IMG/VR virus record: IMGVR_UViG_3300045988_179273
Reading direction: 5' to 3' (one strand)
DNA length: 47,334 nt
Source of the DNA: a virus
The position numbers were made by a program, and so were the translations under genes. The notes under the pieces were generated by a model. The model did not search any database, was not told where the DNA came from, and saw nothing but the letters and a program-made list of their open reading frames with translations. This document shows positions 1 through 47,334 of this stretch, piece by piece (the first letter of the stretch is position 1; every line of letters starts with the position of its first letter).

Positions 1-119
1 CTCGCTAACGCCACAATGAAGGTGTCTTTCCTGACGGCTTACACGGATGCCGTGCGACGGGCCTTCAGTTTGAACATGATGGCAGGCCTTGGAAAGATGA
101 TTAAGAAGTCTTGGGGCGA
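1..119. repeat. Left copy of the 119-nt terminal overlap (identical to 47216-47334)
   Basis: Both ends read ctcgctaacgccacaatgaaggtgtc...gattaagaagtcttggggcga. The repeat lies inside an uninterrupted reading frame, so it is a circular-assembly overlap, not a gene boundary. Confidence 0.95.
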
Positions 120-1065
120 ATTGGACGAGTTCGATCGTGCGAGACTGACTGACGGCGGAATTACTGAGACAGACTGGAATCTGATGCGACTTGCGGGCAC
201 TGAAACTTACAAGGGTATTGAATTTCTTTCGATGGAAAAGATGAAGAGTCTAGGCAAGGTTGAAGGTGTGGATGACTCTGACGTGCTCAATTTGCCGTCC
301 AAAGTAATCGGATTCGTTGTCAAAGAATCAGAAATAGCCTCAATGAACCCTGACCTTGTTACTCGGGCAGAAACCACCCGCGGAACGCAGAAAGGAACAA
401 TCGGTGGCGAAGTGGCGCGCAGCCTGTTCCTGTTCAAGAGCTTCCCTCTGGCGATGATGGAAAAGCATTGGCGTCGGGCGATGTTCCTGCAACAGCATGC
501 CGGGAATGCACAAATGGGGCTGTATCTCGCCGAGATGGCTATTTGGACAACAGTCTTCGGTGCTATTTCTCTGCAGGTGCAAAATGCTCTGAACGGCAAG
601 GATTTACAGGACGTCAGCGATTCTCAGTTTTGGCTCGGCGCAATGGCCAAAGGCGGCGGACTCGGCTTTCTGGGTGATTATCTTGCCTACGGTATCGGAG
701 AGGATTCTATGTACGGCGCCATGTCGGGCGCAGCCAACATTCTCGGTCCGGTTGCCGGGTCAATCATCGGAGCATCAGACGTTGCGCTCAGCGCGACTAA
801 GAATGCCATTTACGACAAGAAGACAAAGCCTGGAGCCAAGGCTACACGTTTCCTTCGTCAGCACATGCCGTTTGTGAATACGTGGTACGCTGCAACGGCA
901 ATCGACCGCTGGGTAATGGACGATTTACAAGAGATTTTGTCGCCTGGTTACAACCGTGCCAAGATGTCTCGCCAGCGTCGTGGCACAGGACAAGGGTATT
1001 GGTGGGAGCCCGGCGAGGCTTTGCCCGAGCGCGGCATCGAAATGGCGGACAAACCGAAGAAATAA
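1..1065 (+). CDS. 3' part of a wrap-around gene for a large virion-internal/ejection-type protein (continues from 45752; about 842 aa on the circle)
   Basis: ORF 16..1065 is in the same frame as the open frame from ATG 45752 once 47216 = 1, with no stop between. It is the last gene of the portal-proximal plus-strand block. Function is inferred from position and size only. Confidence 0.7.
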   Translation, partial: LANATMKVSFLTAYTDAVRRAFSLNMMAGLGKMIKKSWGELDEFDRARLTDGGITETDWNLMRLAGTETYKGIEFLSMEKMKSLGKVEGVDDSDVLNLPSKVIGFVVKESEIASMNPDLVTRAETTRGTQKGTIGGEVARSLFLFKSFPLAMMEKHWRRAMFLQQHAGNAQMGLYLAEMAIWTTVFGAISLQVQNALNGKDLQDVSDSQFWLGAMAKGGGLGFLGDYLAYGIGEDSMYGAMSGAANILGPVAGSIIGASDVALSATKNAIYDKKTKPGAKATRFLRQHMPFVNTWYAATAIDRWVMDDLQEILSPGYNRAKMSRQRRGTGQGYWWEPGEALPERGIEMADKPKK

Positions 1066-1088
1066 GAGAAATTATCCAACTCTCCACT

Positions 1089-1111
1089 GCCCCCTGTTTT
1101 GGGGGCATTTT
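1089..1111 (+). terminator. Rho-independent terminator after the ejection-protein block
   Basis: Hairpin gccccc-tgtttt-gggggc followed by atttt, 24 nt after the stop at 1065. Confidence 0.7.
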
Positions 1112-1432
1112 CGTGTGGACCAGAGCATGGACCACGGTTATTAATAGGAACAAATGCTTTTAAATCAATGGCAATTGTCGGACACCGCTTCCGCCACCAG
1201 CCCTGTTTTTTGCCCTGAAACCACCCTGACGCAACCCTGACAGAACATAGACCTTTCTATGGTCCGAAGCCACTTTTGCATTTAAATACAGGCTTAGACG
1301 TGACTTTTCCTGTTTACTACCCTGACAGAATTTGAAAATGCACTGCCATTTCGTGTACAGTGCTATGTCACCAATGGATATGGACTTTTATATGGACCTT
1401 TTCTGAACGATGAAAAAGTCCATACGCCGACC
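1112..1432. other. Candidate attP / integrase arm-site region
   Basis: Non-coding gap directly upstream of int. The 12-mer accctgacagaa occurs at 1234 and 1319 (plus accctgac at 1223). tatggacYtttt occurs at 1379 and 1391, with an inverted copy at 1414-1424. Further tggacc/ggtcc motifs sit at 1115, 1128 and 1260. Confidence 0.45.
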
Positions 1433-2632
1433 ATGAAAATTACACAGAAAACTCTTGCCGAATTGCCTGAAGGCATTCACCTGATTGAGGAAAACTTTTA
1501 CATCCGAGTTCGTGGAAATAAGCGGTACTTCTTCTTTGCTTACCGGAAAGACGGACGCAGAAAAGAAATCGGACTCGGCGGCATCAAGCGAACGTCGTTT
1601 GCTCTTGCCAGAGAAAAAGCAACGAAGCTCCGGCTGGACCTCATGAGCGGTAAAGAGCCATGCCTGGAAGAAAAGCCTGTTGCGTCCGGACGGACTTTCA
1701 ACGAGATCTATAAGGAAGCCATTGCGACTACGGATGACGTCAAGCGCTGGAAGAATGAAAAGCATCGGCGTCAATGGTATTCGTCAATTGAGACCTACGC
1801 CTGCCCGATTATCGGGAAGAAGAGAATTAATGAAATTAAGCGCGACGATATCATCGCCGTTTTAAAGCCAATTTGGACCACAAAGAACGAAACGGCCGCT
1901 CGCGTTCGCTCTCGTTTAGAGCGCATCTTTTCTTACGCAATCTTCAAGGGCGAGTATTCCGGACCGAACCCGGCCGTGTACCGTGACAATCTTGAAATGG
2001 TTTTTGCGCCCAAAGCCAAAGTCCGTGCCGTTAAGCACATGGAGGCTTTGACGCTACAAGAGGCTCAGCGATACGTTGCCTATGGTGTTGCATCGGGGAC
2101 GATGGGGCATCTGGCGACTGTCTTCGGGATGCTGACGGCGTTGCGTGCCAATGAATTTATTCGGGCACGATGGGAAGAGATTGACTTAGATAATGCCTTG
2201 TGGATCGTTCCGCCGGAGCGACGAAAGATTGCCCGAGACTTCCCGATGCGAGTTCCGCTCTCGGAGCAGGCGTGCGCTGTTCTAAAGCACCTAGCACAAA
2301 CCCTTAAGGGTAAACCCGTAGGGTATGTCTTTTATAGTGAAACGGCTGCCAGCGGACACATTTCTCTGGAAACCCCGAGGATAATGCTGAGAAAGGTCTT
2401 GAAGCGCTCCGTCACAATGCATGGCTGTCGGAGCACCTTCCGAGATTGGGCCGAGGAAACAGGGCAAAACCCGACGGCAACGGAGCGCTGTTTAATGCAT
2501 GAAGAACCAAACAAAACGACGCGGGCCTATCAGCGCAGCGACCTGTTAGAAAAAAGGCGTCCACTCATGCAAGCATGGGCAGACGCCATTTTCCCGAAGG
2601 TTTTAATTAAACTAATTCAAGAACCGACGTAA
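1433..2632 (+). CDS. int: Tyrosine integrase (P4-like, with N-terminal arm-binding-type region)
   Basis: 399-aa ORF. C-terminal catalytic pattern: LTALRANEF (Arg), HGCRSTFRDWA (His-x-x-Arg), TRAYQRSD (Tyr). The N-terminus IHLIEENFYIRVRGNKRYFFFAYRKDGRRKEIGLG resembles phage-integrase arm-binding domains. Confidence 0.9.
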   Translation: MKITQKTLAELPEGIHLIEENFYIRVRGNKRYFFFAYRKDGRRKEIGLGGIKRTSFALAREKATKLRLDLMSGKEPCLEEKPVASGRTFNEIYKEAIATTDDVKRWKNEKHRRQWYSSIETYACPIIGKKRINEIKRDDIIAVLKPIWTTKNETAARVRSRLERIFSYAIFKGEYSGPNPAVYRDNLEMVFAPKAKVRAVKHMEALTLQEAQRYVAYGVASGTMGHLATVFGMLTALRANEFIRARWEEIDLDNALWIVPPERRKIARDFPMRVPLSEQACAVLKHLAQTLKGKPVGYVFYSETAASGHISLETPRIMLRKVLKRSVTMHGCRSTFRDWAEETGQNPTATERCLMHEEPNKTTRAYQRSDLLEKRRPLMQAWADAIFPKVLIKLIQEPT

Positions 2633-5261
2633 GCGAAACAACCTTCAAGGGCAAGGGATTGGCTTGCCGGATACAGACTTGTCCGTTCGAATTCCATTGG
2701 GGCGATACTTCAACCCCAAGGGCATCTGTCGTCGGTTGCGGAGGTGTGCCGGCATATTCCGTAGAGCGCGCAGGGAATTCCTCAAGCTTGTCAAACGAAG
2801 GACCGGCAGAAAAGCCTGATGTATTGACGACGCGCAATTCAACTGAACGCACATTCTTTTTGTGAGCACTCCCATAGGAGCCGTCAGCAAGGCCTCCGAT
2901 AGCAATCGGTAGTGTTTCCATATCTGCGTTGTAGGGTAAGCCGATGTGAACAATGGACGCAGCCTTTTCGAGAACAATCTTGCCATTCGTGACCTTCTGG
3001 GGAGGCTCAACTCCGCCGTCGGCAAGAATACTCACGGTTTCCCCTTCGAGCCAAGAGATGCCCGTAATTTCTGTCTTCGGCGTTCCGCGGTATGTTCCGG
3101 CGCAGTCTACGTGCATTGTTTCTTCGAGGCTTGTCCATTTGATTTCGTGCATGCGCTCAACGAACCGCTTGATTTGGCCGTTGATGGTGCGTCTAACAAC
3201 AACGTAGAGAATATCCTCTTCGTCCTCAGAAACGACGGCACAAGATTCGAACACGCCTTGGGTTTCAATGGAGGCGAACCCTCCGACCTGCTGTTCCGGA
3301 ATGTAGGTGAAGGCAATCAAGTTTCCCTTGGACGAAATGGCCCAAACAATGGGGAATGGAGCTTTACCGAATGCAAGGTCCAGAATCTCCAGATTGTCAA
3401 AAAGGTGATTGGCGCGCACACACACATCGTTTGTGATGAATCCGCCGGCCTCGTAGGAATATCCGCATTCGCGCAAATGGCCTCCACGTCCGGCTGCGTA
3501 CAAACAAGAATTGTTCACGACAACAGGCTGAACGGAATTACACCCGATATAAGATTGCGGACGGACAGACATAGATGAGGGAGTAATAGCATCGTTATTC
3601 ATCGGGCTAACGCGCCATTCCGCCGAGCCTGTTAAAAGAATCAAGTGCGAGAGCGGGACAAAGTGCTGAATACGGTTTGCCTCTCGCGCCGCGACGCGCA
3701 CGGCAATGCGATCATCATCTTGCGTCGGGAGCGAGTACGACATATCCGATTCTGTGCCCGACTTTGTAGCCCAGATGTTGTTCGGGCGCGAGGGCGTTCC
3801 GCCGAACCATCTGCGCTGTTCAAAATGAGCCACTGCACCCGGATAATCGCCTGCCGTTCCGGTAGAGGCTGTAGCGCTTGCGCCTGAGCCTTCAGTTGCC
3901 GAAATAACGACCGTGGGCGACGTGTAGCCACTTCCTCCCTTCAAAACATTGATGGCCACAATCTTTCCGTCCGAAACTACAGCCTTGAGTTCGGCACCAG
4001 TTCCGGTGCTGTCGGTTACCCAAACTTGAGGCAAGAGAGTGGTTGTCGGCAGGTCTAAGGTCTTTTTCTGCTTATCCGGCGACAGCCAAATGCTTCCGAC
4101 TGCTTTTGGGTCTATTTCAACTTTTGGTTTTTTGTAGCCTTTGCCCGGATTGGTTACTGTAACACCTGAGATAAAGAGGTGCTGTATTTGGTAGGTTTCA
4201 CTGTTATCGCCATCTCCGCCGATTTCTTCTGTTTTGGTTTCGGTCCATTTTTTAAACACGACCGTAGCCGTCGCACCGCTTCCGTAATTCTTTTCGTCGT
4301 AGATACGAGCCGTCGGCGTTCCGAACGGAATACTCCCTCGATATGAATACTGAATAGAAAGCCCTGTAATCGAGCCTACTCCACTGTCTAAGTTTGAATA
4401 CCCACTACCACCATTTGTCACGGTTACGGACGTGATGCCTTTGCTCAAATAGAACGGGTCATCGTATCGCGGGGGAGTAATTGAGGCATCAGGGTCAATA
4501 TTTTCATCGATGATGGACAGTTCGTTTGTTTGTCCAATGTAGCACCACACGCCCCCTTGATCACGGTAAACTCGGTACATGCCTGCGCCCAGGACGGCAG
4601 TCCATGTGATTGTGTTGTATGCACCTGAGCCGAAGGGATTGCACTTAATCGCCGTTGCGGCACCGATTGATGATTCGCTCGTGCCGTCGGCGTAAAGGGC
4701 GGTTACAGCGTACTTGCGTGTGTAGTCCTCCTTGTTCGTCACCTCGCTATTGATGCTTTGAACAACTGTGGGAGCACTGGGAGGCGAAAGTGGGCTTGTA
4801 AATGACGGAATAACAAGACGCCAATCGGTAGGGCCATAGCGACGCAATTCTCTCGGCGCGTAGCTTGGATGCACGAGCGTGATGATGTCGCCGGACTGAT
4901 CGTAGTGAATATCGAAAACATCATCTGCGTCATATGGCGAGACAACCTCATACGGAGTGCCGTCTTCTTTTAAAAGCGTCTGGCCTGCCGTGTGGAACCG
5001 AATGTATTTGTCGCCGAATTCCAAAACCATTGCCTGCGTTGTGGAAAACGTAAATGGTAACAGTCGAGTTTTTTTGTCTGCGTACTTAGTCGAATTTACG
5101 TGCTGAAAGCCCGGGCGAGCAACAGCCGGGCCTCGTGGGTCAATCAAGAAATTTACGCACTTAGCCAAGCCGGATTGATACTTCGGGTCCGCAGCGCGTC
5201 CGTACATTTCAGGCGAAATTTCGCCGCCATTAAATGCCTGCTGATAGAGTCTGAAAGCCAT
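2607..5261 (-). CDS. Tail hub/nozzle-like structural protein (resembles the 'phage stabilisation protein' family of podoviruses)
   Basis: 884-aa ORF with SD gagg upstream. N-terminus MAFRLYQQAFNGGEISPEMYGR. FN3-like segment (YAVTALYADGTSES..ITWTAV..YRVYRD). Last gene of the head operon. Its 3' end overlaps the int 3' end by 26 nt. Confidence 0.55.
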   Translation of the reverse strand: MAFRLYQQAFNGGEISPEMYGRAADPKYQSGLAKCVNFLIDPRGPAVARPGFQHVNSTKYADKKTRLLPFTFSTTQAMVLEFGDKYIRFHTAGQTLLKEDGTPYEVVSPYDADDVFDIHYDQSGDIITLVHPSYAPRELRRYGPTDWRLVIPSFTSPLSPPSAPTVVQSINSEVTNKEDYTRKYAVTALYADGTSESSIGAATAIKCNPFGSGAYNTITWTAVLGAGMYRVYRDQGGVWCYIGQTNELSIIDENIDPDASITPPRYDDPFYLSKGITSVTVTNGGSGYSNLDSGVGSITGLSIQYSYRGSIPFGTPTARIYDEKNYGSGATATVVFKKWTETKTEEIGGDGDNSETYQIQHLFISGVTVTNPGKGYKKPKVEIDPKAVGSIWLSPDKQKKTLDLPTTTLLPQVWVTDSTGTGAELKAVVSDGKIVAINVLKGGSGYTSPTVVISATEGSGASATASTGTAGDYPGAVAHFEQRRWFGGTPSRPNNIWATKSGTESDMSYSLPTQDDDRIAVRVAAREANRIQHFVPLSHLILLTGSAEWRVSPMNNDAITPSSMSVRPQSYIGCNSVQPVVVNNSCLYAAGRGGHLRECGYSYEAGGFITNDVCVRANHLFDNLEILDLAFGKAPFPIVWAISSKGNLIAFTYIPEQQVGGFASIETQGVFESCAVVSEDEEDILYVVVRRTINGQIKRFVERMHEIKWTSLEETMHVDCAGTYRGTPKTEITGISWLEGETVSILADGGVEPPQKVTNGKIVLEKAASIVHIGLPYNADMETLPIAIGGLADGSYGSAHKKNVRSVELRVVNTSGFSAGPSFDKLEEFPARSTEYAGTPPQPTTDALGVEVSPQWNSNGQVCIRQANPLPLKVVSLTSVLELV

Positions 5262-5264
5262 TTA

Positions 5265-5897
5265 TTAAACCTCCCGCGATTTAATCACATTCGGGATGCG
5301 CTTCTCTCGGCGATGCATTGAAGATTCTGCGTCAAGGTTTTTTGCCCGAGAAAGGGCGCTTTCGTAGAGTTTGAGTAAGTTCTGACCAGCCTGACTCGTT
5401 GTGTCAGCACGCTTGACAGGTCCATATAGATATGTTGCCAACAGTGGAACAAGGCAATCGATGAAATATCCAGGAAACAATTCGGGCGTTTCAACGTTGA
5501 CGATATACGTCAGCACAGGGTCTTTGATGTCGGTAAAGAGCGCACGCCTGGCGTTCTTATCAACGATGGCCATTTCATACGCATAGAAACGCTCAGGGCG
5601 ATTCTCGGAAAGGTCTTCGTAGGATTGAAGGTTCAGAATCTTCAGGCAGTTGGACGGGATTGCGAATGCGTGGTCTTTGCCGTACAGACGAGCGTCAACG
5701 TTGCTCATTTCCGTCGGGCGGACACGTAGCGTTGCAAAGGACCAGCCGTGGCGTTCAAGAACGGTGCGCAATGCAATCGGATACCATTTGGCACAGTGCC
5801 CGGCCTGTACGCCTTCCGGCGGATTAATGGAAGTGACTTCGGCGGAATCCCCTAGCAGAGAAAGCGCCATGTTGCAGATATCAACTGAGGATGCCAT
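5265..5897 (-). CDS. Head-tail adaptor / tail tubular A-like protein
   Basis: 210-aa ORF between the decoration-like and nozzle-like genes. N-terminal DICNMALSLLGDS motif recalled from podovirus adaptor proteins. Assignment is by position and motif only. Confidence 0.5.
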   Translation of the reverse strand: MASSVDICNMALSLLGDSAEVTSINPPEGVQAGHCAKWYPIALRTVLERHGWSFATLRVRPTEMSNVDARLYGKDHAFAIPSNCLKILNLQSYEDLSENRPERFYAYEMAIVDKNARRALFTDIKDPVLTYIVNVETPELFPGYFIDCLVPLLATYLYGPVKRADTTSQAGQNLLKLYESALSRAKNLDAESSMHRREKRIPNVIKSREV

Positions 5898-5973
5898 TTT
5901 CTTATTTCCAAAAAGAAGGGGGAGCGGTTTGACCGTTCCCCCAGTGCGTTACTTTAACTAAGGAAAATGTGAA

Positions 5974-6402
5974 TTAGTCGATTGTCGCAAGGATGTCGTA
6001 ACCGACGGCCTTGATGTTGCGAACAAGCTCAAATTCATTGTGCAAAACAGCCTTAACCAGCGTGCCTGCAACCGTGTTGGAATCCGTGGCCGTGACGGTC
6101 GTAGCCAAGCGCACATAGCGCTTATGTTGCAAGGGCAACGGAATGGCCATGTTTGCCGGAATCTTGCCAGCAGTCAGCGTGAACGAAACCGCGTCCGTGA
6201 AAGTGGAATTGTCGTCCGAGTCCTGAATCTTGAACGTCACAGAGCCGGCTCCCGCTGCGTCTTTTGTAAAGAGCAGCGCATAGAACGGGGGCTTTAAAGC
6301 ACCCAATCCAGGCTTTTCCTGACCAAGGTCAACCGCCGTGCCGGTAACCGTCGTGCCGAGTCCTTTGTTCTCGGCTAAAGAAAGCAATTCGTCGTAAACC
6401 AT
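5974..6402 (-). CDS. Small capsid decoration/cement-like protein
   Basis: 142-aa ORF immediately downstream of the major capsid gene, with SD ggagga. Beta-rich composition. Resembles the Bbp16-type cement protein position in BPP-1-like heads (recollection only). Confidence 0.45.
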   Translation of the reverse strand: MVYDELLSLAENKGLGTTVTGTAVDLGQEKPGLGALKPPFYALLFTKDAAGAGSVTFKIQDSDDNSTFTDAVSFTLTAGKIPANMAIPLPLQHKRYVRLATTVTATDSNTVAGTLVKAVLHNEFELVRNIKAVGYDILATID

Positions 6403-6424
6403 TTTTCAAATCCTCCGCATTAAC

Positions 6425-7468
6425 TTACGAGAGAGAAAGAACCGGATTGGTGTTCGTCAGAACATCCGAGCCGAGCTTGTGGACCGGAATGCCATCCCAA
6501 GCGATAACCTTGCGTCCAGCAATGGTATCGAGGGTAAGCTGCAGGTTGTCTTTGTTGTTAATCTGCCGACGCAAGACAGAAGAGAGCGTGTCGTTCAGAT
6601 AGAACGCGCAGCGGCCCTTGTACTGGTCCGGCAGCAGTTCAACAGCCTGAGTCATCAGGTCAAGCAAGTCAGGCGATCCAGAAGTCTTGTTGGACTTCGA
6701 AAGCTTCGTCGTGTCGATGTTCGCGATACGAACAACCGTGAGCGGGTCGTAAATTGCAAGGCCCAAATCCCAACGGAAGTCGGTGATGAGCTTCCAATAC
6801 TGACGCTGGATTCCACCGGTCGTCTTGTAAGCGCGAATCGGGTCATCGTGAGCTTTGACTTGGAACCCGCCTGTGGAGTCTTCGTTGTGCTGGGGCTTGA
6901 AAAGGTAGTTAAAGGCTGTGTCCCAGCCGATAAGAACGATTTCAGTCTGCTTGTTAGCGGTCGTGCCACCGGCATTAATGATGCGGTCCTTAAAGGCAGG
7001 ATTCGCCGGATTAACGATGTTGAAGAATCCGCGCATCTTGGTCGGGTCGGTAGCCGGGTCACCATAGAAGACGTCACGTACCATGGCCTTCGCAAAGCCG
7101 CGTGCGAACGCCTGGTCACGGCGGAAACGCCATGTATCGCGGTCTTTCGCGGGCTGGTCCATGTATTGGTCGACGTCAATTTCATTGGAGTCAGAACGAC
7201 GTTCGCAGGTGTAGCGAACAGCCGTTCCTTCCGGATTCTCAGCCTTCCAACCTTGGTTGTAGCCGTGGGTTTCGCCTTCCGGATAAACCGTCAGGATTTC
7301 ACCGCGATCGCCCATGCCATCATTGGCGGTCACTAAGGCGGCCTGGTCAAAAAAGGGCATGTAATCACGAATGGTGTGAATAAATACCTTGCGGGCAACG
7401 TCCTTGTCGGAAATAAGTGACTCAAAATCGGCAAGGGAAGTCGGCCCAGTTTTGATAATGTCGGACAT
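6425..7468 (-). CDS. Major capsid protein
   Basis: ORF 6425..7483; start chosen at ATG 7468, preceded by ggaggaatttaaa. 347 aa, directly downstream of the scaffold-like gene, with typical size and order for an HK97-fold MCP. Confidence 0.75.
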   Translation of the reverse strand: MSDIIKTGPTSLADFESLISDKDVARKVFIHTIRDYMPFFDQAALVTANDGMGDRGEILTVYPEGETHGYNQGWKAENPEGTAVRYTCERRSDSNEIDVDQYMDQPAKDRDTWRFRRDQAFARGFAKAMVRDVFYGDPATDPTKMRGFFNIVNPANPAFKDRIINAGGTTANKQTEIVLIGWDTAFNYLFKPQHNEDSTGGFQVKAHDDPIRAYKTTGGIQRQYWKLITDFRWDLGLAIYDPLTVVRIANIDTTKLSKSNKTSGSPDLLDLMTQAVELLPDQYKGRCAFYLNDTLSSVLRRQINNKDNLQLTLDTIAGRKVIAWDGIPVHKLGSDVLTNTNPVLSLS

Positions 7469-7495
7469 TTTAAATTCCTCCAAAATTAAGGGTTT

Positions 7496-8242
7496 TTATC
7501 GACTGTGATAAATATCTGATGCCGTGAAAGTTTCTTTGCCGCCGGCGTTCCCGCGAGGGAAACCGGCTTCGCCGAATGCTTTCCCGGCTCGTGCCAGAAG
7601 CTTCAAAACTCCAGGATGGTTTCCGGCAGGGGAACTCATGAATTCCGCGATGTCGGGGTCAACCTTCCCGTTAGAGTCGTAGGCGAACTTGTCACGCAGG
7701 CGGGCGATATCGCTCAAGTGGTCCGCAATTTCCGGACATGCTTTCGATTTCTCGGCCCACTCTCTGGACACGTTCTGGATTGTTTCGACCTGTCGCTGGG
7801 CCATTAACGGGGCCAGCTCATCGATAACGCCCTGCGCCTTTTCCTGGCTTAGATTGAGCTTCTTAGCTACCTCACCGAATTGGTTCATGACGGCACCATC
7901 AAGCCGTACCCCTTCGGGTGCTTTAAATGCCTCATATTTCTCCGGGGCGCCTTCATCGGAGGGCTTGTCGGCACCATCCTTTTTGTCGCCTTCCGGGGCT
8001 TCGCCTTCTTCGGCTGTTTTGCCCTGAGCGTCTTGCTGGTCAGAGCTTTCTTTGGCACCATCTTCCGGGCCCTTGTTGACGGCGCTATCTAAAAGCGTCG
8101 CAGGAGGGTTGGTCGCAGGCGCAGCTGTCTTGTCGGACGGCTGAGTCTGTGCCGGAGCGGAAGGCGCCGGATTCTGTACACTCGGTGTGCCGGTATCGTT
8201 TGAATTTTCAGCCGGCGTCGTTGTGTTTAATGCGTCTGTCAT
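7496..8242 (-). CDS. Scaffolding protein
   Basis: 248 aa. Low-complexity P/A/E/K-rich N-terminal half and helical C-terminal half. Lies directly upstream of the capsid gene. Confidence 0.6.
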   Translation of the reverse strand: MTDALNTTTPAENSNDTGTPSVQNPAPSAPAQTQPSDKTAAPATNPPATLLDSAVNKGPEDGAKESSDQQDAQGKTAEEGEAPEGDKKDGADKPSDEGAPEKYEAFKAPEGVRLDGAVMNQFGEVAKKLNLSQEKAQGVIDELAPLMAQRQVETIQNVSREWAEKSKACPEIADHLSDIARLRDKFAYDSNGKVDPDIAEFMSSPAGNHPGVLKLLARAGKAFGEAGFPRGNAGGKETFTASDIYHSR

Positions 8243-8534
8243 GGCTTTCCTTAAGCAGTAATTGATAGGAAACCGGGTCGCAGAGACTTAAGAGACTCAG
8301 GCCCACAGAGCGCCGCCCTTCGTTAAATCCCATCGTGAGGGCATTTGTTGAAAAGGACGGCTGGTTAAGCCCTGTAATGTCAAGAATGATTTCCATGGCC
8401 CGACGGCCTTCAGGCGTGGCCATTACGTAAGCAATGGACTTCCTGATTGCGCGGAGCTTTTGCTCATCCTTTTCCGCTTTCTCAGCAATGGCAGCTTCGA
8501 GCGCGGCCTGGTCAAATGGGTCTCTGTTACTCAT
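8208..8534 (-). CDS. Hypothetical head-operon protein (first gene of the minus-strand structural operon)
   Basis: ORF 8208..8588. Internal ATG 8534 (MSNRDPFDQAALE...) is preferred, but neither start has a good SD. Overlaps the scaffold gene by 35 nt. Confidence 0.5.
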   Translation of the reverse strand: MSNRDPFDQAALEAAIAEKAEKDEQKLRAIRKSIAYVMATPEGRRAMEIILDITGLNQPSFSTNALTMGFNEGRRSVGLSLLSLCDPVSYQLLLKESHDRRIKHNDAG

Positions 8535-8647
8535 GGCGGAAATTTTTTCAAGCGAAAATAGGGATATGGGCACAGGGGGTGTGCGCATGAGTTGACTTTG
8601 GCGGTGGAAAATGCTTGCAACTTTTGATAAAGGAGCGTTTGCAGGCT

Positions 8648-9736
8648 ATGGCTATCGGATACATCAAGCGCGTTGCTGGGCCGTTTACGGGGGCCGGCAC
8701 AACGTCTCTACCATTCGGATTTCTTGTCTATAAGCCCCAGGACGTTTATGTCGCCTTGGCCGCGTCTGATATTGCCGAGGCTACGAATCTTGAGTACGGT
8801 ACTGATTACACGGTTGTTTTGAATGCTGACCAGGAGACAACTCCCGGTGGTACGGTGACGCTTACGACGGCTTTGACAGAAGGACAAGTCGCAGCGGTTG
8901 GTTCTGCGCTGGATTACACGCAGCCGACACAGCTTACGAATTTCTCGCGTTTTCCTCCGGAAATCATCAATGATGCACTCGATCGCATCGTGATTCTGAT
9001 ACAGCAGCTACTTGAAAGGTTAGGACGAACGGTTACGGTTCCGGTTACGTCTAGCCAAACTCCGGAAGAGCTTGTTGAGTCGCTACAGAAGGCAGCCGAA
9101 TCTGCCGAGAAAGTGGCATCCGCATATGCGGCCCAAGCCGGCACAAGTGCAGCAGCGAGCGCTGCCTCCGCCACGCTTGCCGAGCAATGGGCCACCAAAA
9201 CCGACGGCAAGGTTCAGGACATCGACTACAGCGCAAAGCACTACGCTTTGGATGCCAGGCAAACCGCAGCCGAGTTACCTGCCAAAGAGCTTGAGTTGGA
9301 GGCGCAGTTAACCGCCCACACGGATACACAGATTGCACGCATTGACGATAAGACAGATGCCGTGCTGGCGGTCAACGCAACGGGGTGCGCAGAGAAGACG
9401 TGGACGCTTACTGCTGACGTTGCGGCCAATACCGAAATCACGATTCCGGGCGGAATCTACTACGTTGTAGGCCGTCACCATTTGCGAGTCGGGTACAACG
9501 GCTTGACGTGCTACATCGGCAGCAATTTCGTTGAGGTCGGGAACACGGACACGAAATCCAACAAATTCAAATTGACCTTTGATGCGAAGTCGGGCGATGA
9601 GCTTGACGTCTGGGTTGCAGCGCTCGGCAAGGCGGATGTGGCGGATGCAATCAATACCGCGCAGGCTGCCAACGATGCGGTTGCAGAACTGAGCCAGAAG
9701 GTTGTTTACAAAGATGCTGAATCGGCAGGGAGTTAA
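8648..9736 (+). CDS. Tail fibre / tail-associated protein
   Basis: ORF from 8615; first ATG at 8648 after aaggag. N-terminal beta region, then the Ala-rich helical stretch AEKVASAYAAQAGTSAAASAASATLAEQWA typical of fibre shafts. First gene of the plus-strand fibre cluster. Confidence 0.6.
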   Translation: MAIGYIKRVAGPFTGAGTTSLPFGFLVYKPQDVYVALAASDIAEATNLEYGTDYTVVLNADQETTPGGTVTLTTALTEGQVAAVGSALDYTQPTQLTNFSRFPPEIINDALDRIVILIQQLLERLGRTVTVPVTSSQTPEELVESLQKAAESAEKVASAYAAQAGTSAAASAASATLAEQWATKTDGKVQDIDYSAKHYALDARQTAAELPAKELELEAQLTAHTDTQIARIDDKTDAVLAVNATGCAEKTWTLTADVAANTEITIPGGIYYVVGRHHLRVGYNGLTCYIGSNFVEVGNTDTKSNKFKLTFDAKSGDELDVWVAALGKADVADAINTAQAANDAVAELSQKVVYKDAESAGS

Positions 9737-9742
9737 TACATC

Positions 9743-10714
9743 ATGGCGAACTTAGTTGAGACAACACTTTATTCTCATGAAGGTGCAACAAACACGCCTC
9801 TTGCGCCTGCGACCAAAGCGACGCAGGTGCAGATTGCGAACGTTGAAGGGCAAGCGTCTAATGTGGAGTCGGAAATCGTTGCGCTCCGCACAAAACTCAA
9901 TCAGGCGATTGACGCAGGCGTTCACTTCCGTGGCGCAGTCAATTCGACAACGCCATTGCCGACCGTTGCATACAAAGCAGGCTGGCAGTACATCGTGGGC
10001 GAGGCAGGCACATATGCCGGCAACGTGTGCGAGGCGGGCGACTACATCATCTGCGTGAAGGACTACGCAAGTGGGAGCGCATCCGATTCGGATTGGACTG
10101 TCTTGCAGAAAAACCTTGACGGTGCAGTGACAGGACCGTCAACGAGTGTTGCCAATCACGTGGCCGTGTTCGATGGCACAGGTGGCTCGAAGATTAAGGA
10201 CAGCGGTTTCACAATCGGGAAGAGTGTTCCTGCGGATGCGCAATTTACGGACACACAGTACAAGCCTGCGACCGATAAAGCCGATGGCTTAATGACGGCT
10301 GCGCAGTACACAAAACTTGCAGGCATCGAGACGGGTGCAGACAAGACTGACGCTGACAATGTGGAGGCAGCAGGTGCTTTCATGAAGGCTACGGACAATT
10401 TGGACTCCGTGGCTGACAGCACGACCTACGTGAAGATGAAAGCGACCGAGCGCACGAAGCTCGAAGGCGTTGCGACCGGCGCTGAAGTCAATCAGAACGC
10501 TTTCGCAAAAGTGAAAGTGGGCGAGACAACCATTACCGCAGGTGCAAAGCAAGACACACTGGAGATTGAAGCGGGCGAGGGCGTGACGATTACGGCCAGT
10601 GGCAAGAAGGTCACGATCAAAGAGACATACATCGATTCGTGCGTTGTCAGCTCTTTGGACAACGTACCTGCGAATCTGCGCAATGGTGGCTTGATCATCT
10701 TGAAGGATGCCTAA
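9743..10714 (+). CDS. Tail fibre-like protein
   Basis: 323-aa ORF with repeated T/D/K-rich segments (KADGLMTAAQYTKLAGIETGADKT..., ERTKLEGVATGAEVN) and a DGAVTGPSTSV..VAVFDGTGGSKIKDSG motif seen in fibre proteins. Confidence 0.55.
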   Translation: MANLVETTLYSHEGATNTPLAPATKATQVQIANVEGQASNVESEIVALRTKLNQAIDAGVHFRGAVNSTTPLPTVAYKAGWQYIVGEAGTYAGNVCEAGDYIICVKDYASGSASDSDWTVLQKNLDGAVTGPSTSVANHVAVFDGTGGSKIKDSGFTIGKSVPADAQFTDTQYKPATDKADGLMTAAQYTKLAGIETGADKTDADNVEAAGAFMKATDNLDSVADSTTYVKMKATERTKLEGVATGAEVNQNAFAKVKVGETTITAGAKQDTLEIEAGEGVTITASGKKVTIKETYIDSCVVSSLDNVPANLRNGGLIILKDA

Positions 10715-10854
10715 TGTTGACTGAACTTCGTCAGGTGCTTAAAGACCCAATCTCTAGAAAGTTTTTCTGGAAGGGCGTTCGAGACGGTTTGGTTATCGGA
10801 TGCCTAATCATGCTTCCGGCCTTCCTTATCGTTTGCTTGAGGGTTTTTGAATGA
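10714..10854 (+). CDS. Small membrane protein (46 aa)
   Basis: ATG 10714 overlaps the upstream TAA (TAATG), and the stop overlaps the next ATG (ATGA). Hydrophobic segment VIGCLIMLPAFLIVCL. Confidence 0.45.
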   Translation: MLTELRQVLKDPISRKFFWKGVRDGLVIGCLIMLPAFLIVCLRVFE

Positions 10855-11360
10855 CTGACAGCCTGTACGTCAAAACAGCGGGCGGAATCCTCCCGATTGC
10901 CATCGAGGGCACGGGAGGGAGCGGTGGCTCTACGACGATTGAAGCGGAGACGCACACGATAACGGAGACGGCAACGAGTGCGCAGTCGTACTCGATTGGC
11001 AATTGCGCCTACGTGATGGTTTTCGTGAATTCTGTCTTAGGTGTGGACGGCGTGACCTATGGCATCACGGGCGGGACGACGTTGCAGTTTACCGACGTGA
11101 TTCCTGTTGGTAGTGAGGTTGTCATCGTCAAATTCAAGACCGCAGGGAGCGTCACGCCGACACCGACGTATGCGATTGACAGCGCGCTGTCTGCGACTTC
11201 GACTAACGCGGTACAGAACAGGGTGGTGAAGGCGGCGATTGACGGAAAGGCGGACGAGGCGCAAGTAAACGAAATCTTGAGTCCGCTAAACACGAAGGTC
11301 ACGAGTTTACAAGCGTCAATTGATTCGGCTTACGCCAAATATGTTGCGGAGATTAGGTAA
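10851..11360 (+). CDS. Tail fibre protein (short)
   Basis: 169 aa. Contains the fibre motif DSALSATSTNAVQNRVVKAAIDGK, which recurs in the 12910 gene (DSALSSTSENPVQNKVITSALDGK). Confidence 0.6.
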   Translation: MTDSLYVKTAGGILPIAIEGTGGSGGSTTIEAETHTITETATSAQSYSIGNCAYVMVFVNSVLGVDGVTYGITGGTTLQFTDVIPVGSEVVIVKFKTAGSVTPTPTYAIDSALSATSTNAVQNRVVKAAIDGKADEAQVNEILSPLNTKVTSLQASIDSAYAKYVAEIR

Positions 11361-11874
11361 TGGCGACATTAGAAGAAATGGTGGATAAAGCAATACAAGT
11401 AGCCGTGTTACGGGCACATCCCGTCGGGAGTTACTTCATCACGGAATCCGCCGACAACCCTCACGAAATTTTAGGGGGGGGGTATGGCAAAAATTGGAAG
11501 GGCGATTCCTGCTCGGCGCAAATGCGTCGTACTCCATTGGAAGTGAGGGAGGCGAGGATATGCACACACTGACAGAGAACGAATTGCCATCGCATACACA
11601 CGACGCAACGATTAAAGCGTTCACGTACAACGGTAACAAGATTCAGTTTTTCAATGCCGCGAGCGCAAATAAAGGTGGCTCGTGGTATGGAGACTCGGAG
11701 TTTTCAATCGCGGCGGCGCGAAAGCTGAACGGAACGTCTGGCGTTCAGCACGTCCTAACCGAAGCGAACTTAATTACACGTAAAGCAATTGATACGGCAA
11801 ATACAGGTGGTGGCGCATCCCACAACAATATGCCGCCCTACCGAGCCGTGAACATTTGGAAGAGGACAGCGTAA
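11360..11874 (+). pseudogene. Tail-collar-type fibre gene split by a frameshift at a G9 tract
   Basis: The upstream frame ends ...AHPVGSYFITESADNPHEILGGG. The next frame continues VWQKLEGRFLLGANASYSIGSEGGEDMHTLTENELPSHTH...GGGASHNNMPPYRAVNIWKRTA, together one tail-collar-type protein. G10 or G7 would restore a single ORF of about 171 aa. Confidence 0.8.
11474..11482 (+). repeat. Homopolymeric G9 tract at the frameshift point
   Basis: Counted directly: ttaggggggg|gg = 9 consecutive G. Confidence 0.95.
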
Positions 11875-12320
11875 TGGCTACGTTTGAAGAGACAATCGAG
11901 AAGGCTGTTCAGGCGGCGGTCAAGAGGGCAAACGCTTATACCGATACGAAGGTCGGGGCATTGCCTCGAATCCCTCATATTTATGCCACAACGATGGTCG
12001 GTCTCGGCTTCACCAAAGGCGCAACGGTATCCGTCAAAGACTTCCTGTTGGCGCTTTACAACCAGGGCTACCAAGCAGGCGACATTGTCTCGTTCGGCTA
12101 TCTGGACGCAGGCGCGGCCATTGTTTCCGACGGAACGAACACAATCAACATCAATTGCGTGGACGTAATCATCGGCACGCTTCAGAACTTAAACAACGCA
12201 TGGGCACGCGCTTCCGTCCTCGTGTTCGGGACGGGCTACGCAGGCAAATGCGCGCGCATCGGAGCGAGTACCGGCGGAACGGCAGGCACGTTATTCGTTG
12301 GTGAAGTGCAGAACTTATAG
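11874..12320 (+). CDS. Fibre-cluster protein sharing the N-terminal module of the preceding gene
   Basis: ATG 11874 overlaps TAA (TAATG). N-terminus MATFEETIEKAVQAAVKRANA versus MATLEEMVDKAIQVAVLRAHP at 11360. Confidence 0.6.
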   Translation: MATFEETIEKAVQAAVKRANAYTDTKVGALPRIPHIYATTMVGLGFTKGATVSVKDFLLALYNQGYQAGDIVSFGYLDAGAAIVSDGTNTININCVDVIIGTLQNLNNAWARASVLVFGTGYAGKCARIGASTGGTAGTLFVGEVQNL

Positions 12321-12331
12321 GAGATAGACAT

Positions 12332-12907
12332 ATGTCTGAAACAACTTACATCGGAACGCAATTCGCCAAGCCGTTGCAGAACGACAAGATTGAGCAAAAC
12401 ACAGGTACTGAAGAGTTACCGCGTTACGAACTTGTCGACAACCCTGCCCCGAACACGTATAAAAAGTATGCGGAAGCGGCGCAATGGTGCAACGAAGATG
12501 GCTGGGCGACGATTGAGGACAAGGGTGATTACTACGAAGTGGTTGCAATTCCTAAACCGCCCGAGCCAACAGCCGAAGAGATTGCCGAGCGAGAAGCGGC
12601 CGAGGCTCTTACGCAAGCCAAGAAAGAGCGAGCCGAGGCGGTGAGCAGGTTGACGGTTACGGTCGATGGCATGGTATTTGACGCAGACGAAACGAGCCAA
12701 AACCGTATGAGCCGTGTGGTCGCGGGTGCGCAGGCTCTTGGCATTGACCAAAGCACAACGCAAGTTTGGGTGCTGGCTGACAATACAGTGGCAACACCGA
12801 CCGTTGCGCAGTTAGCGCAGGCGCTGAAACTTGCGGGCGCAGCGCAGACAGCGCTGTGGACTGTCCCGTACCAGACCGAAACCGAAACGAACACCACCGG
12901 AGAATAA
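12332..12907 (+). CDS. DUF4376-like fibre-associated protein (possible fibre assembly/accessory protein)
   Basis: 191 aa with SD aggag. C-terminal LTVTVDGMVFDADETSQNRMSRVV...VWVLADNTVATPTVAQLAQAL resembles the DUF4376 pattern found next to fibre genes (recollection). Confidence 0.5.
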   Translation: MSETTYIGTQFAKPLQNDKIEQNTGTEELPRYELVDNPAPNTYKKYAEAAQWCNEDGWATIEDKGDYYEVVAIPKPPEPTAEEIAEREAAEALTQAKKERAEAVSRLTVTVDGMVFDADETSQNRMSRVVAGAQALGIDQSTTQVWVLADNTVATPTVAQLAQALKLAGAAQTALWTVPYQTETETNTTGE

Positions 12908-12909
12908 TC

Positions 12910-13800
12910 ATGGCATTCCCGAAACTACTACAAAAACTTTTCCAGAACAATGGAGCGGGGGACAAACTCAATCCCGACATCATCCCCGACATCCCGTACT
13001 CCAAAGTCACCGACGCGCCTTCCGTTGATTCTGCGCTCTCGTCTACGAGCGAGAACCCTGTTCAGAACAAAGTTATCACCTCCGCCCTTGATGGGAAATT
13101 AAGTACAAGTGGCGGTACAGTTAACGGTCCGGTAACAATCGCTAGTACAATTACCACTAGCGAGTTAGCAAGACCCGCCGGGGTGAAAGAGTTCTATATA
13201 CGGGGCAAAGATGATGACGGATGCCTTCAGCTCTATCCCGGGGGGACTTCCAGTTTTTCCGCTAAGAAAACTGCCTCGCTTCTTCTAACTACTATAAACT
13301 ACACTGGCATCTCAATCCCTGCGGGGTCGTTCTATTTAAATGCTATGGATGCCACTACAGGGGCAAAGTCGCTTGTAGGCTCACCCAACGGCACATTGTG
13401 GTGGTGCGGAAAGAGTCTCACGGGAGGGCTAACCGTCGTCGCCGAGTCCTACAGCGCTAACTCCTGGTACCGCAAATACTCCGACGGGTGGATTGAGCAG
13501 TGGGTGCTTACGCCACAAGTGAGTTTTACAAGTTGGAATCAGACGAAAACGTGGGTTACATTCCCTGTCGCTCTTACATCCACCTTTTATTGGACAATTG
13601 CTGGTAATCGCCAAACTTCATATAGTAGCTATTACAGCCAAGAATCGGGTGATTCAGGCGTTGATACCTATAAAGGCTTAGTTACGCTTACCGTTAATAA
13701 AACAGGGATAACAGGTAAATCCTCATGGCCATCAGGGTCAGACCACTACAATACTGTTACTTTGCCTGCAAACGAATGGCTTTACGTATTCGGCAAATAA
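12910..13800 (+). CDS. Tail fibre with switchable C-terminal receptor-binding domain (expressed orientation)
   Basis: ATG 12910 after ggaga. Fibre motif DSALSSTSENPVQNKVITSALDGK. C-terminal SANSWYRKYSDGWIEQ... domain. The coding sequence contains the left inverted repeat at 13455-13500. Confidence 0.75.
   Translation: MAFPKLLQKLFQNNGAGDKLNPDIIPDIPYSKVTDAPSVDSALSSTSENPVQNKVITSALDGKLSTSGGTVNGPVTIASTITTSELARPAGVKEFYIRGKDDDGCLQLYPGGTSSFSAKKTASLLLTTINYTGISIPAGSFYLNAMDATTGAKSLVGSPNGTLWWCGKSLTGGLTVVAESYSANSWYRKYSDGWIEQWVLTPQVSFTSWNQTKTWVTFPVALTSTFYWTIAGNRQTSYSSYYSQESGDSGVDTYKGLVTLTVNKTGITGKSSWPSGSDHYNTVTLPANEWLYVFGK
13455..13500. repeat. Left inverted repeat of the invertible fibre segment
   Basis: cgctaacTCctggtaccgcaaatactccgacgggtggattgagcag equals the reverse complement of 14065-14110, except for 2 nt (TC vs AG, both Ser codons). 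The core 13464-13500 is 37/37 identical. Confidence 0.95.
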
Positions 13801-14130
13801 CTACTTGCCACAGGCATATATCTCATAGGCAAAATAATCATAAGATGGGAAGTAAGTGCCGATGTTTATACCTGTAGTGGTTTTACTAAAGCTAGTGTAT
13901 TGTATTTCGTCAGGTAGACTTTCATCGCCAGAAGACATGTTATATGTTTTTAAACTTGATGCGACTTTGGCATCACAAGCAAAATATTGAGTATTGGAGA
14001 ACGCTAGGGGAAATGAAAGCATTACGTAATTAGTGCCTTTTGCCTTGAATGAGCCACTAATACCCTGCTCAATCCACCCGTCGGAGTATTTGCGGTACCA
14101 GCTGTTAGCGGGGCCGTTTTCGGAAAGCAA
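13801..14130 (-). other. Silent alternative fibre C-terminal cassette (no ATG, no SD)
   Basis: The minus-strand frame is preceded by TAA and opens ...ENGPANSWYRKYSDGWIEQGISGSF...YEIYACGK*. It shares ANSWYRKYSDGWIEQ with the expressed gene. Its stop abuts the stop of 12910..13800 exactly (13800|13801). Confidence 0.75.
14065..14110. repeat. Right inverted repeat of the invertible fibre segment
   Basis: Reverse complement matches 13455-13500 (44/46; 37-nt perfect core 14065-14101). Confidence 0.95.
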
Positions 14131-14196
14131 TTAACTTGCTGATGATTCAAACAGAAGCTAAACTCCACTCTGACTCAATAGAGGGGAGGGGTTTGC

Positions 14197-14595
14197 ATGA
14201 AAAAGTATCTTTTCAGCAGTTTCGCCTTGTGCGCAGCATTGGCTTTAGTTGGATGCCAAGCGCCGTACACAAACAATATGCCTGCGCCGCAGGAAACGAC
14301 GCTAGGCACAGTACAGAAAGCCATCCACAAGGGCATGACGCAGGACGAAGTGGTTGCAGAACTCGGCGCGCCCAACATGGTCAGCCGAGATAAGGAAGGT
14401 CTTGAGGTTTGGGTTTATGACAAGGCAAGCACCACCGTGACTACTTCCGGCTCGTCTTCCTACGGCACGCTGATTTTAGTCGGAGCATCGGCTCATCAAT
14501 CGGCTAGCTCGATTTCCCAGAAATCGCTCACGTTGATTTTGAAATTCAAGGACGCTGTTCTGTCCGAATACTCGTATCGCTACTCAACTTTCTAA
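14197..14595 (+). CDS. Lipoprotein (moron)
   Basis: SD gaggggagggg. Signal peptide with lipobox MKKYLFSSFALCAALALVGC. The mature part (GMTQDEVVAELGAPNMVSRDKEGLEVWVY) looks like a BamE/SmpA-OmlA-type fold. Confidence 0.75.
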   Translation: MKKYLFSSFALCAALALVGCQAPYTNNMPAPQETTLGTVQKAIHKGMTQDEVVAELGAPNMVSRDKEGLEVWVYDKASTTVTTSGSSSYGTLILVGASAHQSASSISQKSLTLILKFKDAVLSEYSYRYSTF

Positions 14596-14607
14596 CCGGG
14601 AGTCCAA

Positions 14608-15107
14608 ATGAAAAAACTTTGTTTCCTTGCGCTAGCTGTTCCGATGTTGTTCACGGGGTGCGTGACTGTTGCGTGACTGTTGATTCTGTCTTTGGTGAAG
14701 CCGATGCTCCGGTTTCGGCCGTTGCGTTACAGGCTTTGCAAACACGCGAGTTTAATGCGACGCAAGATCAAGCATTTCAATCTGTTATCTCTACGTTCCA
14801 AGACTATGGTTATGTGGTTACGTCTGCAGACAAAGCGACCGGCTTAATCATGGGCAAGACGACTTCCGATGCGACAATCAGTGGCTTCACAGGGATTACA
14901 CGTGTTGAGTACAACAAGGCATCTGCCTTTATTGAACAATTAAGCGCGAACAAGGTAAAGATTCGCGTGAGCATTGTTAAGTACGTTTCAGCAACAGGGG
15001 CTTATGGCGGAGGAGGAGAGAAGGAAGTGGTTCGCACGAAGCCGCAGGTTTACCAAGACATCTTCAACAAAATTGAGCAGTCGCTTTTCTTGAAAAAGAA
15101 TCTCTAA
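14608..15107 (+). pseudogene. Second lipoprotein gene, frameshifted by an 11-bp tandem duplication
   Basis: ATG 14608 (SD gggag) gives MKKLCFLALAVPMLFTGCVTVA, then stop at 14674. Deleting one copy of tgcgtgactgt joins it in frame to VTVDSVFGEADAPVSAVALQ... (ORF ending 15107), giving about 162 aa. Confidence 0.8.
14659..14682 (+). repeat. 11-bp perfect tandem duplication (tgcgtgactgt x2, plus tg)
   Basis: Read directly: ggg tgcgtgactgt tgcgtgactgt tgattc. Confidence 0.95.
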
Positions 15108-15113
15108 AACAAA

Positions 15114-15137
15114 GGCCCCGTTCATGGGGCTTTTTTT
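15114..15137 (+). terminator. Rho-independent terminator after the lipoprotein pair
   Basis: gcccc-gttcat-ggggc followed by ttttttt, 7 nt after the stop at 15107. Confidence 0.85.
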
Positions 15138-15226
15138 CGCTATCCCCTACAACGTGAAGATGAGGAAAGGAAGTAAAGAGACGTCTCGGCCAGCTATAAG
15201 CCTTTGCTCAATTGGAGGAATCTAAA

Positions 15227-15613
15227 ATGTATGAAGTTTTTGGTTTCTTTGCGTTTGTTGCCTGTTTTGCGACTTACGGCATTTTGAAGGCGCTTTATAA
15301 GTATGCTGAAGATTTTTATTACTTTGATAACGATGGAGACGTAGCGAATTGGATTGTCGACGGACTCTTCGTTATCGGGATGATTGCTCTGAAATTGGTT
15401 TTGAACCCTCATGGCGACTTTTCGCCGATTACTATCGTCAGATTGGTTTTGATAGGTTATTTCTTTTCGGGAACATTTTCAATCGTCTCGTACTTTTGCC
15501 ATGGAAGAATTCCTGCCAGCCGTTTCTGGGCATTCGCATTCCGTTGGAATTCTCTAAGATTAGTAGCCTTTGTTCTCCTGTACTCTGTAGTTTTTATCGT
15601 TCTTTTTCAGTAG
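15227..15613 (+). CDS. Polytopic membrane protein (moron)
   Basis: ATG 15227 after ggaggaatctaaa. 128 aa with about 4 hydrophobic segments (VFGFFAFVACFATYGIL, LFVIGMIALKLVL, IVRLVLIGYFFSGTFSIVSYF, LVAFVLLYSVVFIVLF). Confidence 0.65.
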   Translation: MYEVFGFFAFVACFATYGILKALYKYAEDFYYFDNDGDVANWIVDGLFVIGMIALKLVLNPHGDFSPITIVRLVLIGYFFSGTFSIVSYFCHGRIPASRFWAFAFRWNSLRLVAFVLLYSVVFIVLFQ

Positions 15614-15640
15614 TTCTTGTTGCTGGTCGCCGGAATACAA

Positions 15641-15658
15641 AGCCCCTTTGTGGGGGCT
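15641..15658 (+). terminator. Probable terminator hairpin after the membrane-protein gene
   Basis: agcccc-tttgt-gggggct followed by a weak T tract (tattagtg). Confidence 0.45.
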
Positions 15659-15704
15659 TATTAGTGCCTGTGTTGCATCTATCAAATTATGCAACATTTC
15701 CTCT

Positions 15705-15713
15705 CCTGTCAAA
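15705..15713. repeat. Left copy of the target-site duplication (cctgtcaaa)
   Basis: Identical 9-mer immediately outside both IS ends (15705-15713 and 17901-17909). Confidence 0.8.
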
Positions 15714-15838
15714 TGTTGGGCGAACTCTTAAAGTACCCCCGAAACGAACTTTAATTTGACCCCCTTGGGAGTCAAAAAATGGGGAAACTAAGAGATCAAA
15801 CACATAATGAGGGTTTCCATTTCAAAAGGAGACCCGAC

Positions 15839-17056
15839 ATGCTTCCACTCGAAGCTATCAACAGAATTCGGGTACTCTCAGAACGGGGCATGGGATCCAA
15901 AGCGATAGCCAAATCAACGGGGATCTCGAGAAATACCGTTCGCAAGTACCTGTCTCACCTTCAGACACTAACGCCCATTTCTTCAGAGGTGCAACGCCCA
16001 AGTCGACTCGACTCTTTCCGAGATCAGATCCACGAGTGGTTCCTTGCTTGCAGAGGACATTGTCCGGTTGTACTGCGCAAGATTCAGAGTGAACTCGGGG
16101 TATCGATTAGCTTGCGACAGCTACAAAAGTACTGTCAGCCATGGCGTACTCAAGAGCTACACGTCAAAGAAATGACTCAGCGCTACGAAGTGCCTCCCGG
16201 GGATGAAATGCAAATTGACTTCGGGTTCGACGAAGTCTTAATCGCCGGAGTCAAGACTCGCATATGCGTGTTTGTTGCGGTGCTGAGCTACTCCAGAAGA
16301 GTCTTTGCCAAGCTGTATCCGGTGGAGAATCAGGCAGCCTGGTTAAACGGCATCGAATCCGCCTTTGAGTATTTCAGCGGTGTTCCCGTTGCTGTTGTCT
16401 CCGACAACACACGCTGTCTCGTTGACGGAAGAGCGGAACATGGCCAAACCATCTTCAACCGTCGCTATCTGCAGCTATCAAGGTATTGGCAATTTGTTCC
16501 GGTCAATTGCAAACCCTACAGAGCCAAGACCAAGGGCAAGGTTGAGCGCATGGTTGGTTACGTTAAAACGAGCTGTTTGTCCGGACTTGAGGCGCCTGAC
16601 CTTCATGATGCCCAGAAACAAGTTGATGCTTGGATGCGCATGGTTGCGGACGTGCGTCGCATTGATGGCTTGGAGGGACGCCCAATTGATCGATACCAAG
16701 CTGAGGTTATGGCATTAAAACCTTATATGGGTCCGAACTTGAGCCAACTAAGACTGGAAACGAGAAAGATAGATATCAGCGGTCGAATTCAAATTGACGG
16801 CGTACAGTACTTAATCCCTGGAACAGATGCCGGTACTGTCGTCGATGTTTTCATTGAGGAAGAAGCAATTGCGGTGTTTCTTCATGGTCAATGTATCACG
16901 CAACTGAACCGAACCGCTGACGCTTATCAAGCTAGCACATTTAAGCATCGACAGAAAGAAATTTGGGAGCCGGGCAATGTCCAAAGCAGTGGTCTGGATC
17001 GATCTTTAAGGGAGTACGACCGTTTTATTGAGGAGAACAGCCATGGCCGTTGTTAA
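15839..17056 (+). CDS. istA: IS21-family transposase IstA
   Basis: ATG 15839 after aaggag. N-terminal HTH (GMGSKAIAKSTGISRNTVRKYL). DDE-type core (EMQIDFG, VVSDN, KTKGKVER). Confidence 0.9.
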   Translation: MLPLEAINRIRVLSERGMGSKAIAKSTGISRNTVRKYLSHLQTLTPISSEVQRPSRLDSFRDQIHEWFLACRGHCPVVLRKIQSELGVSISLRQLQKYCQPWRTQELHVKEMTQRYEVPPGDEMQIDFGFDEVLIAGVKTRICVFVAVLSYSRRVFAKLYPVENQAAWLNGIESAFEYFSGVPVAVVSDNTRCLVDGRAEHGQTIFNRRYLQLSRYWQFVPVNCKPYRAKTKGKVERMVGYVKTSCLSGLEAPDLHDAQKQVDAWMRMVADVRRIDGLEGRPIDRYQAEVMALKPYMGPNLSQLRLETRKIDISGRIQIDGVQYLIPGTDAGTVVDVFIEEEAIAVFLHGQCITQLNRTADAYQASTFKHRQKEIWEPGNVQSSGLDRSLREYDRFIEENSHGRC

Positions 17057-17843
17057 GGCGATTTCCACTCAAGAGCTTGCGGCTTTGGCCAACCGGCTAC
17101 GCTTGACATTAATTCGTGACCGAATGGAAGAAATGTTGACGATGGCCGTGGACAAGAAGTTATCTCCAAGAGAAACTCTGGAATTCTTCTTTCGTCAAGA
17201 AATTCGGCGTCGAGAAGAAAATCGTATCCGACAAGCCATCATGGGGGCTCATTTTCCTGCAGTACGGACGTTGGAAGATTTTGATTTTGAGGCTCAACCA
17301 TCAATTGATGTGAAACAACTAAAAGAATTGGCACAACTCGAATGGGTTGGGCAGGCTAAAAATGTTCTTTTTCTCGGACCGCCGGGAGTCGGAAAGACTC
17401 ATTTGGCCATTGCATTGGGACGGGAGGCAATCAAACTGGGAATGAGTGTTGCCTTTTACTCTGCTGAAGAGCTTGGATCGTTGTTGGACAGGGCGCTAAA
17501 GGAAGGAACAATTAAACAAAAGCTGTATCAGCTTTCAAAACCAAAATTGCTAGTCCTTGACGAATTTGGCTATACGCCGTTTTCGTCAGTAAGTGCGCCA
17601 CTGCTGTTTCGGTTGATTAACAGCCGATACGAACAGAAAAGCATACTGATCACCAGCAACAAGCCCGTTTCCGAGTGGGCCGGCGTGTTGGGGGATGCAA
17701 CCCTGACAACTGCTATGCTGGACAGATTGTTGCATCACAGTGAAATCATCGTGATTCGCGGAGACAGCTACCGTCTCCTGGAGAAACGAAAGGAAGGACT
17801 TTTAACCTCAGCCAGGGCTGTTGGTACAGCTTTGACTGATTAA
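17043..17843 (+). CDS. istB: IS21-family helper ATPase IstB
   Basis: ATG 17043 after gaggag, overlapping the istA end. Walker A GPPGVGKTH, Walker B LLVLDEFG. Typical IstB/DnaC-like length. Confidence 0.9.
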   Translation: MAVVKAISTQELAALANRLRLTLIRDRMEEMLTMAVDKKLSPRETLEFFFRQEIRRREENRIRQAIMGAHFPAVRTLEDFDFEAQPSIDVKQLKELAQLEWVGQAKNVLFLGPPGVGKTHLAIALGREAIKLGMSVAFYSAEELGSLLDRALKEGTIKQKLYQLSKPKLLVLDEFGYTPFSSVSAPLLFRLINSRYEQKSILITSNKPVSEWAGVLGDATLTTAMLDRLLHHSEIIVIRGDSYRLLEKRKEGLLTSARAVGTALTD

Positions 17844-17900
17844 CAACAGGGGCTCAATTTAAACGACGTTTTCGGGGGTCAATTCAGAGGACGCTTGACA

Positions 17901-17909
17901 CCTGTCAAA
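17901..17909. repeat. Right copy of the target-site duplication (cctgtcaaa)
   Basis: See 15705-15713. Confidence 0.8.
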
Positions 17910-18038
17910 ATATGTCATATTGCGCAATTACTTAGGTACAATCCACATTTTCTCTTTGAAAAATAAGGACTAGTATTTTCCCTGAAACATAACGGAATTT
18001 ATCTATTAACTTCTCCTATTTTCAGGAGAGAAAGGAAA

Positions 18039-18230
18039 ATGCAAACATACAGATGTCCGCGATGTAACAAGAGACTATTCGATGCTGAAGATCTGAAAAC
18101 AGCGATAACAATAGTGTGCACTCGATGTAAAACGACAGTAACCTTCAACTACCTCCCCTCGGGGAAACCCGAACGGGAATCCCCAAACCAGGCCTCTGAG
18201 CCTTCAAAAAAGCCAACCGAGCTTCACTAA
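18039..18230 (+). CDS. Com-like zinc-ribbon protein
   Basis: MQTYRCPRCNKRLFDAEDLKTAITIVCTRCKTTVTF has two CxxC pairs with the spacing and context of Mu Com (..RCKNCNKLLF...IRCPRCK..). Strong SD aggagagaaagga. Confidence 0.7.
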   Translation: MQTYRCPRCNKRLFDAEDLKTAITIVCTRCKTTVTFNYLPSGKPERESPNQASEPSKKPTELH

Positions 18231-18268
18231 AAACCTCTGAGTTTTTCTTCTTTTTTTAGGAGAAAATC

Positions 18269-18754
18269 ATGGCTGAATTTGCTTCCAAAGGTGTGGCGGG
18301 AAGCGCCCTGGGACTTGGAATCGCAGGCCTCTCTGTCGCGCTGTTAAACGGTGGTTTGGGTGGCATCGGCGGCATCCTCGGTGGCGGGAATACCAACGCC
18401 TACGTCGATTCTTTGAACTCTAAGATTGCCGAACTCAATGCCGAGAAATACTCGGACAAAGTCGGCATCGAAGTCTTCAAGGCCTCGCGCGAATCGGACG
18501 CGAAAACTAACGCTCGCTTCGAGGAAATCGCTCGGACGATTGCTGACATGCGCGTTCGTGAAGCGCAGACTGCAGGGAAAATCGATCTCGTTGCTGCGAC
18601 TGCCAATCAGGGCATTGCCGCGAACAGCGCGGCCATCGCTTGCCTGCAGAACACGGTCGCCGGCATCACGAAGATCGTTGTGCCCAATAGTTCCATCTGT
18701 CCTGGGTGGGGGAATGTGACGATTACTCCGGCCTCTACAACTACTGCTGGCTAA
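18269..18754 (+). CDS. Hypothetical protein with Gly-rich hydrophobic N-terminus and coiled-coil
   Basis: 161 aa with SD aggag. N-terminus GVAGSALGLGIAGLSVALLNGGLGGIGGILGGG. Function unknown. Confidence 0.6.
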   Translation: MAEFASKGVAGSALGLGIAGLSVALLNGGLGGIGGILGGGNTNAYVDSLNSKIAELNAEKYSDKVGIEVFKASRESDAKTNARFEEIARTIADMRVREAQTAGKIDLVAATANQGIAANSAAIACLQNTVAGITKIVVPNSSICPGWGNVTITPASTTTAG

Positions 18755-18771
18755 CGTAATGGGAGGGCATC

Positions 18772-19104
18772 ATGAAACTGCGAACAAACAAAGTTCCGGA
18801 AATCGTCTCTGAGTTCCTGCTTACCCGCGTTGTATCCAAAGCACCTACGTCTGCGTCACAGTTTGGCTTGGGGTTCCTCGTGCCTTATGTGTCGCGGAGC
18901 GCTCAGGGAATGGCAGAAAACCCCCTTCTTAAAACCCTTGGTGTTGTAGATGGCGAAGGCTCAATTGACCTTGATACAGCACGTAACTCGGCGATTGAAG
19001 CGCTCGGGAAGGCCGGAGGCAAGGTGACAATGTACGGCGTTACGTTTGATAGCACGGACATCGATGCCCTCTTCGAAATGGCAAGAAAATACTCTGACTC
19101 TTAA
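18772..19104 (+). CDS. Hypothetical protein
   Basis: 110-aa ORF with SD gggaggg. No motif recognised. Confidence 0.55.
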   Translation: MKLRTNKVPEIVSEFLLTRVVSKAPTSASQFGLGFLVPYVSRSAQGMAENPLLKTLGVVDGEGSIDLDTARNSAIEALGKAGGKVTMYGVTFDSTDIDALFEMARKYSDS

Positions 19105-19119
19105 CGGGAGACTCTAAAA

Positions 19120-19293
19120 ATGGATATGAAGGACTTACGCAAGTTGCGCAAAGAACAAACCGAGGAAGCGCTGCTTGATCGCATCGATGAAATCCTTGAC
19201 GAGGACAACATCAGCTCTGTTGATGTTGAAGAAATCAAGGATTGTTGGAAGGCAATTTGGTACGCGCACCAGTGCTGTAAAGAAACTGCGTAA
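19120..19293 (+). CDS. Small acidic hypothetical protein (57 aa; below the ORF-track cutoff)
   Basis: Translated by hand: MDMKDLRKLRKEQTEEALLDRIDEILDEDNISSVDVEEIKDCWKAIWYAHQCCKETA*. It fills the gap before the holin. The antisense ORF 19135..19389 is judged spurious. Confidence 0.4.
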   Translation: MDMKDLRKLRKEQTEEALLDRIDEILDEDNISSVDVEEIKDCWKAIWYAHQCCKETA

Positions 19294-19423
19294 CAGAGAC
19301 ATTTGGAAAGGGAACCACACGGCCCGAGGACAGGACATTCCTTGGGCCATTTTTATGGGTGTGCGCATATCGAGTGACCCGTTGGCCAAAATCCTTGCAA
19401 GTTACAAAACGAGGGGTTTTGCC

Positions 19424-19864
19424 ATGCTTTCTGAGATTTTGACGGAGTTAATACCGTCCTATTTTGAGCGGTTTGTGCTCGCAATAGGCGGCGTTCTTGG
19501 TTGGATGTGGGGCATGGCCTTTGGGGACGTCCACCTTGCCATGGCCTGGTTTTTGACGATTATGCTGAGTGACTATGTTTCCGGCGTCTATCGCGCCTTA
19601 CGCATGGGAGAATACAGCAGCAAGAAGGGACTTAATGGGATCATCAAAAAGTTTCTTATTTTGTGGCTGTGCGCGCTGGCGCATGGGCTAGACGTTATCG
19701 TCGGACTGACCATTATTCAGTCCGCATTCATCGGGGCCTTTGGGCTCAATGAAATGCTTTCGATTATTGAAAACCTCGGCAGGGTCCATCCGGGACTAAT
19801 CCCAGAGCAGATTCAAAACTTTCTCACCGAGTTAAAAACGCGAGGATTCGCTCGTAGATACTAA
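19424..19864 (+). CDS. Holin (phage_holin_4 / LL-H-type)
   Basis: ATG 19424 after gagggg. 146 aa with multiple TM segments and MLSDYVSGVYRALRMGEYSSKKGLNGIIKKFLIL, typical of this holin family. Directly upstream of the lysozyme gene. Confidence 0.75.
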   Translation: MLSEILTELIPSYFERFVLAIGGVLGWMWGMAFGDVHLAMAWFLTIMLSDYVSGVYRALRMGEYSSKKGLNGIIKKFLILWLCALAHGLDVIVGLTIIQSAFIGAFGLNEMLSIIENLGRVHPGLIPEQIQNFLTELKTRGFARRY

Positions 19865-19878
19865 GTTAGGAGACATAA

Positions 19879-20337
19879 GTGGCCACTTATAACCCGTTCT
19901 CATCATATAACCCAAATGTTGCAATTGACTTTATCCGAAATTTCGAAGGATGTCGGCTCAAAGCGTACCAGTGCTCTGCGGGGCGATGGACAATCGGCTA
20001 CGGGCACACGGCAGGCGTGACCGAGGGCATGGCGATTAGCCAAGCGCACGCCGAGGATTTGCTCCGAGCCGACGTGATTGACTGCGCTGGGCGTATGGCA
20101 TCGTACATCAAAGTGCCCGTGACTAAATGGCAGTACATCGCGCTTGTATCGCTGTCGTTCAATGTGGGCGACCTGAGACGCAAAGCGCCGAAACTGCTGC
20201 ACTATCTCAACGCAGGTCAGGAAGACAAGGCCGCGCACGAGTTTTTAGACATTGTGAAAGCGGGTGGAGTTCCGTCCAAAGGGCTGAAGACTCGGCGAGA
20301 GAAAGAAGCCAAACTCTTTTTGAGGACTGAGGCATGA
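19879..20337 (+). CDS. Endolysin, phage lysozyme (GH24-type)
   Basis: GTG start after aggag. Contains IRNFEGCRLKAYQCSAGRWTIGYGHT, the catalytic-Glu motif of T4/lambda-type lysozymes. Confidence 0.9.
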   Translation: MATYNPFSSYNPNVAIDFIRNFEGCRLKAYQCSAGRWTIGYGHTAGVTEGMAISQAHAEDLLRADVIDCAGRMASYIKVPVTKWQYIALVSLSFNVGDLRRKAPKLLHYLNAGQEDKAAHEFLDIVKAGGVPSKGLKTRREKEAKLFLRTEA

Positions 20338-20522
20338 GCGTTTTAAATACAGCCTGTGTTTGGATTTTTATTTATGGAACGGGATCGATTCTCGCTGTGT
20401 TGTTTTACGAAATTCTTAAAAAGATATTGCCTCGCGTAATCGCCTTCACGCTCATGTTTGCCTACTGTTTCTCAATAGGGTGGGTGTTTTGCGGAACGTT
20501 TAAAGCATTTGGGGTTTCATGA
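20334..20522 (+). CDS. Small membrane protein in the lysis cassette
   Basis: 62 aa with two hydrophobic segments. Start and stop overlap the neighbouring genes (ATGA). Confidence 0.55.
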   Translation: MSVLNTACVWIFIYGTGSILAVLFYEILKKILPRVIAFTLMFAYCFSIGWVFCGTFKAFGVS

Positions 20523-20986
20523 TTGCTTTTATCAAAACAGTGTTGGCATTCCTGACCACCTACAAGAAATACGCATCGGCGCTCCTAATCATCGCAGGGT
20601 TTGCTCTTTCGGCTTGGCTTGGGAGTTCATACCAAAAAGCCAAGTGTGAGGCGCAGATTGCCGATTTCAAGGCGCAAATCGCTATTCAAACCGCAGAACA
20701 AAGGAAGAGTTATGAAAAAAGAATCTCCGAAGCGACAAGTCGCTTGGTTCTGGAAAGCCGTCGGGCTGATGCTAATCGCGCTGAGCGTGACGATCTGTTG
20801 CGTCGGTTGCGCGTCGCAAGTGCCCGTGCCGACGGAGCGTCAGCAAATCCCGACCGCTCTTATCGAGCCGAGTACGCCCAGTGCCGACGCTTTCTCAGCG
20901 AGGGTGCGGGACTTCTTAGCGAGGGCAGTGCATTGGCTGGAAGAATCGCAAGAGAAAAAGACGCACTAGCTACCCTCGTACACTAG
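20519..20986 (+). CDS. i-spanin (Rz-like)
   Basis: N-terminal TM (ASALLIIAGFALSAWLG) followed by a charged coiled-coil. Contains an embedded lipoprotein ORF in the +1 frame. Confidence 0.75.
   Translation: MIAFIKTVLAFLTTYKKYASALLIIAGFALSAWLGSSYQKAKCEAQIADFKAQIAIQTAEQRKSYEKRISEATSRLVLESRRADANRAERDDLLRRLRVASARADGASANPDRSYRAEYAQCRRFLSEGAGLLSEGSALAGRIAREKDALATLVH
20712..20969 (+). CDS. o-spanin (Rz1-like lipoprotein), embedded in the i-spanin gene
   Basis: ATG 20712 after aaggaagag. Signal peptide plus lipobox ..GLMLIALSVTICCVGC|ASQVPVPTERQQIP. Pro-rich mature part. Lies entirely inside 20519..20986. Confidence 0.7.
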   Translation: MKKESPKRQVAWFWKAVGLMLIALSVTICCVGCASQVPVPTERQQIPTALIEPSTPSADAFSARVRDFLARAVHWLEESQEKKTH

Positions 20987-21068
20987 ATGTCGTATGTGCA
21001 AAAAATGCACAGATGCCTGCTAGCAATTAGTCTTTAGGAATCTCCTCTCTCTTGACGCTGATTATAGT

Positions 21069-21103
21069 AAAGCGCAGCATCCCGAAAATCCGCTGCGCTT
21101 TTG
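21069..21103. terminator. Bidirectional terminator between the convergent lysis and early-left operons
   Basis: aaagcgcagc-(13-nt loop)-gctgcgcttt, with T-rich tails on both strands. Confidence 0.6.
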
Positions 21104-21145
21104 TCTGCCTGACTGTGTCAGTCCATAGGCGTCATCTCCACAGAT

Positions 21146-21544
21146 TTAAAAAGGGCAATCTTCCTCCGGTGCAGGACTTGTTTTACGCACGTTAGTTGAG
21201 CGCACGTCTGCAGGCTTCTTGTCTAAAAACTGCAAGTGCTCCCCAATAATTTCCGTGACGTAACGATCAATGCCGTCTTTGTCAGTGTACTTGCGCGTGC
21301 GCAGCCGACCTTCGATGTAAACCATCGAACCCTTTTTGAGATACTGCCCAGCTACTTCTGCTGACCGTCCGAACAGGCTGATGCGGTGCCATTCGGTTTC
21401 TTCCTGGGCGTTGCCCTGGGCGTCTTTGTACTTTCTGGAAGTCGCAGCGCTTAGGTTGCAAATTGCGCTTCCGCTTTGTGTCTGGCGCACCTCGGGATCT
21501 TTTCCGAGCGTACAAATCAAAACCACTTTATTCACGCTTGCCAT
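21146..21544 (-). CDS. ssb: Single-stranded DNA-binding protein
   Basis: OB-fold N-terminus MASVNKVVLICTLGKDPEVRQTQSG..TEWHRISLFGRSAEVAGQYLKKGSMVYIEGRLRTRKY. Acidic C-terminal tip EEDCPF (a variant of DDDIPF). Confidence 0.9.
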   Translation of the reverse strand: MASVNKVVLICTLGKDPEVRQTQSGSAICNLSAATSRKYKDAQGNAQEETEWHRISLFGRSAEVAGQYLKKGSMVYIEGRLRTRKYTDKDGIDRYVTEIIGEHLQFLDKKPADVRSTNVRKTSPAPEEDCPF

Positions 21545-21770
21545 TATTTTTTTCTCCTTCTTTCTTTAGCACCTTCGCCAGCTTCTCAGCTACGTCGCGC
21601 GGCAGAACCATGGAATTTGAACCCATCACCATCTCACTGTTATCTGACAAGTACACAAGAAAAAGCGAAGTGATACGAACGGCTTTCTCGCCTTTTTCAA
21701 TGCACAATCGGCGCGTTGGTTTTTTCCTCACTCCGTCATCGTAAAAATCAAAGTCAATCCATTCCCTCAT
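21528..21770 (-). CDS. Hypothetical early protein
   Basis: 80-aa ORF, translationally coupled (overlaps both neighbours). Confidence 0.55.
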   Translation of the reverse strand: MREWIDFDFYDDGVRKKPTRRLCIEKGEKAVRITSLFLVYLSDNSEMVMGSNSMVLPRDVAEKLAKVLKKEGEKNNGKRE

Positions 21771-22066
21771 AATTTCTTCTGCTCCTTTTGCTCGTATTGC
21801 CCGTTGATTTCTGCGATATACAAATCACGATGCATATTGACGGCTTCCCACATTTTTTTATCTAATTCCGTGCAAAGTTCCCCCGCCTCGTCTGCATATC
21901 GCCAAAGTTTGTTGTAAGCGCTTAGGTCGACAATTAACGACAAAAGGCACTCGGCGGCGCAGTGATGCAAATTAACTTCGTCCACCGACTTCGCTGATTC
22001 AATTCTAGAAATTTCTATTTCGACGGCTGTCCGAATGTTTTGAAGCCAGACTTCAGTTTCAGTCAT
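21767..22066 (-). CDS. Hypothetical early protein
   Basis: 99-aa ORF with overlapping stop/start on both sides. Confidence 0.55.
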   Translation of the reverse strand: MTETEVWLQNIRTAVEIEISRIESAKSVDEVNLHHCAAECLLSLIVDLSAYNKLWRYADEAGELCTELDKKMWEAVNMHRDLYIAEINGQYEQKEQKKL

Positions 22067-22347
22067 TTTGTTTTCTCCTTTTGTTCGATGAATTCACTGT
22101 CTTGTCTTGCTTCAATCACCATCGCGTAGTAAGACAGTGCATTAGCAATCTTTCGCGCTGTGGATGAGTCAAATCGTTCCTGCACGTTTATAGACAAGAT
22201 GCCTTCAAACGAAAGCGCAACTTCTTCGTTGATGATTTTTACCACTGCGACCTGAGTTGCCTTGCCGCGCATCTGACGATATTCAATCGCAATTTCCGGA
22301 CTTACATTCCCATAAGGAAACTCTCGCAAATCAAGCTCTTCACTCAT
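22063..22347 (-). CDS. Hypothetical early protein
   Basis: 94-aa ORF, coupled to its neighbours. Confidence 0.55.
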   Translation of the reverse strand: MSEELDLREFPYGNVSPEIAIEYRQMRGKATQVAVVKIINEEVALSFEGILSINVQERFDSSTARKIANALSYYAMVIEARQDSEFIEQKEKTK

Positions 22348-22588
22348 CTTTTCCCTCCGTTTGTTCGTTATTTCTCCGAATTTGGCTCTCTAACTGACCG
22401 GCACACGATTCGAGCAAGCGAGATATCCACTGTGCTTGCTTTGTGTTTACTCCGACGACTGATGAGTATCCGTTTTCGTTTACGTTGACCAACAGCACTT
22501 GGCTTCGCTCGAAGTCAACACCGACCGATAGATATACTTTTGTGTTCGCGCTTGATTTCTTTTCGTCGAATCCTTCGGTAATTTTCAC
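22340..22588 (-). CDS. Hypothetical early protein
   Basis: 82-aa ORF, coupled to its downstream neighbour. Confidence 0.55.
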   Translation of the reverse strand: MKITEGFDEKKSSANTKVYLSVGVDFERSQVLLVNVNENGYSSVVGVNTKQAQWISRLLESCAGQLESQIRRNNEQTEGKDE

Positions 22589-22606
22589 TTTTGTTTCCTT
22601 TTAGTT

Positions 22607-23056
22607 TTAAAAGTTAAAAGCCAACTGTTTTTGAATTATTTCGCCTCGCACCGGAGCAGGGCGCTCCGGCTCTGCGCCGTACTTAAATACATAACTCACC
22701 GCATCCATAACCTGCTGCGTCGCGTTTTCGAACGTATCGGCAGAGACGAGCGCTGCTGTTGCGATGTACGGATTGTCTACAATCGAGACTTCGTAACGGA
22801 AGTGAATTGGTTTATTAAGATTCTCATCAACAATCCGGGCAACTTTGGGGTATGTCTTGCGTGACCACTTGTCAACCGGAGAAACCTTGACGCCAAAGCG
22901 GTCGATAACGATGCGAACGCCATTGCTCGTGAATGTTCCGCTCCGACTTTGCTCAATGTGGTTCAGTATCCATTCGCGAACGACGCCTCTCGGAAAATTC
23001 TCGATTTTCTCTCTTAGCGCCAGGCGACTCGGAATGTGATTTATATCGAAAACCAT
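22607..23056 (-). CDS. Hypothetical early protein (149 aa)
   Basis: ORF 22607..23230; start chosen at ATG 23056 after ggaggagaataATG, overlapping the upstream TAA. Confidence 0.55.
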   Translation of the reverse strand: MVFDINHIPSRLALREKIENFPRGVVREWILNHIEQSRSGTFTSNGVRIVIDRFGVKVSPVDKWSRKTYPKVARIVDENLNKPIHFRYEVSIVDNPYIATAALVSADTFENATQQVMDAVSYVFKYGAEPERPAPVRGEIIQKQLAFNF

Positions 23057-23298
23057 TATTCTCCTCCTTGCGCTTTCTTTGCGTGGGTTGCGATTGCGAT
23101 TGCGAACTTGAGTGACTCCTCTGGAGAGAGGTCCATTTGCATCGTGACTAGATCTTTTCTGACATTGATCTTTACCCGACCGCCCTCGTGAGAAACTTCG
23201 ATTCTCGATTTTGGCCTTGCCAAAGCGCACACTTCTTCAACAATGTCATCTACAAGCCACATTCGCTTTACCTTCGTGTCCAACGTTGTTGCGTGCAA
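23056..23298 (-). CDS. Hypothetical early protein
   Basis: 80-aa ORF (an internal start at 23262 is possible). Overlaps the 3' end of the Xis-like gene. Confidence 0.45.
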   Translation of the reverse strand: MHATTLDTKVKRMWLVDDIVEEVCALARPKSRIEVSHEGGRVKINVRKDLVTMQMDLSPEESLKFAIAIATHAKKAQGGE

Positions 23299-23473
23299 TG
23301 CGTTCGCGTTCTTTCATCCAGTCAGTGATTCTCTTTTTCGAGAAAACCCATCCCATGGGCGTCCGAAATGCGCGAGGGAAGTTGGCTTTGGCTTGCCAGC
23401 GATAGATCGTGCGCTGGCAAACGTTCCACTCTGATAAGAGTTGCTTCCAAGTGATGTAATCGTCGAGATTCAT
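23246..23473 (-). CDS. AlpA/excisionase-family HTH protein (candidate Xis)
   Basis: SD aaggag. ITWKQLLSEWNVCQRTIYRWQAKANFPRAFRTPMGWVFSKKRITDWM matches the AlpA/Xis-type winged-helix pattern. Confidence 0.65.
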   Translation of the reverse strand: MNLDDYITWKQLLSEWNVCQRTIYRWQAKANFPRAFRTPMGWVFSKKRITDWMKERERIARNNVGHEGKANVACR

Positions 23474-23502
23474 ATTCGTCGTCTCCTTGATTGGCGACTA
23501 AG

Positions 23503-23541
23503 GGGAGGGGCCCGGAGTCCACCCTGAAGAGGCCACCTCCC
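23503..23541 (-). repeat. GC-rich intergenic hairpin (H4)
   Basis: ggggaggggcc ... ggccacctccc: a 10-bp stem with one bulge and an 18-nt loop, between the annealing-protein stop and the Xis-like start. No T tract follows. Confidence 0.6.
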
Positions 23542-23552
23542 GCTCAGTCAAG

Positions 23553-24500
23553 TCACGCGAGCAAGTCCTCGTCCGTGATTTCTTTCTTGACCTCGCCGGT
23601 GGCGGGGTCGGCCTGGGGCGAGATGGGTTCGGCTGCAGGAATCGGAGCCGTAGCCTCTGCCTGGACCTTGGCCTTAAGCTTGTCCTTGAGAGACTTCTTT
23701 TCCTCGACCTTCGGGGCTTCTTTTACCGACTCGGACTTGAAGAAGTCCGCTGCAACGGCCATGCCGTCACGTAAAGACGAATAAACCTTGCGCAGGCGAA
23801 CAACCTGCGCCGGGCGAATGGCTTCGATGCGGCACTGACAGAAGTCCTCGATCATTGTCTTTGTCACGCCATAAGGCTCGAAGGATTCAACCAACTTCTT
23901 GATGCCTTCTTTGCTCACATCAGCCGTGGCCTGCATGGTCACGTTGCACTGGTTGACCGCGGACTCAATGACGTCGCCAGGGATTACTGCGAGGATACAA
24001 GCGCGCAGGCGACGAGCCCCCTGGTTCGCCACAAGCTCATAGATGTCTCGTGGGTCTTCGAGTTTGTACGTGCCCTTGCGAGTGGAGCGAATGTGCGGTA
24101 CGGTGAACGTGACCTCGCGTCGCGTATTCGTTTCGACGTCCCAGGCGAACGCCTGAACCTCTGACTTTCCGCCGGCATTGGACAGCTCGCGAATGCCGAA
24201 CTGCATATTTCCCCACTGTTGGGCGACGGCCTCAGCCAGGCGGATGGACGGACCGGAGATTTCAGAACCGCCGCGGGCGTACTGATAGACCGCAGACTGT
24301 GCCAGGCTCGGGCGCGTGCAAGCGTTCAAGATGCGGTCCATGGCGGCCCGTTGATCGCGCGGATTCATCCGAGCAATGACAAGCGCGGCCTGGACCTCGG
24401 CAACGGCACGGTTGGACTCGGCCGTAGCGGTCGAGGGAAGGTTCGAACCCTGGGCAGTGACGACGCCGAAGGAGTTGGCGGTAACGATTGTGTTTTCCAT
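23553..24500 (-). CDS. Single-strand annealing protein (recombinase partner of the exonuclease)
   Basis: ORF 23553..24656; start chosen at ATG 24500 after aggagtcctaaat. 315 aa. Lies 29 nt downstream of the YqaJ-type exonuclease, as in exo/annealase pairs. No NTPase motif. The family was not recognised by eye. Confidence 0.55.
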   Translation of the reverse strand: MENTIVTANSFGVVTAQGSNLPSTATAESNRAVAEVQAALVIARMNPRDQRAAMDRILNACTRPSLAQSAVYQYARGGSEISGPSIRLAEAVAQQWGNMQFGIRELSNAGGKSEVQAFAWDVETNTRREVTFTVPHIRSTRKGTYKLEDPRDIYELVANQGARRLRACILAVIPGDVIESAVNQCNVTMQATADVSKEGIKKLVESFEPYGVTKTMIEDFCQCRIEAIRPAQVVRLRKVYSSLRDGMAVAADFFKSESVKEAPKVEEKKSLKDKLKAKVQAEATAPIPAAEPISPQADPATGEVKKEITDEDLLA

Positions 24501-24529
24501 ATTTAGGACTCCTTTGTAATACGTGTTAG

Positions 24530-25426
24530 TTAAATCGCTTTGAGCGTGAACCGACGCACCGGGGCGCCGAGTTTCAGGAATTGTTTGTAGATGTCCGGCA
24601 TCTTGGCCTTCAGACTTGCCGAATCGAGTCGGGCAACGGCCTTGCAGCTTTTCCATGTGGCGACGATTTGGCCGCCGACACCTAGGGACTCATTTGTCCC
24701 CATGTAGCCCTGAATTGTGGCCAGGGCAGCGCCCTCAATCTCTTTGGCTTTGGCAAGCTCTTCACGTGCAGCGCGAAGCGTATCCAACGCCTTGGCAACC
24801 TCGTCCGTTGCTTCGATTGTTTCCGGACGGCTCACGGGGAAGGCCTTCGAAACTTCCGAAAGGCTACGTGGGGCAGGCGGTGTCTTCGTCTCAACGAGAT
24901 TCCAAAACTTCTTTTCTTCTTCGACCAAGAGATCAGACAGTTCGGGGTCGTTCTTGACTGTGTAGACGCGGAAGTCGGACGCGCCGATGAGGACAGCCAC
25001 GTCGCACAGTTCTTTGCCTGTCACGGTCATGTAGTGCTGAACCTGGGTGAGGTAATACTCAGGTATTTCATCCGTTCCCTCTTCGCCCCAATCTGCGCCG
25101 GTGCGAGCCGTCTTGATTTCGAGCACGCGGTCGGCACAGAGGCCGTCAACATTGGCAATCATGAAGGGGTGCTCCGGATGACGGAAGAGGTGTCCTGGGC
25201 ATTCGACCGCACGGCCTGTTTTTTCGGAGTAAGCCTGGCGGATAACGGGCTCCAGACGGCGGCCCCATTCCATGCTGGCGTTGTCTCCTTCATCGGAGAC
25301 TTCTCCAACCTTGCTGTTGTAGACGTCAAGAGGCGTGCGCCATTTTGAAAGACCGAGAATCGCTGCGACGTCAGAGCCGCCGATCCCGGACTGACGCTCT
25401 TTTAACCATTCGATACGGGATTGCAT
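24530..25426 (-). CDS. YqaJ/lambda-Exo-type recombination exonuclease
   Basis: N-terminus EWLKERQSGIGGSDVAAILGLSKWRTPLDVY plus a later LEIKT motif (PD-(D/E)XK core) typical of YqaJ viral recombinase exonucleases. Confidence 0.85.
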   Translation of the reverse strand: MQSRIEWLKERQSGIGGSDVAAILGLSKWRTPLDVYNSKVGEVSDEGDNASMEWGRRLEPVIRQAYSEKTGRAVECPGHLFRHPEHPFMIANVDGLCADRVLEIKTARTGADWGEEGTDEIPEYYLTQVQHYMTVTGKELCDVAVLIGASDFRVYTVKNDPELSDLLVEEEKKFWNLVETKTPPAPRSLSEVSKAFPVSRPETIEATDEVAKALDTLRAAREELAKAKEIEGAALATIQGYMGTNESLGVGGQIVATWKSCKAVARLDSASLKAKMPDIYKQFLKLGAPVRRFTLKAI

Positions 25427-25452
25427 TTTTTGATTCCTTTTTCCCTCCGGTT

Positions 25453-25497
25453 GGGTTGGCTAGAATCGGTAGCGGTCACAACCTATCTAACCAACCC
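25453..25497 (-). repeat. Intergenic hairpin (H3)
   Basis: gggttggctaga / tctaaccaaccc: 11 of 12 bp pair, 21-nt loop. Lies 27 nt upstream (minus strand) of the exonuclease ATG. Confidence 0.7.
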
Positions 25498-25512
25498 TTG
25501 GAGGAAACTTTT

Positions 25513-25638
25513 ATGTCTGATAAACCTGTTACTAAAACTCTTGAAGAGCTGGTTGCCGAACTGTCTAATGAAATCGAAAAACTCAAAAACAAAATCGCTC
25601 AGATTGAACAACGGCTAAACAAAAACCATCTCCGTTAA
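25513..25638 (+). CDS. Possible small antisense-oriented coiled-coil ORF (41 aa)
   Basis: ggagga-N7-ATG. MSDKPVTKTLEELVAELSNEIEKLKNKIAQIEQRLNKNHLR*. It fills an otherwise 208-nt non-coding gap in the minus-strand operon. Its translation-initiation region is nearly identical to that of 26436. Confidence 0.35.
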   Translation: MSDKPVTKTLEELVAELSNEIEKLKNKIAQIEQRLNKNHLR

Positions 25639-25838
25639 AAACCTTCTTCTTCAATGATTTTCAAGGCCGCCTGAACCTTCTCGGTGTACTTTGAGAGAGC
25701 CTCAAGCGCGGCCTTCGTGTCACCGGCCTTGGCGTGGTCTTCCAGGTAGTAGCAGACAATCTCAGAAATACGGTCTGCCAATGCGTTAGCTCCTCCGTCT
25801 GCGTACATCAGCCTGCTTACTTGATTTTTCTTGTCCAT
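25635..25838 (-). CDS. Hypothetical early protein
   Basis: 67-aa ORF with SD gaggag (aaagaggagacaaagATG). Confidence 0.55.
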   Translation of the reverse strand: MDKKNQVSRLMYADGGANALADRISEIVCYYLEDHAKAGDTKAALEALSKYTEKVQAALKIIEEEGF

Positions 25839-25859
25839 CTTTGTCTCCTCTTTTGGTAG

Positions 25860-25907
25860 GGGCTTGGCCGTGTCGGTAAGTGGCTATCTGTCAAAACGGC
25901 CTCGCCC
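25860..25907 (-). repeat. Intergenic hairpin (H2)
   Basis: gggcttggccgt / acggcctcgccc: 10 of 12 bp pair, 24-nt loop, in the 79-nt gap between two minus-strand genes. Confidence 0.6.
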
Positions 25908-25917
25908 TCGTAACCTG

Positions 25918-26196
25918 TTAATCTCCATTAAGTTCGTCGATTCGTCTACCCATTTCGGCGGCGAAGTTCGCGTACTCGTTTTTGATGTCTTGCTTAGTTG
26001 TCTCGCTATTTTCTTTGTCGTTCTCTCCGAGACGGCCCGCAATACGCAGGGTGTACTCGTAACAGAGAGCTGCTTTACTTAACTGCGCCCCGACATGCGA
26101 GACGGAATCAATGAGCATTCCATCATCCCCAATCCGACCAAGCTCTCTTTTAAACTCTTGAACGAGCTTGAAACAGTCGCTGCAGTAGTAATTCAT
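25918..26196 (-). CDS. Hypothetical early protein (Cys-containing N-terminus)
   Basis: ORF 25918..26226; start chosen at ATG 26196 (MNYYCSDCFKLV...), directly after the stop of the upstream 50-aa ORF. Confidence 0.5.
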   Translation of the reverse strand: MNYYCSDCFKLVQEFKRELGRIGDDGMLIDSVSHVGAQLSKAALCYEYTLRIAGRLGENDKENSETTKQDIKNEYANFAAEMGRRIDELNGD

Positions 26197-26198
26197 AG

Positions 26199-26351
26199 TT
26201 ACATCCCCAAGAAAGCTGGCGCCCACAAAAAGGCGACCATGGCCACTACAAAAATTGCGAGGGGGAGCGTGTCCTCAACAAACTCCCCGAACCACGTCGG
26301 GGGAGTCTTTGCGGGGTGCAGATTCTTAATCGGTGTGTCAATCGTCATCAT
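26199..26351 (-). CDS. Small membrane protein (50 aa; below the ORF-track cutoff)
   Basis: Translated by hand: MMTIDTPIKNLHPAKTPPTWFGEFVEDTLPLAIFVVAMVAFLWAPAFLGM*. SD gaggg 8 nt upstream. Confidence 0.45.
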   Translation of the reverse strand: MMTIDTPIKNLHPAKTPPTWFGEFVEDTLPLAIFVVAMVAFLWAPAFLGM

Positions 26352-26373
26352 TTGTTTTTCCCTCTTCTCCGTG

Positions 26374-26420
26374 AGAAGATTGAGATGCGGGAATCCTCAA
26401 AACCGCAAACTCAATCTTCT
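26374..26420 (-). repeat. Intergenic hairpin (H1)
   Basis: agaagattgag / ctcaatcttct: 11 of 11 bp pair, 25-nt loop with an inner gcgg/ccgc stem. Lies 22 nt upstream (minus strand) of the 50-aa ORF. Confidence 0.7.
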
Positions 26421-26435
26421 TTTGGAGAAACTTTT

Positions 26436-26708
26436 ATGTTTGATGAACAAAATCCTCAAAAGTTCTATGTCGGTCAACAGATGCCAAAACTTTCAAAAGC
26501 TGAAGTGCTTTTCTTTGGCCTTATACAATCTGGTGCAATCAAACTTTCTTCCGTTCCAATGCCAAATCCCGAGAAAGAAGTGTGCTTTGTTGATGAGCGA
26601 AATCCCGATGTCATGACGCCTCTCCAGCACGACCTTGAGCTTCTTTCTAGTTTGTATGAACAGTGCCGACGTTTTGCTGCTCGGCATGAAAAGCACGGAG
26701 GCGCTTGA
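26436..26708 (+). CDS. Possible antisense-oriented ORF (90 aa)
   Basis: ggaga-N7-ATG. MFDEQNPQKFYVGQQMPKLSKAEVLFFGLIQSG... It fills a 295-nt gap of the minus-strand operon. Its 3' end overlaps 26647..26877 by 62 nt. Confidence 0.4.
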   Translation: MFDEQNPQKFYVGQQMPKLSKAEVLFFGLIQSGAIKLSSVPMPNPEKEVCFVDERNPDVMTPLQHDLELLSSLYEQCRRFAARHEKHGGA

Positions 26709-26877
26709 TTTCTTTCTCGTACGACTCCAGTTCTGTGAAGATCTTGTTTTTTAGTTCACCAAGGTCGCATTCGAATCCGCGCTCCCTCAATTGCCCCACG
26801 TAGGCTTCGAGCATGCGCGGTAAGCGACTTTCTCGGTCAAGCGTCGAAAGCATTAGGTATCTGTACTCGTCAATCAT
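26647..26877 (-). CDS. Hypothetical early protein
   Basis: 76-aa ORF, 9 nt downstream of the first early-left gene. Confidence 0.55.
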   Translation of the reverse strand: MIDEYRYLMLSTLDRESRLPRMLEAYVGQLRERGFECDLGELKNKIFTELESYEKEIKRLRAFHAEQQNVGTVHTN

Positions 26878-26886
26878 CTTGGACTC

Positions 26887-27126
26887 CTACATCTCTGCGA
26901 CACGTGCCGCAAACCATGCGCTTGCGTACTCGGGCTTTGCTGTGGTCATAGACCGCAGGGTATCTAAGACGATTTGGTGCGGTCTGTCCGGTGTCATCGC
27001 ATCAATTCTTGCGCGAAGTGCTGCGAGGTCTTCGCTCGTCTCGCACTTACTGCCGCAGACGCAGATGTCGCGGTAGTCTTTGTAGGCCGCTTTGATTTCG
27101 GGCGGGGTTTTTACTGTTCTTCTCAT
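26887..27126 (-). CDS. First gene of the early-left operon, hypothetical
   Basis: ORF 26887..27165; start chosen at ATG 27126 after caggagtccgaa. 79 aa with a CVCGSKC motif. Confidence 0.55.
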   Translation of the reverse strand: MRRTVKTPPEIKAAYKDYRDICVCGSKCETSEDLAALRARIDAMTPDRPHQIVLDTLRSMTTAKPEYASAWFAARVAEM

Positions 27127-27147
27127 TTCGGACTCCTGTTGTCTTTT

Positions 27148-27180
27148 TGTTGACGTAAAGGACAATACACCGTGTCAACA
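27148..27180 (-). repeat. Inverted TGTTGAC motifs / leader hairpin (H0)
   Basis: tgttgacg ...17 nt... cgtgtcaaca: 7 perfect bp, in the leader 22 nt upstream of ATG 27126. Confidence 0.6.
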
Positions 27181-27204
27181 CAAATTGCCAACGTGCGTTG
27201 TGAA

Positions 27205-27232
27205 AAAGTAGTTCAAATTTGATTTATGTCAA
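27205..27232 (-). promoter_or_regulatory. Candidate early-left promoter (PL-like)
   Basis: Minus strand: TTGACA (27232-27227), 16-nt spacer, TACTTT (27210-27205). Sits just downstream of the repressor-gene terminator. Confidence 0.35.
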
Positions 27233-27240
27233 CAGGACGT

Positions 27241-27268
27241 AAATAAAAAGCCCGAGCAAGTCGGGCTT
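27241..27268 (-). terminator. Rho-independent terminator of the repressor gene
   Basis: Minus strand: aagcccga-cttgc-tcgggct followed by ttttt, 20 nt after the stop at 27288. Confidence 0.8.
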
Positions 27269-27287
27269 GGTGAGGGGTAAAACAGGT

Positions 27288-27923
27288 CTAGCGAACGCGG
27301 ACAATCCAGCCTTCTACACGTGCGACAACTTTGCTTACTTCAGTAGCGGTGTTGCCGAAAGCCGGGTTTGTAGGTGTTATATACATGTGTCCGCGGACGA
27401 TTGACAGCTTGCCAAAAGCAAGATTATCGTTGCCTGTCAGTCCGTCTTTTATGATGCCTACGGCGGCTGCTTCAGACGTTGAGGGAATGCTAGGATTTTC
27501 TTCTACTGACAAAAGAACGATGCTGCCTCTGGGCACAATTGGGGCGAGTTCGTCGGTTGGCATAACGAGACGAAGGCAGTCGTTTTCGTCCGGATCGATT
27601 TCAAGATTCTTTTTTAATTTCAGATACTTATCAAGGATAAGGTTGTAGTTAAAAAGATCGTCGACACTAATGTCTTCGTGCTTTGACTTGGCAATTTCCG
27701 GCGTGAGATTTTCGCCTTCTTTGAGCATTGTCCCTCGACCGGTTCTCAGCCAAATAGCATCAATACCAAATGTCGCCGCAATTTTTTCTGTCATCTCGTA
27801 GCTCGGGTTGTTTCGCCCTGCTAGCCAAAACGCGACGCTTTGGCGTGAGAGACCAACTTTCTTTGCGAACTGGCTCGCGTTGATTCCTAGGAATCGCATT
27901 AACTCATTGAGTCTTTCTTTCAT
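27288..27923 (-). CDS. CI-like repressor (HTH plus a degenerate S24/LexA-like C-terminal domain)
   Basis: ATG 27923 after ggaggtatta. HTH INASQFAKKVGLSRQSVAFWLAGRNNPS. C-terminal LRLVMPTDELAPIVPRGSIVLLS...AFGKLSIVRG aligns with the S24 pattern G-D-S-M-x-P...G-D / K-R-L, but has Glu where the Ser nucleophile is expected. Confidence 0.8.
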   Translation of the reverse strand: MKERLNELMRFLGINASQFAKKVGLSRQSVAFWLAGRNNPSYEMTEKIAATFGIDAIWLRTGRGTMLKEGENLTPEIAKSKHEDISVDDLFNYNLILDKYLKLKKNLEIDPDENDCLRLVMPTDELAPIVPRGSIVLLSVEENPSIPSTSEAAAVGIIKDGLTGNDNLAFGKLSIVRGHMYITPTNPAFGNTATEVSKVVARVEGWIVRVR

Positions 27924-27979
27924 TAATACCTCCGATACGAATTGTAAACAATGATTGGAAATTTCTCCTTTACGTTTTG

Positions 27980-28008
27980 TTGACAAATTTAATGTGGCGT
28001 GATACATT
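27980..28008 (+). promoter_or_regulatory. Candidate early-right promoter (PR-like)
   Basis: TTGACA (27980-27985), 17-nt spacer, extended -10 TGaTACATT (28000-28008). The -35 lies inside the 12-bp palindrome tttgt-tg-acaaa (27976-27987). Confidence 0.5.
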
Positions 28009-28014
28009 TGCCAA
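27986..28014 (-). promoter_or_regulatory. Candidate repressor-maintenance promoter (PRM-like)
   Basis: Minus strand: TTGGCA (28014-28009), 17 nt, TAAATT (27991-27986). Back-to-back and overlapping with the PR-like promoter. Confidence 0.3.
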
Positions 28015-28040
28015 ACATTACGACAAATGAGAGTTGCCCA

Positions 28041-28262
28041 ATGTCTACAACAAAAGTGGATTTCATTTGCGAGTCAGCAGGACTTACATACTCCGAACTC
28101 GCACGAAAGCTCAATGTGAGCCGTAGCGCGATTACTCAGTGGAAACGGCGTGGCTCGATCCCTCCGGCGCCTGCTCGAAGGATTTCCAAAATCACAGGAA
28201 TCCCGCCTTACCTGATTAACGAAATTTTCCCGAAGCCGTTTGAGCCGGAAGGAAAGGTTTGA
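28041..28262 (+). CDS. Cro/YdaS-like HTH regulator
   Basis: ORF from 27999; ATG 28041 preferred. LTYSELARKLNVSRSAITQWKRRGSIPPAPARRISKITG is a Cro/YdaS-type HTH. Divergent from the repressor gene. Confidence 0.75.
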   Translation: MSTTKVDFICESAGLTYSELARKLNVSRSAITQWKRRGSIPPAPARRISKITGIPPYLINEIFPKPFEPEGKV

Positions 28263-28263
28263 T

Positions 28264-29064
28264 ATGTACTTTTACAAGTTTCATATCGGCGATTTTGCAA
28301 TGTGGACAGCCGGCTTCGATTCCGAATCGGTTGGCATTTTTATCAAACTGCTAAACCGATACATGCTCACAGAAAACCCAATTAAAACCGACTGGGTTTT
28401 TTTGGGTTTCCAAAATTCCGAACAAGAAAAGGCAAAAGCAATCCTTTCTTCGTGCTGGGAAGAAACTCCCGACGGATGGGTTTTTACTCCGGTTTTGGAA
28501 ATTGTCAAGCATTATCAATCGTCTTCGGCAAAAAACCGTGAAAACGGGAAAAAGGGCGGTCGTCCGAGAAAAGCGAACAGTAACCCAGAAGAAACCCAAA
28601 CAAAACCGAGTGGGTTTTCTGAAGAAACCCAAACAAAACCCAACACGAAACCCAACTCAGTTAACTCAATAAACTCAGTTAACTCAGTAAATAAAGATAT
28701 AGATACGCATCCATCGCCTTCGGCTCGGACAGCGTCTGTCTCTTCGAAGCGTCTTCCTTCGATTCAAAAACCCGAAGGTGTTGAGGATGAGGATTGGCAA
28801 GCATACCTCCGGCTTCGAAAGCAGAAGCGTCTTCCGCTGACGCAACGAGCCTTGAACGCAATGCTCGACGAGGCCGAGAAAGTTTCCATGACTCCACAGC
28901 AGATGATCGTTTGTTGTCTCGAACACTCGTGGGCCTCTTTCCGCGCCGATTGGTACGAGAAGGAGCAGAGCGAGAAGCCATTCGACATCGACGAGTACAT
29001 CCGCAAAAACGCAGCGTCTTTTGACGACTACGTACCCCCAGAATCCGAAGAAGGAGAATCCTGA
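28264..29064 (+). CDS. Replication initiator-like protein (DUF1376/YdaU-type N-terminus)
   Basis: ATG 28264 after ggaaagg. MYFYKFHIGDFAMWTAGFDSESVGIFIKLLNRYM matches the DUF1376 pattern. Basic tract NGKKGGRPRK. The central part is encoded by DNA repeats. Confidence 0.65.
   Translation: MYFYKFHIGDFAMWTAGFDSESVGIFIKLLNRYMLTENPIKTDWVFLGFQNSEQEKAKAILSSCWEETPDGWVFTPVLEIVKHYQSSSAKNRENGKKGGRPRKANSNPEETQTKPSGFSEETQTKPNTKPNSVNSINSVNSVNKDIDTHPSPSARTASVSSKRLPSIQKPEGVEDEDWQAYLRLRKQKRLPLTQRALNAMLDEAEKVSMTPQQMIVCCLEHSWASFRADWYEKEQSEKPFDIDEYIRKNAASFDDYVPPESEEGES
28588..28689 (+). repeat. Direct repeats inside the initiator gene (candidate ori iterons)
   Basis: The 20-mer gaagaaacccaaacaaaacc occurs at 28588 and 28621. 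Four tandem 9-mers aactcaKWW span 28654-28689 (the 15-mer aactcagttaactca at 28654 and 28672). An A/T-rich aataaagatatagata follows. Confidence 0.85.
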
Positions 29065-29720
29065 TGAGACAGGACACAATCAAGAATCTTTCCGAAGCGC
29101 TACGAGATCTTGCTGACGTCTTCGGAGTCAAGCAGCCGTCCGAAAGGGCACTGCGCATCTGGCAGTCGGCTCTTGCAGGAATCGAAGATAGGGCCATCAT
29201 GAATGCCGTGAACTGCTGGGCGGACCACAACCGCCGTTTCCCTACTCCGGCAGAGTTGCGCAAAAACGCTTTGGCTGAGGAAGCCAACATCCGGGAGCGT
29301 GAATCCGAAATCGACCGTGCCGAAAAACAGAGCTACGTGCCGATTACTCGTAACACAGGAAAACTCACACCACATTTCCGCCGGGGCCTGAAGCGCTGCT
29401 GGGCATACCAAAAGCTCCAGGCAGCCGCAAAAGATGGTCAGTGGCTTTGGAATCTCATCAATGCCTATGCCGACGGTGCTCAGCTCGAACCGATTCAAAT
29501 CCGACACATCGAAAAGGCATTAGGGCATGAAATATCGGAGCACGATCTAGCAACGGCACGTCAGCACGTGGACCGTCTTCCTTTCAAGCCTTTCGCGTCC
29601 TTCCTGCGCGAGGAAGTCGAAAAGTCCGGGGAAACGCCGACGCCTGCCGAGGAAGCCATCCTTTCCCAGAATACGACAATCGACCAAAAGTTTTCCCGGT
29701 TTATTCCGGTGGAGGTGTAG
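29064..29720 (+). CDS. Hypothetical replication-module protein
   Basis: 218-aa ORF; its start overlaps the initiator stop (TGATG). The position corresponds to a helicase-loader/second replication gene, but no motif was recognised. Confidence 0.55.
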   Translation: MRQDTIKNLSEALRDLADVFGVKQPSERALRIWQSALAGIEDRAIMNAVNCWADHNRRFPTPAELRKNALAEEANIRERESEIDRAEKQSYVPITRNTGKLTPHFRRGLKRCWAYQKLQAAAKDGQWLWNLINAYADGAQLEPIQIRHIEKALGHEISEHDLATARQHVDRLPFKPFASFLREEVEKSGETPTPAEEAILSQNTTIDQKFSRFIPVEV

Positions 29721-30005
29721 ATGAGCCAAACAACGATTGACTTGATCCAGAGCTTCGCAATCCTGTGCATCGCGTTCGCCTGCATTGCAAATGCTTTGTG
29801 TCTTCCGAGATTAAAGGACTATGACGAGCGCTTCAGCATTGTGTACTGGGTGCTCCGGATAAAAGCCCATTTCCAGCGCAGTTCAAGCACCGGCTTTGGC
29901 CAGTCTTCTGAGACAGGAAAACAGGCGAAGGAAAAGGATTTGTCGTGCTCGCCGGAAGATGTCTCGAAAACGTCCGATAGCCAGCCTACCGCGCAGGATT
30001 TTTAA
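29721..30005 (+). CDS. Hypothetical protein with N-terminal hydrophobic segment
   Basis: 94-aa ORF. ATG directly after the upstream TAG. Hydrophobic segment IQSFAILCIAFACIANALCL. Confidence 0.5.
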   Translation: MSQTTIDLIQSFAILCIAFACIANALCLPRLKDYDERFSIVYWVLRIKAHFQRSSSTGFGQSSETGKQAKEKDLSCSPEDVSKTSDSQPTAQDF

Positions 30006-30023
30006 CAACAAAGGAGAAATGTA

Positions 30024-30323
30024 ATGACTGATGTTCGAATCGTATTGATGGAAGTTCAAAAGGAGTACGCGGAACTCGCACTCAAAACCGAAAAACTCCG
30101 GCAGTTCCTCGTTGCGTACGACGGAGCGGTAAAGGCTACAAAGCGCTCGGCTAAGTCGCTTTCCAAGGACGGCTGGCGCTTTAACGGCGTGACACTGTCG
30201 CATCGCTGCATCCTCGTCCAGCAGTACGGAGCAATGAAGATGTACAAAGAGTCCCTAGAGGCTCGTCTTTTGTCCATGTCCAAAGAAATCAATGCCCGTG
30301 CCAAGAAAAAGGCCAAGAAATGA
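30024..30323 (+). CDS. Hypothetical protein
   Basis: 99-aa ORF with SD aaggag. Lys-rich C-terminus. Confidence 0.55.
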   Translation: MTDVRIVLMEVQKEYAELALKTEKLRQFLVAYDGAVKATKRSAKSLSKDGWRFNGVTLSHRCILVQQYGAMKMYKESLEARLLSMSKEINARAKKKAKK

Positions 30324-30550
30324 CCACGAAAGAGATGCTCGAACGGGCCAAAGAAGCCTTCCGACAGGGACAAGCCGACGTTAAGCGCCGCGTTCTTCTT
30401 GTGGAAGGCATTCGTCCGTACGCGAAGAACAAGGACCTCGCAATGGCGTACCGGCAGGGCTACGCCAAGACTGTGAAAGAAATCGCAGACGAAGCGCGGC
30501 AAGAAAAGCGAAAAGGGGGCAGATATGAATTTAAAGGGGAAAAGGCATGA
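30320..30550 (+). CDS. Hypothetical protein
   Basis: 76-aa ORF, coupled by ATGA overlaps on both sides. Confidence 0.55.
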   Translation: MTTKEMLERAKEAFRQGQADVKRRVLLVEGIRPYAKNKDLAMAYRQGYAKTVKEIADEARQEKRKGGRYEFKGEKA

Positions 30551-30849
30551 GAGACACGGTGGATTGGCAGCAGACAGATTGGCGCGTTGAGCGCATGGCT
30601 CGGCAGTACGGACTCGATCATCAGCTCAGAAAATTGCAGGAGGAACTCGCTGAACTCTCAGAGGCAATCGCCGTGCATCTGAGATCGCCGACACCGGTTA
30701 GTCGCAAAGAAATCATCGGAGAGGCGGCGGACGTGCACTTTCTTTTACGACAAATCGGGTTTCTTCTCAACGTGGATAGTGCAGGTATCGACGAAATTGT
30801 TGACTACAAGTATCGTCGACAACTGATGAGGGAGGGGCTGTACGAATGA
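30547..30849 (+). CDS. MazG-like nucleotide pyrophosphohydrolase
   Basis: LQEELAELSEAIA ... EIIGEAADVHFLLRQIG: the EExxE / E-x-x-D helix pair typical of small phage MazG domains. Confidence 0.6.
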   Translation: MRDTVDWQQTDWRVERMARQYGLDHQLRKLQEELAELSEAIAVHLRSPTPVSRKEIIGEAADVHFLLRQIGFLLNVDSAGIDEIVDYKYRRQLMREGLYE

Positions 30850-31244
30850 CGCAAATCATCCCTATGGCGCTGGTCCTTTCTTGGCCTCCGGCGCAGCTCA
30901 CGCCAAACTCGCGCTGCCACTGGGCGCAGAAGGCTCGAGTCGCCAAGAGGGCCAGGGGTGAGGCATACGTCCTCGCTCGTGCCTACTTATCCGAAAACCA
31001 CATCATATTTAATCCGAAGGCTGTTGAAAAAATCTCAATCGAGTACACCTTCACGCCTCCGGACCGCCGCGCTCGGGATGATGACAACCTCATCGCTGCT
31101 ATGAAGCCGTTTCGTGACGGAATTGCCCAGGCATTGGGCGTGGACGACAACTGCTTTCGCACGCAAGAGGCTGCGTTCGCATCGGTTCCTAGGCGACCTG
31201 CCTTTGTGTGTGCCCATATTCGCATAGAGGTCCGCGATGATTGA
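30846..31244 (+). CDS. rusA: RusA-family Holliday-junction resolvase
   Basis: WPPAQLTPNSRCHWAQKARVAKR ... RARDDDNLIAAMKPFRDGIAQALGVDDN matches the RusA motif set. Confidence 0.8.
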   Translation: MTQIIPMALVLSWPPAQLTPNSRCHWAQKARVAKRARGEAYVLARAYLSENHIIFNPKAVEKISIEYTFTPPDRRARDDDNLIAAMKPFRDGIAQALGVDDNCFRTQEAAFASVPRRPAFVCAHIRIEVRDD

Positions 31245-31443
31245 TGCGATTGATCATGGTCTTTTGCCGCTGGAGGCGCAACTGATTCTCAAAAAGGCGC
31301 ACAGAGAAGCGTCAGACTTTCCTGGAGATTTCGGGAGAGCCGTTGTTATCGAGAGAGCAATTGAGAGGGTAAAGCGTGACTTCCCGCATTTTTTTCGACA
31401 GAAAGGTGATTGCAGTCTCAGACTCCGGACACGCAATCGGTGA
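31237..31443 (+). CDS. Hypothetical protein
   Basis: 68-aa ORF; its ATG overlaps the rusA stop. Its 3' end overlaps the next ORF. Confidence 0.45.
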   Translation: MIDAIDHGLLPLEAQLILKKAHREASDFPGDFGRAVVIERAIERVKRDFPHFFRQKGDCSLRLRTRNR

Positions 31444-31627
31444 GGATCATCCGCTTGCGCGCTACACGGACGCCGACGTAAAGGCCGTGCTCATGCTACG
31501 GGAGGCAGGTTTTTCTCTTCGTGCTATCGCGGCAAAAATGGATATGCCGGTCAGGACCGTTCGCGGGTACATCTCGCAAAGAACCAGAAACTGCTCGGTC
31601 GCGGATTTCCGAGTGAGGAAGAAATGA
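31376..31627 (+). CDS. HTH DNA-binding protein upstream of terminase
   Basis: GTG start (a later start is possible). GEDHPLARYTDADVKAVLMLREAGFSLRAIAAKMDMPVRTVRGYISQRTR is an HTH pattern. The stop overlaps the TerS ATG. Confidence 0.5.
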   Translation: MTSRIFFDRKVIAVSDSGHAIGEDHPLARYTDADVKAVLMLREAGFSLRAIAAKMDMPVRTVRGYISQRTRNCSVADFRVRKK

Positions 31628-32046
31628 CAGAAAAGAAACTCACAGTAAAGCAGAAAAAGTTTGTTAAGGCAATCGCATCGGGAAAGTCTGCAACAGAGGC
31701 CGCAATCAAGGCCGGATACTCAAAAAGGTCCGCAAAAGTTACGGCCTGTCGTGCGCTAACGAAAACTAACATCGTAAAGGCTGTCGAGAAAGAGGTTGAT
31801 TCTGCTGCAAAAAAAGCAGGCGTTTCTCCAGAGTGGGTTTACAAAAGCCTGAAGCATCTTCACGATTTCAACTCGCAGGTCGTGAGCAAAGACGATGGCG
31901 ATGAGATGATCAATGCGCCGGTTGCCCTGGACGCAACAAAGTCCATCGGCAAATTCCTTTGTATGGGCGAGAAAGTTGATGACGCGAAGGATGAAACGCT
32001 CAAGATTCTGGCAGAAACCTTGCGGGAAAAGCTGAGCCATGAGTAG
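31624..32046 (+). CDS. terS: Terminase small subunit
   Basis: LTVKQKKFVKAIASGKSATEAAIKAGYSKRSAKVTACRALTKTNI is the typical TerS N-terminal HTH. Directly upstream of and overlapping TerL. Confidence 0.75.
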   Translation: MTEKKLTVKQKKFVKAIASGKSATEAAIKAGYSKRSAKVTACRALTKTNIVKAVEKEVDSAAKKAGVSPEWVYKSLKHLHDFNSQVVSKDDGDEMINAPVALDATKSIGKFLCMGEKVDDAKDETLKILAETLREKLSHE

Positions 32047-34078
32047 AAAGGGCGTAGCAACCGCTGCCACTTTCAGGGCCGTCACAAAAGGGCGTGCTAA
32101 GGCAGGATTCAATCTGGACACGCCTGCCGGCATACAGGATGCGCTGACTACGCTTGCGGTAAGGTGCTCAAAAGACCCGCTGCGCTTCGTGCAGCTCGCT
32201 TTCCCGTGGGGCAAGGGCACGCTTGAAAAGTACACCGGACCTGACACGTGGCAGACCGAGATTCTCACGGCGATGCGCGACAGGCTTCAATCCGGACACG
32301 AACGCGAGGAGGTTTATCAAGACGCAACAGCTGCAGGTCATGGTTGCGGAAAAGCACTTGATATTAAACAAGAAGTTGATACTCCAGACGGCTTGCGTGT
32401 TTGGGGCGACCTGAAGGTTGGTGACAGACTTTGGGGGCCGGATGGTAAGCCTACGACCATTGTCGCCATTCCGTACCGTGGCGTGCGTCCGTGCTACCGC
32501 GTCACCTTCGACGACGGGGCGAGCACGATTGCCAGCCAGGAGCATCTTTGGACTGTCTATGACTATCAAGGACTCCCGTACACCTTTGAGACAAGACAAA
32601 TCGCCCAGCTAGGATGTAAGAAGCCTGTGCGTTTCGGAGCGGCTACTTTTTACTATCCGATGTGGAAACTTCCTGAAGCAATAAACCCATACACTAAAAA
32701 GAGCATTAATCGGAGCATCGATTCCGTGGAGCCTATCGGGGAACGTGACACGATGTGCGTCACGGTGGACAGGGAAGACGGGCTGTTTCTTGCCAATGAT
32801 TTCATCGTGACACACAATTCGGGCCTTGTAGCCTGGCTCGTCCTTTGGGCTTTGTGCACCTACCCGGATACGCGCGGTGTGGTGACTGCCAACACGGAAA
32901 CGCAGCTGCGCACTAAAACCTTTGCCGAAGTGGCCAAGTGGTACAACGTGTGCCTGTTCAAGGATTGGTTCACGTGCTCGGCCATGAGCATTTACTCAAA
33001 GCAGCCAGGGCATGATAAGACATGGCGTATTGACGCGATTCCGTGGTCCGAGACGAATCCGGAAGCTTTTGCGGGCTTACACAATGCAGGCGCCAGGACG
33101 CTCGTGATTTTTGATGAGGCATCTGCCATTTCGAACGTCATCTGGGAAGTCACTGAAGGCGCCCTGACCGACAAGGACACAGAGAAGTTTTGGCTTTGCT
33201 TCGGCAACCCAACACGCAATACCGGGCGATTCTTTGACTGCTTCAACCGTTTTCGGCATCGCTGGGTGCATCGGCACATTGATACGCGAAACGCCGTGAT
33301 GTCTGACAAGACTCAGATTCAGAAGTGGATTGACGATTACGGAGAGGACAGCGATTTTGTGAAGGTCCGCGTGCGTGGCGTATTTCCGTCCTCTTCGAAC
33401 ATGCAATTCATCAGCCGAGACGTTGTGGACACAGCAGCACAGCGCGAATCAGAACCTCAGTCAATTATTGACACGGTTTGCATTCTCGGCGTGGACGTGG
33501 CCAGGTTCGGTGACGATAGGTCCGTCATTTTCTGTCGGGTAGGAATGGATGCGCGTTCATGGAAACACAGAGAGTATCGAGGATTGGACGGCTGGCAACT
33601 CGGAGCGAAGGTCGCAGAGTTTTACAACGATCTCGTGAGCGCCGGAGCAAGGCGCGTTATTATTAACATCGATGCAGGAGGCGTTGGCTCAAGCCCGCTG
33701 GATTGGCTGCGCAAAAACGGCTACGAAGTCAACGGAATCAACTTTGGTGAGTCCCCGTCGCGCAAGGACCTATATGCCAACAAGCGTGCCGAAATGTGGG
33801 CTCGTGGTCGTGAGTGGCTCAAAGCGGGCGGACAGATTGAAAACTCGGACGACCTGATAACGGACCTGACAGGCGTTGAATTTGACTACACGCCCAAGAA
33901 CCTTCTGCTCCTCGAAAAGAAAGAAGACATGAAAAAGCGCGGTCTGTCGTCGCCTGACTTGGCCGATGCACTGATGCTCACCCTCGCAATTCCGATGAAT
34001 GAGTATCTCGCAGACATCCAGCCGGTCACACCGTATCGAAACAATCGCCGCGCCGAAACACGAGATCCGTATGCGTAG
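32039..34078 (+). CDS. terL: Terminase large subunit, interrupted in frame by a mini-intein
   Basis: Walker A split as AAGHGCGK | intein | SGLVAWLVLW. Downstream ATPase/nuclease features present (VIFDEAS Walker B, GVDVARFGDD nuclease Asp). 524 aa after removing the intein. Confidence 0.9.
   Translation: MSRKGVATAATFRAVTKGRAKAGFNLDTPAGIQDALTTLAVRCSKDPLRFVQLAFPWGKGTLEKYTGPDTWQTEILTAMRDRLQSGHEREEVYQDATAAGHGCGKALDIKQEVDTPDGLRVWGDLKVGDRLWGPDGKPTTIVAIPYRGVRPCYRVTFDDGASTIASQEHLWTVYDYQGLPYTFETRQIAQLGCKKPVRFGAATFYYPMWKLPEAINPYTKKSINRSIDSVEPIGERDTMCVTVDREDGLFLANDFIVTHNSGLVAWLVLWALCTYPDTRGVVTANTETQLRTKTFAEVAKWYNVCLFKDWFTCSAMSIYSKQPGHDKTWRIDAIPWSETNPEAFAGLHNAGARTLVIFDEASAISNVIWEVTEGALTDKDTEKFWLCFGNPTRNTGRFFDCFNRFRHRWVHRHIDTRNAVMSDKTQIQKWIDDYGEDSDFVKVRVRGVFPSSSNMQFISRDVVDTAAQRESEPQSIIDTVCILGVDVARFGDDRSVIFCRVGMDARSWKHREYRGLDGWQLGAKVAEFYNDLVSAGARRVIINIDAGGVGSSPLDWLRKNGYEVNGINFGESPSRKDLYANKRAEMWARGREWLKAGGQIENSDDLITDLTGVEFDYTPKNLLLLEKKEDMKKRGLSSPDLADALMLTLAIPMNEYLADIQPVTPYRNNRRAETRDPYA
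32354..32818 (+). other. Class 3-type mini-intein (155 aa) in the TerL P-loop
   Basis: aa 106-260. Block A ALDIKQEVDTPDG, block B SQEHLW, block F TMCVTVD..LFLAN, block G FIVTHN, then +1 Ser. No endonuclease domain. Confidence 0.75.
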
Positions 34079-34136
34079 GGTGTGCGCATATCAGCCGGTT
34101 CGCACTTGACAATTCGAATTGCGTTGGGGAGAGAGA

Positions 34137-34586
34137 ATGTTCGAGACACGTGAAATTTCGTACATAGTTGAGTCAGAGAGCCCAGGGTTTCAAGAAACTG
34201 TCGCCGAATATCAGGCTGAAACGCAGAATCCAGGCATTGGTAGCCCCGAGATTCAGTATGAGCGCTACATGGAATTGAATGCTACCGGCTCGCTCAAGTG
34301 CGTCGGCGCTTTCGAGGCAGAAGAGCTTGTCGGGCTTGCACACGTCACTTTTGCTCGTAGCCAGCACTACCCGTTTCCGATTGCATCTATCGAATCGTTT
34401 TACCTACGCAAGTCCTTCCGAAAAGGCATGAATGGCCTCAAATTTCTGCGAGCAGTTAAGAAAATGGTTAAGGCATCTGGCGCGCCCGGGCTTGTCTTTA
34501 TGGCGCCGCCCGGTAGTGACTACGACAAGCTGTGTGAAAGGCTGGGAATGCTACACACGCATAACGCATGGTGGTGCAAGTCATGA
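34137..34586 (+). CDS. GNAT-like acetyltransferase (tentative)
   Basis: ATG 34137 after gggagagag. ELVGLAHVTFARSQHYPFPIASIESFYLRKSFRKGMNGLKFLRAVKKMVKASGAPGL resembles the GNAT acetyl-CoA-binding core (R-x-x-G-x-G/A). Confidence 0.45.
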   Translation: MFETREISYIVESESPGFQETVAEYQAETQNPGIGSPEIQYERYMELNATGSLKCVGAFEAEELVGLAHVTFARSQHYPFPIASIESFYLRKSFRKGMNGLKFLRAVKKMVKASGAPGLVFMAPPGSDYDKLCERLGMLHTHNAWWCKS

Positions 34587-35047
34587 AGAAAGACCTTACC
34601 GCTCCGATGACGGCATCCGTTGCCCAAAACGAGAAACTTGAATCGTTCACAAGATTGCTTGAAGACGTAGCTAAAACGCATCCGGAAGCGGTCGTAGACA
34701 TTCCGACCGAGCACCACATTCACGCTGGATGTTACTCACGTACGATTTTTGTGAAGGCCGGAACGTGGGTTGCGGGTTTGCAGATTCAAGTGGCCACACA
34801 GTTAGTTTTCTGCGGAAAAGGACAATTCTCTGATGGTAAGAACGTTAAGGAATTGGACGGCTACGTTGTGATGGAAGGCGCGCCTAAGCGCCGCGCTGCT
34901 TTTCATGCAGAGAAAGACACGTACATGACGATGTTTTATGCATCAAAGAAACGAACGGTTGCCGGCGCGGAAAAGGAGTTTTGTGCCGAGCCGGAAAGGC
35001 TTTTTACTAATCGGAAGGAGAAACTTCTATGTCAGGAGTTGCATTAG
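34583..35047 (+). CDS. Hypothetical protein (possibly cupin-like)
   Basis: ATGA-coupled start at 34583. 154 aa. The HHIHAGCYSRTIFVKAGTWVAG beta-rich pattern is only weakly suggestive. Confidence 0.45.
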   Translation: MKKDLTAPMTASVAQNEKLESFTRLLEDVAKTHPEAVVDIPTEHHIHAGCYSRTIFVKAGTWVAGLQIQVATQLVFCGKGQFSDGKNVKELDGYVVMEGAPKRRAAFHAEKDTYMTMFYASKKRTVAGAEKEFCAEPERLFTNRKEKLLCQELH

Positions 35048-35337
35048 GAATTTCGGCGGCTGCTGCCGTTATCGGAGCAGGCGTTTCTGCATACCAGAAC
35101 GACCGTCGTATGCATCAGCAAAAGATTGCGAATCAGAAAGCAGAGGCTCGGGCTAAAGAAACAGCAGAGCGCTCGGCACAGGAAACCCGTCGCCAAAACG
35201 GGCGCGAGGCGGATATTTCGTCGTTGCTCGAACAGAACAGCAACCAGGGTCTTTCGGGAGGTTCTACTCTGCTTAACGGAGCCCAGGGTGTGGATAAGTC
35301 CAAGCTGAGTTTAGGCGGCGGTTCGACTTTGGGCTAA
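35029..35337 (+). CDS. Small virion-associated protein (TM plus Gly/Ser-rich tail)
   Basis: SD ggaaggag. N-terminal GVALGISAAAAVIGAGVSAY, then a charged helix and GGSTL repeats. Immediately upstream of the portal gene. Confidence 0.5.
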   Translation: MSGVALGISAAAAVIGAGVSAYQNDRRMHQQKIANQKAEARAKETAERSAQETRRQNGREADISSLLEQNSNQGLSGGSTLLNGAQGVDKSKLSLGGGSTLG

Positions 35338-35365
35338 ATCGTTTCAATTTTTTGGATTTCTCATC

Positions 35366-37054
35366 ATGGAAGGGAAGGATTTACGAGACCACATCTTGCG
35401 CCGCTGGGGAGCGCTCAAGGTTGAGCGTGAGCCGTTTGTGGCGCAATGGTCGGAGATTTCACGACACATTACACCGGCGTCGGGGCGGTTCTTCCCACAG
35501 ACCCAGAAGAACAACGCACGCGATCGCTGGAACAAGATTTACGACAATGCGGCAACGTATGCGTCGAGCATCTTATCCTCGGGCCTACAATCGGGCATGA
35601 ACGACCCTGCGACGCAGTGGTTTGACCTGACGACAGGCTCGCCTGAACTCGATGAGTCGCACGGCGTGAAGGTTTATCTTGACCGAGTGCGCCGCATCCT
35701 TGAGATGGCTTTCGAGCGCACGAATACGTATCAGTCGTTGCATCACGGTTGGCGAGAGGTCGGAGTCTATGGCGTATGCGCCATGCTCGTGATTGAAGAT
35801 GCGGTCAATGGTTTCCACTGCTATCCGCTTGTGTGTGGCGAATACTGCCTCGGAACCGATGCGCAGAACCGCCCGAACACGCTGTACCGTCGATTTAGCA
35901 TGACGGCTGAGCAGATGCTCATGCAGTACGGGCGTGCAAAAGTTTCACGTGCAGTGGTTGAGGCATACGACAACGGACAGCGCGACAAGAACTACAAGTG
36001 CATTCACGCCATCGAGCCGCGTGAGATTCGTGACCGTACCAAGAAAGACAACCGAAACATGCCGTATCGGTCCGTTGTCCTTCAGATTGATACGGACGAG
36101 GGCAAGGATGGCATTCTTGAGGAATCAGGTTACAACGAATTCCCGGCTGTTGTCGGACGCTGGGGGGCGAACGCATCGGACGTGTACTCGGAAGAGTGCC
36201 CCGGCATTGTTGCCATTGGCGACACGAAACAGCTCCAGCACGAAAACCTGCAGAAGGGCAACGCGATTGACTACGCCGTGGACCCTCCTTTGATTCTCCC
36301 GACGTCAGCTCAGCATCAGGCGCTTGATTTCCTGCCTGGCGGACGGAACTTTATCGACATGCCGACGGCGAACAACGTTGTGCAGTCTGCGTGGAATGTG
36401 CGCCCTGACGTGCAAGCTTTAATGGCTGATATGCAGGAAATTAAGCAGCGAATCTTCCAAGCATTCTACGTTGACATGTTCCTGATGATCAGTCAGGCGA
36501 ACAAGCATCAGATGACAGCCGAGGAAGTCGCGCGTCGCAATGAAGAAAAGTTAATGCTTTTAGGGCCTGTTCTGTCCAGATTCAACAACGAAGTGCTGAA
36601 ATGCCTGATTGAGCGTGCGTTCAACATCCTCTCCCGCGCCGGTCAGATGCCTCCGCCTCCGCAAGAATTAGCAGGACAGACCCTCCAGGTTCGCTACATG
36701 TCGATGCTCTCTCGCGCCCAGCATTCGCTTCGTGCGAACAGTCTGGACCAATTCCTACAACGCATTGGACAGATCGCGCAATTTAAGCCCGAAGTTCTTT
36801 CTAAACTCGACCCGTTTGAGGCGGTTGACGAGTACGCGGACTACTACTCTGTCGCGCCTTCAATCATCGTGCCGACGGACCAAGCCAAGGCAGAGATTGA
36901 GAAACAGCAGCAGGCCCAGCAACAGCAGGCCATGGCACAACAGCAAGCGCAGGCTGCGGACAATCTATCCAAGCTCGGACGTGTGCCGGCTGACGATTCG
37001 AACATGGCGGGTGCATTAGTGAAGGGGATGGCTCAACAGGCAGGAGTGGCGTAA
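35366..37054 (+). CDS. Portal (head-tail connector) protein, podovirus-type
   Basis: 562 aa after the terminase block. N-terminal RWGALKVEREPFVAQWSEISRHITPASG, the overall size and a Q/A-rich C-terminal tail resemble T7/BPP-1-type connectors (recollection). Confidence 0.8.
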   Translation: MEGKDLRDHILRRWGALKVEREPFVAQWSEISRHITPASGRFFPQTQKNNARDRWNKIYDNAATYASSILSSGLQSGMNDPATQWFDLTTGSPELDESHGVKVYLDRVRRILEMAFERTNTYQSLHHGWREVGVYGVCAMLVIEDAVNGFHCYPLVCGEYCLGTDAQNRPNTLYRRFSMTAEQMLMQYGRAKVSRAVVEAYDNGQRDKNYKCIHAIEPREIRDRTKKDNRNMPYRSVVLQIDTDEGKDGILEESGYNEFPAVVGRWGANASDVYSEECPGIVAIGDTKQLQHENLQKGNAIDYAVDPPLILPTSAQHQALDFLPGGRNFIDMPTANNVVQSAWNVRPDVQALMADMQEIKQRIFQAFYVDMFLMISQANKHQMTAEEVARRNEEKLMLLGPVLSRFNNEVLKCLIERAFNILSRAGQMPPPPQELAGQTLQVRYMSMLSRAQHSLRANSLDQFLQRIGQIAQFKPEVLSKLDPFEAVDEYADYYSVAPSIIVPTDQAKAEIEKQQQAQQQQAMAQQQAQAADNLSKLGRVPADDSNMAGALVKGMAQQAGVA

Positions 37055-37056
37055 AT

Positions 37057-37671
37057 ATGGCAGGTGACAGCACTTTGACTCCGGCGGGCGCGGGGTACAT
37101 TAGCCTTGCGTCCACAGCGGTTTCGGGACTCGTTTCGGCTTTCGGCTCCATTGGGGCAACTCGCTATTCAAATGCGATTGCTCAGAGTCAAGCGAACATC
37201 GCTCGCTTGAATGCTCAGATGATGGAACAGCAAGCGCAGGCAGTGTTTCGGTCCGCCGAAAAGGACATTGTCCGGAAAACCATGGCCGCAGGTCAGGTCA
37301 AGGGCAAACAGCGTGCGACTTTGGCCGCGAACGGCATTGCCGTCGGCACGGGTTCGGCAGCCGAAATTCAAGCATCTACTGACCTCATTAAAGAAATGGA
37401 CACAATCACGATGCGCCAGAACGCGACGCGCCAGGCGTGGGGCTATCGCATGAAAGCAGCTGGATACGAGGGCGAGGCTTACATGGCGCAGGCCAACAAG
37501 CAAAGTGTTTGGGGAAATTTCGGCGCAAGTGTTCTGGGAGCCGCTTCGCAGGTTGCCAATCAGTATCTGGGCTACACAGCCCTGGGCGTCTTCGGTGACG
37601 GTACGCAGAAAGCCGCGCCGATTGAATACAAAAATGTGAAACTCAATGGGGTTTTAGGCGGAGGTAAGTAA
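37057..37671 (+). CDS. Internal virion protein
   Basis: 204 aa, Ala/Gln-rich helical (AIAQSQANIARLNAQMMEQQAQAVF). 2 nt after the portal stop. Confidence 0.5.
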   Translation: MAGDSTLTPAGAGYISLASTAVSGLVSAFGSIGATRYSNAIAQSQANIARLNAQMMEQQAQAVFRSAEKDIVRKTMAAGQVKGKQRATLAANGIAVGTGSAAEIQASTDLIKEMDTITMRQNATRQAWGYRMKAAGYEGEAYMAQANKQSVWGNFGASVLGAASQVANQYLGYTALGVFGDGTQKAAPIEYKNVKLNGVLGGGK

Positions 37672-40041
37672 ATGCCGATTGTTCCGATGTTTCAGGGCGG
37701 TGTAGCAACCGAACGCGACAATGCACAAACCGGAATGGGTTCTTCGGAAATCCGCATCAGCCGTCCTACCTACGACTACGAAAAGAACTATCAAGAGGCA
37801 ATCAAGCCGATTGTTGAGTTTGGTAAAACCGCAAGCAAGGCAGCTGAAATCATCGCGAATCGCAACGTGAAGGCAGAGGCGGACGAAGCCGAACTCAAGT
37901 ATTTGGATATTGAGCGCCGAATTCTTTACGGTCAGGGCGGCAGCGAGCAGGGTCCCGCAGGTGGAACAGTCGATGACGGAAGCTACAAAGACGTTCCGAA
38001 CAATGCCGCGCCGGTGCCCGATAACTCAGCAGCACAGCTAAGCGAACAAGAAACAAACGACGACGGCATCTATCGACAGATTCCGAATGGTTTTTTTGCA
38101 ACCCAGGGTAAAAACTCGGTTGATACCTATAACGGCTCAATTGAAGTCCTAAAGAAAGAATCTCAAAAGCTTCTTGATGGCCTGTCTCCATGGGCGCGTG
38201 AATCTCTTCAGTCGCGCATCAATGATCGTTTGGCCTCAGCTCAAACTCGTATGCTTCAGTGGCGAAACAATCAAGAACAGGCATGGCACCTTTCTTCGTC
38301 CGAGGCGCGCATTCAAGGGCTTATCAGAAGCGCGGCCGACAATCCGACAAGCCGTGACTATTTGGCCAAGACTAAGGCAAGCATCGATGCGGAAGTGGAT
38401 TACATCGCATCTTTGCGTGGATACGATGCCAAGCAGACTTCGGCACTTAAATCACAGTATCACGACCTTGCGGAAGCGAGTCGCTACACAACATGGGCAC
38501 AAGACAACCCTGTTGGAGCCTTGTCCGACTTCCAAACGAATCAGAAAAGCATCTCGCCTGAGATTCGCTCCAAACTAAGCAGCGAGCTTTTTAGAACTGC
38601 CGCCCCACAGCTTGGGCTTGCGCTCTCGGATAAGTACGGCGATTCAATTCTGGACAAGAAAGACTTTATCCGGGAAATGACCAAGCCCGGCGCTCGGACA
38701 GGAATTCCTGTTATTGACGGGCTTACCACTGTTCAGCGCATTTCTCTTTGGCAATCGGCTCATGCCTATGCGTCCCAGAAGCGAACATCGGCCCAGAACG
38801 AGCTCGGTGTTGCAACCAAGGATGCCCTCTCTGAGATTGCGACCTACGGTTATCTGAAAAACGGCGGTCCCTCTAAGGAGCAGTTTGTTGCCGCCTATGG
38901 CGAGGCCAAGGGTACCGAACTCTTTGAAAGCTACGAACGCAGTGCAGAAACGACCAAGGCCGTGCACGACTACGCAGGAATGACGGATGAGGAAATTGCA
39001 TCAGACGTCGCAAGTGCTAAGCCTGTACCCGGAGCAAGTGACTTCGCAGAACGAAAGAAACTCTACGATGCGCGCTTGAGTGCTTACAACCAGCTTGCCA
39101 AAAAGCGCAGAGAGGATCCCGTAGCGTTTGCCGTGATGGGCGGTCAGTACGGCTACGAACCGCTTGACTTCGGTAACACAGGCAAGCTCGTTTCTCAGCT
39201 GCAGAACCGTGTTGAGAAAGCCAACGAGGTCAGTAAGGCCTGGGGCGCGAATCAACGCTTGTTCTCCAAAACGGAACTTGACGGCCTTGTGAAGGTTTTG
39301 GATTCATCGACGATCGACCAGCGCGTTGGTCTGCTCACGACGATTGCCGAAGCTATCGGTAGTGATGGACTGCGTATTGTCTCAGACCAAATGACAAAAA
39401 GCAGCGAGGTTTACGCCATCGCAATGGCCGGGATGGATATGACTCCTGGGGAGATTGCTCCGGGCGAAATGTATCTGCGCGGGTTAGATGCGATTGACAC
39501 AGGTCGAGTGAAGATTGACACGGCCAAGGTCGAAGGCACAGATGCATCTATCGCGAACACAATTGGCGACGAACCAGAAGACGGCATTAAGGGCGTATTT
39601 GATTCTCCGGACGCAGCCGAAATGACGCGCAAGATGGCCAAGGGTGTTTGGGCTTACCAGAGTCTTGCCGGGGTATCGCATGACCCCGCAGCTGCTGTTA
39701 AGACAGCCCTCGGCGGCGAGGTCTTTTCCTACAACCATCGCAAGATTGTGCTCCCTCGGGGCGTTGAGGGCTCAACAATCTTCGGTGATGATTTCAGCAC
39801 ACTTCTGAACAAGAAGGCGTATCAGATTCGCTCGAACGGCACTGCCTACATGTGGGGCGGAATGACGATGACGCGCGACCAGATGGCCAACGCCTTACAC
39901 GATTTTGACCTCAAAACCGAGAAGGTTAATCCTGACGGCTCTGTCCTTTATAGCGTTCAATCTTCAGGCGTTCCTGTCTACACAGACAAAGGCAAGCTTT
40001 TTACTTTTACCCTCAGCGCACCTTCCAAAGAAGAGAAGTAA
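37672..40041 (+). CDS. Internal virion / ejection protein (789 aa)
   Basis: Long helical ORF. Its ATG overlaps the upstream TAA. No enzymatic motif recognised. Confidence 0.55.
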   Translation: MPIVPMFQGGVATERDNAQTGMGSSEIRISRPTYDYEKNYQEAIKPIVEFGKTASKAAEIIANRNVKAEADEAELKYLDIERRILYGQGGSEQGPAGGTVDDGSYKDVPNNAAPVPDNSAAQLSEQETNDDGIYRQIPNGFFATQGKNSVDTYNGSIEVLKKESQKLLDGLSPWARESLQSRINDRLASAQTRMLQWRNNQEQAWHLSSSEARIQGLIRSAADNPTSRDYLAKTKASIDAEVDYIASLRGYDAKQTSALKSQYHDLAEASRYTTWAQDNPVGALSDFQTNQKSISPEIRSKLSSELFRTAAPQLGLALSDKYGDSILDKKDFIREMTKPGARTGIPVIDGLTTVQRISLWQSAHAYASQKRTSAQNELGVATKDALSEIATYGYLKNGGPSKEQFVAAYGEAKGTELFESYERSAETTKAVHDYAGMTDEEIASDVASAKPVPGASDFAERKKLYDARLSAYNQLAKKRREDPVAFAVMGGQYGYEPLDFGNTGKLVSQLQNRVEKANEVSKAWGANQRLFSKTELDGLVKVLDSSTIDQRVGLLTTIAEAIGSDGLRIVSDQMTKSSEVYAIAMAGMDMTPGEIAPGEMYLRGLDAIDTGRVKIDTAKVEGTDASIANTIGDEPEDGIKGVFDSPDAAEMTRKMAKGVWAYQSLAGVSHDPAAAVKTALGGEVFSYNHRKIVLPRGVEGSTIFGDDFSTLLNKKAYQIRSNGTAYMWGGMTMTRDQMANALHDFDLKTEKVNPDGSVLYSVQSSGVPVYTDKGKLFTFTLSAPSKEEK

Positions 40042-40058
40042 TTTCTAGGGGATAGTCT

Positions 40059-43000
40059 ATGTTTCTTGAGCAGGTTTTTAATCCGTTAGAAAACCGTCCG
40101 ACTCCCTCGAAAGAGGAGATTGATACCTCGTTTGACAATTTCTACGGTAAGGGCGAGCGTCCGTTGGCGTTGCCTGATGACATGTCAGGACAGTACAACA
40201 CACAGCTTTCTCCGGATGAAGAATCTGCCTATCAGGCGTGGGCAAAAGGACAGGGGCGAGAAAAGGACGTTTTTAATTACGACCTGCGCGGCGCATGGAA
40301 AGAACTCCAATCGGGAACGATGAGCGAAGACGAACGCGGGCATTTAGGTGATAAGTACAAAAAGCCGAATCACCCGACGTTTAGCACCGAATCCATTTAC
40401 AACGGCAAAGACGGCTATCAGGGCGGAGTTTGGAGCAGAAACGGAAACGTTGATGTCTATACGCCTCAGCACAAATTGACGCCGGAGCAGGCCAAACGCT
40501 TAAAGCTTTATTTCGCGCAGAATGAAGAAGGCGTGGCTCTTAACCTGAAAGACAAGGTTTACGACAATCCAACAATTCAATTGGCCCCGAAGTCCGTCGG
40601 TGCATTCGACGGGCTTGCGAAGGGAATTCTGTATCCGATTCCTAACGCCTTGGTCCGGATGGGTTCTGGTGCTCTCATGGTGGCGTCAAAAGCGATGCCG
40701 TGGGTGCGTGATGACTTCTTAAAACAGATGGAGCAGGCATCTCTCGATTTGGACAAGTGGAATCGTGCGAATTTTGGCGCGAATCCGGAAACTATGGGCA
40801 AGGCAACGCAGGTTATTCATGGCCTCGTAGGGATGCTTGCCGAATTGGGAGTGCTCACGACGGGAGTAGGCGGAGCGGCAGGCCTCGCGATTAAAGGAGT
40901 CGGCGCAGCAGAGAAACTTCGCAAGACGTCCATTGCCGTCGGCTCAGCCTTGTTCGGTACTGATATAGGAATTTCGGAGCGTAATCGTCTTGTGGCCGAA
41001 GGGGTGGATGAGGATACGGCATTTAAAGCAGGCGCTGTTTCTGGCCTTCTCAACACAATTGGCGCAGCAATTCCTCCGTTCTTAGGCAGCAGCCGTACTT
41101 GGTCAGCCTTGTACGGTGCCGGCAGTAACGTAGCCTTGAACTATGCCGAGCTCTCAACCATTTCCTACGTTCTGGATCATCAGGATTACACGGAGCTTGC
41201 CAAGCAGTATGAGCTGAACATGGTCGATATGCTTGTCTCAGCAGGCGTGGGCGCATTTATGGGAACCGTCTTTTGGCGTAATCCGGTTGATGTTAAGTAC
41301 GACCGAGCATACCAACGTGTTTACGAGCGCTACAAGTTAGACTTGGAAGCCGGTGGGAAATTCTCTCAAGAAAAGATTGATTCAGAAGCGAAAATCAATG
41401 CGGCCTCGGTGGTTTCGTATGCTCGAATGATCCATATCGCACCGGACCAAGTTGATGACCTGGCTGCGAAAATCGTCTGGACTGACGACAGAAAGGCGTT
41501 CTCGGTGCCAGAAGAATACGCCATGCCGATTACGCAGGGCAGTGAGTGGCATATGGGGCCGTCTCCGAAGCGAAATGCAGAAGAGCAGATACCTGTCTTG
41601 AAAATTACAGAAGCTCCGCTTGGAAGAAAAGATGCGATTGCTTATACGACGGCCATTCTAAAGGACGGCGTGAAAAACAAAGACAGCGGATTTGTTCTCA
41701 CTGCCTCCCGCAGCGATATGAAGAAGGCTGCAGGCGAAAGAGGAGGATTGAAAGAAAGAGTATTCACCTCGGTGGCTAAAAATATCGACAAAATAGCCGA
41801 AAACTCTGTCTTAGTTGAGAGTCACGTAGATGTTAAACATCGGAATCCTAATGTTCAAGGGGTACATATTTTTGCTATGCCTGTTGAATTTGATGGTTCC
41901 TTCTGGCGAGTTCAATTGTTGGTGAAGGATGTTATTGAGCCTGGGAATGAAAAAACAGCAGTTCACACGATTGACGGAATCGAAATCCATAAAATGGAAA
42001 ACCCGCCCGTTGGGATAACCCAATCGGAGGGCGGGGTTTCTTACGTCGCTGGGGTCGCGGCCGCGGACAACCGACAAGTCCACAATGTCACCGATAATGT
42101 TCCCAACGACCGTACTGTTAGTTTATCCCAATTACTTGGCGGTGACAAGCCCTACATTCGCCAAGACGGAAAAGGATTCTTTGATTCGGTGGACGACGCT
42201 TCCCGCGCGGAAGGGGGTGTGTACTATGAGCCGCGTGAATACAACCAAATCATTGGCGAATATGGGGTCAGCGTCATGGATCAAGCTGACGAGAATTGGT
42301 CGCGCACAAACAACAGAAATGTCGCGTTGCAGATGGAATATTCTGGAAAAACGCCAAAAGAAATTCGTTTGGCAACCGGATGGGAACGCGGAGCCGACGG
42401 CAAATGGCGTTATGAAATTCCAGACATCAAGATTCGAGAAGACGGCTTCCGAATGTTACGTGATCGCGAGAAGGCAATCCGTGACAAGAAAGATGATTGG
42501 GCGTATTCGGACGAGGGCATAAATGCCTCGATTGAGGAGGGTAAAAGCCACGAAGCGGCCATAGATAGCGCACACGAGAGCGACGTATTGACTACAACGC
42601 TCGATAAGCTTGTCGATGCTCCGGATCTCTTCAAGGCATATCCTCAATTGCGAAAGATGACAGTCGAGTTCGGCAAACTGCCAAAAGGAACCGGTGGTTA
42701 TCTTTCGCTCGGAACAATGACAATGCGTCTTGGCCTTGATGCCGGAGTCTTTGCCAATTCGACTCGCTCGACTCTTATTCACGAAATTCAGCACGCCGTT
42801 CAGGAAATTGAGGGGTTCGCGCGCGGAGCTGACCCTAAGCGCATGCCTGGCAAGGGCGACGCTCTTTTCATTGACATGCAGCGGTTGCGGGAATTGCGAG
42901 GAAGTTCTGATTGGCGAGAGTATCAGGAAGCCGCAGATGAGATGCTGCGCCAGAGTGAAGCAGAAACAATGGATGACGCAGCGTGGAAACGTGCGACTTC

Positions 43001-45749
43001 CCGATTCGATGCAGCTGAAAAACTGCCCGGTGTTCAAGAGGTGCGGGCCGAAGAAAAACGTCTGACGGACAAGTGGGGTGATTCGCCGGATGTTTTACAG
43101 GCAATTAATAACGCAGCGGACATCACAGATCCTGTTTTCGCCAGAATAACTGAAAGCAATCCGTATTATCGGTATCAGTCTTATGCGCGTGTTGCCGGCG
43201 AGGTTGAAGCTCGAAATGCTCAGACAAGAAAGGATATGACGCCCGAGGAGCGTGCAGAAATATTATTGCTGGACACTGAAGGCGTTCCTCGAAATGAACA
43301 GATTATCATCAGCCGTGAATACCTGCAGAAAGGGCAAGAGGGCATTCGTGGCGCATTCAATCCGTCTACAAATACGATTCGCCTGACTCCGAACGCGAAT
43401 CTATCAACGTTCTCGCACGAGCATGCGCACTGGTATCTGACGAACACATTGGCGCTCGGCGGTAAGAAGGGGGCGCCGCTTGAGTTGCAGTCTCAAATCA
43501 ATGCGATTCTTCATGCGTTCGGGATCAAGAGCATTAATGATTGGAATGCGCTCGGCTTTGAAGGCCAGCGTAAGTATCAAGAGCAGTTTGCCGCATGGAC
43601 TGAAATCTATCTGACGCAGGGAAAATCACCGGTCAAAGGCCTTGAAGGCGTTTTCGCTAAGATGGCCGAATGGCTCATCGGCATGTATAAGGCCGCGCTC
43701 GGAAAGGACGCAGGTCCTGATGCGGCTGTTAGAGAAGTGAGCGACCGCTATCAAGCGCAATTTGGCGAGAAACTTCCTGAACTCTCTCCGGAAGTGCGCA
43801 AGGTTCTTGACACGATGTACGGAGCTCAGCAAAAGCGCAGCGCTTTCAAGTCGAGCAAAGCTCAAGCAATGGCCGGTCGACTTGTTCAGGCCCAGCGCGT
43901 GAATCAAACTAAGGTCAGCGCTCCGATTAGCGATCCACACGGACCTACGGCAGGCAATGTCGGTCAGGCTGCGCAGGGAAAGGCAGTTTCTGACCTGAAC
44001 AACGGGCGCAAGGTGGATGTTTCCGAACAGGTTGGCGATACGGAAGCGAATGTGCCGGTTGTGGAGGATACGCAAAGCACGTTCGCGCGCGGCGTTTCCA
44101 TCGGCGACGGAGACAAAAGCCGAGTGGTTGTTCTCCAGAACCGCAACCGTTCGGACCCGAACTCCGTGGCGCAGATGAATTCCATTGCGACCGACCCGCA
44201 ATATGGGCGCTTGAGCACGTCACGCACAACGCAATCGGGTGCTCCCATTGTGTCTTTTGGCCATCTTCCGGATAAAGCCTATCAGGGCAAGTCCGAGACC
44301 ATTACGGAATCGAACGGCAACAAGGTGCCTGTCACCTACTATGTTGTTGAGGCTGATGATGTGATGCGCTCCAACAACTACGACGGTACGCCAAATAAGG
44401 AATGGAATAACGACAATCCTGATCAGATGCGAGCCATTGCCGGTAACGGGCGTATGGCAGGGCTGTCTGAGGCATACAACCGTGGCACGGCGGAACAGTA
44501 CAGACAGGACTTGATGGCTGATTCCGAAAATCACGGTGTTTCACCTGAAACAATCAAGGGCATGAAAAAGCCTGTGTTGGTACGCTACATGCCGCCTGAC
44601 CGAGTTACGACAGGCTTTGTTGAGCGCTCCAATACGTCTGACGTGCTGGTCCGGTCCTCTCTTGAAACGGCTGTGCAAGATTCTCCCAAAGTCCGCAAGA
44701 ATATCGGCAAGTATGAATTTGATGAGGATGGCGATCCGACGAAAGAGACGCTCGGGCAATTTCTCACGGACGTCGGCGAAGTCTCTGAGATGGGGAACCT
44801 TATTGATTCGAACGGGAATCCGACAACGGCTGCGAGGGCCCGAATTAAGGCTGCTGTGTTCTATGAAGCATACCGAGACAAACGCCTGACGGAGCTTGTT
44901 GCGGATTCTGAAGATAAACATGGGATTAAGCGAATTTTGAGCGCCATGAGCGCCTTCGCTCCCCATGTGATTCAGATTCGTGAAACAAGCGGTGGCGCGA
45001 TTGATTTGGCGCCGATTATCACTGACGCAACGCATCGCATCTTACAGGCCCGAATCAACGGAGAGGGCGTGGACTTTACTGCCCAGGGCGATATGTTCTC
45101 TTCAAATCCGGCTACGGAAATGATGACGAACTTCCTGAGCCAAAACCGCAATTCGGCAGCGGCAATGCTCCGTGTGTTGCGTCCGTTTGCCGAGCAGGTT
45201 GAGAATGCTCTTCAGGCTGCGGACAGTCCTATGTTTGCAGATTTGGCAGTCAAAACCGACCTTGCGGACGCTATGGCCCTTTTCCGAAAGGCAGAGAATC
45301 AAGAGATTCGTAATCGCTCAGGTGACTTGCTCGGGGATGCGGACGGAAAGCTTTTGCCGGAAATAGATGTTGAGGCGATGCGCTCATCGCTGGCCAACAC
45401 ATTAAAGGACGGCAAGAATCTAGTTGATGCAATCTCCGAAGGAGTGGCTGAGACAAACCGCATGGCTACACCCGAAGCGAAAGCTGAGGCTCAGCAGCAA
45501 CATCTTATTGAGCAGCAGAATGCCCGAGAGGTTTTGTCTGAGAATTCTGAGGCTGTTCGGGCTCGTAATTTTGCGCTCGAAGATCCTAATCGCGAGTTGG
45601 TAATGACGGACGAGGCTGGCAACGATATTGTTATTAGTGCGCGAGAAGCCATGGCTCAGGCTGACGAAATCGAAAAGGGACTAAACGACGACACGGCCGG
45701 TTTGGGCATGGGCGTGGCTTGCATCATTCGTAATCAAGGAATCAGATAA
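40059..45749 (+). CDS. Giant polyvalent ejection protein (1,896 aa) with TM region, two HExxH motifs and a ParB-like domain
   Basis: aa 250-405 is Gly/Ala-rich and hydrophobic. HEIQH at aa 908-912 (nt 42780-42794). HEHAH at aa 1120-1124 (nt 43416-43430). ParB/DdrB-like VVVLQNRNRSDPNSVAQMNSIA..SGAPIV..AIAGNGRMAGLSEAY at aa ~1355-1475. Confidence 0.7.
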   Translation: MFLEQVFNPLENRPTPSKEEIDTSFDNFYGKGERPLALPDDMSGQYNTQLSPDEESAYQAWAKGQGREKDVFNYDLRGAWKELQSGTMSEDERGHLGDKYKKPNHPTFSTESIYNGKDGYQGGVWSRNGNVDVYTPQHKLTPEQAKRLKLYFAQNEEGVALNLKDKVYDNPTIQLAPKSVGAFDGLAKGILYPIPNALVRMGSGALMVASKAMPWVRDDFLKQMEQASLDLDKWNRANFGANPETMGKATQVIHGLVGMLAELGVLTTGVGGAAGLAIKGVGAAEKLRKTSIAVGSALFGTDIGISERNRLVAEGVDEDTAFKAGAVSGLLNTIGAAIPPFLGSSRTWSALYGAGSNVALNYAELSTISYVLDHQDYTELAKQYELNMVDMLVSAGVGAFMGTVFWRNPVDVKYDRAYQRVYERYKLDLEAGGKFSQEKIDSEAKINAASVVSYARMIHIAPDQVDDLAAKIVWTDDRKAFSVPEEYAMPITQGSEWHMGPSPKRNAEEQIPVLKITEAPLGRKDAIAYTTAILKDGVKNKDSGFVLTASRSDMKKAAGERGGLKERVFTSVAKNIDKIAENSVLVESHVDVKHRNPNVQGVHIFAMPVEFDGSFWRVQLLVKDVIEPGNEKTAVHTIDGIEIHKMENPPVGITQSEGGVSYVAGVAAADNRQVHNVTDNVPNDRTVSLSQLLGGDKPYIRQDGKGFFDSVDDASRAEGGVYYEPREYNQIIGEYGVSVMDQADENWSRTNNRNVALQMEYSGKTPKEIRLATGWERGADGKWRYEIPDIKIREDGFRMLRDREKAIRDKKDDWAYSDEGINASIEEGKSHEAAIDSAHESDVLTTTLDKLVDAPDLFKAYPQLRKMTVEFGKLPKGTGGYLSLGTMTMRLGLDAGVFANSTRSTLIHEIQHAVQEIEGFARGADPKRMPGKGDALFIDMQRLRELRGSSDWREYQEAADEMLRQSEAETMDDAAWKRATSRFDAAEKLPGVQEVRAEEKRLTDKWGDSPDVLQAINNAADITDPVFARITESNPYYRYQSYARVAGEVEARNAQTRKDMTPEERAEILLLDTEGVPRNEQIIISREYLQKGQEGIRGAFNPSTNTIRLTPNANLSTFSHEHAHWYLTNTLALGGKKGAPLELQSQINAILHAFGIKSINDWNALGFEGQRKYQEQFAAWTEIYLTQGKSPVKGLEGVFAKMAEWLIGMYKAALGKDAGPDAAVREVSDRYQAQFGEKLPELSPEVRKVLDTMYGAQQKRSAFKSSKAQAMAGRLVQAQRVNQTKVSAPISDPHGPTAGNVGQAAQGKAVSDLNNGRKVDVSEQVGDTEANVPVVEDTQSTFARGVSIGDGDKSRVVVLQNRNRSDPNSVAQMNSIATDPQYGRLSTSRTTQSGAPIVSFGHLPDKAYQGKSETITESNGNKVPVTYYVVEADDVMRSNNYDGTPNKEWNNDNPDQMRAIAGNGRMAGLSEAYNRGTAEQYRQDLMADSENHGVSPETIKGMKKPVLVRYMPPDRVTTGFVERSNTSDVLVRSSLETAVQDSPKVRKNIGKYEFDEDGDPTKETLGQFLTDVGEVSEMGNLIDSNGNPTTAARARIKAAVFYEAYRDKRLTELVADSEDKHGIKRILSAMSAFAPHVIQIRETSGGAIDLAPIITDATHRILQARINGEGVDFTAQGDMFSSNPATEMMTNFLSQNRNSAAAMLRVLRPFAEQVENALQAADSPMFADLAVKTDLADAMALFRKAENQEIRNRSGDLLGDADGKLLPEIDVEAMRSSLANTLKDGKNLVDAISEGVAETNRMATPEAKAEAQQQHLIEQQNAREVLSENSEAVRARNFALEDPNRELVMTDEAGNDIVISAREAMAQADEIEKGLNDDTAGLGMGVACIIRNQGIR

Positions 45750-45751
45750 TC

Positions 45752-47334
45752 ATGAGACAAGAATGCGTAGAAGCAATTTCCAAGGCAACCGGAAAACCGT
45801 TTACGAGTGAGCAGGGCGATTTGCTCATCGGGCGCTTGAAGGCAAAGATGGCCACCATGAAGCGCTCGGAAGAGTACAGCGGGCGCTGGGAGGCAATGTC
45901 TCATGATGAGCGTATTCAGGCAGCAGGTGTCGAGATTGCTAAGGATATGCGTGCTGAGGCTGAAAGACGTAAAGGAAATATATATAAGACGATTCTTTTG
46001 CAGGATAAGAATACGCGAGAATTAGCGCGCCTAGCTAAGGACGAGGATATTCACGCCTATGCCGGCGTAGCCAAGGTCTTGCAAAACACGTATGCATACG
46101 CTCAGGGCGTCCGAAATGAATTCCTAACGGGCATGTTAGACACAATGTCAGGGATTCGCACCAAGTGGCTCGGCTTTGTTGAGAATAAGCAGGACGTTAT
46201 TGACTTTGTAAAAGAGGCTTTCGGTGAGGATTCGGGCAATCCGGAAGCGAAGAAAGCGTGGAAGGCATGGGAAAAAACAGCCGAAGCGATGCGACAGCGC
46301 GCCGTTCGTGCCGGCGCTGAAATCGGAAAGCTTGACTACGGCTACATTCCTCAGTCACACGATTGGTTGAAAGTGCGCAAAGCTGGTATTGAAGAATGGG
46401 TCAATGACGTATTGCCCAAGCTTGATAAATCGCGCTATCTCGATGAATACGGCAATCAGATGTCGGATGCCGATATCGTCAAACAGGTCCTTGAGCCTGC
46501 CTGGCGCGACATCGTTACGTCCGGAAACCCCGTAGATAACATCTTTGAGATTAAGAAGCGTGTTGAGAATCATGCTAACGGTCACGCCGAGGGCGGAAGT
46601 CGATCATCTGAGCACCGAGTCTTGCACTTTAAGGACGCCGATTCCTTTATGACTTATGAGAATAAGTATGGGCGCGGCTCGCTGACGTCTTCATTGATTG
46701 GGCACGTTTCCAAGATGAGCAACGATATTGCCATTATGGAAACTCTCGGACCGCAGCCTGGTGCCACATTCCGCATGATGAAGTCCATTGCCGAGTCCGA
46801 GGCTTTGAACGCCAGGATTAGCGAGAACCAGTGGAAACTGCTCACAGGGTATAGCGATGCTATGGGTTTGTCGAGAGTGAGCATTGATGCCATGTATGAC
46901 ACTCTTATTGGTAAGACGTCCTATGCTGCGCCGAACCGAGAGGGTGTTGCTCGCTTTATGAGTGGGTTCCGAAACATAGAAGTTGCCGGAAGACTCGGTA
47001 AGGCATTTATTTCCTCCTTGTCGGATATTCCTACATACTTTATTACGACAGGCTTTAACCGCTTGCCATTCTTTCAGTCTGCCGAGTTTTTAGCTAAGGC
47101 CTATGGCAAGGATTGGAAGGATTATGCAAATCGCATCGGTTTTATTTCTGATTCAATCGCTGCGGACTTTAGCCGTTGGGCGAATGACAACATTGGGCAG
47201 GGCTGGACGTCAAAACTCGCTAACGCCACAATGAAGGTGTCTTTCCTGACGGCTTACACGGATGCCGTGCGACGGGCCTTCAGTTTGAACATGATGGCAG
47301 GCCTTGGAAAGATGATTAAGAAGTCTTGGGGCGA
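45752..47334 (+). CDS. 5' part of the wrap-around internal/ejection protein gene (continues at nt 1-1065)
   Basis: ATG 45752, 2 nt after the stop of the 1,896-aa gene. I translated the frame by hand to the window end without meeting a stop. It is absent from the ORF track only because it has no stop in the window. Confidence 0.75.
   Translation, partial: MRQECVEAISKATGKPFTSEQGDLLIGRLKAKMATMKRSEEYSGRWEAMSHDERIQAAGVEIAKDMRAEAERRKGNIYKTILLQDKNTRELARLAKDEDIHAYAGVAKVLQNTYAYAQGVRNEFLTGMLDTMSGIRTKWLGFVENKQDVIDFVKEAFGEDSGNPEAKKAWKAWEKTAEAMRQRAVRAGAEIGKLDYGYIPQSHDWLKVRKAGIEEWVNDVLPKLDKSRYLDEYGNQMSDADIVKQVLEPAWRDIVTSGNPVDNIFEIKKRVENHANGHAEGGSRSSEHRVLHFKDADSFMTYENKYGRGSLTSSLIGHVSKMSNDIAIMETLGPQPGATFRMMKSIAESEALNARISENQWKLLTGYSDAMGLSRVSIDAMYDTLIGKTSYAAPNREGVARFMSGFRNIEVAGRLGKAFISSLSDIPTYFITTGFNRLPFFQSAEFLAKAYGKDWKDYANRIGFISDSIAADFSRWANDNIGQGWTSKLANATMKVSFLTAYTDAVRRAFSLNMMAGLGKMIKKSWG
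47216..47334. repeat. Right copy of the 119-nt terminal overlap (identical to 1-119)
   Basis: See the feature at 1-119. Confidence 0.95.

Follow-up and report, generated by a model that had tools for sequence, protein, structure and literature searches.

A poly-G tract as a probable phase-variation switch in a tail-fibre tip gene of a temperate BPP-1-like Sutterella phage

Why should a tail-fibre gene that is otherwise intact be put out of frame by a run of nine G? The run lies in a phage genome, in the stretch of 47,334 nucleotides that was analysed here (hereafter the window), and an earlier note on this DNA proposed that it is a slipped-strand ON/OFF switch, with a homopolymer error or a -1 recoding event as alternatives. 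Comparative data from related phages favour a DNA-level switch over either of these alternatives, and we consider it likely that the G9 run is a hypermutable contingency locus in the gene for a small tail-fibre tip, a probable receptor-binding module, of a temperate BPP-1-like podovirus of Sutterella.

The phage, its host, and the fibre cluster

Its genes and the surroundings of an integrated copy identify the phage as a BPP-1-like, temperate podovirus that integrates in human-gut Sutterella. Its tyrosine integrase is the mark of a temperate phage. The same integrase in another contig, L172, adjoins a tRNA-Ser gene and Sutterella chromosomal genes, and this chromosomal flank of an integrated copy identifies Sutterella as the host.

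1433..2632, + strand: tyrosine integrase (Pfam)
15779-17843: IS21 element

Pfam matches include a T7-type portal protein (PF12236, E = 3e-145) and a GP7 capsid protein (PF20911), and Bbp16 (PF21190) and Bbp19 (PF25181) were matched on the identical locus L171. The best cultured matches of the portal protein include the Bordetella phages BPP-1, BIP-1, and BMP-1, with 43% identity; Bordetella and Sutterella are both members of Burkholderiales. A nucleotide search of GenBank phages with positions 10800-12400 gave no match, indicating that the phage has no close cultured relative there. Among species-representative genomes, an exact-pattern scan gave no match, and a protein-based scan found only homologues of at most 40% identity and no host. 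The database clusters to which single proteins of the phage belong have tens to hundreds of members. The IS21 element was also compared with plasmids as a pointer to the host, and the only match, 137 nt of an Acidithiobacillus istB gene, was uninformative.

The gene with the G9 run is part of a fibre cluster that comprises the following neighbours.

8615..9736, + strand: tail fibre, first gene of the fibre operon; residues 24-148 match PHROG 1640 and related families
9743..10714, + strand: fibre-cluster protein, 323 aa; weak match to a PHROG tail-fibre family; synteny conserved in relatives
10851..11360, + strand: upstream fibre-cluster gene, 169 aa; weak PHROG tail match
11874..12320, + strand: downstream gene, 148 aa; start codon overlapping the poly-G gene's stop codon (TAATG)
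12332..12907, + strand: DUF4376 tail-fibre-associated protein, 191 aa; Pfam PF14301; PHROG tail fibre protein family
12856..14130, + strand to 13800 and - strand at 13801-14130: distal fibre gene and, opposite, an alternative C-terminal cassette

In the first fibre protein (8615..9736), the match to PHROG tail, tail-fibre, and tail-spike families is between N-terminal parts. No promoter-like sites were found between 8200 and 14400. The stop codon of the upstream gene (10851..11360) and the start codon of the poly-G gene share a TAATG, an overlap suggestive of translational coupling. The downstream gene (11874..12320) and the poly-G gene have in common an N-terminal module of ~19 aa (MATFEETIEKAVQAAVKRA versus MATLEEMVDKAIQVAVLRA), followed by different C-terminal domains, and the downstream product is a candidate alternative tip; its position is occupied in relatives by varied proteins of 148 to 171 aa, several of them with a weak Gp10_C match. 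The earlier note had placed the poly-G gene next to an invertible fibre. The inverted repeats of this fibre are real, being 46 nt long, 96% complementary, located at 13455-13500 and 14065-14110 on either side of the fibre/cassette, and conserved as a pair in 8 relatives, but no invertase gene was found near them and no flipped cassette was seen, as 3/3 relatives with a homologous segment have it in the orientation of the window. It is plausible that the poly-G tract constitutes a second, independent layer of variation beside an invertible fibre.

The split gene and its product

The run reads TTA-GGGGGGGGG-TATGG in the window sequence, with exactly nine G at 11474-11482, and the earlier description of a nine-G run that joins two frames of one gene is correct.

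11360..11572, + strand: ORF as read in the G9 (OFF) state, 70 aa
11474..11482, + strand: poly-G tract (G9), the hypervariable element; in an in-frame allele it covers Gly39-Gly40-Gly41 and the first base of Val42
11483..11874, + strand: last 130 codons (C-terminal part) of the fibre-tip gene, read in the -1 frame as VWQKLEG...SHTH...NNMPPYRAVNIWKRTA, ending with TAA 11872-11874
11560..11874, + strand: ORF of 104 aa from an internal ATG, called by gene callers in OFF alleles

The ORF from ATG 11360 runs ...HPVGSYFITESADNPHEILGGG across the G9 tract, and its 70-aa product consists of 41 native N-terminal residues and 29 out-of-frame residues up to TGA 11570-11572, while the -1 frame continues past the tract as (V)WQKLEGRFLLGAN...NNMPPYRAVNIWKRTA. 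Frame arithmetic yields a single ORF of 171 aa for G10 and one of 170 aa for G7, in agreement with the earlier claim that these two lengths give an intact protein of about 171 aa and G9 a 70-aa stub. The out-of-frame lengths give products of 69 aa (G6), 70 aa (G9), and 61 aa (G8), and G11 falls in the same frame class as G8.

By itself, such a run is not improbable: G9 or C9 occurred at least once in 14 of 100 dinucleotide-preserving shuffles, with a mean of 0.22, which is not significant. The argument against chance is based on the location of the tract, at the frame junction of an otherwise intact gene, and on its conservation across relatives. This G9 is the only G/C homopolymer of seven or more in the 47,334-base window, where no other homopolymer-linked frameshift was seen and where the tandem repeats include nothing like a second contingency tract.

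The rebuilt protein is, by its profile match, a T4 gp10 C-terminal-type fibre domain (PF21939, Gp10_C). The fused product matches this Pfam family over residues 19-170, spanning the frame junction, with an E value of 1.5e-19 and 71.8 bits versus a cutoff of 27 (profile positions 5-139 of 139), and precomputed PF21939 matches are also present on close homologues. The label of tail-collar protein given in the earlier note is loosely right, but the Collar family itself (PF07484) gave no match at E <= 0.01 in the Pfam search of the fused protein, and T4 gp12 (1OCY) was reached by Foldseek at an E value of 1.2 only. JGI uses the name "microcystin-dependent protein" for two full-length proteins in the same clusters, a name that points to a COG related to tail collar. 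The closest PDB relative is the C-terminal domain of T4 gp10, 2FKK, which a profile search matched at E = 6e-9 over positions 10-56 only; SU10 7Z47_I was matched at E = 9e-8 over the full length. Foldseek retrieved 2FKK and 2FL8 (E ~2e-4, probability 1.0) at a TM score of only 0.37 with a moderate AlphaFold monomer model (pLDDT 66.6), which served just to confirm the gp10-like assignment. The same domain forms the C-terminus of Lactobacillus delbrueckii phage proteins annotated as "antireceptor" (tblastn with the fused protein), and the poly-G gene is conserved at its N-terminus and hypervariable in the middle. Based on the domain family and the "antireceptor" annotation of homologues, this small tail-fibre tip protein is a probable receptor-binding module.

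Tract variation, selection, and rival explanations

How variable is the tract among relatives? Uninterrupted runs of G6 to G11 are present at the orthologous site in ~30 independent contigs, and the flanks of the tract are identical within the close clade and show a few base differences in L076-L079, which are more divergent. The lengths are distributed as follows.

G6: L001
G7: L012, L080
G8: L002, L005 (identical to L014), L008
G9: window (identical to L171), L006, L010, L011, L015, L076, L161-L170, L172 (identical to L174)
G10: L003, L004, L007, L013, L078, L173
G11: L009

In a sample unselected for tract state, assembled by look-up of a DNA pattern and of the integrase, 5 of 14 distinct strains are ON. 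A protein census of 10 clusters with ~101 alleles counted 42 full-length alleles (33 G10-type and 9 G7-type) and 59 broken ones, and the exact 70-aa G9 product occurs on 22 other contigs from many samples and different assemblies. The ON fraction of 36% to 42% is near the 1/3 expected without selection on frame, and the commonest tract state is G9 (OFF); nothing points to an advantage of ON in the populations sampled, which we take to be mostly prophages. In a single allele type, whose members differ at no more than 5 of 516 nt, the tract is G6 in L001 and G8 in L002 and L008, and the 90% protein cluster of this type also includes members of 171 and 170 aa. The flanks around near-identical alleles are mosaic, with an identity of about 90% to 92%, and no near-isogenic genome pairs differing in tract length alone were found. 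Identical strains from different samples agree in length, both for L172 and L174 and for the window and L171, a separately deposited ENA assembly of 47,314 nt that has 100% identity to the window over 9.6 kb and the same G9. This agreement indicates that switching is too slow to scramble consensus sequences. The samples that yielded L171, L172, and L173 have the accessions ERZ27229692 (ENA), ERZ27281688, and SRR33789850, respectively.

Once the tract is set to G10, 35/35 alleles (21 + 14) encode an intact ORF with zero internal stops; 27 of these alleles are out of frame, and a second lesion is found in none of the 27. Overall, dN/dS is ~0.16; among ON-ON pairs it is 0.155 and among OFF-OFF pairs 0.17, meaning that purifying selection acts on broken alleles as it does on intact ones. 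The tract itself is also preserved: 3/3 of its four-fold sites are invariant, compared to 6/49 elsewhere in the gene (P about 0.002), and it is uninterrupted in 17/17 distinct alleles, while 43/49 (88%) of the four-fold sites outside it vary. The four-fold sites of the tract are unchanged across lineages down to about 71% nucleotide identity. GGG is not preferred for glycine codons elsewhere in the poly-G gene, and in ~160 distant homologues, mixed codons with G runs of 2 to 5 encode this same FGG[TSV]W motif. The homopolymer is thus kept although nearby synonymous sites are nearly saturated, and these are clear signatures that the switch is maintained, not merely tolerated. The locus combines several features of a contingency locus: a run of about seven G or more inside an ORF, lengths that toggle the product, polymorphism among strains with an otherwise intact ORF, and purifying selection together with upkeep of the tract. 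The G6 to G11 lengths of the relatives, their intact ORFs, the dN/dS values, and the uninterrupted tract lend support to the earlier proposal of a slipped-strand ON/OFF tract in a fibre gene.

Could the gene simply be intact, with a true sequence of G10 that sequencing or assembly had shortened? Homopolymers of 9 to 10 bases are error-prone, G9 is one base off the in-frame G10, and coverage is low (2 to 10x, according to contig names) for several of the related contigs. Yet the ENA assembly, identical over 9.6 kb, likewise reads G9, the exact 70-aa product recurs on the 22 contigs from many samples and different assemblies, lengths of 6 to 11 go beyond single-base errors around one true length, and out-of-frame alleles outnumber in-frame ones among the ~101. 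No other homopolymer-linked frameshift was seen in the window, which has the G9 as its sole G/C run of seven or more. Such an error is very unlikely overall. Programmed recoding would make G9 the wild type, with -1 ribosomal frameshifting on G GGG GGG or RNA-polymerase slippage producing a fixed ratio of 70-aa to 171-aa proteins. G9 is indeed the commonest length, and G GGG GGG is formally a slippery heptamer; transcriptional slippage can take place at long homopolymers, mainly A/T runs, and might render OFF alleles somewhat leaky. However, one would expect recoding to use a site of constant sequence and frame, whereas the relatives include in-frame G7 and G10, and alleles with G8 and G11 would need +1, not -1, frameshifting. 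No stable RNA structure was found 3' of the tract when 11483-11580 was folded (-23 kcal/mol, z -0.34; 71 of 200 shuffles of this segment fold at least as well), and the 29 out-of-frame residues that end the 70-aa product are a mere other-frame reading of conserved DNA. We therefore regard recoding as unlikely.

Decay of a dispensable gene, with the tract as a mutational hot spot, OFF alleles as dead-end pseudogenes, and no adaptive switching, would agree with an ON fraction of about 1/3, as expected without selection on frame, and the several other fibre genes of the phage may make the poly-G tip dispensable. This explanation is improbable given that 0/27 broken alleles have a second lesion and that dN/dS for OFF-OFF pairs (0.17) is indistinguishable from that for ON-ON pairs. 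Moreover, one synonymous change would remove the liability, yet all three four-fold sites of the tract are invariant where 88% of comparable sites vary, and unrelated clades of phages have comparable variable tracts in their fibre genes. The stub might also be half of a split gene, in which ribosomes on OFF alleles reinitiate at ATG 11560 and make a functional C-terminal fragment of 104 aa that acts alone or with the stub. Each OFF frame ends no more than ~15 nt from this ATG (TGA 11544-11546 for the G8 type and TGA 11570-11572 for the G9 type), a strong SD-like GAGGGAGG is located upstream of it at 11545-11552, and the 104-aa ORF is called consistently (products P0011-P0023, many cluster members). 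The fragment would, however, be devoid of residues 42-67, including the family-invariant W43, G65, and E66 and the nearly invariant F50, L51, and G64, and the SD-like GAGGGAGG is accounted for by conserved SEGGE codons. Such split expression is extremely unlikely.

For the preferred reading, a slipped-strand contingency locus, slipped-strand mispairing in DNA replication would gain or lose G's. Among the annotated ORFs of the phage, none was recognised as a DNA polymerase gene, so the replicating polymerase is probably that of the host, and much slippage may occur in the prophage state. G7 or G10 would be ON, with both halves in frame (170 or 171 aa), and G6, G8, G9, and G11 would be OFF, with translation ending after 61 to 70 codons, the window being OFF. 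Such a change would be easily reversed, and lineages would cross the OFF state and return, which would explain why the coding sequence is intact and under purifying selection. Induced progeny would then differ in whether the tip encoded by the poly-G gene is mounted on the virion. The ~19-residue N-terminal module of the neighbouring genes may be a common docking helix, and through it the switch would alter which tips occupy the fibre and, consequently, adsorption or host range.

Comparison with known systems and wider occurrence

The nearest known parallel is found in Fletchervirus phages of Campylobacter, for which poly-G tracts of 7 to 11 are described in receptor-binding genes (Sorensen et al. 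2021, Cell Rep 35:109214, as summarised in PMC12633550). The Sutterella phage resembles them, as far as that summary goes, in a G homopolymer of ~7 to 11 in a receptor-binding or tail-fibre gene, in the logic by which frame-shifting lengths make subpopulations with and without the protein, and in the proposed role, bet-hedging against variable host receptors (PMC12633550). Fletchervirus phages are strictly lytic myoviruses of hosts whose genes are full of poly-G, whereas the Sutterella phage is a temperate podovirus, and the evidence is experimental for the former but comparative and metagenomic for the latter. No Campylobacter phages appeared among the listed best matches or the ten most frequent host genera in tblastn with the fused protein. 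According to a 2025 preprint by Gomez, Barrick and Waters (PMC12633550), homopolymer repeats in T2 agt and T4 rIIA undergo reversible frameshifts by polymerase slippage and give diversified progeny, and coliphages have fewer repeats of at least 6 bases than expected in genes for tail fibres and other infection functions. The T2 and T4 loci were studied for host-defence evasion and are non-fibre genes, in contrast to the much longer G tract conserved in a fibre-tip gene of the Sutterella phage.

Phase variation by repeat slippage is a textbook bacterial strategy. Bordetella pertussis, for instance, is described as varying phase at homopolymeric tracts (PMC1891110). The Neisseria, Haemophilus, Campylobacter, and Bordetella loci resemble the one studied here in a homopolymer inside an ORF, ON/OFF frameshifts, length polymorphism among close strains, an otherwise intact ORF, and an uninterrupted tract. 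Unlike these bacterial contingency loci, the tract is in a phage structural gene, where selection would act on infecting virions and mutation may build up silently in the lysogen. Other temperate phages diversify the receptor-binding end by different means: the diversity-generating retroelement of BPP-1 acts on Mtd, and Mu G and P1 C are invertible fibre segments. The Sutterella phage would share with BPP-1, Mu, and P1 this site of diversification and also has a candidate invertible cassette. Its mechanism, however, would be neither mutagenic retrohoming nor site-specific inversion but tract slippage, by which a tip is gained or lost; neither a reverse transcriptase nor an invertase was recognised among the annotated ORFs. 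Phage tropism-switching systems are cited as a class in PMC12823448. The likeness to lambda G/GT lies in two overlapping tail-gene frames joined at a slippery run, and the differences are that tract length and frame vary in the Sutterella phage, in-frame alleles are common, and no stimulatory structure was found. In the lambda tail assembly chaperone, -1 frameshifting is programmed, and slippery site and frame relation are conserved.

Repeat-slippage switches of phages have so far been shown by experiment mainly in the receptor-binding genes of Campylobacter Fletchervirus and, very recently, in non-fibre genes of T-even phages. The locus described here is a natural, population-scale example from a widespread family of human-gut prophages in which ON and OFF alleles coexist. 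If the switch is confirmed, temperate gut phages can hedge their adsorption specificity by a cheap mutational device, "frameshifted" fibre genes in viromes should not be written off as errors or pseudogenes, and pipelines for host-range prediction and annotation should count a fibre gene split by poly-G as one switchable gene.

Does the same arrangement occur in other phages? Variable poly-G is found at the same motif in other gut-phage fibre genes (L103, L133, L136, and L150) and in a paralogue in L078, the latter on one contig only, and at Gly-Gly sites elsewhere in fibre genes of the L088-L132 clade and of L046. One tentative reading, which we hold to be possible but rather doubtful, is that poly-G at Gly-Gly sites of fibres, several of them at the Gly-Gly-(Val/Thr)-Trp of Gp10_C, could be a recurrent, convergent host-range switch of gut phages that is pre-shuffled in prophages and combinatorial in the Sutterella phage. 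If this were true, replication of the prophage with the host chromosome would pre-shuffle the switch, and each induction would free a mixture of ON and OFF virions. The switch, interchangeable tips with a common docking helix, and the invertible cassette would together provide combinatorial fibre variation without a diversity-generating retroelement. The clades with such tracts are at least four in number and unrelated, and they include phages of >100 kb and a Firmicutes prophage.

Reading frames at the poly-G tract

Nine G at positions 11474 to 11482 (context TTA-GGGGGGGGG-TATGG) lie in a small tail-fibre tip gene whose start and stop codons overlap those of its neighbours as TAATG on both sides. 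The ORF from ATG 11360 reads across the tract (...NPHEILGGG) to a stop at 11570 to 11572, giving a product of 70 aa, while the -1 frame continues as (V)WQKLEGRFLLGAN...NNMPPYRAVNIWKRTA to a stop at 11872 to 11874. One more G (G10) yields a 171-aa ORF, two fewer (G7) yield 170 aa, and G8 leaves a 61-aa stub. Sequence and translation thus confirm the earlier note, which had described G9 as out of frame with a 70-aa product and G10 or G7 as restoring the ORF. No other run of at least seven G or C was found in a scan of the window. A G9 was present in 14 of 100 shuffles of 47 kb; its presence alone is not improbable, and what matters is its exact site at the frame junction.

The frame junction falls inside a match of the fused protein to one Pfam domain, PF21939 Gp10_C (residues 19 to 170; 71.8 bits, cutoff 27). 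Searched against the PDB, the family profile matches the C-terminal domain of T4 gp10 (2FKK, E 6e-9) and a structural protein of phage SU10 (7Z47_I), and gp10 is again the top structural match of a moderate AlphaFold model (pLDDT 66.6). Cultured phages of Lactobacillus delbrueckii have this domain at the C-terminal end of proteins that carry the annotation "antireceptor" (37% to 39% identity). Since Pfam Collar is not among the matches of the fused protein at E ≤ 0.01 in the Pfam search, the label "tail-collar" used previously is only loosely correct.

Tract lengths among relatives and competing explanations

Full-length homologues from a protein search measure 169 to 171 aa (76% to 92% identity); the search also gave many 104-aa matches that are the exact C-terminal part of the gene from an internal ATG, meaning that other contigs have a broken gene as well. 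DNA of the relatives was obtained by exact-protein look-up and with a flank pattern allowing a free gap. The tract is uninterrupted at the same site in the relatives listed below, with lengths of G6 to G11, and is retained in lineages as far as about 71% nucleotide identity.

Tract lengths in the window and related contigs (L handles)
G6: L001
G7: L012, L080
G8: L002, L005 (identical to L014), L008
G9: window, L006, L010, L011, L015, L076 (identical to L077), L161-L172, L174
G10: L003, L004, L007, L013, L078, L079, L173
G11: L009

The gene is in frame in 5 of 14 strains sampled regardless of tract state (pattern-based and integrase-based). Ten protein clusters with about 101 listed members comprise 33 of G10 type, 9 of G7 type (one residue shorter) and 59 broken, and the exact 70-aa product of the window occurs on 22 contigs. 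A single allele type (≤5 differences in 516 nt) includes both G6 and G8, and its own protein cluster has 171-aa and 170-aa forms as well. Identical strains from different samples share the same length (the window and the ENA assembly L171; the integrated copy L172 and L174), so on this scale the consensus tract keeps its length. The frequency of the ON state is close to the neutral 1/3, and the most common length is G9; we read these values as suggesting that tract length drifts during the prophage state, when the fibre gene would be silent, and that selection would act only at infection.

When tract length was reset to G10 in silico, all 35 alleles (21 + 14), 27 of them out of frame, gave an intact ORF without internal stop. 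The dN/dS ratio is 0.16 overall, and its value of 0.17 in OFF alleles versus 0.155 in ON alleles argues that OFF alleles are not decaying. Across 17 distinct alleles, four-fold sites at invariant codons are invariant in 6 of 49 cases outside the tract and are invariant G in 3/3 within it (P about 0.002); the other glycine codons of the gene show no bias to GGG. In about 160 distant homologues, the DNA for the same FGG[TSV]W motif has G runs of only 2 to 5, indicating that the homopolymer is derived and maintained. The range of lengths among relatives and the intactness of every reset allele support the earlier proposal of a variable ON/OFF tract in a fibre gene.

An assembly slip, by which the true length would differ from G9, is argued against by the separately deposited L171, which is 100% identical over 9.6 kb and has G9 as well. 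A fixed -1 recoding signal at the tract is unlikely, because both out-of-frame classes occur among relatives and a stable RNA structure was not found 3' of the tract (z -0.34). OFF alleles may be leaky through RNA-polymerase slippage. They could also make the 104-aa C-terminal fragment from internal ATG 11560, which is preceded by GAGGGAGG and within about 15 nt of which both OFF frames stop, but this fragment would be without the invariant residues W43, G65 and E66.

The fibre block and poly-G tracts in other clades

The genes of the fibre locus make up a single block (8615 to about 14130), within which no promoter-like sites were found. An N-terminal module of ~19 residues (M[AS]T[LFI]EE..[DE]KA[IV]..AV.RA) is common to the products of the poly-G gene and its neighbours, and different C-terminal domains follow it; the module is possibly a shared docking helix for interchangeable tips. 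Past the SHTH motif, the middle of the poly-G protein (~residues 80-150) shows at least four unrelated cassette types (alleles P0014, P0017, P0018 and L013), yielding products of 137, 140, 153 and 171 aa with constant N- and C-terminal ends. This pattern points to recombinational swapping of the surface presumed to bind the receptor, in addition to the proposed poly-G switch. In L078, a more divergent relative (76% protein identity), the paralogue directly upstream of the poly-G gene has an in-frame G8 (5683-5690) at the same LGGVW motif.

Features of the distal fibre
13455-13500 and 14065-14110: inverted repeat, 46 nt, 96% complementary, enclosing 13501-14064, inside two opposed fibre C-terminal coding segments
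12856-13800 (+) and 13801-14130 (-): opposed fibre ORFs, both containing ...NSWYRKYSDGWIEQ...

Inversion of 13501-14064 would exchange ~100 residues at the C-terminal end of the distal fibre. Eight related contigs retain the repeat pair, with enclosed segments of differing content. For the neighbouring "invertible fibre" of the earlier note, the inverted repeat is thus present, but no flipped relative was seen (3/3 with a homologous segment are oriented as the window) and no invertase gene lies near the repeat.

Other clades of gut phages also have fibre genes with variable poly-G tracts.

Poly-G tracts in other clades
L133 7246-7254, L150 7244-7252: 170-aa Gp10_C paralogue, G9, in frame
L103 7244-7253, L136 2197-2206: same paralogue, G10, broken
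L103 6559-6568 (G10), L133 6562-6570 (G9), L150 6559-6566 (G8 then TG): second poly-G of this clade
L088 7771-7778, L090 7761-7769, L096 7765-7773, L097 7755-7762, L132 7773-7780 (minus strand): fibre gene on large contigs
L046 5495-5503 (G9), 5973-5980 (G8): tandem Gp10_C paralogues, Firmicutes prophage, Candidatus Gallimonas merdae MAG

The first four contigs (25 to 48 kb) belong to a different gut-phage clade, in which the tract again falls at the Gly-Gly-Val-Trp motif, and 4/4 alleles are intact after length normalisation. The second variable poly-G of this clade lies ~690 nt upstream of the first, with a short ORF (MNITNKTNLMQTQSDGGG) on one side of it and, on the other, the N-terminal helix of another tip paralogue. 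The frames are not joined at any of the three observed lengths; G11 would join them. On the large contigs (about 110 to 150 kb), the fibre gene of L097 and L132, with G8, is an uninterrupted ORF of 368 to 395 aa. With G9 (L090, L096), and in L088 with G8 then AGGG, it is broken into two parts of about 217 and 155 aa; it is probably another poly-G ON/OFF gene, at a VGGV junction. The L046 tracts lie near the N-terminus (…LVM-GGG-…LLD), with the G8 copy in frame and the G9 copy apparently out of frame.

Known systems, the phage and its host

The mechanism class is already known: in Fletchervirus, whose hosts are Campylobacter, poly-G tracts of 7 to 11 within receptor-binding genes create subpopulations (Sorensen 2021, as cited in PMC12633550); the tract of G6 to G11 here likewise sits in a probable fibre-tip gene. 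For T2 and T4, a recent study demonstrated contingency loci and found simple-sequence repeats depleted in coliphage tail-fibre genes (PMC12633550), whereas the Sutterella phage tract sits in a fibre gene. A recent long-read gut-phage paper mentions poly-G tracts only as a possible host-range determinant (PMC12823448), and our literature searches found no such tract described in a temperate gut phage, a Sutterella phage or a Gp10_C-type tip. The natural-population evidence for the proposed switch is unusually rich.

The window encodes an integrase, CI-like repressor, replication genes, terminase, T7-type portal, GP7 capsid, tail tubular proteins, holin and internal virion proteins, one of them a polyvalent protein of 1,896 aa. 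Best cultured matches of the portal include Bordetella BPP-1, BIP-1 and BMP-1 at 43%, and Bbp16 and Bbp19 Pfam matches were found on L171, whose locus is identical. As to the two ends of the window (1-1065 and 40059-47334), the match of the 349-aa ORF at 16-1065 to a virion structural protein family covers the C-terminal part of that family only, and L171 has an 842-aa gene after the polyvalent protein; therefore the window looks like a complete temperate podovirus genome, circularly permuted and cut inside that gene. The integrated copy L172 (87.8-kb contig) adjoins tRNA-Ser(TGA) and chromosomal mltG, tmk, holB and panC. Its tmk product exactly equals the NCBI protein "dTMP kinase [Sutterella sp.]", indicating that the host is a gut Sutterella.

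Downstream of the fibre cluster, an IS21-family element has inserted (15779-17843; IstA 425 aa, IstB 271 aa), whose exact IstA sequence has no match in the protein collection. Between them are a small lipoprotein gene (14197-14595, lipobox LVGC) and two more small ORFs 3' of it (14619-15107 and 15212-15613). In the protein cluster of the lipoprotein, one member has the name "outer membrane protein assembly factor"; others occur on many long contigs (up to 56, the longest 172 kb), and the gene may serve lysogenic conversion or superinfection exclusion.

Follow-up and report, generated by a model that had tools for sequence, protein, structure and literature searches.

A probable two-state tail-fibre switch without a recognizable invertase gene in a BPP-1-like temperate podophage of the human gut

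The end of the tail-fibre gene in a temperate BPP-1-like podophage very probably forms a two-state host-range switch. The window (the whole stretch of 47,334 nucleotides that was analysed) is the complete circular 47.2-kb genome of this phage from the human gut, and its host probably belongs to the Sutterellaceae. Circularity was evident from a 119-nt overlap between the termini, and the structural genes (Bbp16, Bbp19, and the GP7 capsid protein in Pfam) placed the phage in the BPP-1 lineage. A nucleotide search with positions 12000-15700 gave no matches among GenBank phages and complete E. coli genomes, thereby indicating an undescribed phage that does not belong to E. coli. In the proposed switch, the conserved box SWYRKYSDGWIEQ would end the constant part of the fibre and open the receptor-binding tip domain. 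Inverting positions 13501-14064 would then fuse the silent tip to the shaft in frame and silence the other tip. No description of this switch was found in the literature. The gene and the segment consist of the following parts.

12910-13800, plus strand: tail-fibre gene, 296 aa (ATG at 12910, stop at 13798-13800)
12910-13454, plus strand: constant N-terminus and shaft of the fibre, followed by the box and then by the expressed tip A
13455-13500, plus strand: left arm of the inverted repeat, which is the junction box at the start of the tip domain and encodes (S)ANSWYRKYSDGWIEQ
13483-13500, plus strand, with its partner at 14065-14082, minus strand: inner 18-nt core GACGGGTGGATTGAGCAG, the same in both arms in 17 of 17 genomes
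13501-13800, plus strand: expressed tip cassette, type A, 99 codons and a stop, ending VFGK-stop
13801-14064, minus strand: silent tip cassette, type D, 87 codons and a stop, ending ACGK-stop, startless
14065-14110, minus strand: right arm, the copy of the box ahead of the silent cassette
14128-14133, minus strand: in-frame TAA closing the silent frame (14131-14133), then a TTG without a ribosome-binding site

The fibre gene is surrounded by tail-fibre or baseplate-like genes and stands at the end of the tail-gene block, a position that we take to be equivalent to the BPP-1 arrangement. Its product matched PHROG 2557, and the best PDB match of its AlphaFold model was the R1 pyocin fibre (6cl5_A, E = 8.4e-4). 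Among 599 homologues, the N-terminal part was conserved and the C-termini were diverse. Many of the homologues carried the PF21882 domain (Gp53-like_C), which is present in those bearing other tips. Searched by itself, neither cassette matched Pfam; both matched the same region of PHROG 2557, and tips A and D were 32% identical by BLASTP (E = 2e-12). No close relatives of tip D were found among 1.84 billion representative proteins, and its remote relatives are located at the C-terminal ends of larger proteins. The intact frame of tip D and the retained family motifs FPLAFSNTxY and ACGK-stop suggest that this tip is functional. Upstream of the fibre gene, every relative carries a DUF4376 gene, which could encode a constant chaperone.

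The initial annotation described two back-to-back cassettes with abutting stops, both ending in GK, and a 46-nt inverted repeat with a 37-nt perfect core, and all of these features were confirmed. The stops abut as TAA at 13798-13800 and CTA (= TAG) at 13801-13803. The two arms of 46 nt each are separated by 564 nt and are identical at 44 of 46 positions (96% complementary; arm-against-arm self-blast, E = 6e-14), with a perfect run of 37 nt at 13464-13500 and 14065-14101. The two mismatches had been reported as synonymous Ser codons; they are synonymous, but both fall in a single Ser codon, TCC in one arm and AGC in the other. The left arm is in frame within the fibre ORF, and the box in the fibre genes of relatives encodes SWYRKYSDGWIEQ. 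The core GACGGGTGGATTGAGCAG occurs in the window only at the two arm sites, about 0.03 matches being expected by chance even with three mismatches allowed, and no third copy or near-copy (att-like site) was found near int or elsewhere in the window. The 564 nt between the arms contain nothing beyond the two tip cassettes, and the window holds no further copy of either. On the minus strand, the frame reads ANSWYRKYSDGWIEQ and then the 87 codons of cassette D, and the closing TAA precedes the W of the box by 10 codons. The minus cassette had also been said to lack a Shine-Dalgarno sequence and a start codon and to be preceded by a stop. The first and the last of these statements hold, but a TTG at 14128-14130 directly follows the closing TAA. 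This TTG accounts for the 109-aa ORF called by the ORF finder and annotated by JGI as hypothetical protein P0121. No Shine-Dalgarno-like or promoter-like site was found ahead of the silent frame.

The claim of a fibre-switch architecture was borne out by its conservation. The same layout of box, expressed tip, startless silent tip, and inverted box is kept in at least 16 related genomes that differ elsewhere by 5-30% (L003/L004/L043, L005, L006, L011, L027, L030, L034, L035, L041, L048, L053, L199, L201, L202, L203, and L204). Every genome examined contained one segment and two arms, and the silent frames of the relatives have only 5-16 startless codons between the closing stop and the W of the box. 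Type A is expressed in L003, L004, L035, and L201 and occupies the silent position in L034 and L204. Across the phages, A is paired with B, C, D, and H; B with A, C, and H; and F with E and G. The cassettes thus reassort freely among phages, and most of them are under diversifying selection. In silent-versus-silent comparisons, tip B had a dN/dS of 0.06. The silent F cassette of L005 and L048 has lost its stop and reads through about 50 codons further.

Inversion of the segment, as proposed in the initial annotation, is supported by whole-segment reversals among the relatives. In four pairs of relatives, both members have the same two cassettes between collinear flanks but in opposite orientations, which indicates repeated natural inversion of the segment. 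In the L006/L011 reversal, the segment was 95.9% identical and the downstream flank 98.2% identical. The segment was 92.2% identical in L027/L041, and in L004/L204 it was 97.0% identical with a shaft identity of 90.5%. In the L034 genome, tip A of the window is reversed and silent. Segment identity in the reversed pairs was at least as high as flank identity. One of the flipped forms derives from a k=141 assembly, in which the orientation is unambiguous because the k-mer exceeds the repeat length. The phage of the window itself was in a single orientation in three of three assemblies, and its flipped form, with its own shaft joined to tip D, was not found among public proteins.

The statement that no invertase gene lies nearby was extended to the whole circular genome, where a Pfam search of about 50 ORFs found no serine recombinase and no second tyrosine recombinase. 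Shufflon-type or Rci-like recombinases were likewise absent from the genome. In tblastn searches with Hin and Gin, the best match in the window had an E value of 0.07 and no locus of the family was matched; as a positive control, the same queries detected a resolvase-like gene in the unrelated locus L153. The gix/hix-type consensus TTATCNAAACCNNGGTTTNGATAA was unmatched in the window with up to three mismatches. Within 10 kb of the segment in the relatives, the only recombinases were unrelated phage integrases located 4-5 kb downstream (L011, L201, and L204). Small ORFs near the segment were considered as recombinase candidates and rejected. Those beside the silent arm are lipoprotein- or membrane-like in the window, and in many relatives the adjoining ORF encodes a hydrophobic small membrane protein of 107-110 aa. 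L004 and L011 have a 217-aa ORF close to the segment; considered as a resolvase, it was identified as an HNH homing endonuclease. A diversity-generating retroelement (DGR) was ruled out by the absence of a further cassette copy and of a reverse transcriptase, no domain of which was found in the genome.

The recombination genes that had been listed for this genome were a P4-type integrase 11 kb away, an IS21 transposase, and an exonuclease/annealase pair. The first two and the exonuclease were found, but the annealase is only presumed. The site-specific and general recombination functions are encoded as follows.

1433-2632, plus strand: P4-type tyrosine integrase (Pfam Arm-DNA-bind_3, Phage_int_M, and Phage_integrase), the sole site-specific recombinase of the phage proper, 11 kb from the segment
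21146-21544, minus strand: single-strand DNA-binding protein, part of the recombination toolkit (Pfam PF00436)
23553-24656, minus strand: 367-aa putative annealase partner, assigned from gene position alone, overlapping the exonuclease gene
24530-25426, minus strand: YqaJ-type exonuclease (Pfam PF09588, E = 1.3e-38)
30846-31244, plus strand: RusA-like Holliday-junction resolvase, part of the recombination toolkit (PHROG 34, E = 1e-14)

The sole match of the 367-aa protein was PHROG 3657, a family of unknown function, and it had no matches in Pfam, NCBIfam, or PDB sequences. The window, L199, and L201 contain an exonuclease/annealase pair, and none was found in the examined parts of the genomes of L006 and L011. 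The IS21 element, 2187 bp long (window 15714-17900), was inserted recently between genes, with an overlap of about 9 bp consistent with target duplication, and L034 and L203 lack it and are otherwise collinear. Because the element is missing from these near-identical relatives, it destroyed no invertase, and the possibility of an invertase disrupted under or beside it was rejected.

We give about an even chance to inversion by homologous recombination between the two copies of the box, with no dedicated invertase. The agents would be the exonuclease/annealase/single-strand-binding/RusA set of the phage during replication, or RecA of the host in the lysogen. The flip rate would be expected to be low, yet sufficient given phage population sizes. 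Gene conversion would keep the arms alike, and the box would double as a joint for tip exchange between coinfecting phages. Homologous recombination is favoured by exchange points that are spread over the box and by concerted evolution of the arms, both of which emerge from comparison of the sequences as evolutionary patterns rather than as mapped crossovers. The DNA of the box varies between lineages and the arms match within a genome (L053 and L018). Genome-specific synonymous variants are common to both arms, namely, TATCGG..AGC in L030, TCC..GGA in L011, and AGC..GGG in L006. The two alleles of the Ser codons (TCC/AGY) occur in all four of four combinations, and the allele of the second Ser is unlinked to cassette type, thereby indicating exchange points on both sides of the second Ser codon. 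Synonymous-site conservation of the box relative to the fibre N-terminus is a measure inflated by these six-fold Ser alleles. The exact box can still be translated from the outer part of the silent arm in 15 of the 17 genomes; the 20 codon differences in these 15 genomes, which have a full-length box, are all synonymous, and the six nonsynonymous arm differences belong to one shared decayed flank. If crossovers always took place in the inner core, the exact box in the outer silent arm would not be maintained. The length and outer limit of the arms, which range from 27 to 71 nt, follow the flank type. The repeat is shared by phages whose integrases and replication/recombination modules are unrelated.

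The short identities in some of the genomes, however, weigh against homologous recombination. The longest perfect identity between the arms is 37 bp in the window, 42-60 bp in eight relatives, and 18-29 bp in eight others. The L011, L030, L034, L053, L202, and L203 types belong to those with perfect arms of 42-60 bp, and the arms of the L004, L005, and L035 types are interrupted. Published minima for pairing are 23-27 bp (Red-beta) and 31-34 bp (RecA); in favour of homologous recombination, Rad52-like phage recombinases act on short and diverged repeats, also when inversion is assayed on lambda (PMC3945230). The 18-29 bp in 8 of 17 genomes are thus at or below the published minima, yet the L004/L204 lineage has flipped. 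The identity of the core between arms in all genomes is also expected from a site-specific enzyme. In addition, the mosaic of arm variants could reflect recombination between phages over evolutionary time, in which case it would be uninformative on inversion.

A site-specific recombinase acting in trans, from the host chromosome or a coresident prophage, on the invariant core GAYGGNTGGATTGARCA(GG) is a possible explanation that we regard as doubtful. In each of the 17 genomes, the inner 18 nt match exactly between the arms, including those in which the outer parts have mismatches or decay (L199, L204, and L018), and flipping has occurred in lineages with only 18-31 bp of identity (L004/L204). 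Cases of invertible regions that lack a recombinase gene in the vicinity have been described (PMC9881135). The combination of a conserved inner part with a variable outer part is reminiscent of asymmetric shufflon sfx sites, a loose resemblance drawn from the description of those sites as a 12-bp variable arm, a 7-bp core, and a 12-bp conserved arm (PMC11852207). Nevertheless, no candidate enzyme was found in the phage genomes searched, the gix/hix consensus was unmatched within three mismatches, and the core has no obvious dyad symmetry. Conservation of the residues DGWIEQ in close phages explains the conserved core equally well. A fixed inner crossover would leave two observations unexplained, which are the synonymous-perfect outer silent arm and the exchange points flanking the second Ser codon. 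An unrecognized kind of invertase, either encoded by the host or among the unannotated phage proteins, that acts on an asymmetric coding site of about 18-24 bp is conceivable, though we think it unlikely. A site of 18-24 bp of this kind would be common to a family of Sutterellaceae phages from the gut whose integration and replication modules are otherwise unrelated.

It is improbable that there is no programmed switch and that the downstream cassette is a spare part or relic, with reversals as rare accidents that were later selected. The free reassortment of cassettes, the lost stop of the silent F cassette in L005 and L048, and the orphan status of tip D in the window are consistent with a relic. 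However, the inverted box, the abutting stops, and an intact startless frame are kept in the at least 16 genomes despite their divergence elsewhere. Four independent reversals among about 20 genomes, with the segment at least as similar as its flanks, also argue against accident. The silent copies of tip B are under selection, and half of the genomes have arms without a mismatch over 42-60 nt.

A double role of the phage tyrosine integrase as the invertase is very improbable. As noted above, the phage proper has no other site-specific recombinase, and Dorgai et al. are said to have described in 1993 Int-catalysed inversion in HK022 lysogens. However, the repeat core has no third copy or near-copy by int or elsewhere in the window, and the repeated motifs in the region proximal to int are different ones, next to a tRNA-like CCGCCACCA end in the same region. 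Moreover, the integrase of L011 and L204 is a 343-aa XerC-like enzyme that resembles no window ORF by BLASTP, and L201 carries a 365-aa enzyme despite having the same box. Finally, that the minus-strand ORF at 13801-14130 is an independent gene starting from the TTG at 14130, with nothing inverting, is scarcely credible: although the ORF finder and JGI both call the 109-aa protein, ribosome-binding and promoter-like sites are absent, the corresponding frames of relatives are startless and run into a stop 5-16 codons before the W of the box, the product would consist of a tip domain lacking the shaft needed for attachment to the virion, and the same cassettes are fused to shafts in other genomes.

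The initial annotation had likened the segment to the Mu Gin/G, P1 Cin/C, and R64 systems. The likeness to Mu G is functional only, as the segment has no gix/hix-like sites, no internal chaperone genes, and no adjacent recombinase. As in Mu G/Gin, P1 C/Cin, e14 P/Pin, and p15B Min, the invertible segment lies inside a tail-fibre gene with repeats at the junction of the constant and variable parts. Opposite strands encode alternative C-terminal receptor-binding parts, of which only the one attached to the constant region is expressed, and the outcome is a switch of host range. In contrast to that group, there is no serine invertase either adjacent or genome-wide, no enhancer-bearing invertase gene, no gix/hix-like crossover site, and no cassette-specific chaperone gene (U/U') inside the segment. 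The segment is also shorter (0.56 kb, compared with about 3 kb in Mu), and the phage is a BPP-1-like podovirus. Shufflons of receptor-binding proteins, such as Rin, reportedly occur in Bifidobacterium prophages. R64-type shufflons, which use the tyrosine invertase Rci, share the swapping of adhesin C-terminal segments at short intragenic repeats, and in both systems the repeats have a conserved and a variable part, a likeness drawn by description (PMC11852207). However, Rci-like genes are normally colocated with the shufflon (PMC11852207), and the present phage has no Rci-like gene and has one segment with two cassettes instead of several segments.

The DGR of BPP-1, which switches tropism through Mtd, belongs to the same lineage and serves the same purpose of altering the receptor-binding end of the tail fibre. 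Unlike that system, the switch has neither a reverse transcriptase nor a template repeat, and the variation is a choice between two stored tips rather than mutagenesis. Inversion between inverted repeats without a dedicated adjacent enzyme is shared with a lambda assay, in which inversion with Red/RecA is driven by homology (PMC3945230), and with Anabaena cyanophages, which have an invertible region of about 30 kb whose recombinase was not identified (bioRxiv 10.64898/2026.02.14.705889). These cases also share orientation differences among close relatives that are independent of phylogeny. The present repeats, in contrast, are 10-20 times shorter (27-71 nt compared with 400-700 nt) and intragenic, so that a protein is respliced rather than genes being reordered.

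Ever since Mu and P1 were studied, host-range switching through fibre inversion has been associated with an invertase next to the segment, and screens for programmed inversions rely on that neighbour. A human-gut phage family nevertheless keeps a fibre switch without the enzyme, and screens that require a recombinase would therefore miss such switches. Because none of the phages in the group encodes a flipping enzyme of the usual kind, the host-range switching seems to be unconventional. Should homology by itself drive flipping, nothing more is needed than a short coding box whose copies gene conversion keeps identical; the same box would also be the joint for tip trading between phages, and the length of uninterrupted identity would be a tunable control of the rate. 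If a trans-acting enzyme is responsible, a new pair of invertase and site is involved. On either reading, the switch provides a handle on the receptors and host range of Sutterellaceae phages, a poorly studied gut group, and gives the relatives of BPP-1 a second route to tropism change besides retro-mutagenesis.

The two arms of the inverted repeat are 46 nt long and match at 44/46 positions, with a spacing of 564 nt and a longest perfect run of 37 nt. Self-comparison of the window recovered the repeat with an E value of 6e-14. The parts of the segment are as follows.

13455-13500, plus strand, left arm of the inverted repeat, in frame in the fibre ORF
13501-13800, plus strand, expressed cassette, tip type A
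13801-14064, minus strand, silent cassette, tip type D
14065-14110, minus strand, right arm of the inverted repeat, box peptide and then an 87-codon cassette

The left arm lies in a 296-aa ORF (12910-13800) and codes for (S)ANSWYRKYSDGWIEQ, and the minus strand of the right arm codes for the identical (S)ANSWYRKYSDGWIEQ peptide ahead of its cassette. Both cassettes end in GK and a stop codon, and the stops abut at 13800/13801. The initial annotation had described this repeat, its 37-nt perfect core and the convergent cassettes exactly as found here, but it had placed the two mismatches in separate Ser codons, and both bases fall in one (TCC versus AGC). It had also described the silent cassette as preceded by a stop and lacking a start codon and a Shine-Dalgarno sequence. 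The stop (TAA, 14131-14133) and the missing Shine-Dalgarno sequence were confirmed; the start-less part needs amending, because the codon after the stop is TTG, from which ORF finders and JGI call a 109-aa minus-strand ORF. This ORF lacks both a ribosome-binding site and a promoter-like site. As to decay of the minus-strand cassette, which had been named as a sign of a dead duplication, tip D has an unbroken reading frame with the family motifs, and no close relative was found among 1.84 billion representative proteins. The 18-nt inner core of the arms had no further copy in the window with up to 3 mismatches allowed (chance expectation, ~0.03 matches).

Relatives were recovered by a fibre-protein search and a fully degenerate DNA pattern for WYRKYSDGWIEQ. 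The same layout was shared by the related genomes L003/L004/L043, L005, L006, L011, L027, L030, L034, L035, L041, L048, L053, L199, L201, L202, L203, and L204, and was present in a more distant phage, L018. In these relatives, the inverted box (the conserved stretch at the constant/variable junction of the fibre) spans 27-71 nt, the arms are 420-630 nt apart, and two convergent cassettes have abutting stops. A stop closes the silent frame, which has no start codon, 5-16 codons before the box W; in L199, L202, L053, and L204 it is open for 27-81 codons upstream, but either the box is decayed or a suitably placed start is missing. About 10 cassette types were distinguished, each found expressed or silent.

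Cassette types and the genomes that carry them
Type A: expressed in the window, L004, L035, L201; silent in L034, L204
Type B: expressed in L011, L204; silent in L004, L006, L201, L202, L203
Type C: expressed in L006, L203; silent in L011, L035
Type F: expressed in L041; silent in L005, L027, L048
Type G: expressed in L027; silent in L041

Across the phages carrying the box, the fibre module was its sole constant partner. Fibre tips of many unrelated phages (Bacteroidales, a Thermoguttaceae MAG, and a cyanobacterial MAG) also begin with the peptide WYRKYSDGWIEQ, at L049/L052 (Bacteroidales MAG contig JAFTWQ010000019.1) and at 17 single-copy loci among L007-L046; at these loci the DNA has diverged fully and no inverted copy accompanies the box. 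The WYRKYSDGWIEQ box is a widespread tip-domain motif, and an inverted second copy was found only in the Sutterellaceae-phage group and, separately, in L018. In L005 (10634-11158) and L048, the silent F cassette has lost its stop after ..VVGK and runs ~50 codons further, antisense to the cassette that is expressed; the L005 fibre ORF also forms an in-frame fusion with the gene upstream (500 aa, corresponding to P0013). This stop loss and fusion could reflect decay or a sequencing frameshift.

Comparison of the DNA showed four pairs in which the entire segment is reversed while the flanks stay collinear.

L006 and L011: 588 bp reversed, 95.9% identity; downstream flank collinear, 98.2%
L027 and L041: 664 bp reversed, 92.2%; flanks collinear
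L004 and L204: 602 bp reversed, 97.0%; shaft collinear at 90.5%, downstream at 92.9%
Window and L034: tip A reversed, 90.3%; flanks collinear, 90.5-93%

The L204 form was present in two assemblies, one of them with k=141, far above the repeat length, and its orientation is thus not an assembly choice. In addition, the window-type shaft is joined to tip B in one public protein (P0003) and to tip C in two others (P0004 and P0005). The reversed pairs and these shaft-tip joins indicate that the segment has inverted repeatedly in nature and that cassettes reassort among phages. For the phage family, these comparisons support the proposed reading as an invertible fibre-tip switch that lacks an invertase gene; in the window phage itself, the orientation was identical in 3/3 assemblies.

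The window ends share a 119-nt direct overlap, which makes it a circular assembly of ~47,215 bp, and its gene content points to a temperate BPP-1-like podophage.

1433-2632, P4-type tyrosine integrase
about 5974-8588, Bbp16, GP7 capsid protein, and Bbp19
15714-17900, IS21 element, 2187 bp (IstA 15779-17056, IstB 17028-17843)
19175-20337, holin and lysozyme
21146-21544, SSB
24530-25426, YqaJ exonuclease
27288-28007, cI-like repressor
30846-31244, RusA-like resolvase
31624-34078, terminase small subunit (Pfam) and presumed large subunit
35366-37054, head-tail connector (portal)
40059-45749, 1896-aa polyvalent protein with LPD3, LPD23, and ddrB-ParB domains

The large terminase subunit was presumed from size and position; its 361 relatives attest conservation but not function. 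Polyvalent-protein counterparts in relatives showed only ~26% identity and 1659-3163 aa. The integrase is placed among structural genes, not at the edge of the early region, and the stretch upstream of it (1066-1432), which contains repeats of ATGGAC(C) and a CCGCCACCA resembling a tRNA 3' end, probably represents attP and its arm-type sites. Genes upstream of the fibre gene (8615-12907) are tail-fibre or baseplate-like. The fibre protein had 599 homologues with a conserved N terminus and shaft and diverse C termini, many with Pfam Gp53-like_C, and its AlphaFold model (moderate confidence, pLDDT 68) matched only the R1 pyocin fibre significantly in the PDB. Related contigs came from human-gut metagenomes, one of them in a Duodenibacillus MAG (family Sutterellaceae). 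The host of BPP-1 belongs to the Burkholderiales, which this placement fits.

The neighbourhood of the segment varied. The lysis block (holin, lysozyme, and a 155-aa ORF) lies directly past the segment on the opposite strand in L004, L006, L011, L027, L035, L041, L201, L202, and L204, and further on, on the fibre strand, in the window (18269-20986), L034, L199, and L203. Beside the silent arm, a minus-strand gene for a 107-110-aa hydrophobic (membrane) protein occurs in L006 (11285-11605), L011 (11408-11728), L030, L199, L201, and L202; it points toward the silent cassette, and its stop codon directly adjoins the right arm on the outer side. At that position, the window has plus-strand lipoprotein- or membrane-like ORFs instead (14197-14595, 14619-15107, and 15212-15613). 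The genes beside the silent arm look like exchangeable moron genes. An HNH/NUMOD4 homing-endonuclease gene, which the window lacks, separates the lysis block from the conserved gene that follows in L004 (6468-7121), L011 (13746-14399), and L201 (15399-15923).

The absence of an invertase gene held up. Pfam scans of ~50 ORFs over the whole circle returned only the integrase, the IS21 proteins, and the YqaJ exonuclease, with RusA assigned by PHROG. Hin and Gin queries found nothing by tblastn in the window (best E = 0.07) or in any related locus; they did detect a resolvase-like gene in an unrelated locus, indicating that the queries work. The gix/hix consensus had no match in the window. Destruction of an invertase by IS21 was rejected, because the element is intergenic and missing from the near-identical and otherwise collinear L034 and L203; its junction has a ~9-bp overlap consistent with target-site duplication, and it is a recent insertion in this one phage. 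The switch works like Mu G and P1 C, as the initial annotation had proposed, but it is not a member of that family: invertase, crossover sites, and chaperone genes were all tested for and absent in the window. The initial annotation had also named the R64 shufflon as having this architecture; the segment is not a shufflon. No description of such a system was found in the searchable literature, in which invertible regions without a nearby recombinase are noted in general terms (PMC9881135).

Our best estimate, held tentatively at close to an even chance, is that the segment would invert by homologous recombination between the box copies. The two arms of one genome have common synonymous variants, which differ from genome to genome. 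The alleles of the two Ser codons are found in every possible combination (4/4), and the second Ser allele shows no linkage to cassette type, thereby placing exchange points on both sides of that codon. With a crossover fixed in the inner core, translation would never reach the outer part of the silent arm, but in 15/17 genomes this part still encodes the box exactly, with 20 synonymous and 0 nonsynonymous differences. Six nonsynonymous outer-arm differences all belong to one decayed flank common to L199 and L204. The phage has an exonuclease, SSB, and RusA. Published minimal pairing lengths are 23-27 bp (Red-beta) and 31-34 bp (RecA), and short, diverged repeats are recombined by phage annealases, as also seen in a lambda inversion assay (PMC3945230). 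The 37-bp perfect run of the window exceeds both thresholds. However, uninterrupted identity is limited to 18-29 bp in half of the genomes, among them a lineage that has flipped. The main rival, a site-specific enzyme acting in trans, is rather doubtful; it would also account for the inner 18 nt, which are identical between the arms in every genome. Flipping by the phage's own integrase is unlikely, because no att-like copy of the box was found and phages with the same box have unrelated integrases (399-aa P4-type in the window and L199, 343-aa XerC-like in L011 and L204, and 365 aa in L201). Replication modules are also unrelated among the phages sharing the box.

Most tip types showed a strong excess of amino-acid change. 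Within one tip type, dN/dS was 2-7 (window 13501-13800 and cassettes in L003, L004, L034, L035, L027, L041, and L030). Tip A of the window differed from the silent A of L034 by 28.7 nonsynonymous and 1.3 synonymous differences; the 30 differences fell at codon positions 1/2/3 as 17/9/4, with many transversions. Mutagenesis by a diversity-generating retroelement (DGR) was rejected because neither a reverse transcriptase nor a template copy was found in the window, and a DGR was likewise rejected as the identity of the segment. The excess reflects intense diversifying selection or else a targeted process of unknown kind. Tip B was under purifying selection, even between silent copies (dN/dS 0.06). 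Both patterns require that currently silent cassettes are expressed often enough for selection to act on them.

Follow-up and report, generated by a model that had tools for sequence, protein, structure and literature searches.

An in-frame class 3-type mini-intein in the Walker A loop of a phage large terminase

What is the segment that interrupts the ATP-binding loop of a terminase in this viral DNA, and is it likely to be removed from the protein? The window, the whole stretch of 47,334 nucleotides that was analysed, contains an uninterrupted open reading frame (ORF) at 32039-34078 on the plus strand, as are all features described below unless stated otherwise. The ORF encodes a large terminase (TerL) precursor of 679 aa and 76.7 kDa, insert included, and is 99% identical to cluster P0001 along its entire length. 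An earlier note, made from the sequence alone, had proposed that a class 3-type mini-intein splits the Walker A loop of this protein, and retranslation of the ORF reproduced its location, flanks and residue numbers. Nucleotides 32354-32818 translate to 155 aa, from ALDIKQEVDTPDG through DFIVTHN, which constitute residues 106-260 of the precursor (17.6 kDa) and lie between Lys105 and Ser106 (numbering of the insert-free protein) of the Walker A loop, with AAGHGCGK (aa 98-105) before and SGLVAWLVLW after. The reading that we prefer, with a probability of about 0.88, is that this segment is an in-frame class 3-type mini-intein that would be excised along the class 3 pathway and that descends from an endonuclease-bearing ancestor.

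The host gene of the insert is a phage large terminase, as had been proposed. The insert-free protein matches PHROG 2 with an E value of 3e-41, and a Foldseek search with the model of the spliced form retrieved the terminases of Sf6 (gp2, E 9e-20), D6E, HK97 and T4 (gp17). Sequence searches of the solved TerL structures with the extein and an extein profile gave a weak match to the nuclease domain of Sf6 gp2 only; thus, the TerL fold is shown by structure prediction and Foldseek. The Pfam model Terminase_6N also scored below its threshold (16.4 vs. 22 bits). The N-extein (aa 1-105, 32039-32353) closes with AAGHGCGK of the Walker A motif (32330-32353). The C-extein (32819-34078) starts with Ser+1 (Ser261, 32819-32821), the final residue of the Walker A GKS, and comprises the remaining ATPase domain and a nuclease domain resembling those of Sf6 gp2 and the E217 TerL. 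The terminase small subunit (TerS) gene (31624-32046; PHROG 51 'terminase small subunit', E 7e-19), whose counterpart in related contigs carries Pfam Terminase_2, lies directly 5' of the TerL gene and overlaps its start, and the portal gene is located at 35366-37054. An N-terminal P-loop ATPase and a C-terminal RNase H-like nuclease, encoded beside TerS and portal, identify the protein as a TerL.

The window is a prophage-like region. It also contains an IS21 transposase, and the major capsid gene lies at a considerable distance from the packaging block, in the opposite orientation. Megablast found no match for the TerL region in GenBank phages, nor for the left 12 kb in E. coli genomes, indicating that the window is neither E. 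coli sequence nor a known phage. The hosts are probably gut Sutterellaceae.

Removal of residues 106-260 yields a protein of 524 aa and 59.1 kDa in which the P-loop A-GHGC-GKS is restored. The same junction occurs in nature: an intein-less allele of 524 aa (P0004), 99% identical, reads GHGCGK/SGLVAW, exactly as the earlier note had expected of the excised product. At the DNA level, a contig without the insert (L001) differs by a clean 465-bp indel between flanks that are 92-94% identical. TerL homologues scored at E<=0.001 numbered 6,981, and the best 120 were examined. They gave 48 inteins at the same TerL site, the window's copy included, and 73 intein-less homologues, in all of which (73/73) GK/S is contiguous; this is the alignment to intein-less TerLs that had been asked for beforehand. 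In the spliced-form model the insertion point falls at a strand-loop-helix junction spanning residues 93-119 (strand 93-99, loop, helix from residue 105), in agreement with the proposed split of the Walker A loop. Thus, as expected of an intein, the insert is in frame, its exact removal restores a conserved motif, and alleles that lack it are at hand.

A phmmer search of the PDB with the insert retrieved 6bs8 (E 1.3e-13), and also 6riz (gp41-1) and 6rix/6riy. The AlphaFold2 model of the insert has a mean pLDDT of 93.6, the lower-confidence part being the linker subdomain (aa 69-114, pLDDT 74-87). The top Foldseek matches of this model are the class 3 DnaB inteins 6bs8, 6riy and 6rix (E ~1e-9, TM 0.81-0.87 on target), the first of which is titled 'The class 3 DnaB intein from Mycobacterium smegmatis'. 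Further matches include gp41-1, Prp8, Npu DnaE and a hedgehog Hint domain; with very few exceptions, all matches at E<=0.001 are to inteins or Hint domains. The insert is therefore predicted to adopt the Hint, or horseshoe, fold with blocks A, B, F and G. In the profile search that had been suggested as a check, the Pfam Hint models remained below their gathering scores; the PDB sequence and fold matches bear out a Hint/intein domain. When the precursor and the insert were scanned with Pfam and NCBIfam, Hint matches were returned below the curated thresholds only, Hom_end_hint reaching 21.9 bits against a cut-off of 32.1. The Hint assignment thus rests on the PDB sequence matches and the predicted fold, and a check by Pfam only would have looked negative for an intein. 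A word-indexed protein search with the intein alone found no match although the database contains identical inteins; this is a limitation of the tool, and an exhaustive search of representatives was used instead.

Block A (ALDIKQEVDTPDG, 32354-32392) begins with Ala, which provides no nucleophile. Residue 1 of the 48 inteins at this site among the best 120 homologues is Ala in 28, Gly in 8, Leu in 6, Met in 2 and Glu, Ile, Val or Gln in one each. Cys, Ser or Thr occurs in 0/48, and a class 1 intein was rejected on these grounds. Block B (STIASQEHLWTV, 32522-32557) contains the motif SQEHLW, with His64 at position B10 (32543-32545) and Trp66 at B12 (32549-32551), corresponding to His169 and Trp171 of the precursor; both are invariant across 34 aligned sequences (alignment A1). 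Block F (RDTMCVTVDREDGLFLA, 32744-32794) carries Cys135 (precursor Cys240) at F4 (32756-32758) in the motif TMCVTVD. This residue is invariant, is matched in the alignment to the region of the catalytic Cys118 in 6bs8, and is the predicted initiating nucleophile. Block G (NDFIVTHN, 32795-32818) supplies Thr153 at G5, His154 and Asn155 (precursor Thr258-His259-Asn260), again invariant across the aligned sequences. The H-x-W, F4 Cys and T-H-N residues are all invariant in the 48 site members from the best 120 homologues, and residue +1 is Ser in 47 of them and Thr in one. The C terminus is thus that of an intein, His-Asn followed by a nucleophilic Ser+1. The combination of Ala1, Trp66 (B12), Cys135 (F4), Thr153 (G5) and Ser+1 agrees with the published sequence definition of class 3 inteins (PMC2807308; PMC5050341, the latter placing the Trp at block B position 12), so that the Ala1 and Trp-Cys-Thr (WCT) assignment of the earlier note stands. 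The class 3 pathway is predicted both from the WCT signature, which is no proof of it, and from the closest relative, the DnaB-1 intein of M. smegmatis.

Splicing along this pathway would begin with folding of the precursor, in which the Hint domain of the intein would bring the two junctions together. Because residue 1 is Ala and incapable of attack, Cys135 of block F would attack the N-terminal junction, the Lys105-Ala106 bond, generating a thioester branched intermediate. Biochemically, class 3 inteins are characterised by the obligate nature of this intermediate and by the loss of splicing on mutation of the block F Cys (PMC2807308, PMC5222942). The N-extein would then be passed onto the side chain of Ser+1, cyclisation of Asn155 would release the 17.6-kDa intein, and an O-to-N acyl shift would leave the GHGCGKS P-loop intact in a TerL of 59 kDa. 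In the unspliced precursor the ATP-binding loop is split by 155 residues, and the packaging ATPase should therefore be inactive before splicing.

From this dependence the earlier note had proposed a post-translational packaging 'checkpoint', which would exist if the intein were an active class 3 element whose splicing is conditional, for example on redox state or zinc. Cys47 (32492-32494) aligns with Cys48 of M. smegmatis (Msm) DnaBi1, the redox partner of the catalytic Cys (PMC6195587), as Cys135 aligns with the block F Cys of the same intein. DnaBi1 is reversibly blocked by a Cys118 (block F)-Cys48 disulfide (PMC6195587), and zinc is reported to inhibit DnaB splicing reversibly in mycobacteria (PMC7360933). 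Cys47 is present in all four mini-intein copies. However, the position is Cys in only 17/48 family members among the best 120 homologues, and how often oxidative gating would apply in the likely hosts, gut Sutterellaceae, is conjectural. Furthermore, near-identical TerLs occur with an empty site, a full-length intein or a mini-intein, as expected of a selfish element in the course of its life cycle, and this pattern requires no benefit to the host. Conditional splicing is thus possible but considered unlikely.

The ancestry of the class 3-type mini-intein is apparent from its relatives at the same site. A LAGLIDADG homing endonuclease is carried by 44/48 of the site members from the best 120 homologues; the full-length inteins measure 303-357 aa, and Pfam assigns LAGLIDADG_3 and Hom_end to one of them (P0003). 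The window's intein, at 155 aa, has no LAGLIDADG or Hom_end match, as expected of a mini-intein and as the earlier note had stated. Compared with the full-length relatives, it lacks ~190-200 residues between '..PY' and 'RY..RWIDSIEP'. Its linker subdomain (aa 69-114, 32558-32695) is homologous to, and aligns with, the W-TLET..GVKR.NG..RQWEIP..PY segment of these relatives, and the end of the linker, INPYT, is the remnant of the first LAGLIDADG motif. The alignment places the deletion scar at 32681-32707 and indicates that the mini-intein is the product of a clean single deletion of the endonuclease core from a full-length class 3 intein. The ancestor belonged to a widespread family of such inteins with a LAGLIDADG endonuclease at this TerL site.

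The mini-intein was found in four protein clusters, i.e. the window's own sequence, P0001 (22 members), P0002 and P0015 (10 members). A scan of IMG/VR viral contigs for close relatives of the mini-intein recovered only six full-length relatives, in which the N-terminal part matched alone. Candidates for further elements were discarded. The minus-strand ORFs 32168-32599 and 32609-32815, antisense to the intein and considered as free-standing endonuclease genes, have no Pfam match and were treated as spurious; a Reyranella contig (L015) with a long tblastn match, considered as a double intein, encodes an intein-less TerL, and the match was over-extended.

For the mini-intein, dN/dS was 0.17 against L004 and ~0.05 against L006, dS being saturated in one of these comparisons. 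The intein is therefore under purifying selection, which, along with the intact frame of an essential gene, lends indirect support to autocatalytic excision and ligation. The flanking exteins gave 0.03-0.05 against the insert-free contig L001, a sign of strong purifying selection.

These values bear on the reading that the insert is a splicing-dead remnant in a defective prophage and the TerL gene a disrupted pseudogene. The loss of the homing endonuclease, the IS21 transposase and the distant, inverted capsid gene would all fit such decay, and inactive class 3-like inteins have been reported (PMC3196547). A pseudogene is nevertheless difficult to reconcile with a frame intact over 679 codons, the conservation of all catalytic positions, the constraint on the intein and the strong constraint on the flanking exteins, and the presence of the same mini-intein in four protein clusters. 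A dead remnant is therefore judged quite improbable. The phage itself may still be defective, in view of the transposase and the oddly placed capsid gene, in which case TerL need not be in use.

The class 3-type mini-intein also appears to have moved between terminases. In one pair of TerL genes, the intein DNA is 85% identical although the exteins share only 61-64% identity, and the intein dS is 0.64 whereas the extein dS is saturated. The mini-intein seems to have entered a TerL that is only 49% identical. A more speculative view combines two proposals: that the mini-intein is mobile in trans or by recombination during co-infection, and that the Cys135-Cys47 pair makes it a redox or metal switch on packaging. 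In the trans route, full-length alleles circulating at this site would supply the homing endonuclease by which the mini-intein spreads between diverged terminase genes. The mobility part receives some support from the divergence of the intein relative to the exteins. The switch part, by which oxidative or metal stress may reversibly stop packaging, is drawn purely by analogy. Taken together, the two proposals are tentative, and it is doubtful that both hold.

A further alternative retains a real intein and changes the route of splicing. By the class 2 (KlbA-like) mechanism, the intein would bypass the block F branched intermediate, and the +1 residue would itself attack the N-terminal junction. 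KlbA inteins likewise have Ala at residue 1 and no N-terminal nucleophile (PMC2807308). However, these archaeal inteins use Cys+1 for the direct attack and have no WCT triplet (PMC2807308), whereas the window's intein has Ser+1, a Cys at F4 and an invariant W/C/T set, and was on these grounds not assigned to class 2. The class 3 intein Bvi IcmO, despite its Cys+1, proved unable to use the class 2 route (PMC5222942), and the closest relatives of the window's intein in both sequence and fold are class 3 inteins. The class 2 route is accordingly very improbable. That the insert is a Hint-like or bacterial intein-like (BIL) domain staying permanently in the mature TerL is hardly credible, since, although non-ligating Hint folds are known and BIL and hedgehog Hint domains are among the weaker Foldseek matches, the insert breaks a P-loop that is contiguous in all 73 intein-less proteins from the best 120 of 6,981 homologues, possesses every intein block, ends in His-Asn followed by Ser, and has bona fide splicing inteins as its best matches.

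The class 3-type mini-intein leaves the current understanding of inteins unchanged. The element type, class 3 inteins in terminase P-loops, is already known, and the window holds a rare copy without the endonuclease. Its value lies partly in annotation. The 679-aa 'terminase' is better annotated as an enzyme of 524 aa into which a mobile element has been inserted, and Pfam and NCBIfam do not flag this element at curated thresholds. In addition, one TerL lineage, probably of gut Sutterellaceae phages, contains the empty (99% identical), full-length (exteins 85% identical) and mini states together, a compact natural system for intein invasion, endonuclease loss and persistence. For protein engineering, the small number of class 3 scaffolds characterised so far is extended by a compact one that has Ser+1 and is predicted to tolerate Lys at -1.

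Among known inteins, the best sequence matches are the DnaB-1 mini-inteins of M. smegmatis and M. chimaera (6bs8, 6rix, 6riy; E 1e-13 to 2e-12), which have the same WCT residues; Msm DnaB-1 also has Ser+1. Splicing of Msm DnaB-1 (139 aa) by the class 3 pathway has been shown experimentally (PMC5222942). The identity to the window's intein is only ~29%, and the DnaB-1 host is a bacterial replicative helicase rather than a phage terminase. The DnaB-1 mini-inteins, at 139-145 aa, also lack the ~46-residue linker (aa 69-114), which the window's intein has kept from its endonuclease-bearing ancestor.

Close relatives are the full-length class 3 inteins at the identical GK/S site, including metagenomic members (P0003, P0007, P0090 and others) and the LAGLIDADG inteins of Salmonella virus PAT1 and phage 66FD (genus Uetakevirus). 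Among the closest full-length members, the identity of the splicing blocks is 72-83%; the WCT residues and Ser+1 are those of the window's intein, and P0003, with exteins 85% identical to the window's, belongs to the same TerL family. The main difference is the endonuclease, which these members of 303-357 aa carry and the 155-aa intein does not. The PAT1 protein is annotated in GenBank only as 'terminase large subunit', its full-length intein being unannotated, as is the case for the window's intein in the curated profile scans.

In 2010, Tori et al. (PMC2807308) had already described class 3 inteins of phage large terminases, located for the most part in P-loops; the class prototype is the MP-Be DnaB intein. 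The class 3 inteins in a 2025 survey of actinobacteriophages measure 225-359 aa, none being as small as 155 aa. In the mycobacteriophages the TerL inteins named class 3 occupy sites c, d and e rather than the P-loop, and their hosts are actinobacteriophages (Kelley et al. 2016, PMC5050341). As here, however, phage inteins are concentrated in the TerL ATPase domain, and the mycobacteriophage site TerL1-a lies, like the site in the window, between the invariant P-loop Lys and the next hydroxyl residue (PMC5050341).

The large terminase (TerL) gene is a single unbroken ORF of 679 codons in the window (32039-34078, +). The precursor carries an insert of 155 residues (aa 106-260, 32354-32818) whose translation, ALDIKQEVDTPDG...DFIVTHN, is the same, residue for residue, as that obtained in the earlier note. 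The insert is flanked by AAGHGCGK (aa 98-105) and SGLVAWLVLW. Removal of the insert (17.6 kDa) leaves a protein of 524 aa (59.1 kDa) reading ...A-GHGC-GKS..., confirming the claimed restoration of the motif, and the residue numbers W171, C240 and N260 given earlier are right on the precursor numbering. The insert is not set apart by composition (G+C of 52.0% vs. 54.9% in the exteins and 51.3% in the window).

The insert-free protein matches PHROG 2 'terminase large subunit' (E 3e-41). The small terminase gene (TerS, 31624-32046), which matches terminase small subunit families, lies directly upstream of TerL, and a T7-type portal gene (35366-37054) lies downstream. Pfam Terminase_6N was sub-threshold for TerL, and the sole match in PDB sequence searches was a weak one to the nuclease domain of Sf6 gp2. 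Therefore, the natural intein-less allele P0004, 99% identical to the window exteins, was used for a structure model (mean pLDDT 83.5). Foldseek comparisons of the model retrieved the large terminases of Sf6 (E 9e-20), D6E, HK97 and T4 gp17. The modelled strand 93-99 leads into the GHGCGK loop and a helix from residue 105, which is the Walker A arrangement and places the insert between the invariant Lys and the next Ser. This position is the 'classic' P-loop intein insertion, site TerL1-a of Kelley et al. (PMC5050341).

Searches with the whole TerL precursor as the query retrieved a 679-aa protein with the insert (P0001) and the 524-aa P0004, which lacks exactly aa 106-260 and reads GHGCGK/SGLVAWLVLW; both are 99% identical to the window. 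Many further clusters hold intein-less TerL homologues of about 500 aa. The contig carrying P0004 (L001) is 92-94% identical in DNA to the window sequence flanking the insert at either end and has a clean 465-bp gap in place of the insert. Among the best 120 TerL homologues, GK and S are contiguous in all 73 intein-less proteins, which thus align across the GK/S junction as proposed. The natural alleles show precise excision of the insert.

Hint matches to the insert in Pfam and NCBIfam were all sub-threshold. Phmmer searches of PDB chains matched the M. smegmatis DnaB-1 intein (6bs8, E 1.3e-13), as well as gp41-1 (6riz, 6qaz) and the M. chimaera DnaB-1 intein (6rix, 6riy). The AlphaFold2 model of the intein, built from 34 aligned sequences, has a mean pLDDT of 93.6. 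Foldseek comparisons placed 6bs8 ('The class 3 DnaB intein from Mycobacterium smegmatis') and MchDnaB-1 at the top, followed by gp41-1, Prp8, Npu DnaE and the hedgehog Hint domain.

Class 3 inteins have a non-nucleophilic residue 1, a non-contiguous Trp (B12), Cys (F4) and Thr (G5), and usually Ser or Thr at +1 (PMC2807308, PMC5050341). Every one of these published sequence features is found in the window intein, with the non-nucleophilic Ala1, Trp66 (SQEHLW), Cys135 (TMCVTVD), Thr153 (VTHN) and Ser at +1. An intein occupies exactly the same site in 47 of the 120 best TerL homologues (48 inteins with that of the window). Residue 1 of these is A in 28, G in 8, L in 6, M in 2 and E, I, V and Q once each, and never C, S or T. 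The H-x-W, the block F Cys and the T-H-N are invariant, and the +1 residue is Ser, or Thr in one. A residue 1 free to vary together with an invariant F4 Cys is the pattern expected if the reaction starts with nucleophilic attack by the F4 Cys. Both earlier assignments hold: the Hint/intein domain through the 6bs8 match and the modelled fold, despite the sub-threshold profile matches, and the class 3 W-C-T signature with Ala1 through the published criteria and the invariance among the 48 same-site inteins. A class 1 reading was rejected since position 1 has no nucleophile, and a class 2 reading since Ser, not Cys, occupies +1 and the triplet is present.

Splicing initiated by Cys135 (precursor Cys240) is the best-supported account predicted for the window intein. 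The N-extein would then be transferred to Ser+1, Asn155 would cyclise, and after an acyl shift the GKS P-loop would be restored. Experiments have shown that the nearest relative of known structure, Msm DnaB-1 (139 aa), splices through the class 3 pathway (PMC5222942). It is reasonable to expect that the unspliced precursor is ATPase-dead.

The same-site inteins are mostly larger, 44 of the 48 having 303-357 aa with a LAGLIDADG domain (Pfam confirms it in the full-length P0003). After block B, the window intein keeps the segment 'YTFETRQIAQLG...FYYPMWKLPEAINPY', aligned with 'W.TLET.EIL..GVKR.NG..RQWEIP......PY' of its relatives, and continues directly with '..SINRSIDSVEP', aligned with 'RYL.RWIDSIEP' of the full-length relatives. 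By this alignment, the endonuclease core, which opens with the first LAGLIDADG motif beyond 'PY', has been cleanly deleted from the window intein, in agreement with the homing endonuclease having been reported missing. The deletion boundaries are identical in four mini-inteins (the window, P0001, P0002 and P0015), from which we infer a single deletion event.

When 1.84 billion cluster representatives were searched exhaustively, the intein had 12,243 relatives at E<=0.001; among the 50%-identity clusters in that search, only P0002 matched the window intein end to end at high identity. The other strong matches were inteins of UvrD/RecD-like, SNF2 and DnaB helicases and of other terminases, the host kinds listed for class 3 inteins by Tori et al. 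(PMC2807308). The mini form was absent from the IMG/VR scan and from 185,579 species-representative genomes. In those genomes the nearest TerLs lack an intein and belong to uncultured Sutterella and Duodenibacillus, making gut Sutterellaceae the likely host group. These genome TerLs (L007, L008, L010, L036, L041 and L086) reach 82-83% identity, and the best two by E-value have intein-less lengths of about 1.5 kb. The TerL of Salmonella virus PAT1 (Uetakevirus; L003 1441-3891, MT261384.1 23824-26274), annotated as a 'terminase large subunit' of 817 codons, contains a full-length member of this intein family at the identical site, missing from the annotation (GK/ALRPDD...SSGHLW...GVCFEV...YIVTHN/S). 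A near-identical tblastn match suggests that the phage 66FD TerL also has such an intein.

The dN/dS of the intein is 0.17 against contig L004 and about 0.05 against L006, where dS is saturated, and that of the exteins is 0.03-0.05 against L001; purifying selection acts on both the intein and the TerL host gene. Between the window and P0015, the inteins share 85% of DNA and 84% of protein positions (dS 0.64), whereas the exteins share 61-64% and about 50%, with saturated dS. By these comparisons, the common ancestor is far more recent for the two inteins than for the host genes, which implies lateral movement of the endonuclease-less element between TerL genes. Closely related exteins hold the mini form in one and the full-length form in the other (P0002 and P0003, 93% identical; P0015 and P0090, 84%), so that empty, full-length and mini alleles occur together in one TerL lineage, as expected of a homing element at successive stages of its life cycle. 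This allele pattern is fully accounted for by a selfish element alone, and conditional splicing as a putative post-translational checkpoint on packaging is unlikely. One hint in favour of such a checkpoint is that intein Cys47 aligns with Cys48 of Msm DnaBi1, which under oxidative stress inhibits that intein through a disulfide to its catalytic Cys (PMC6195587); however, just 17 of the 48 same-site inteins have Cys at this position. Apart from that functional speculation, the description and interpretation of the insert in the earlier note are upheld overall.

The region from about 27 kb to 47 kb is a temperate-phage block with a CI-like repressor (27288-28007, -), a replication initiator (28240-29064), RusA (30846-31244) and the TerS, TerL and portal genes. 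Downstream of the portal gene, a polyvalent protein of 1,896 aa (40059-45749, +) has Pfam matches to ddrB-like ParB, LPD3, LPD23 and, weakly, the DUF6782 metallopeptidase, a set characteristic of 'large polyvalent proteins'; this protein may reside inside the virion or be ejected from it, and may bear anti-defence modules. The 942 bp at 34131-35073, past TerL and ahead of the portal region, have no BLAST match to L001, which is otherwise 90-93% identical to the window and has a stretch of equal length there; this looks like a module swap. A Pfam scan of its two ORFs gave no match, and one has weak matches to tail-fibre PHROGs. A YqaJ-like viral recombinase/exonuclease gene (24530-25426, -; Pfam E 1e-38) and an overlapping PHROG 3657 gene of unknown function (23553-24656, -) may form a phage recombination module. 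A tyrosine integrase (1433-2632, +) and an epsilon15-type major capsid gene (GP7; 6425-7483, -) are found in the left part of the window. About 25-30 kb separate them from the TerS-TerL-portal block, and the capsid gene is oriented opposite to that block; in L004 the GP7 capsid gene lies 3' of the portal gene on the same strand. An IS21-family transposase (15779-17056, +; NCBIfam E 5e-73) separates the left and right phage-like parts, and the ORF overlapping it downstream (17028-17843) could be its IstB helper. The window may contain one prophage that has been rearranged, two prophages, or a genome in permuted form.

Class 3 inteins in phage TerLs, mostly in P-loops, were already noted when the class was defined (PMC2807308), and TerL is the most intein-rich mycobacteriophage protein (PMC5050341). 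A 2025 survey counted 287 class 3 inteins of 225-359 aa in actinobacteriophages, and the biochemistry and structures of class 3 mini-inteins have been characterised. Thus, the element belongs to an already known kind. It is mildly distinctive as a 155-aa class 3 mini-intein in the terminase of a phage probably infecting Proteobacteria, with a plainly visible deletion origin and evidence of transfer without an endonuclease of its own.
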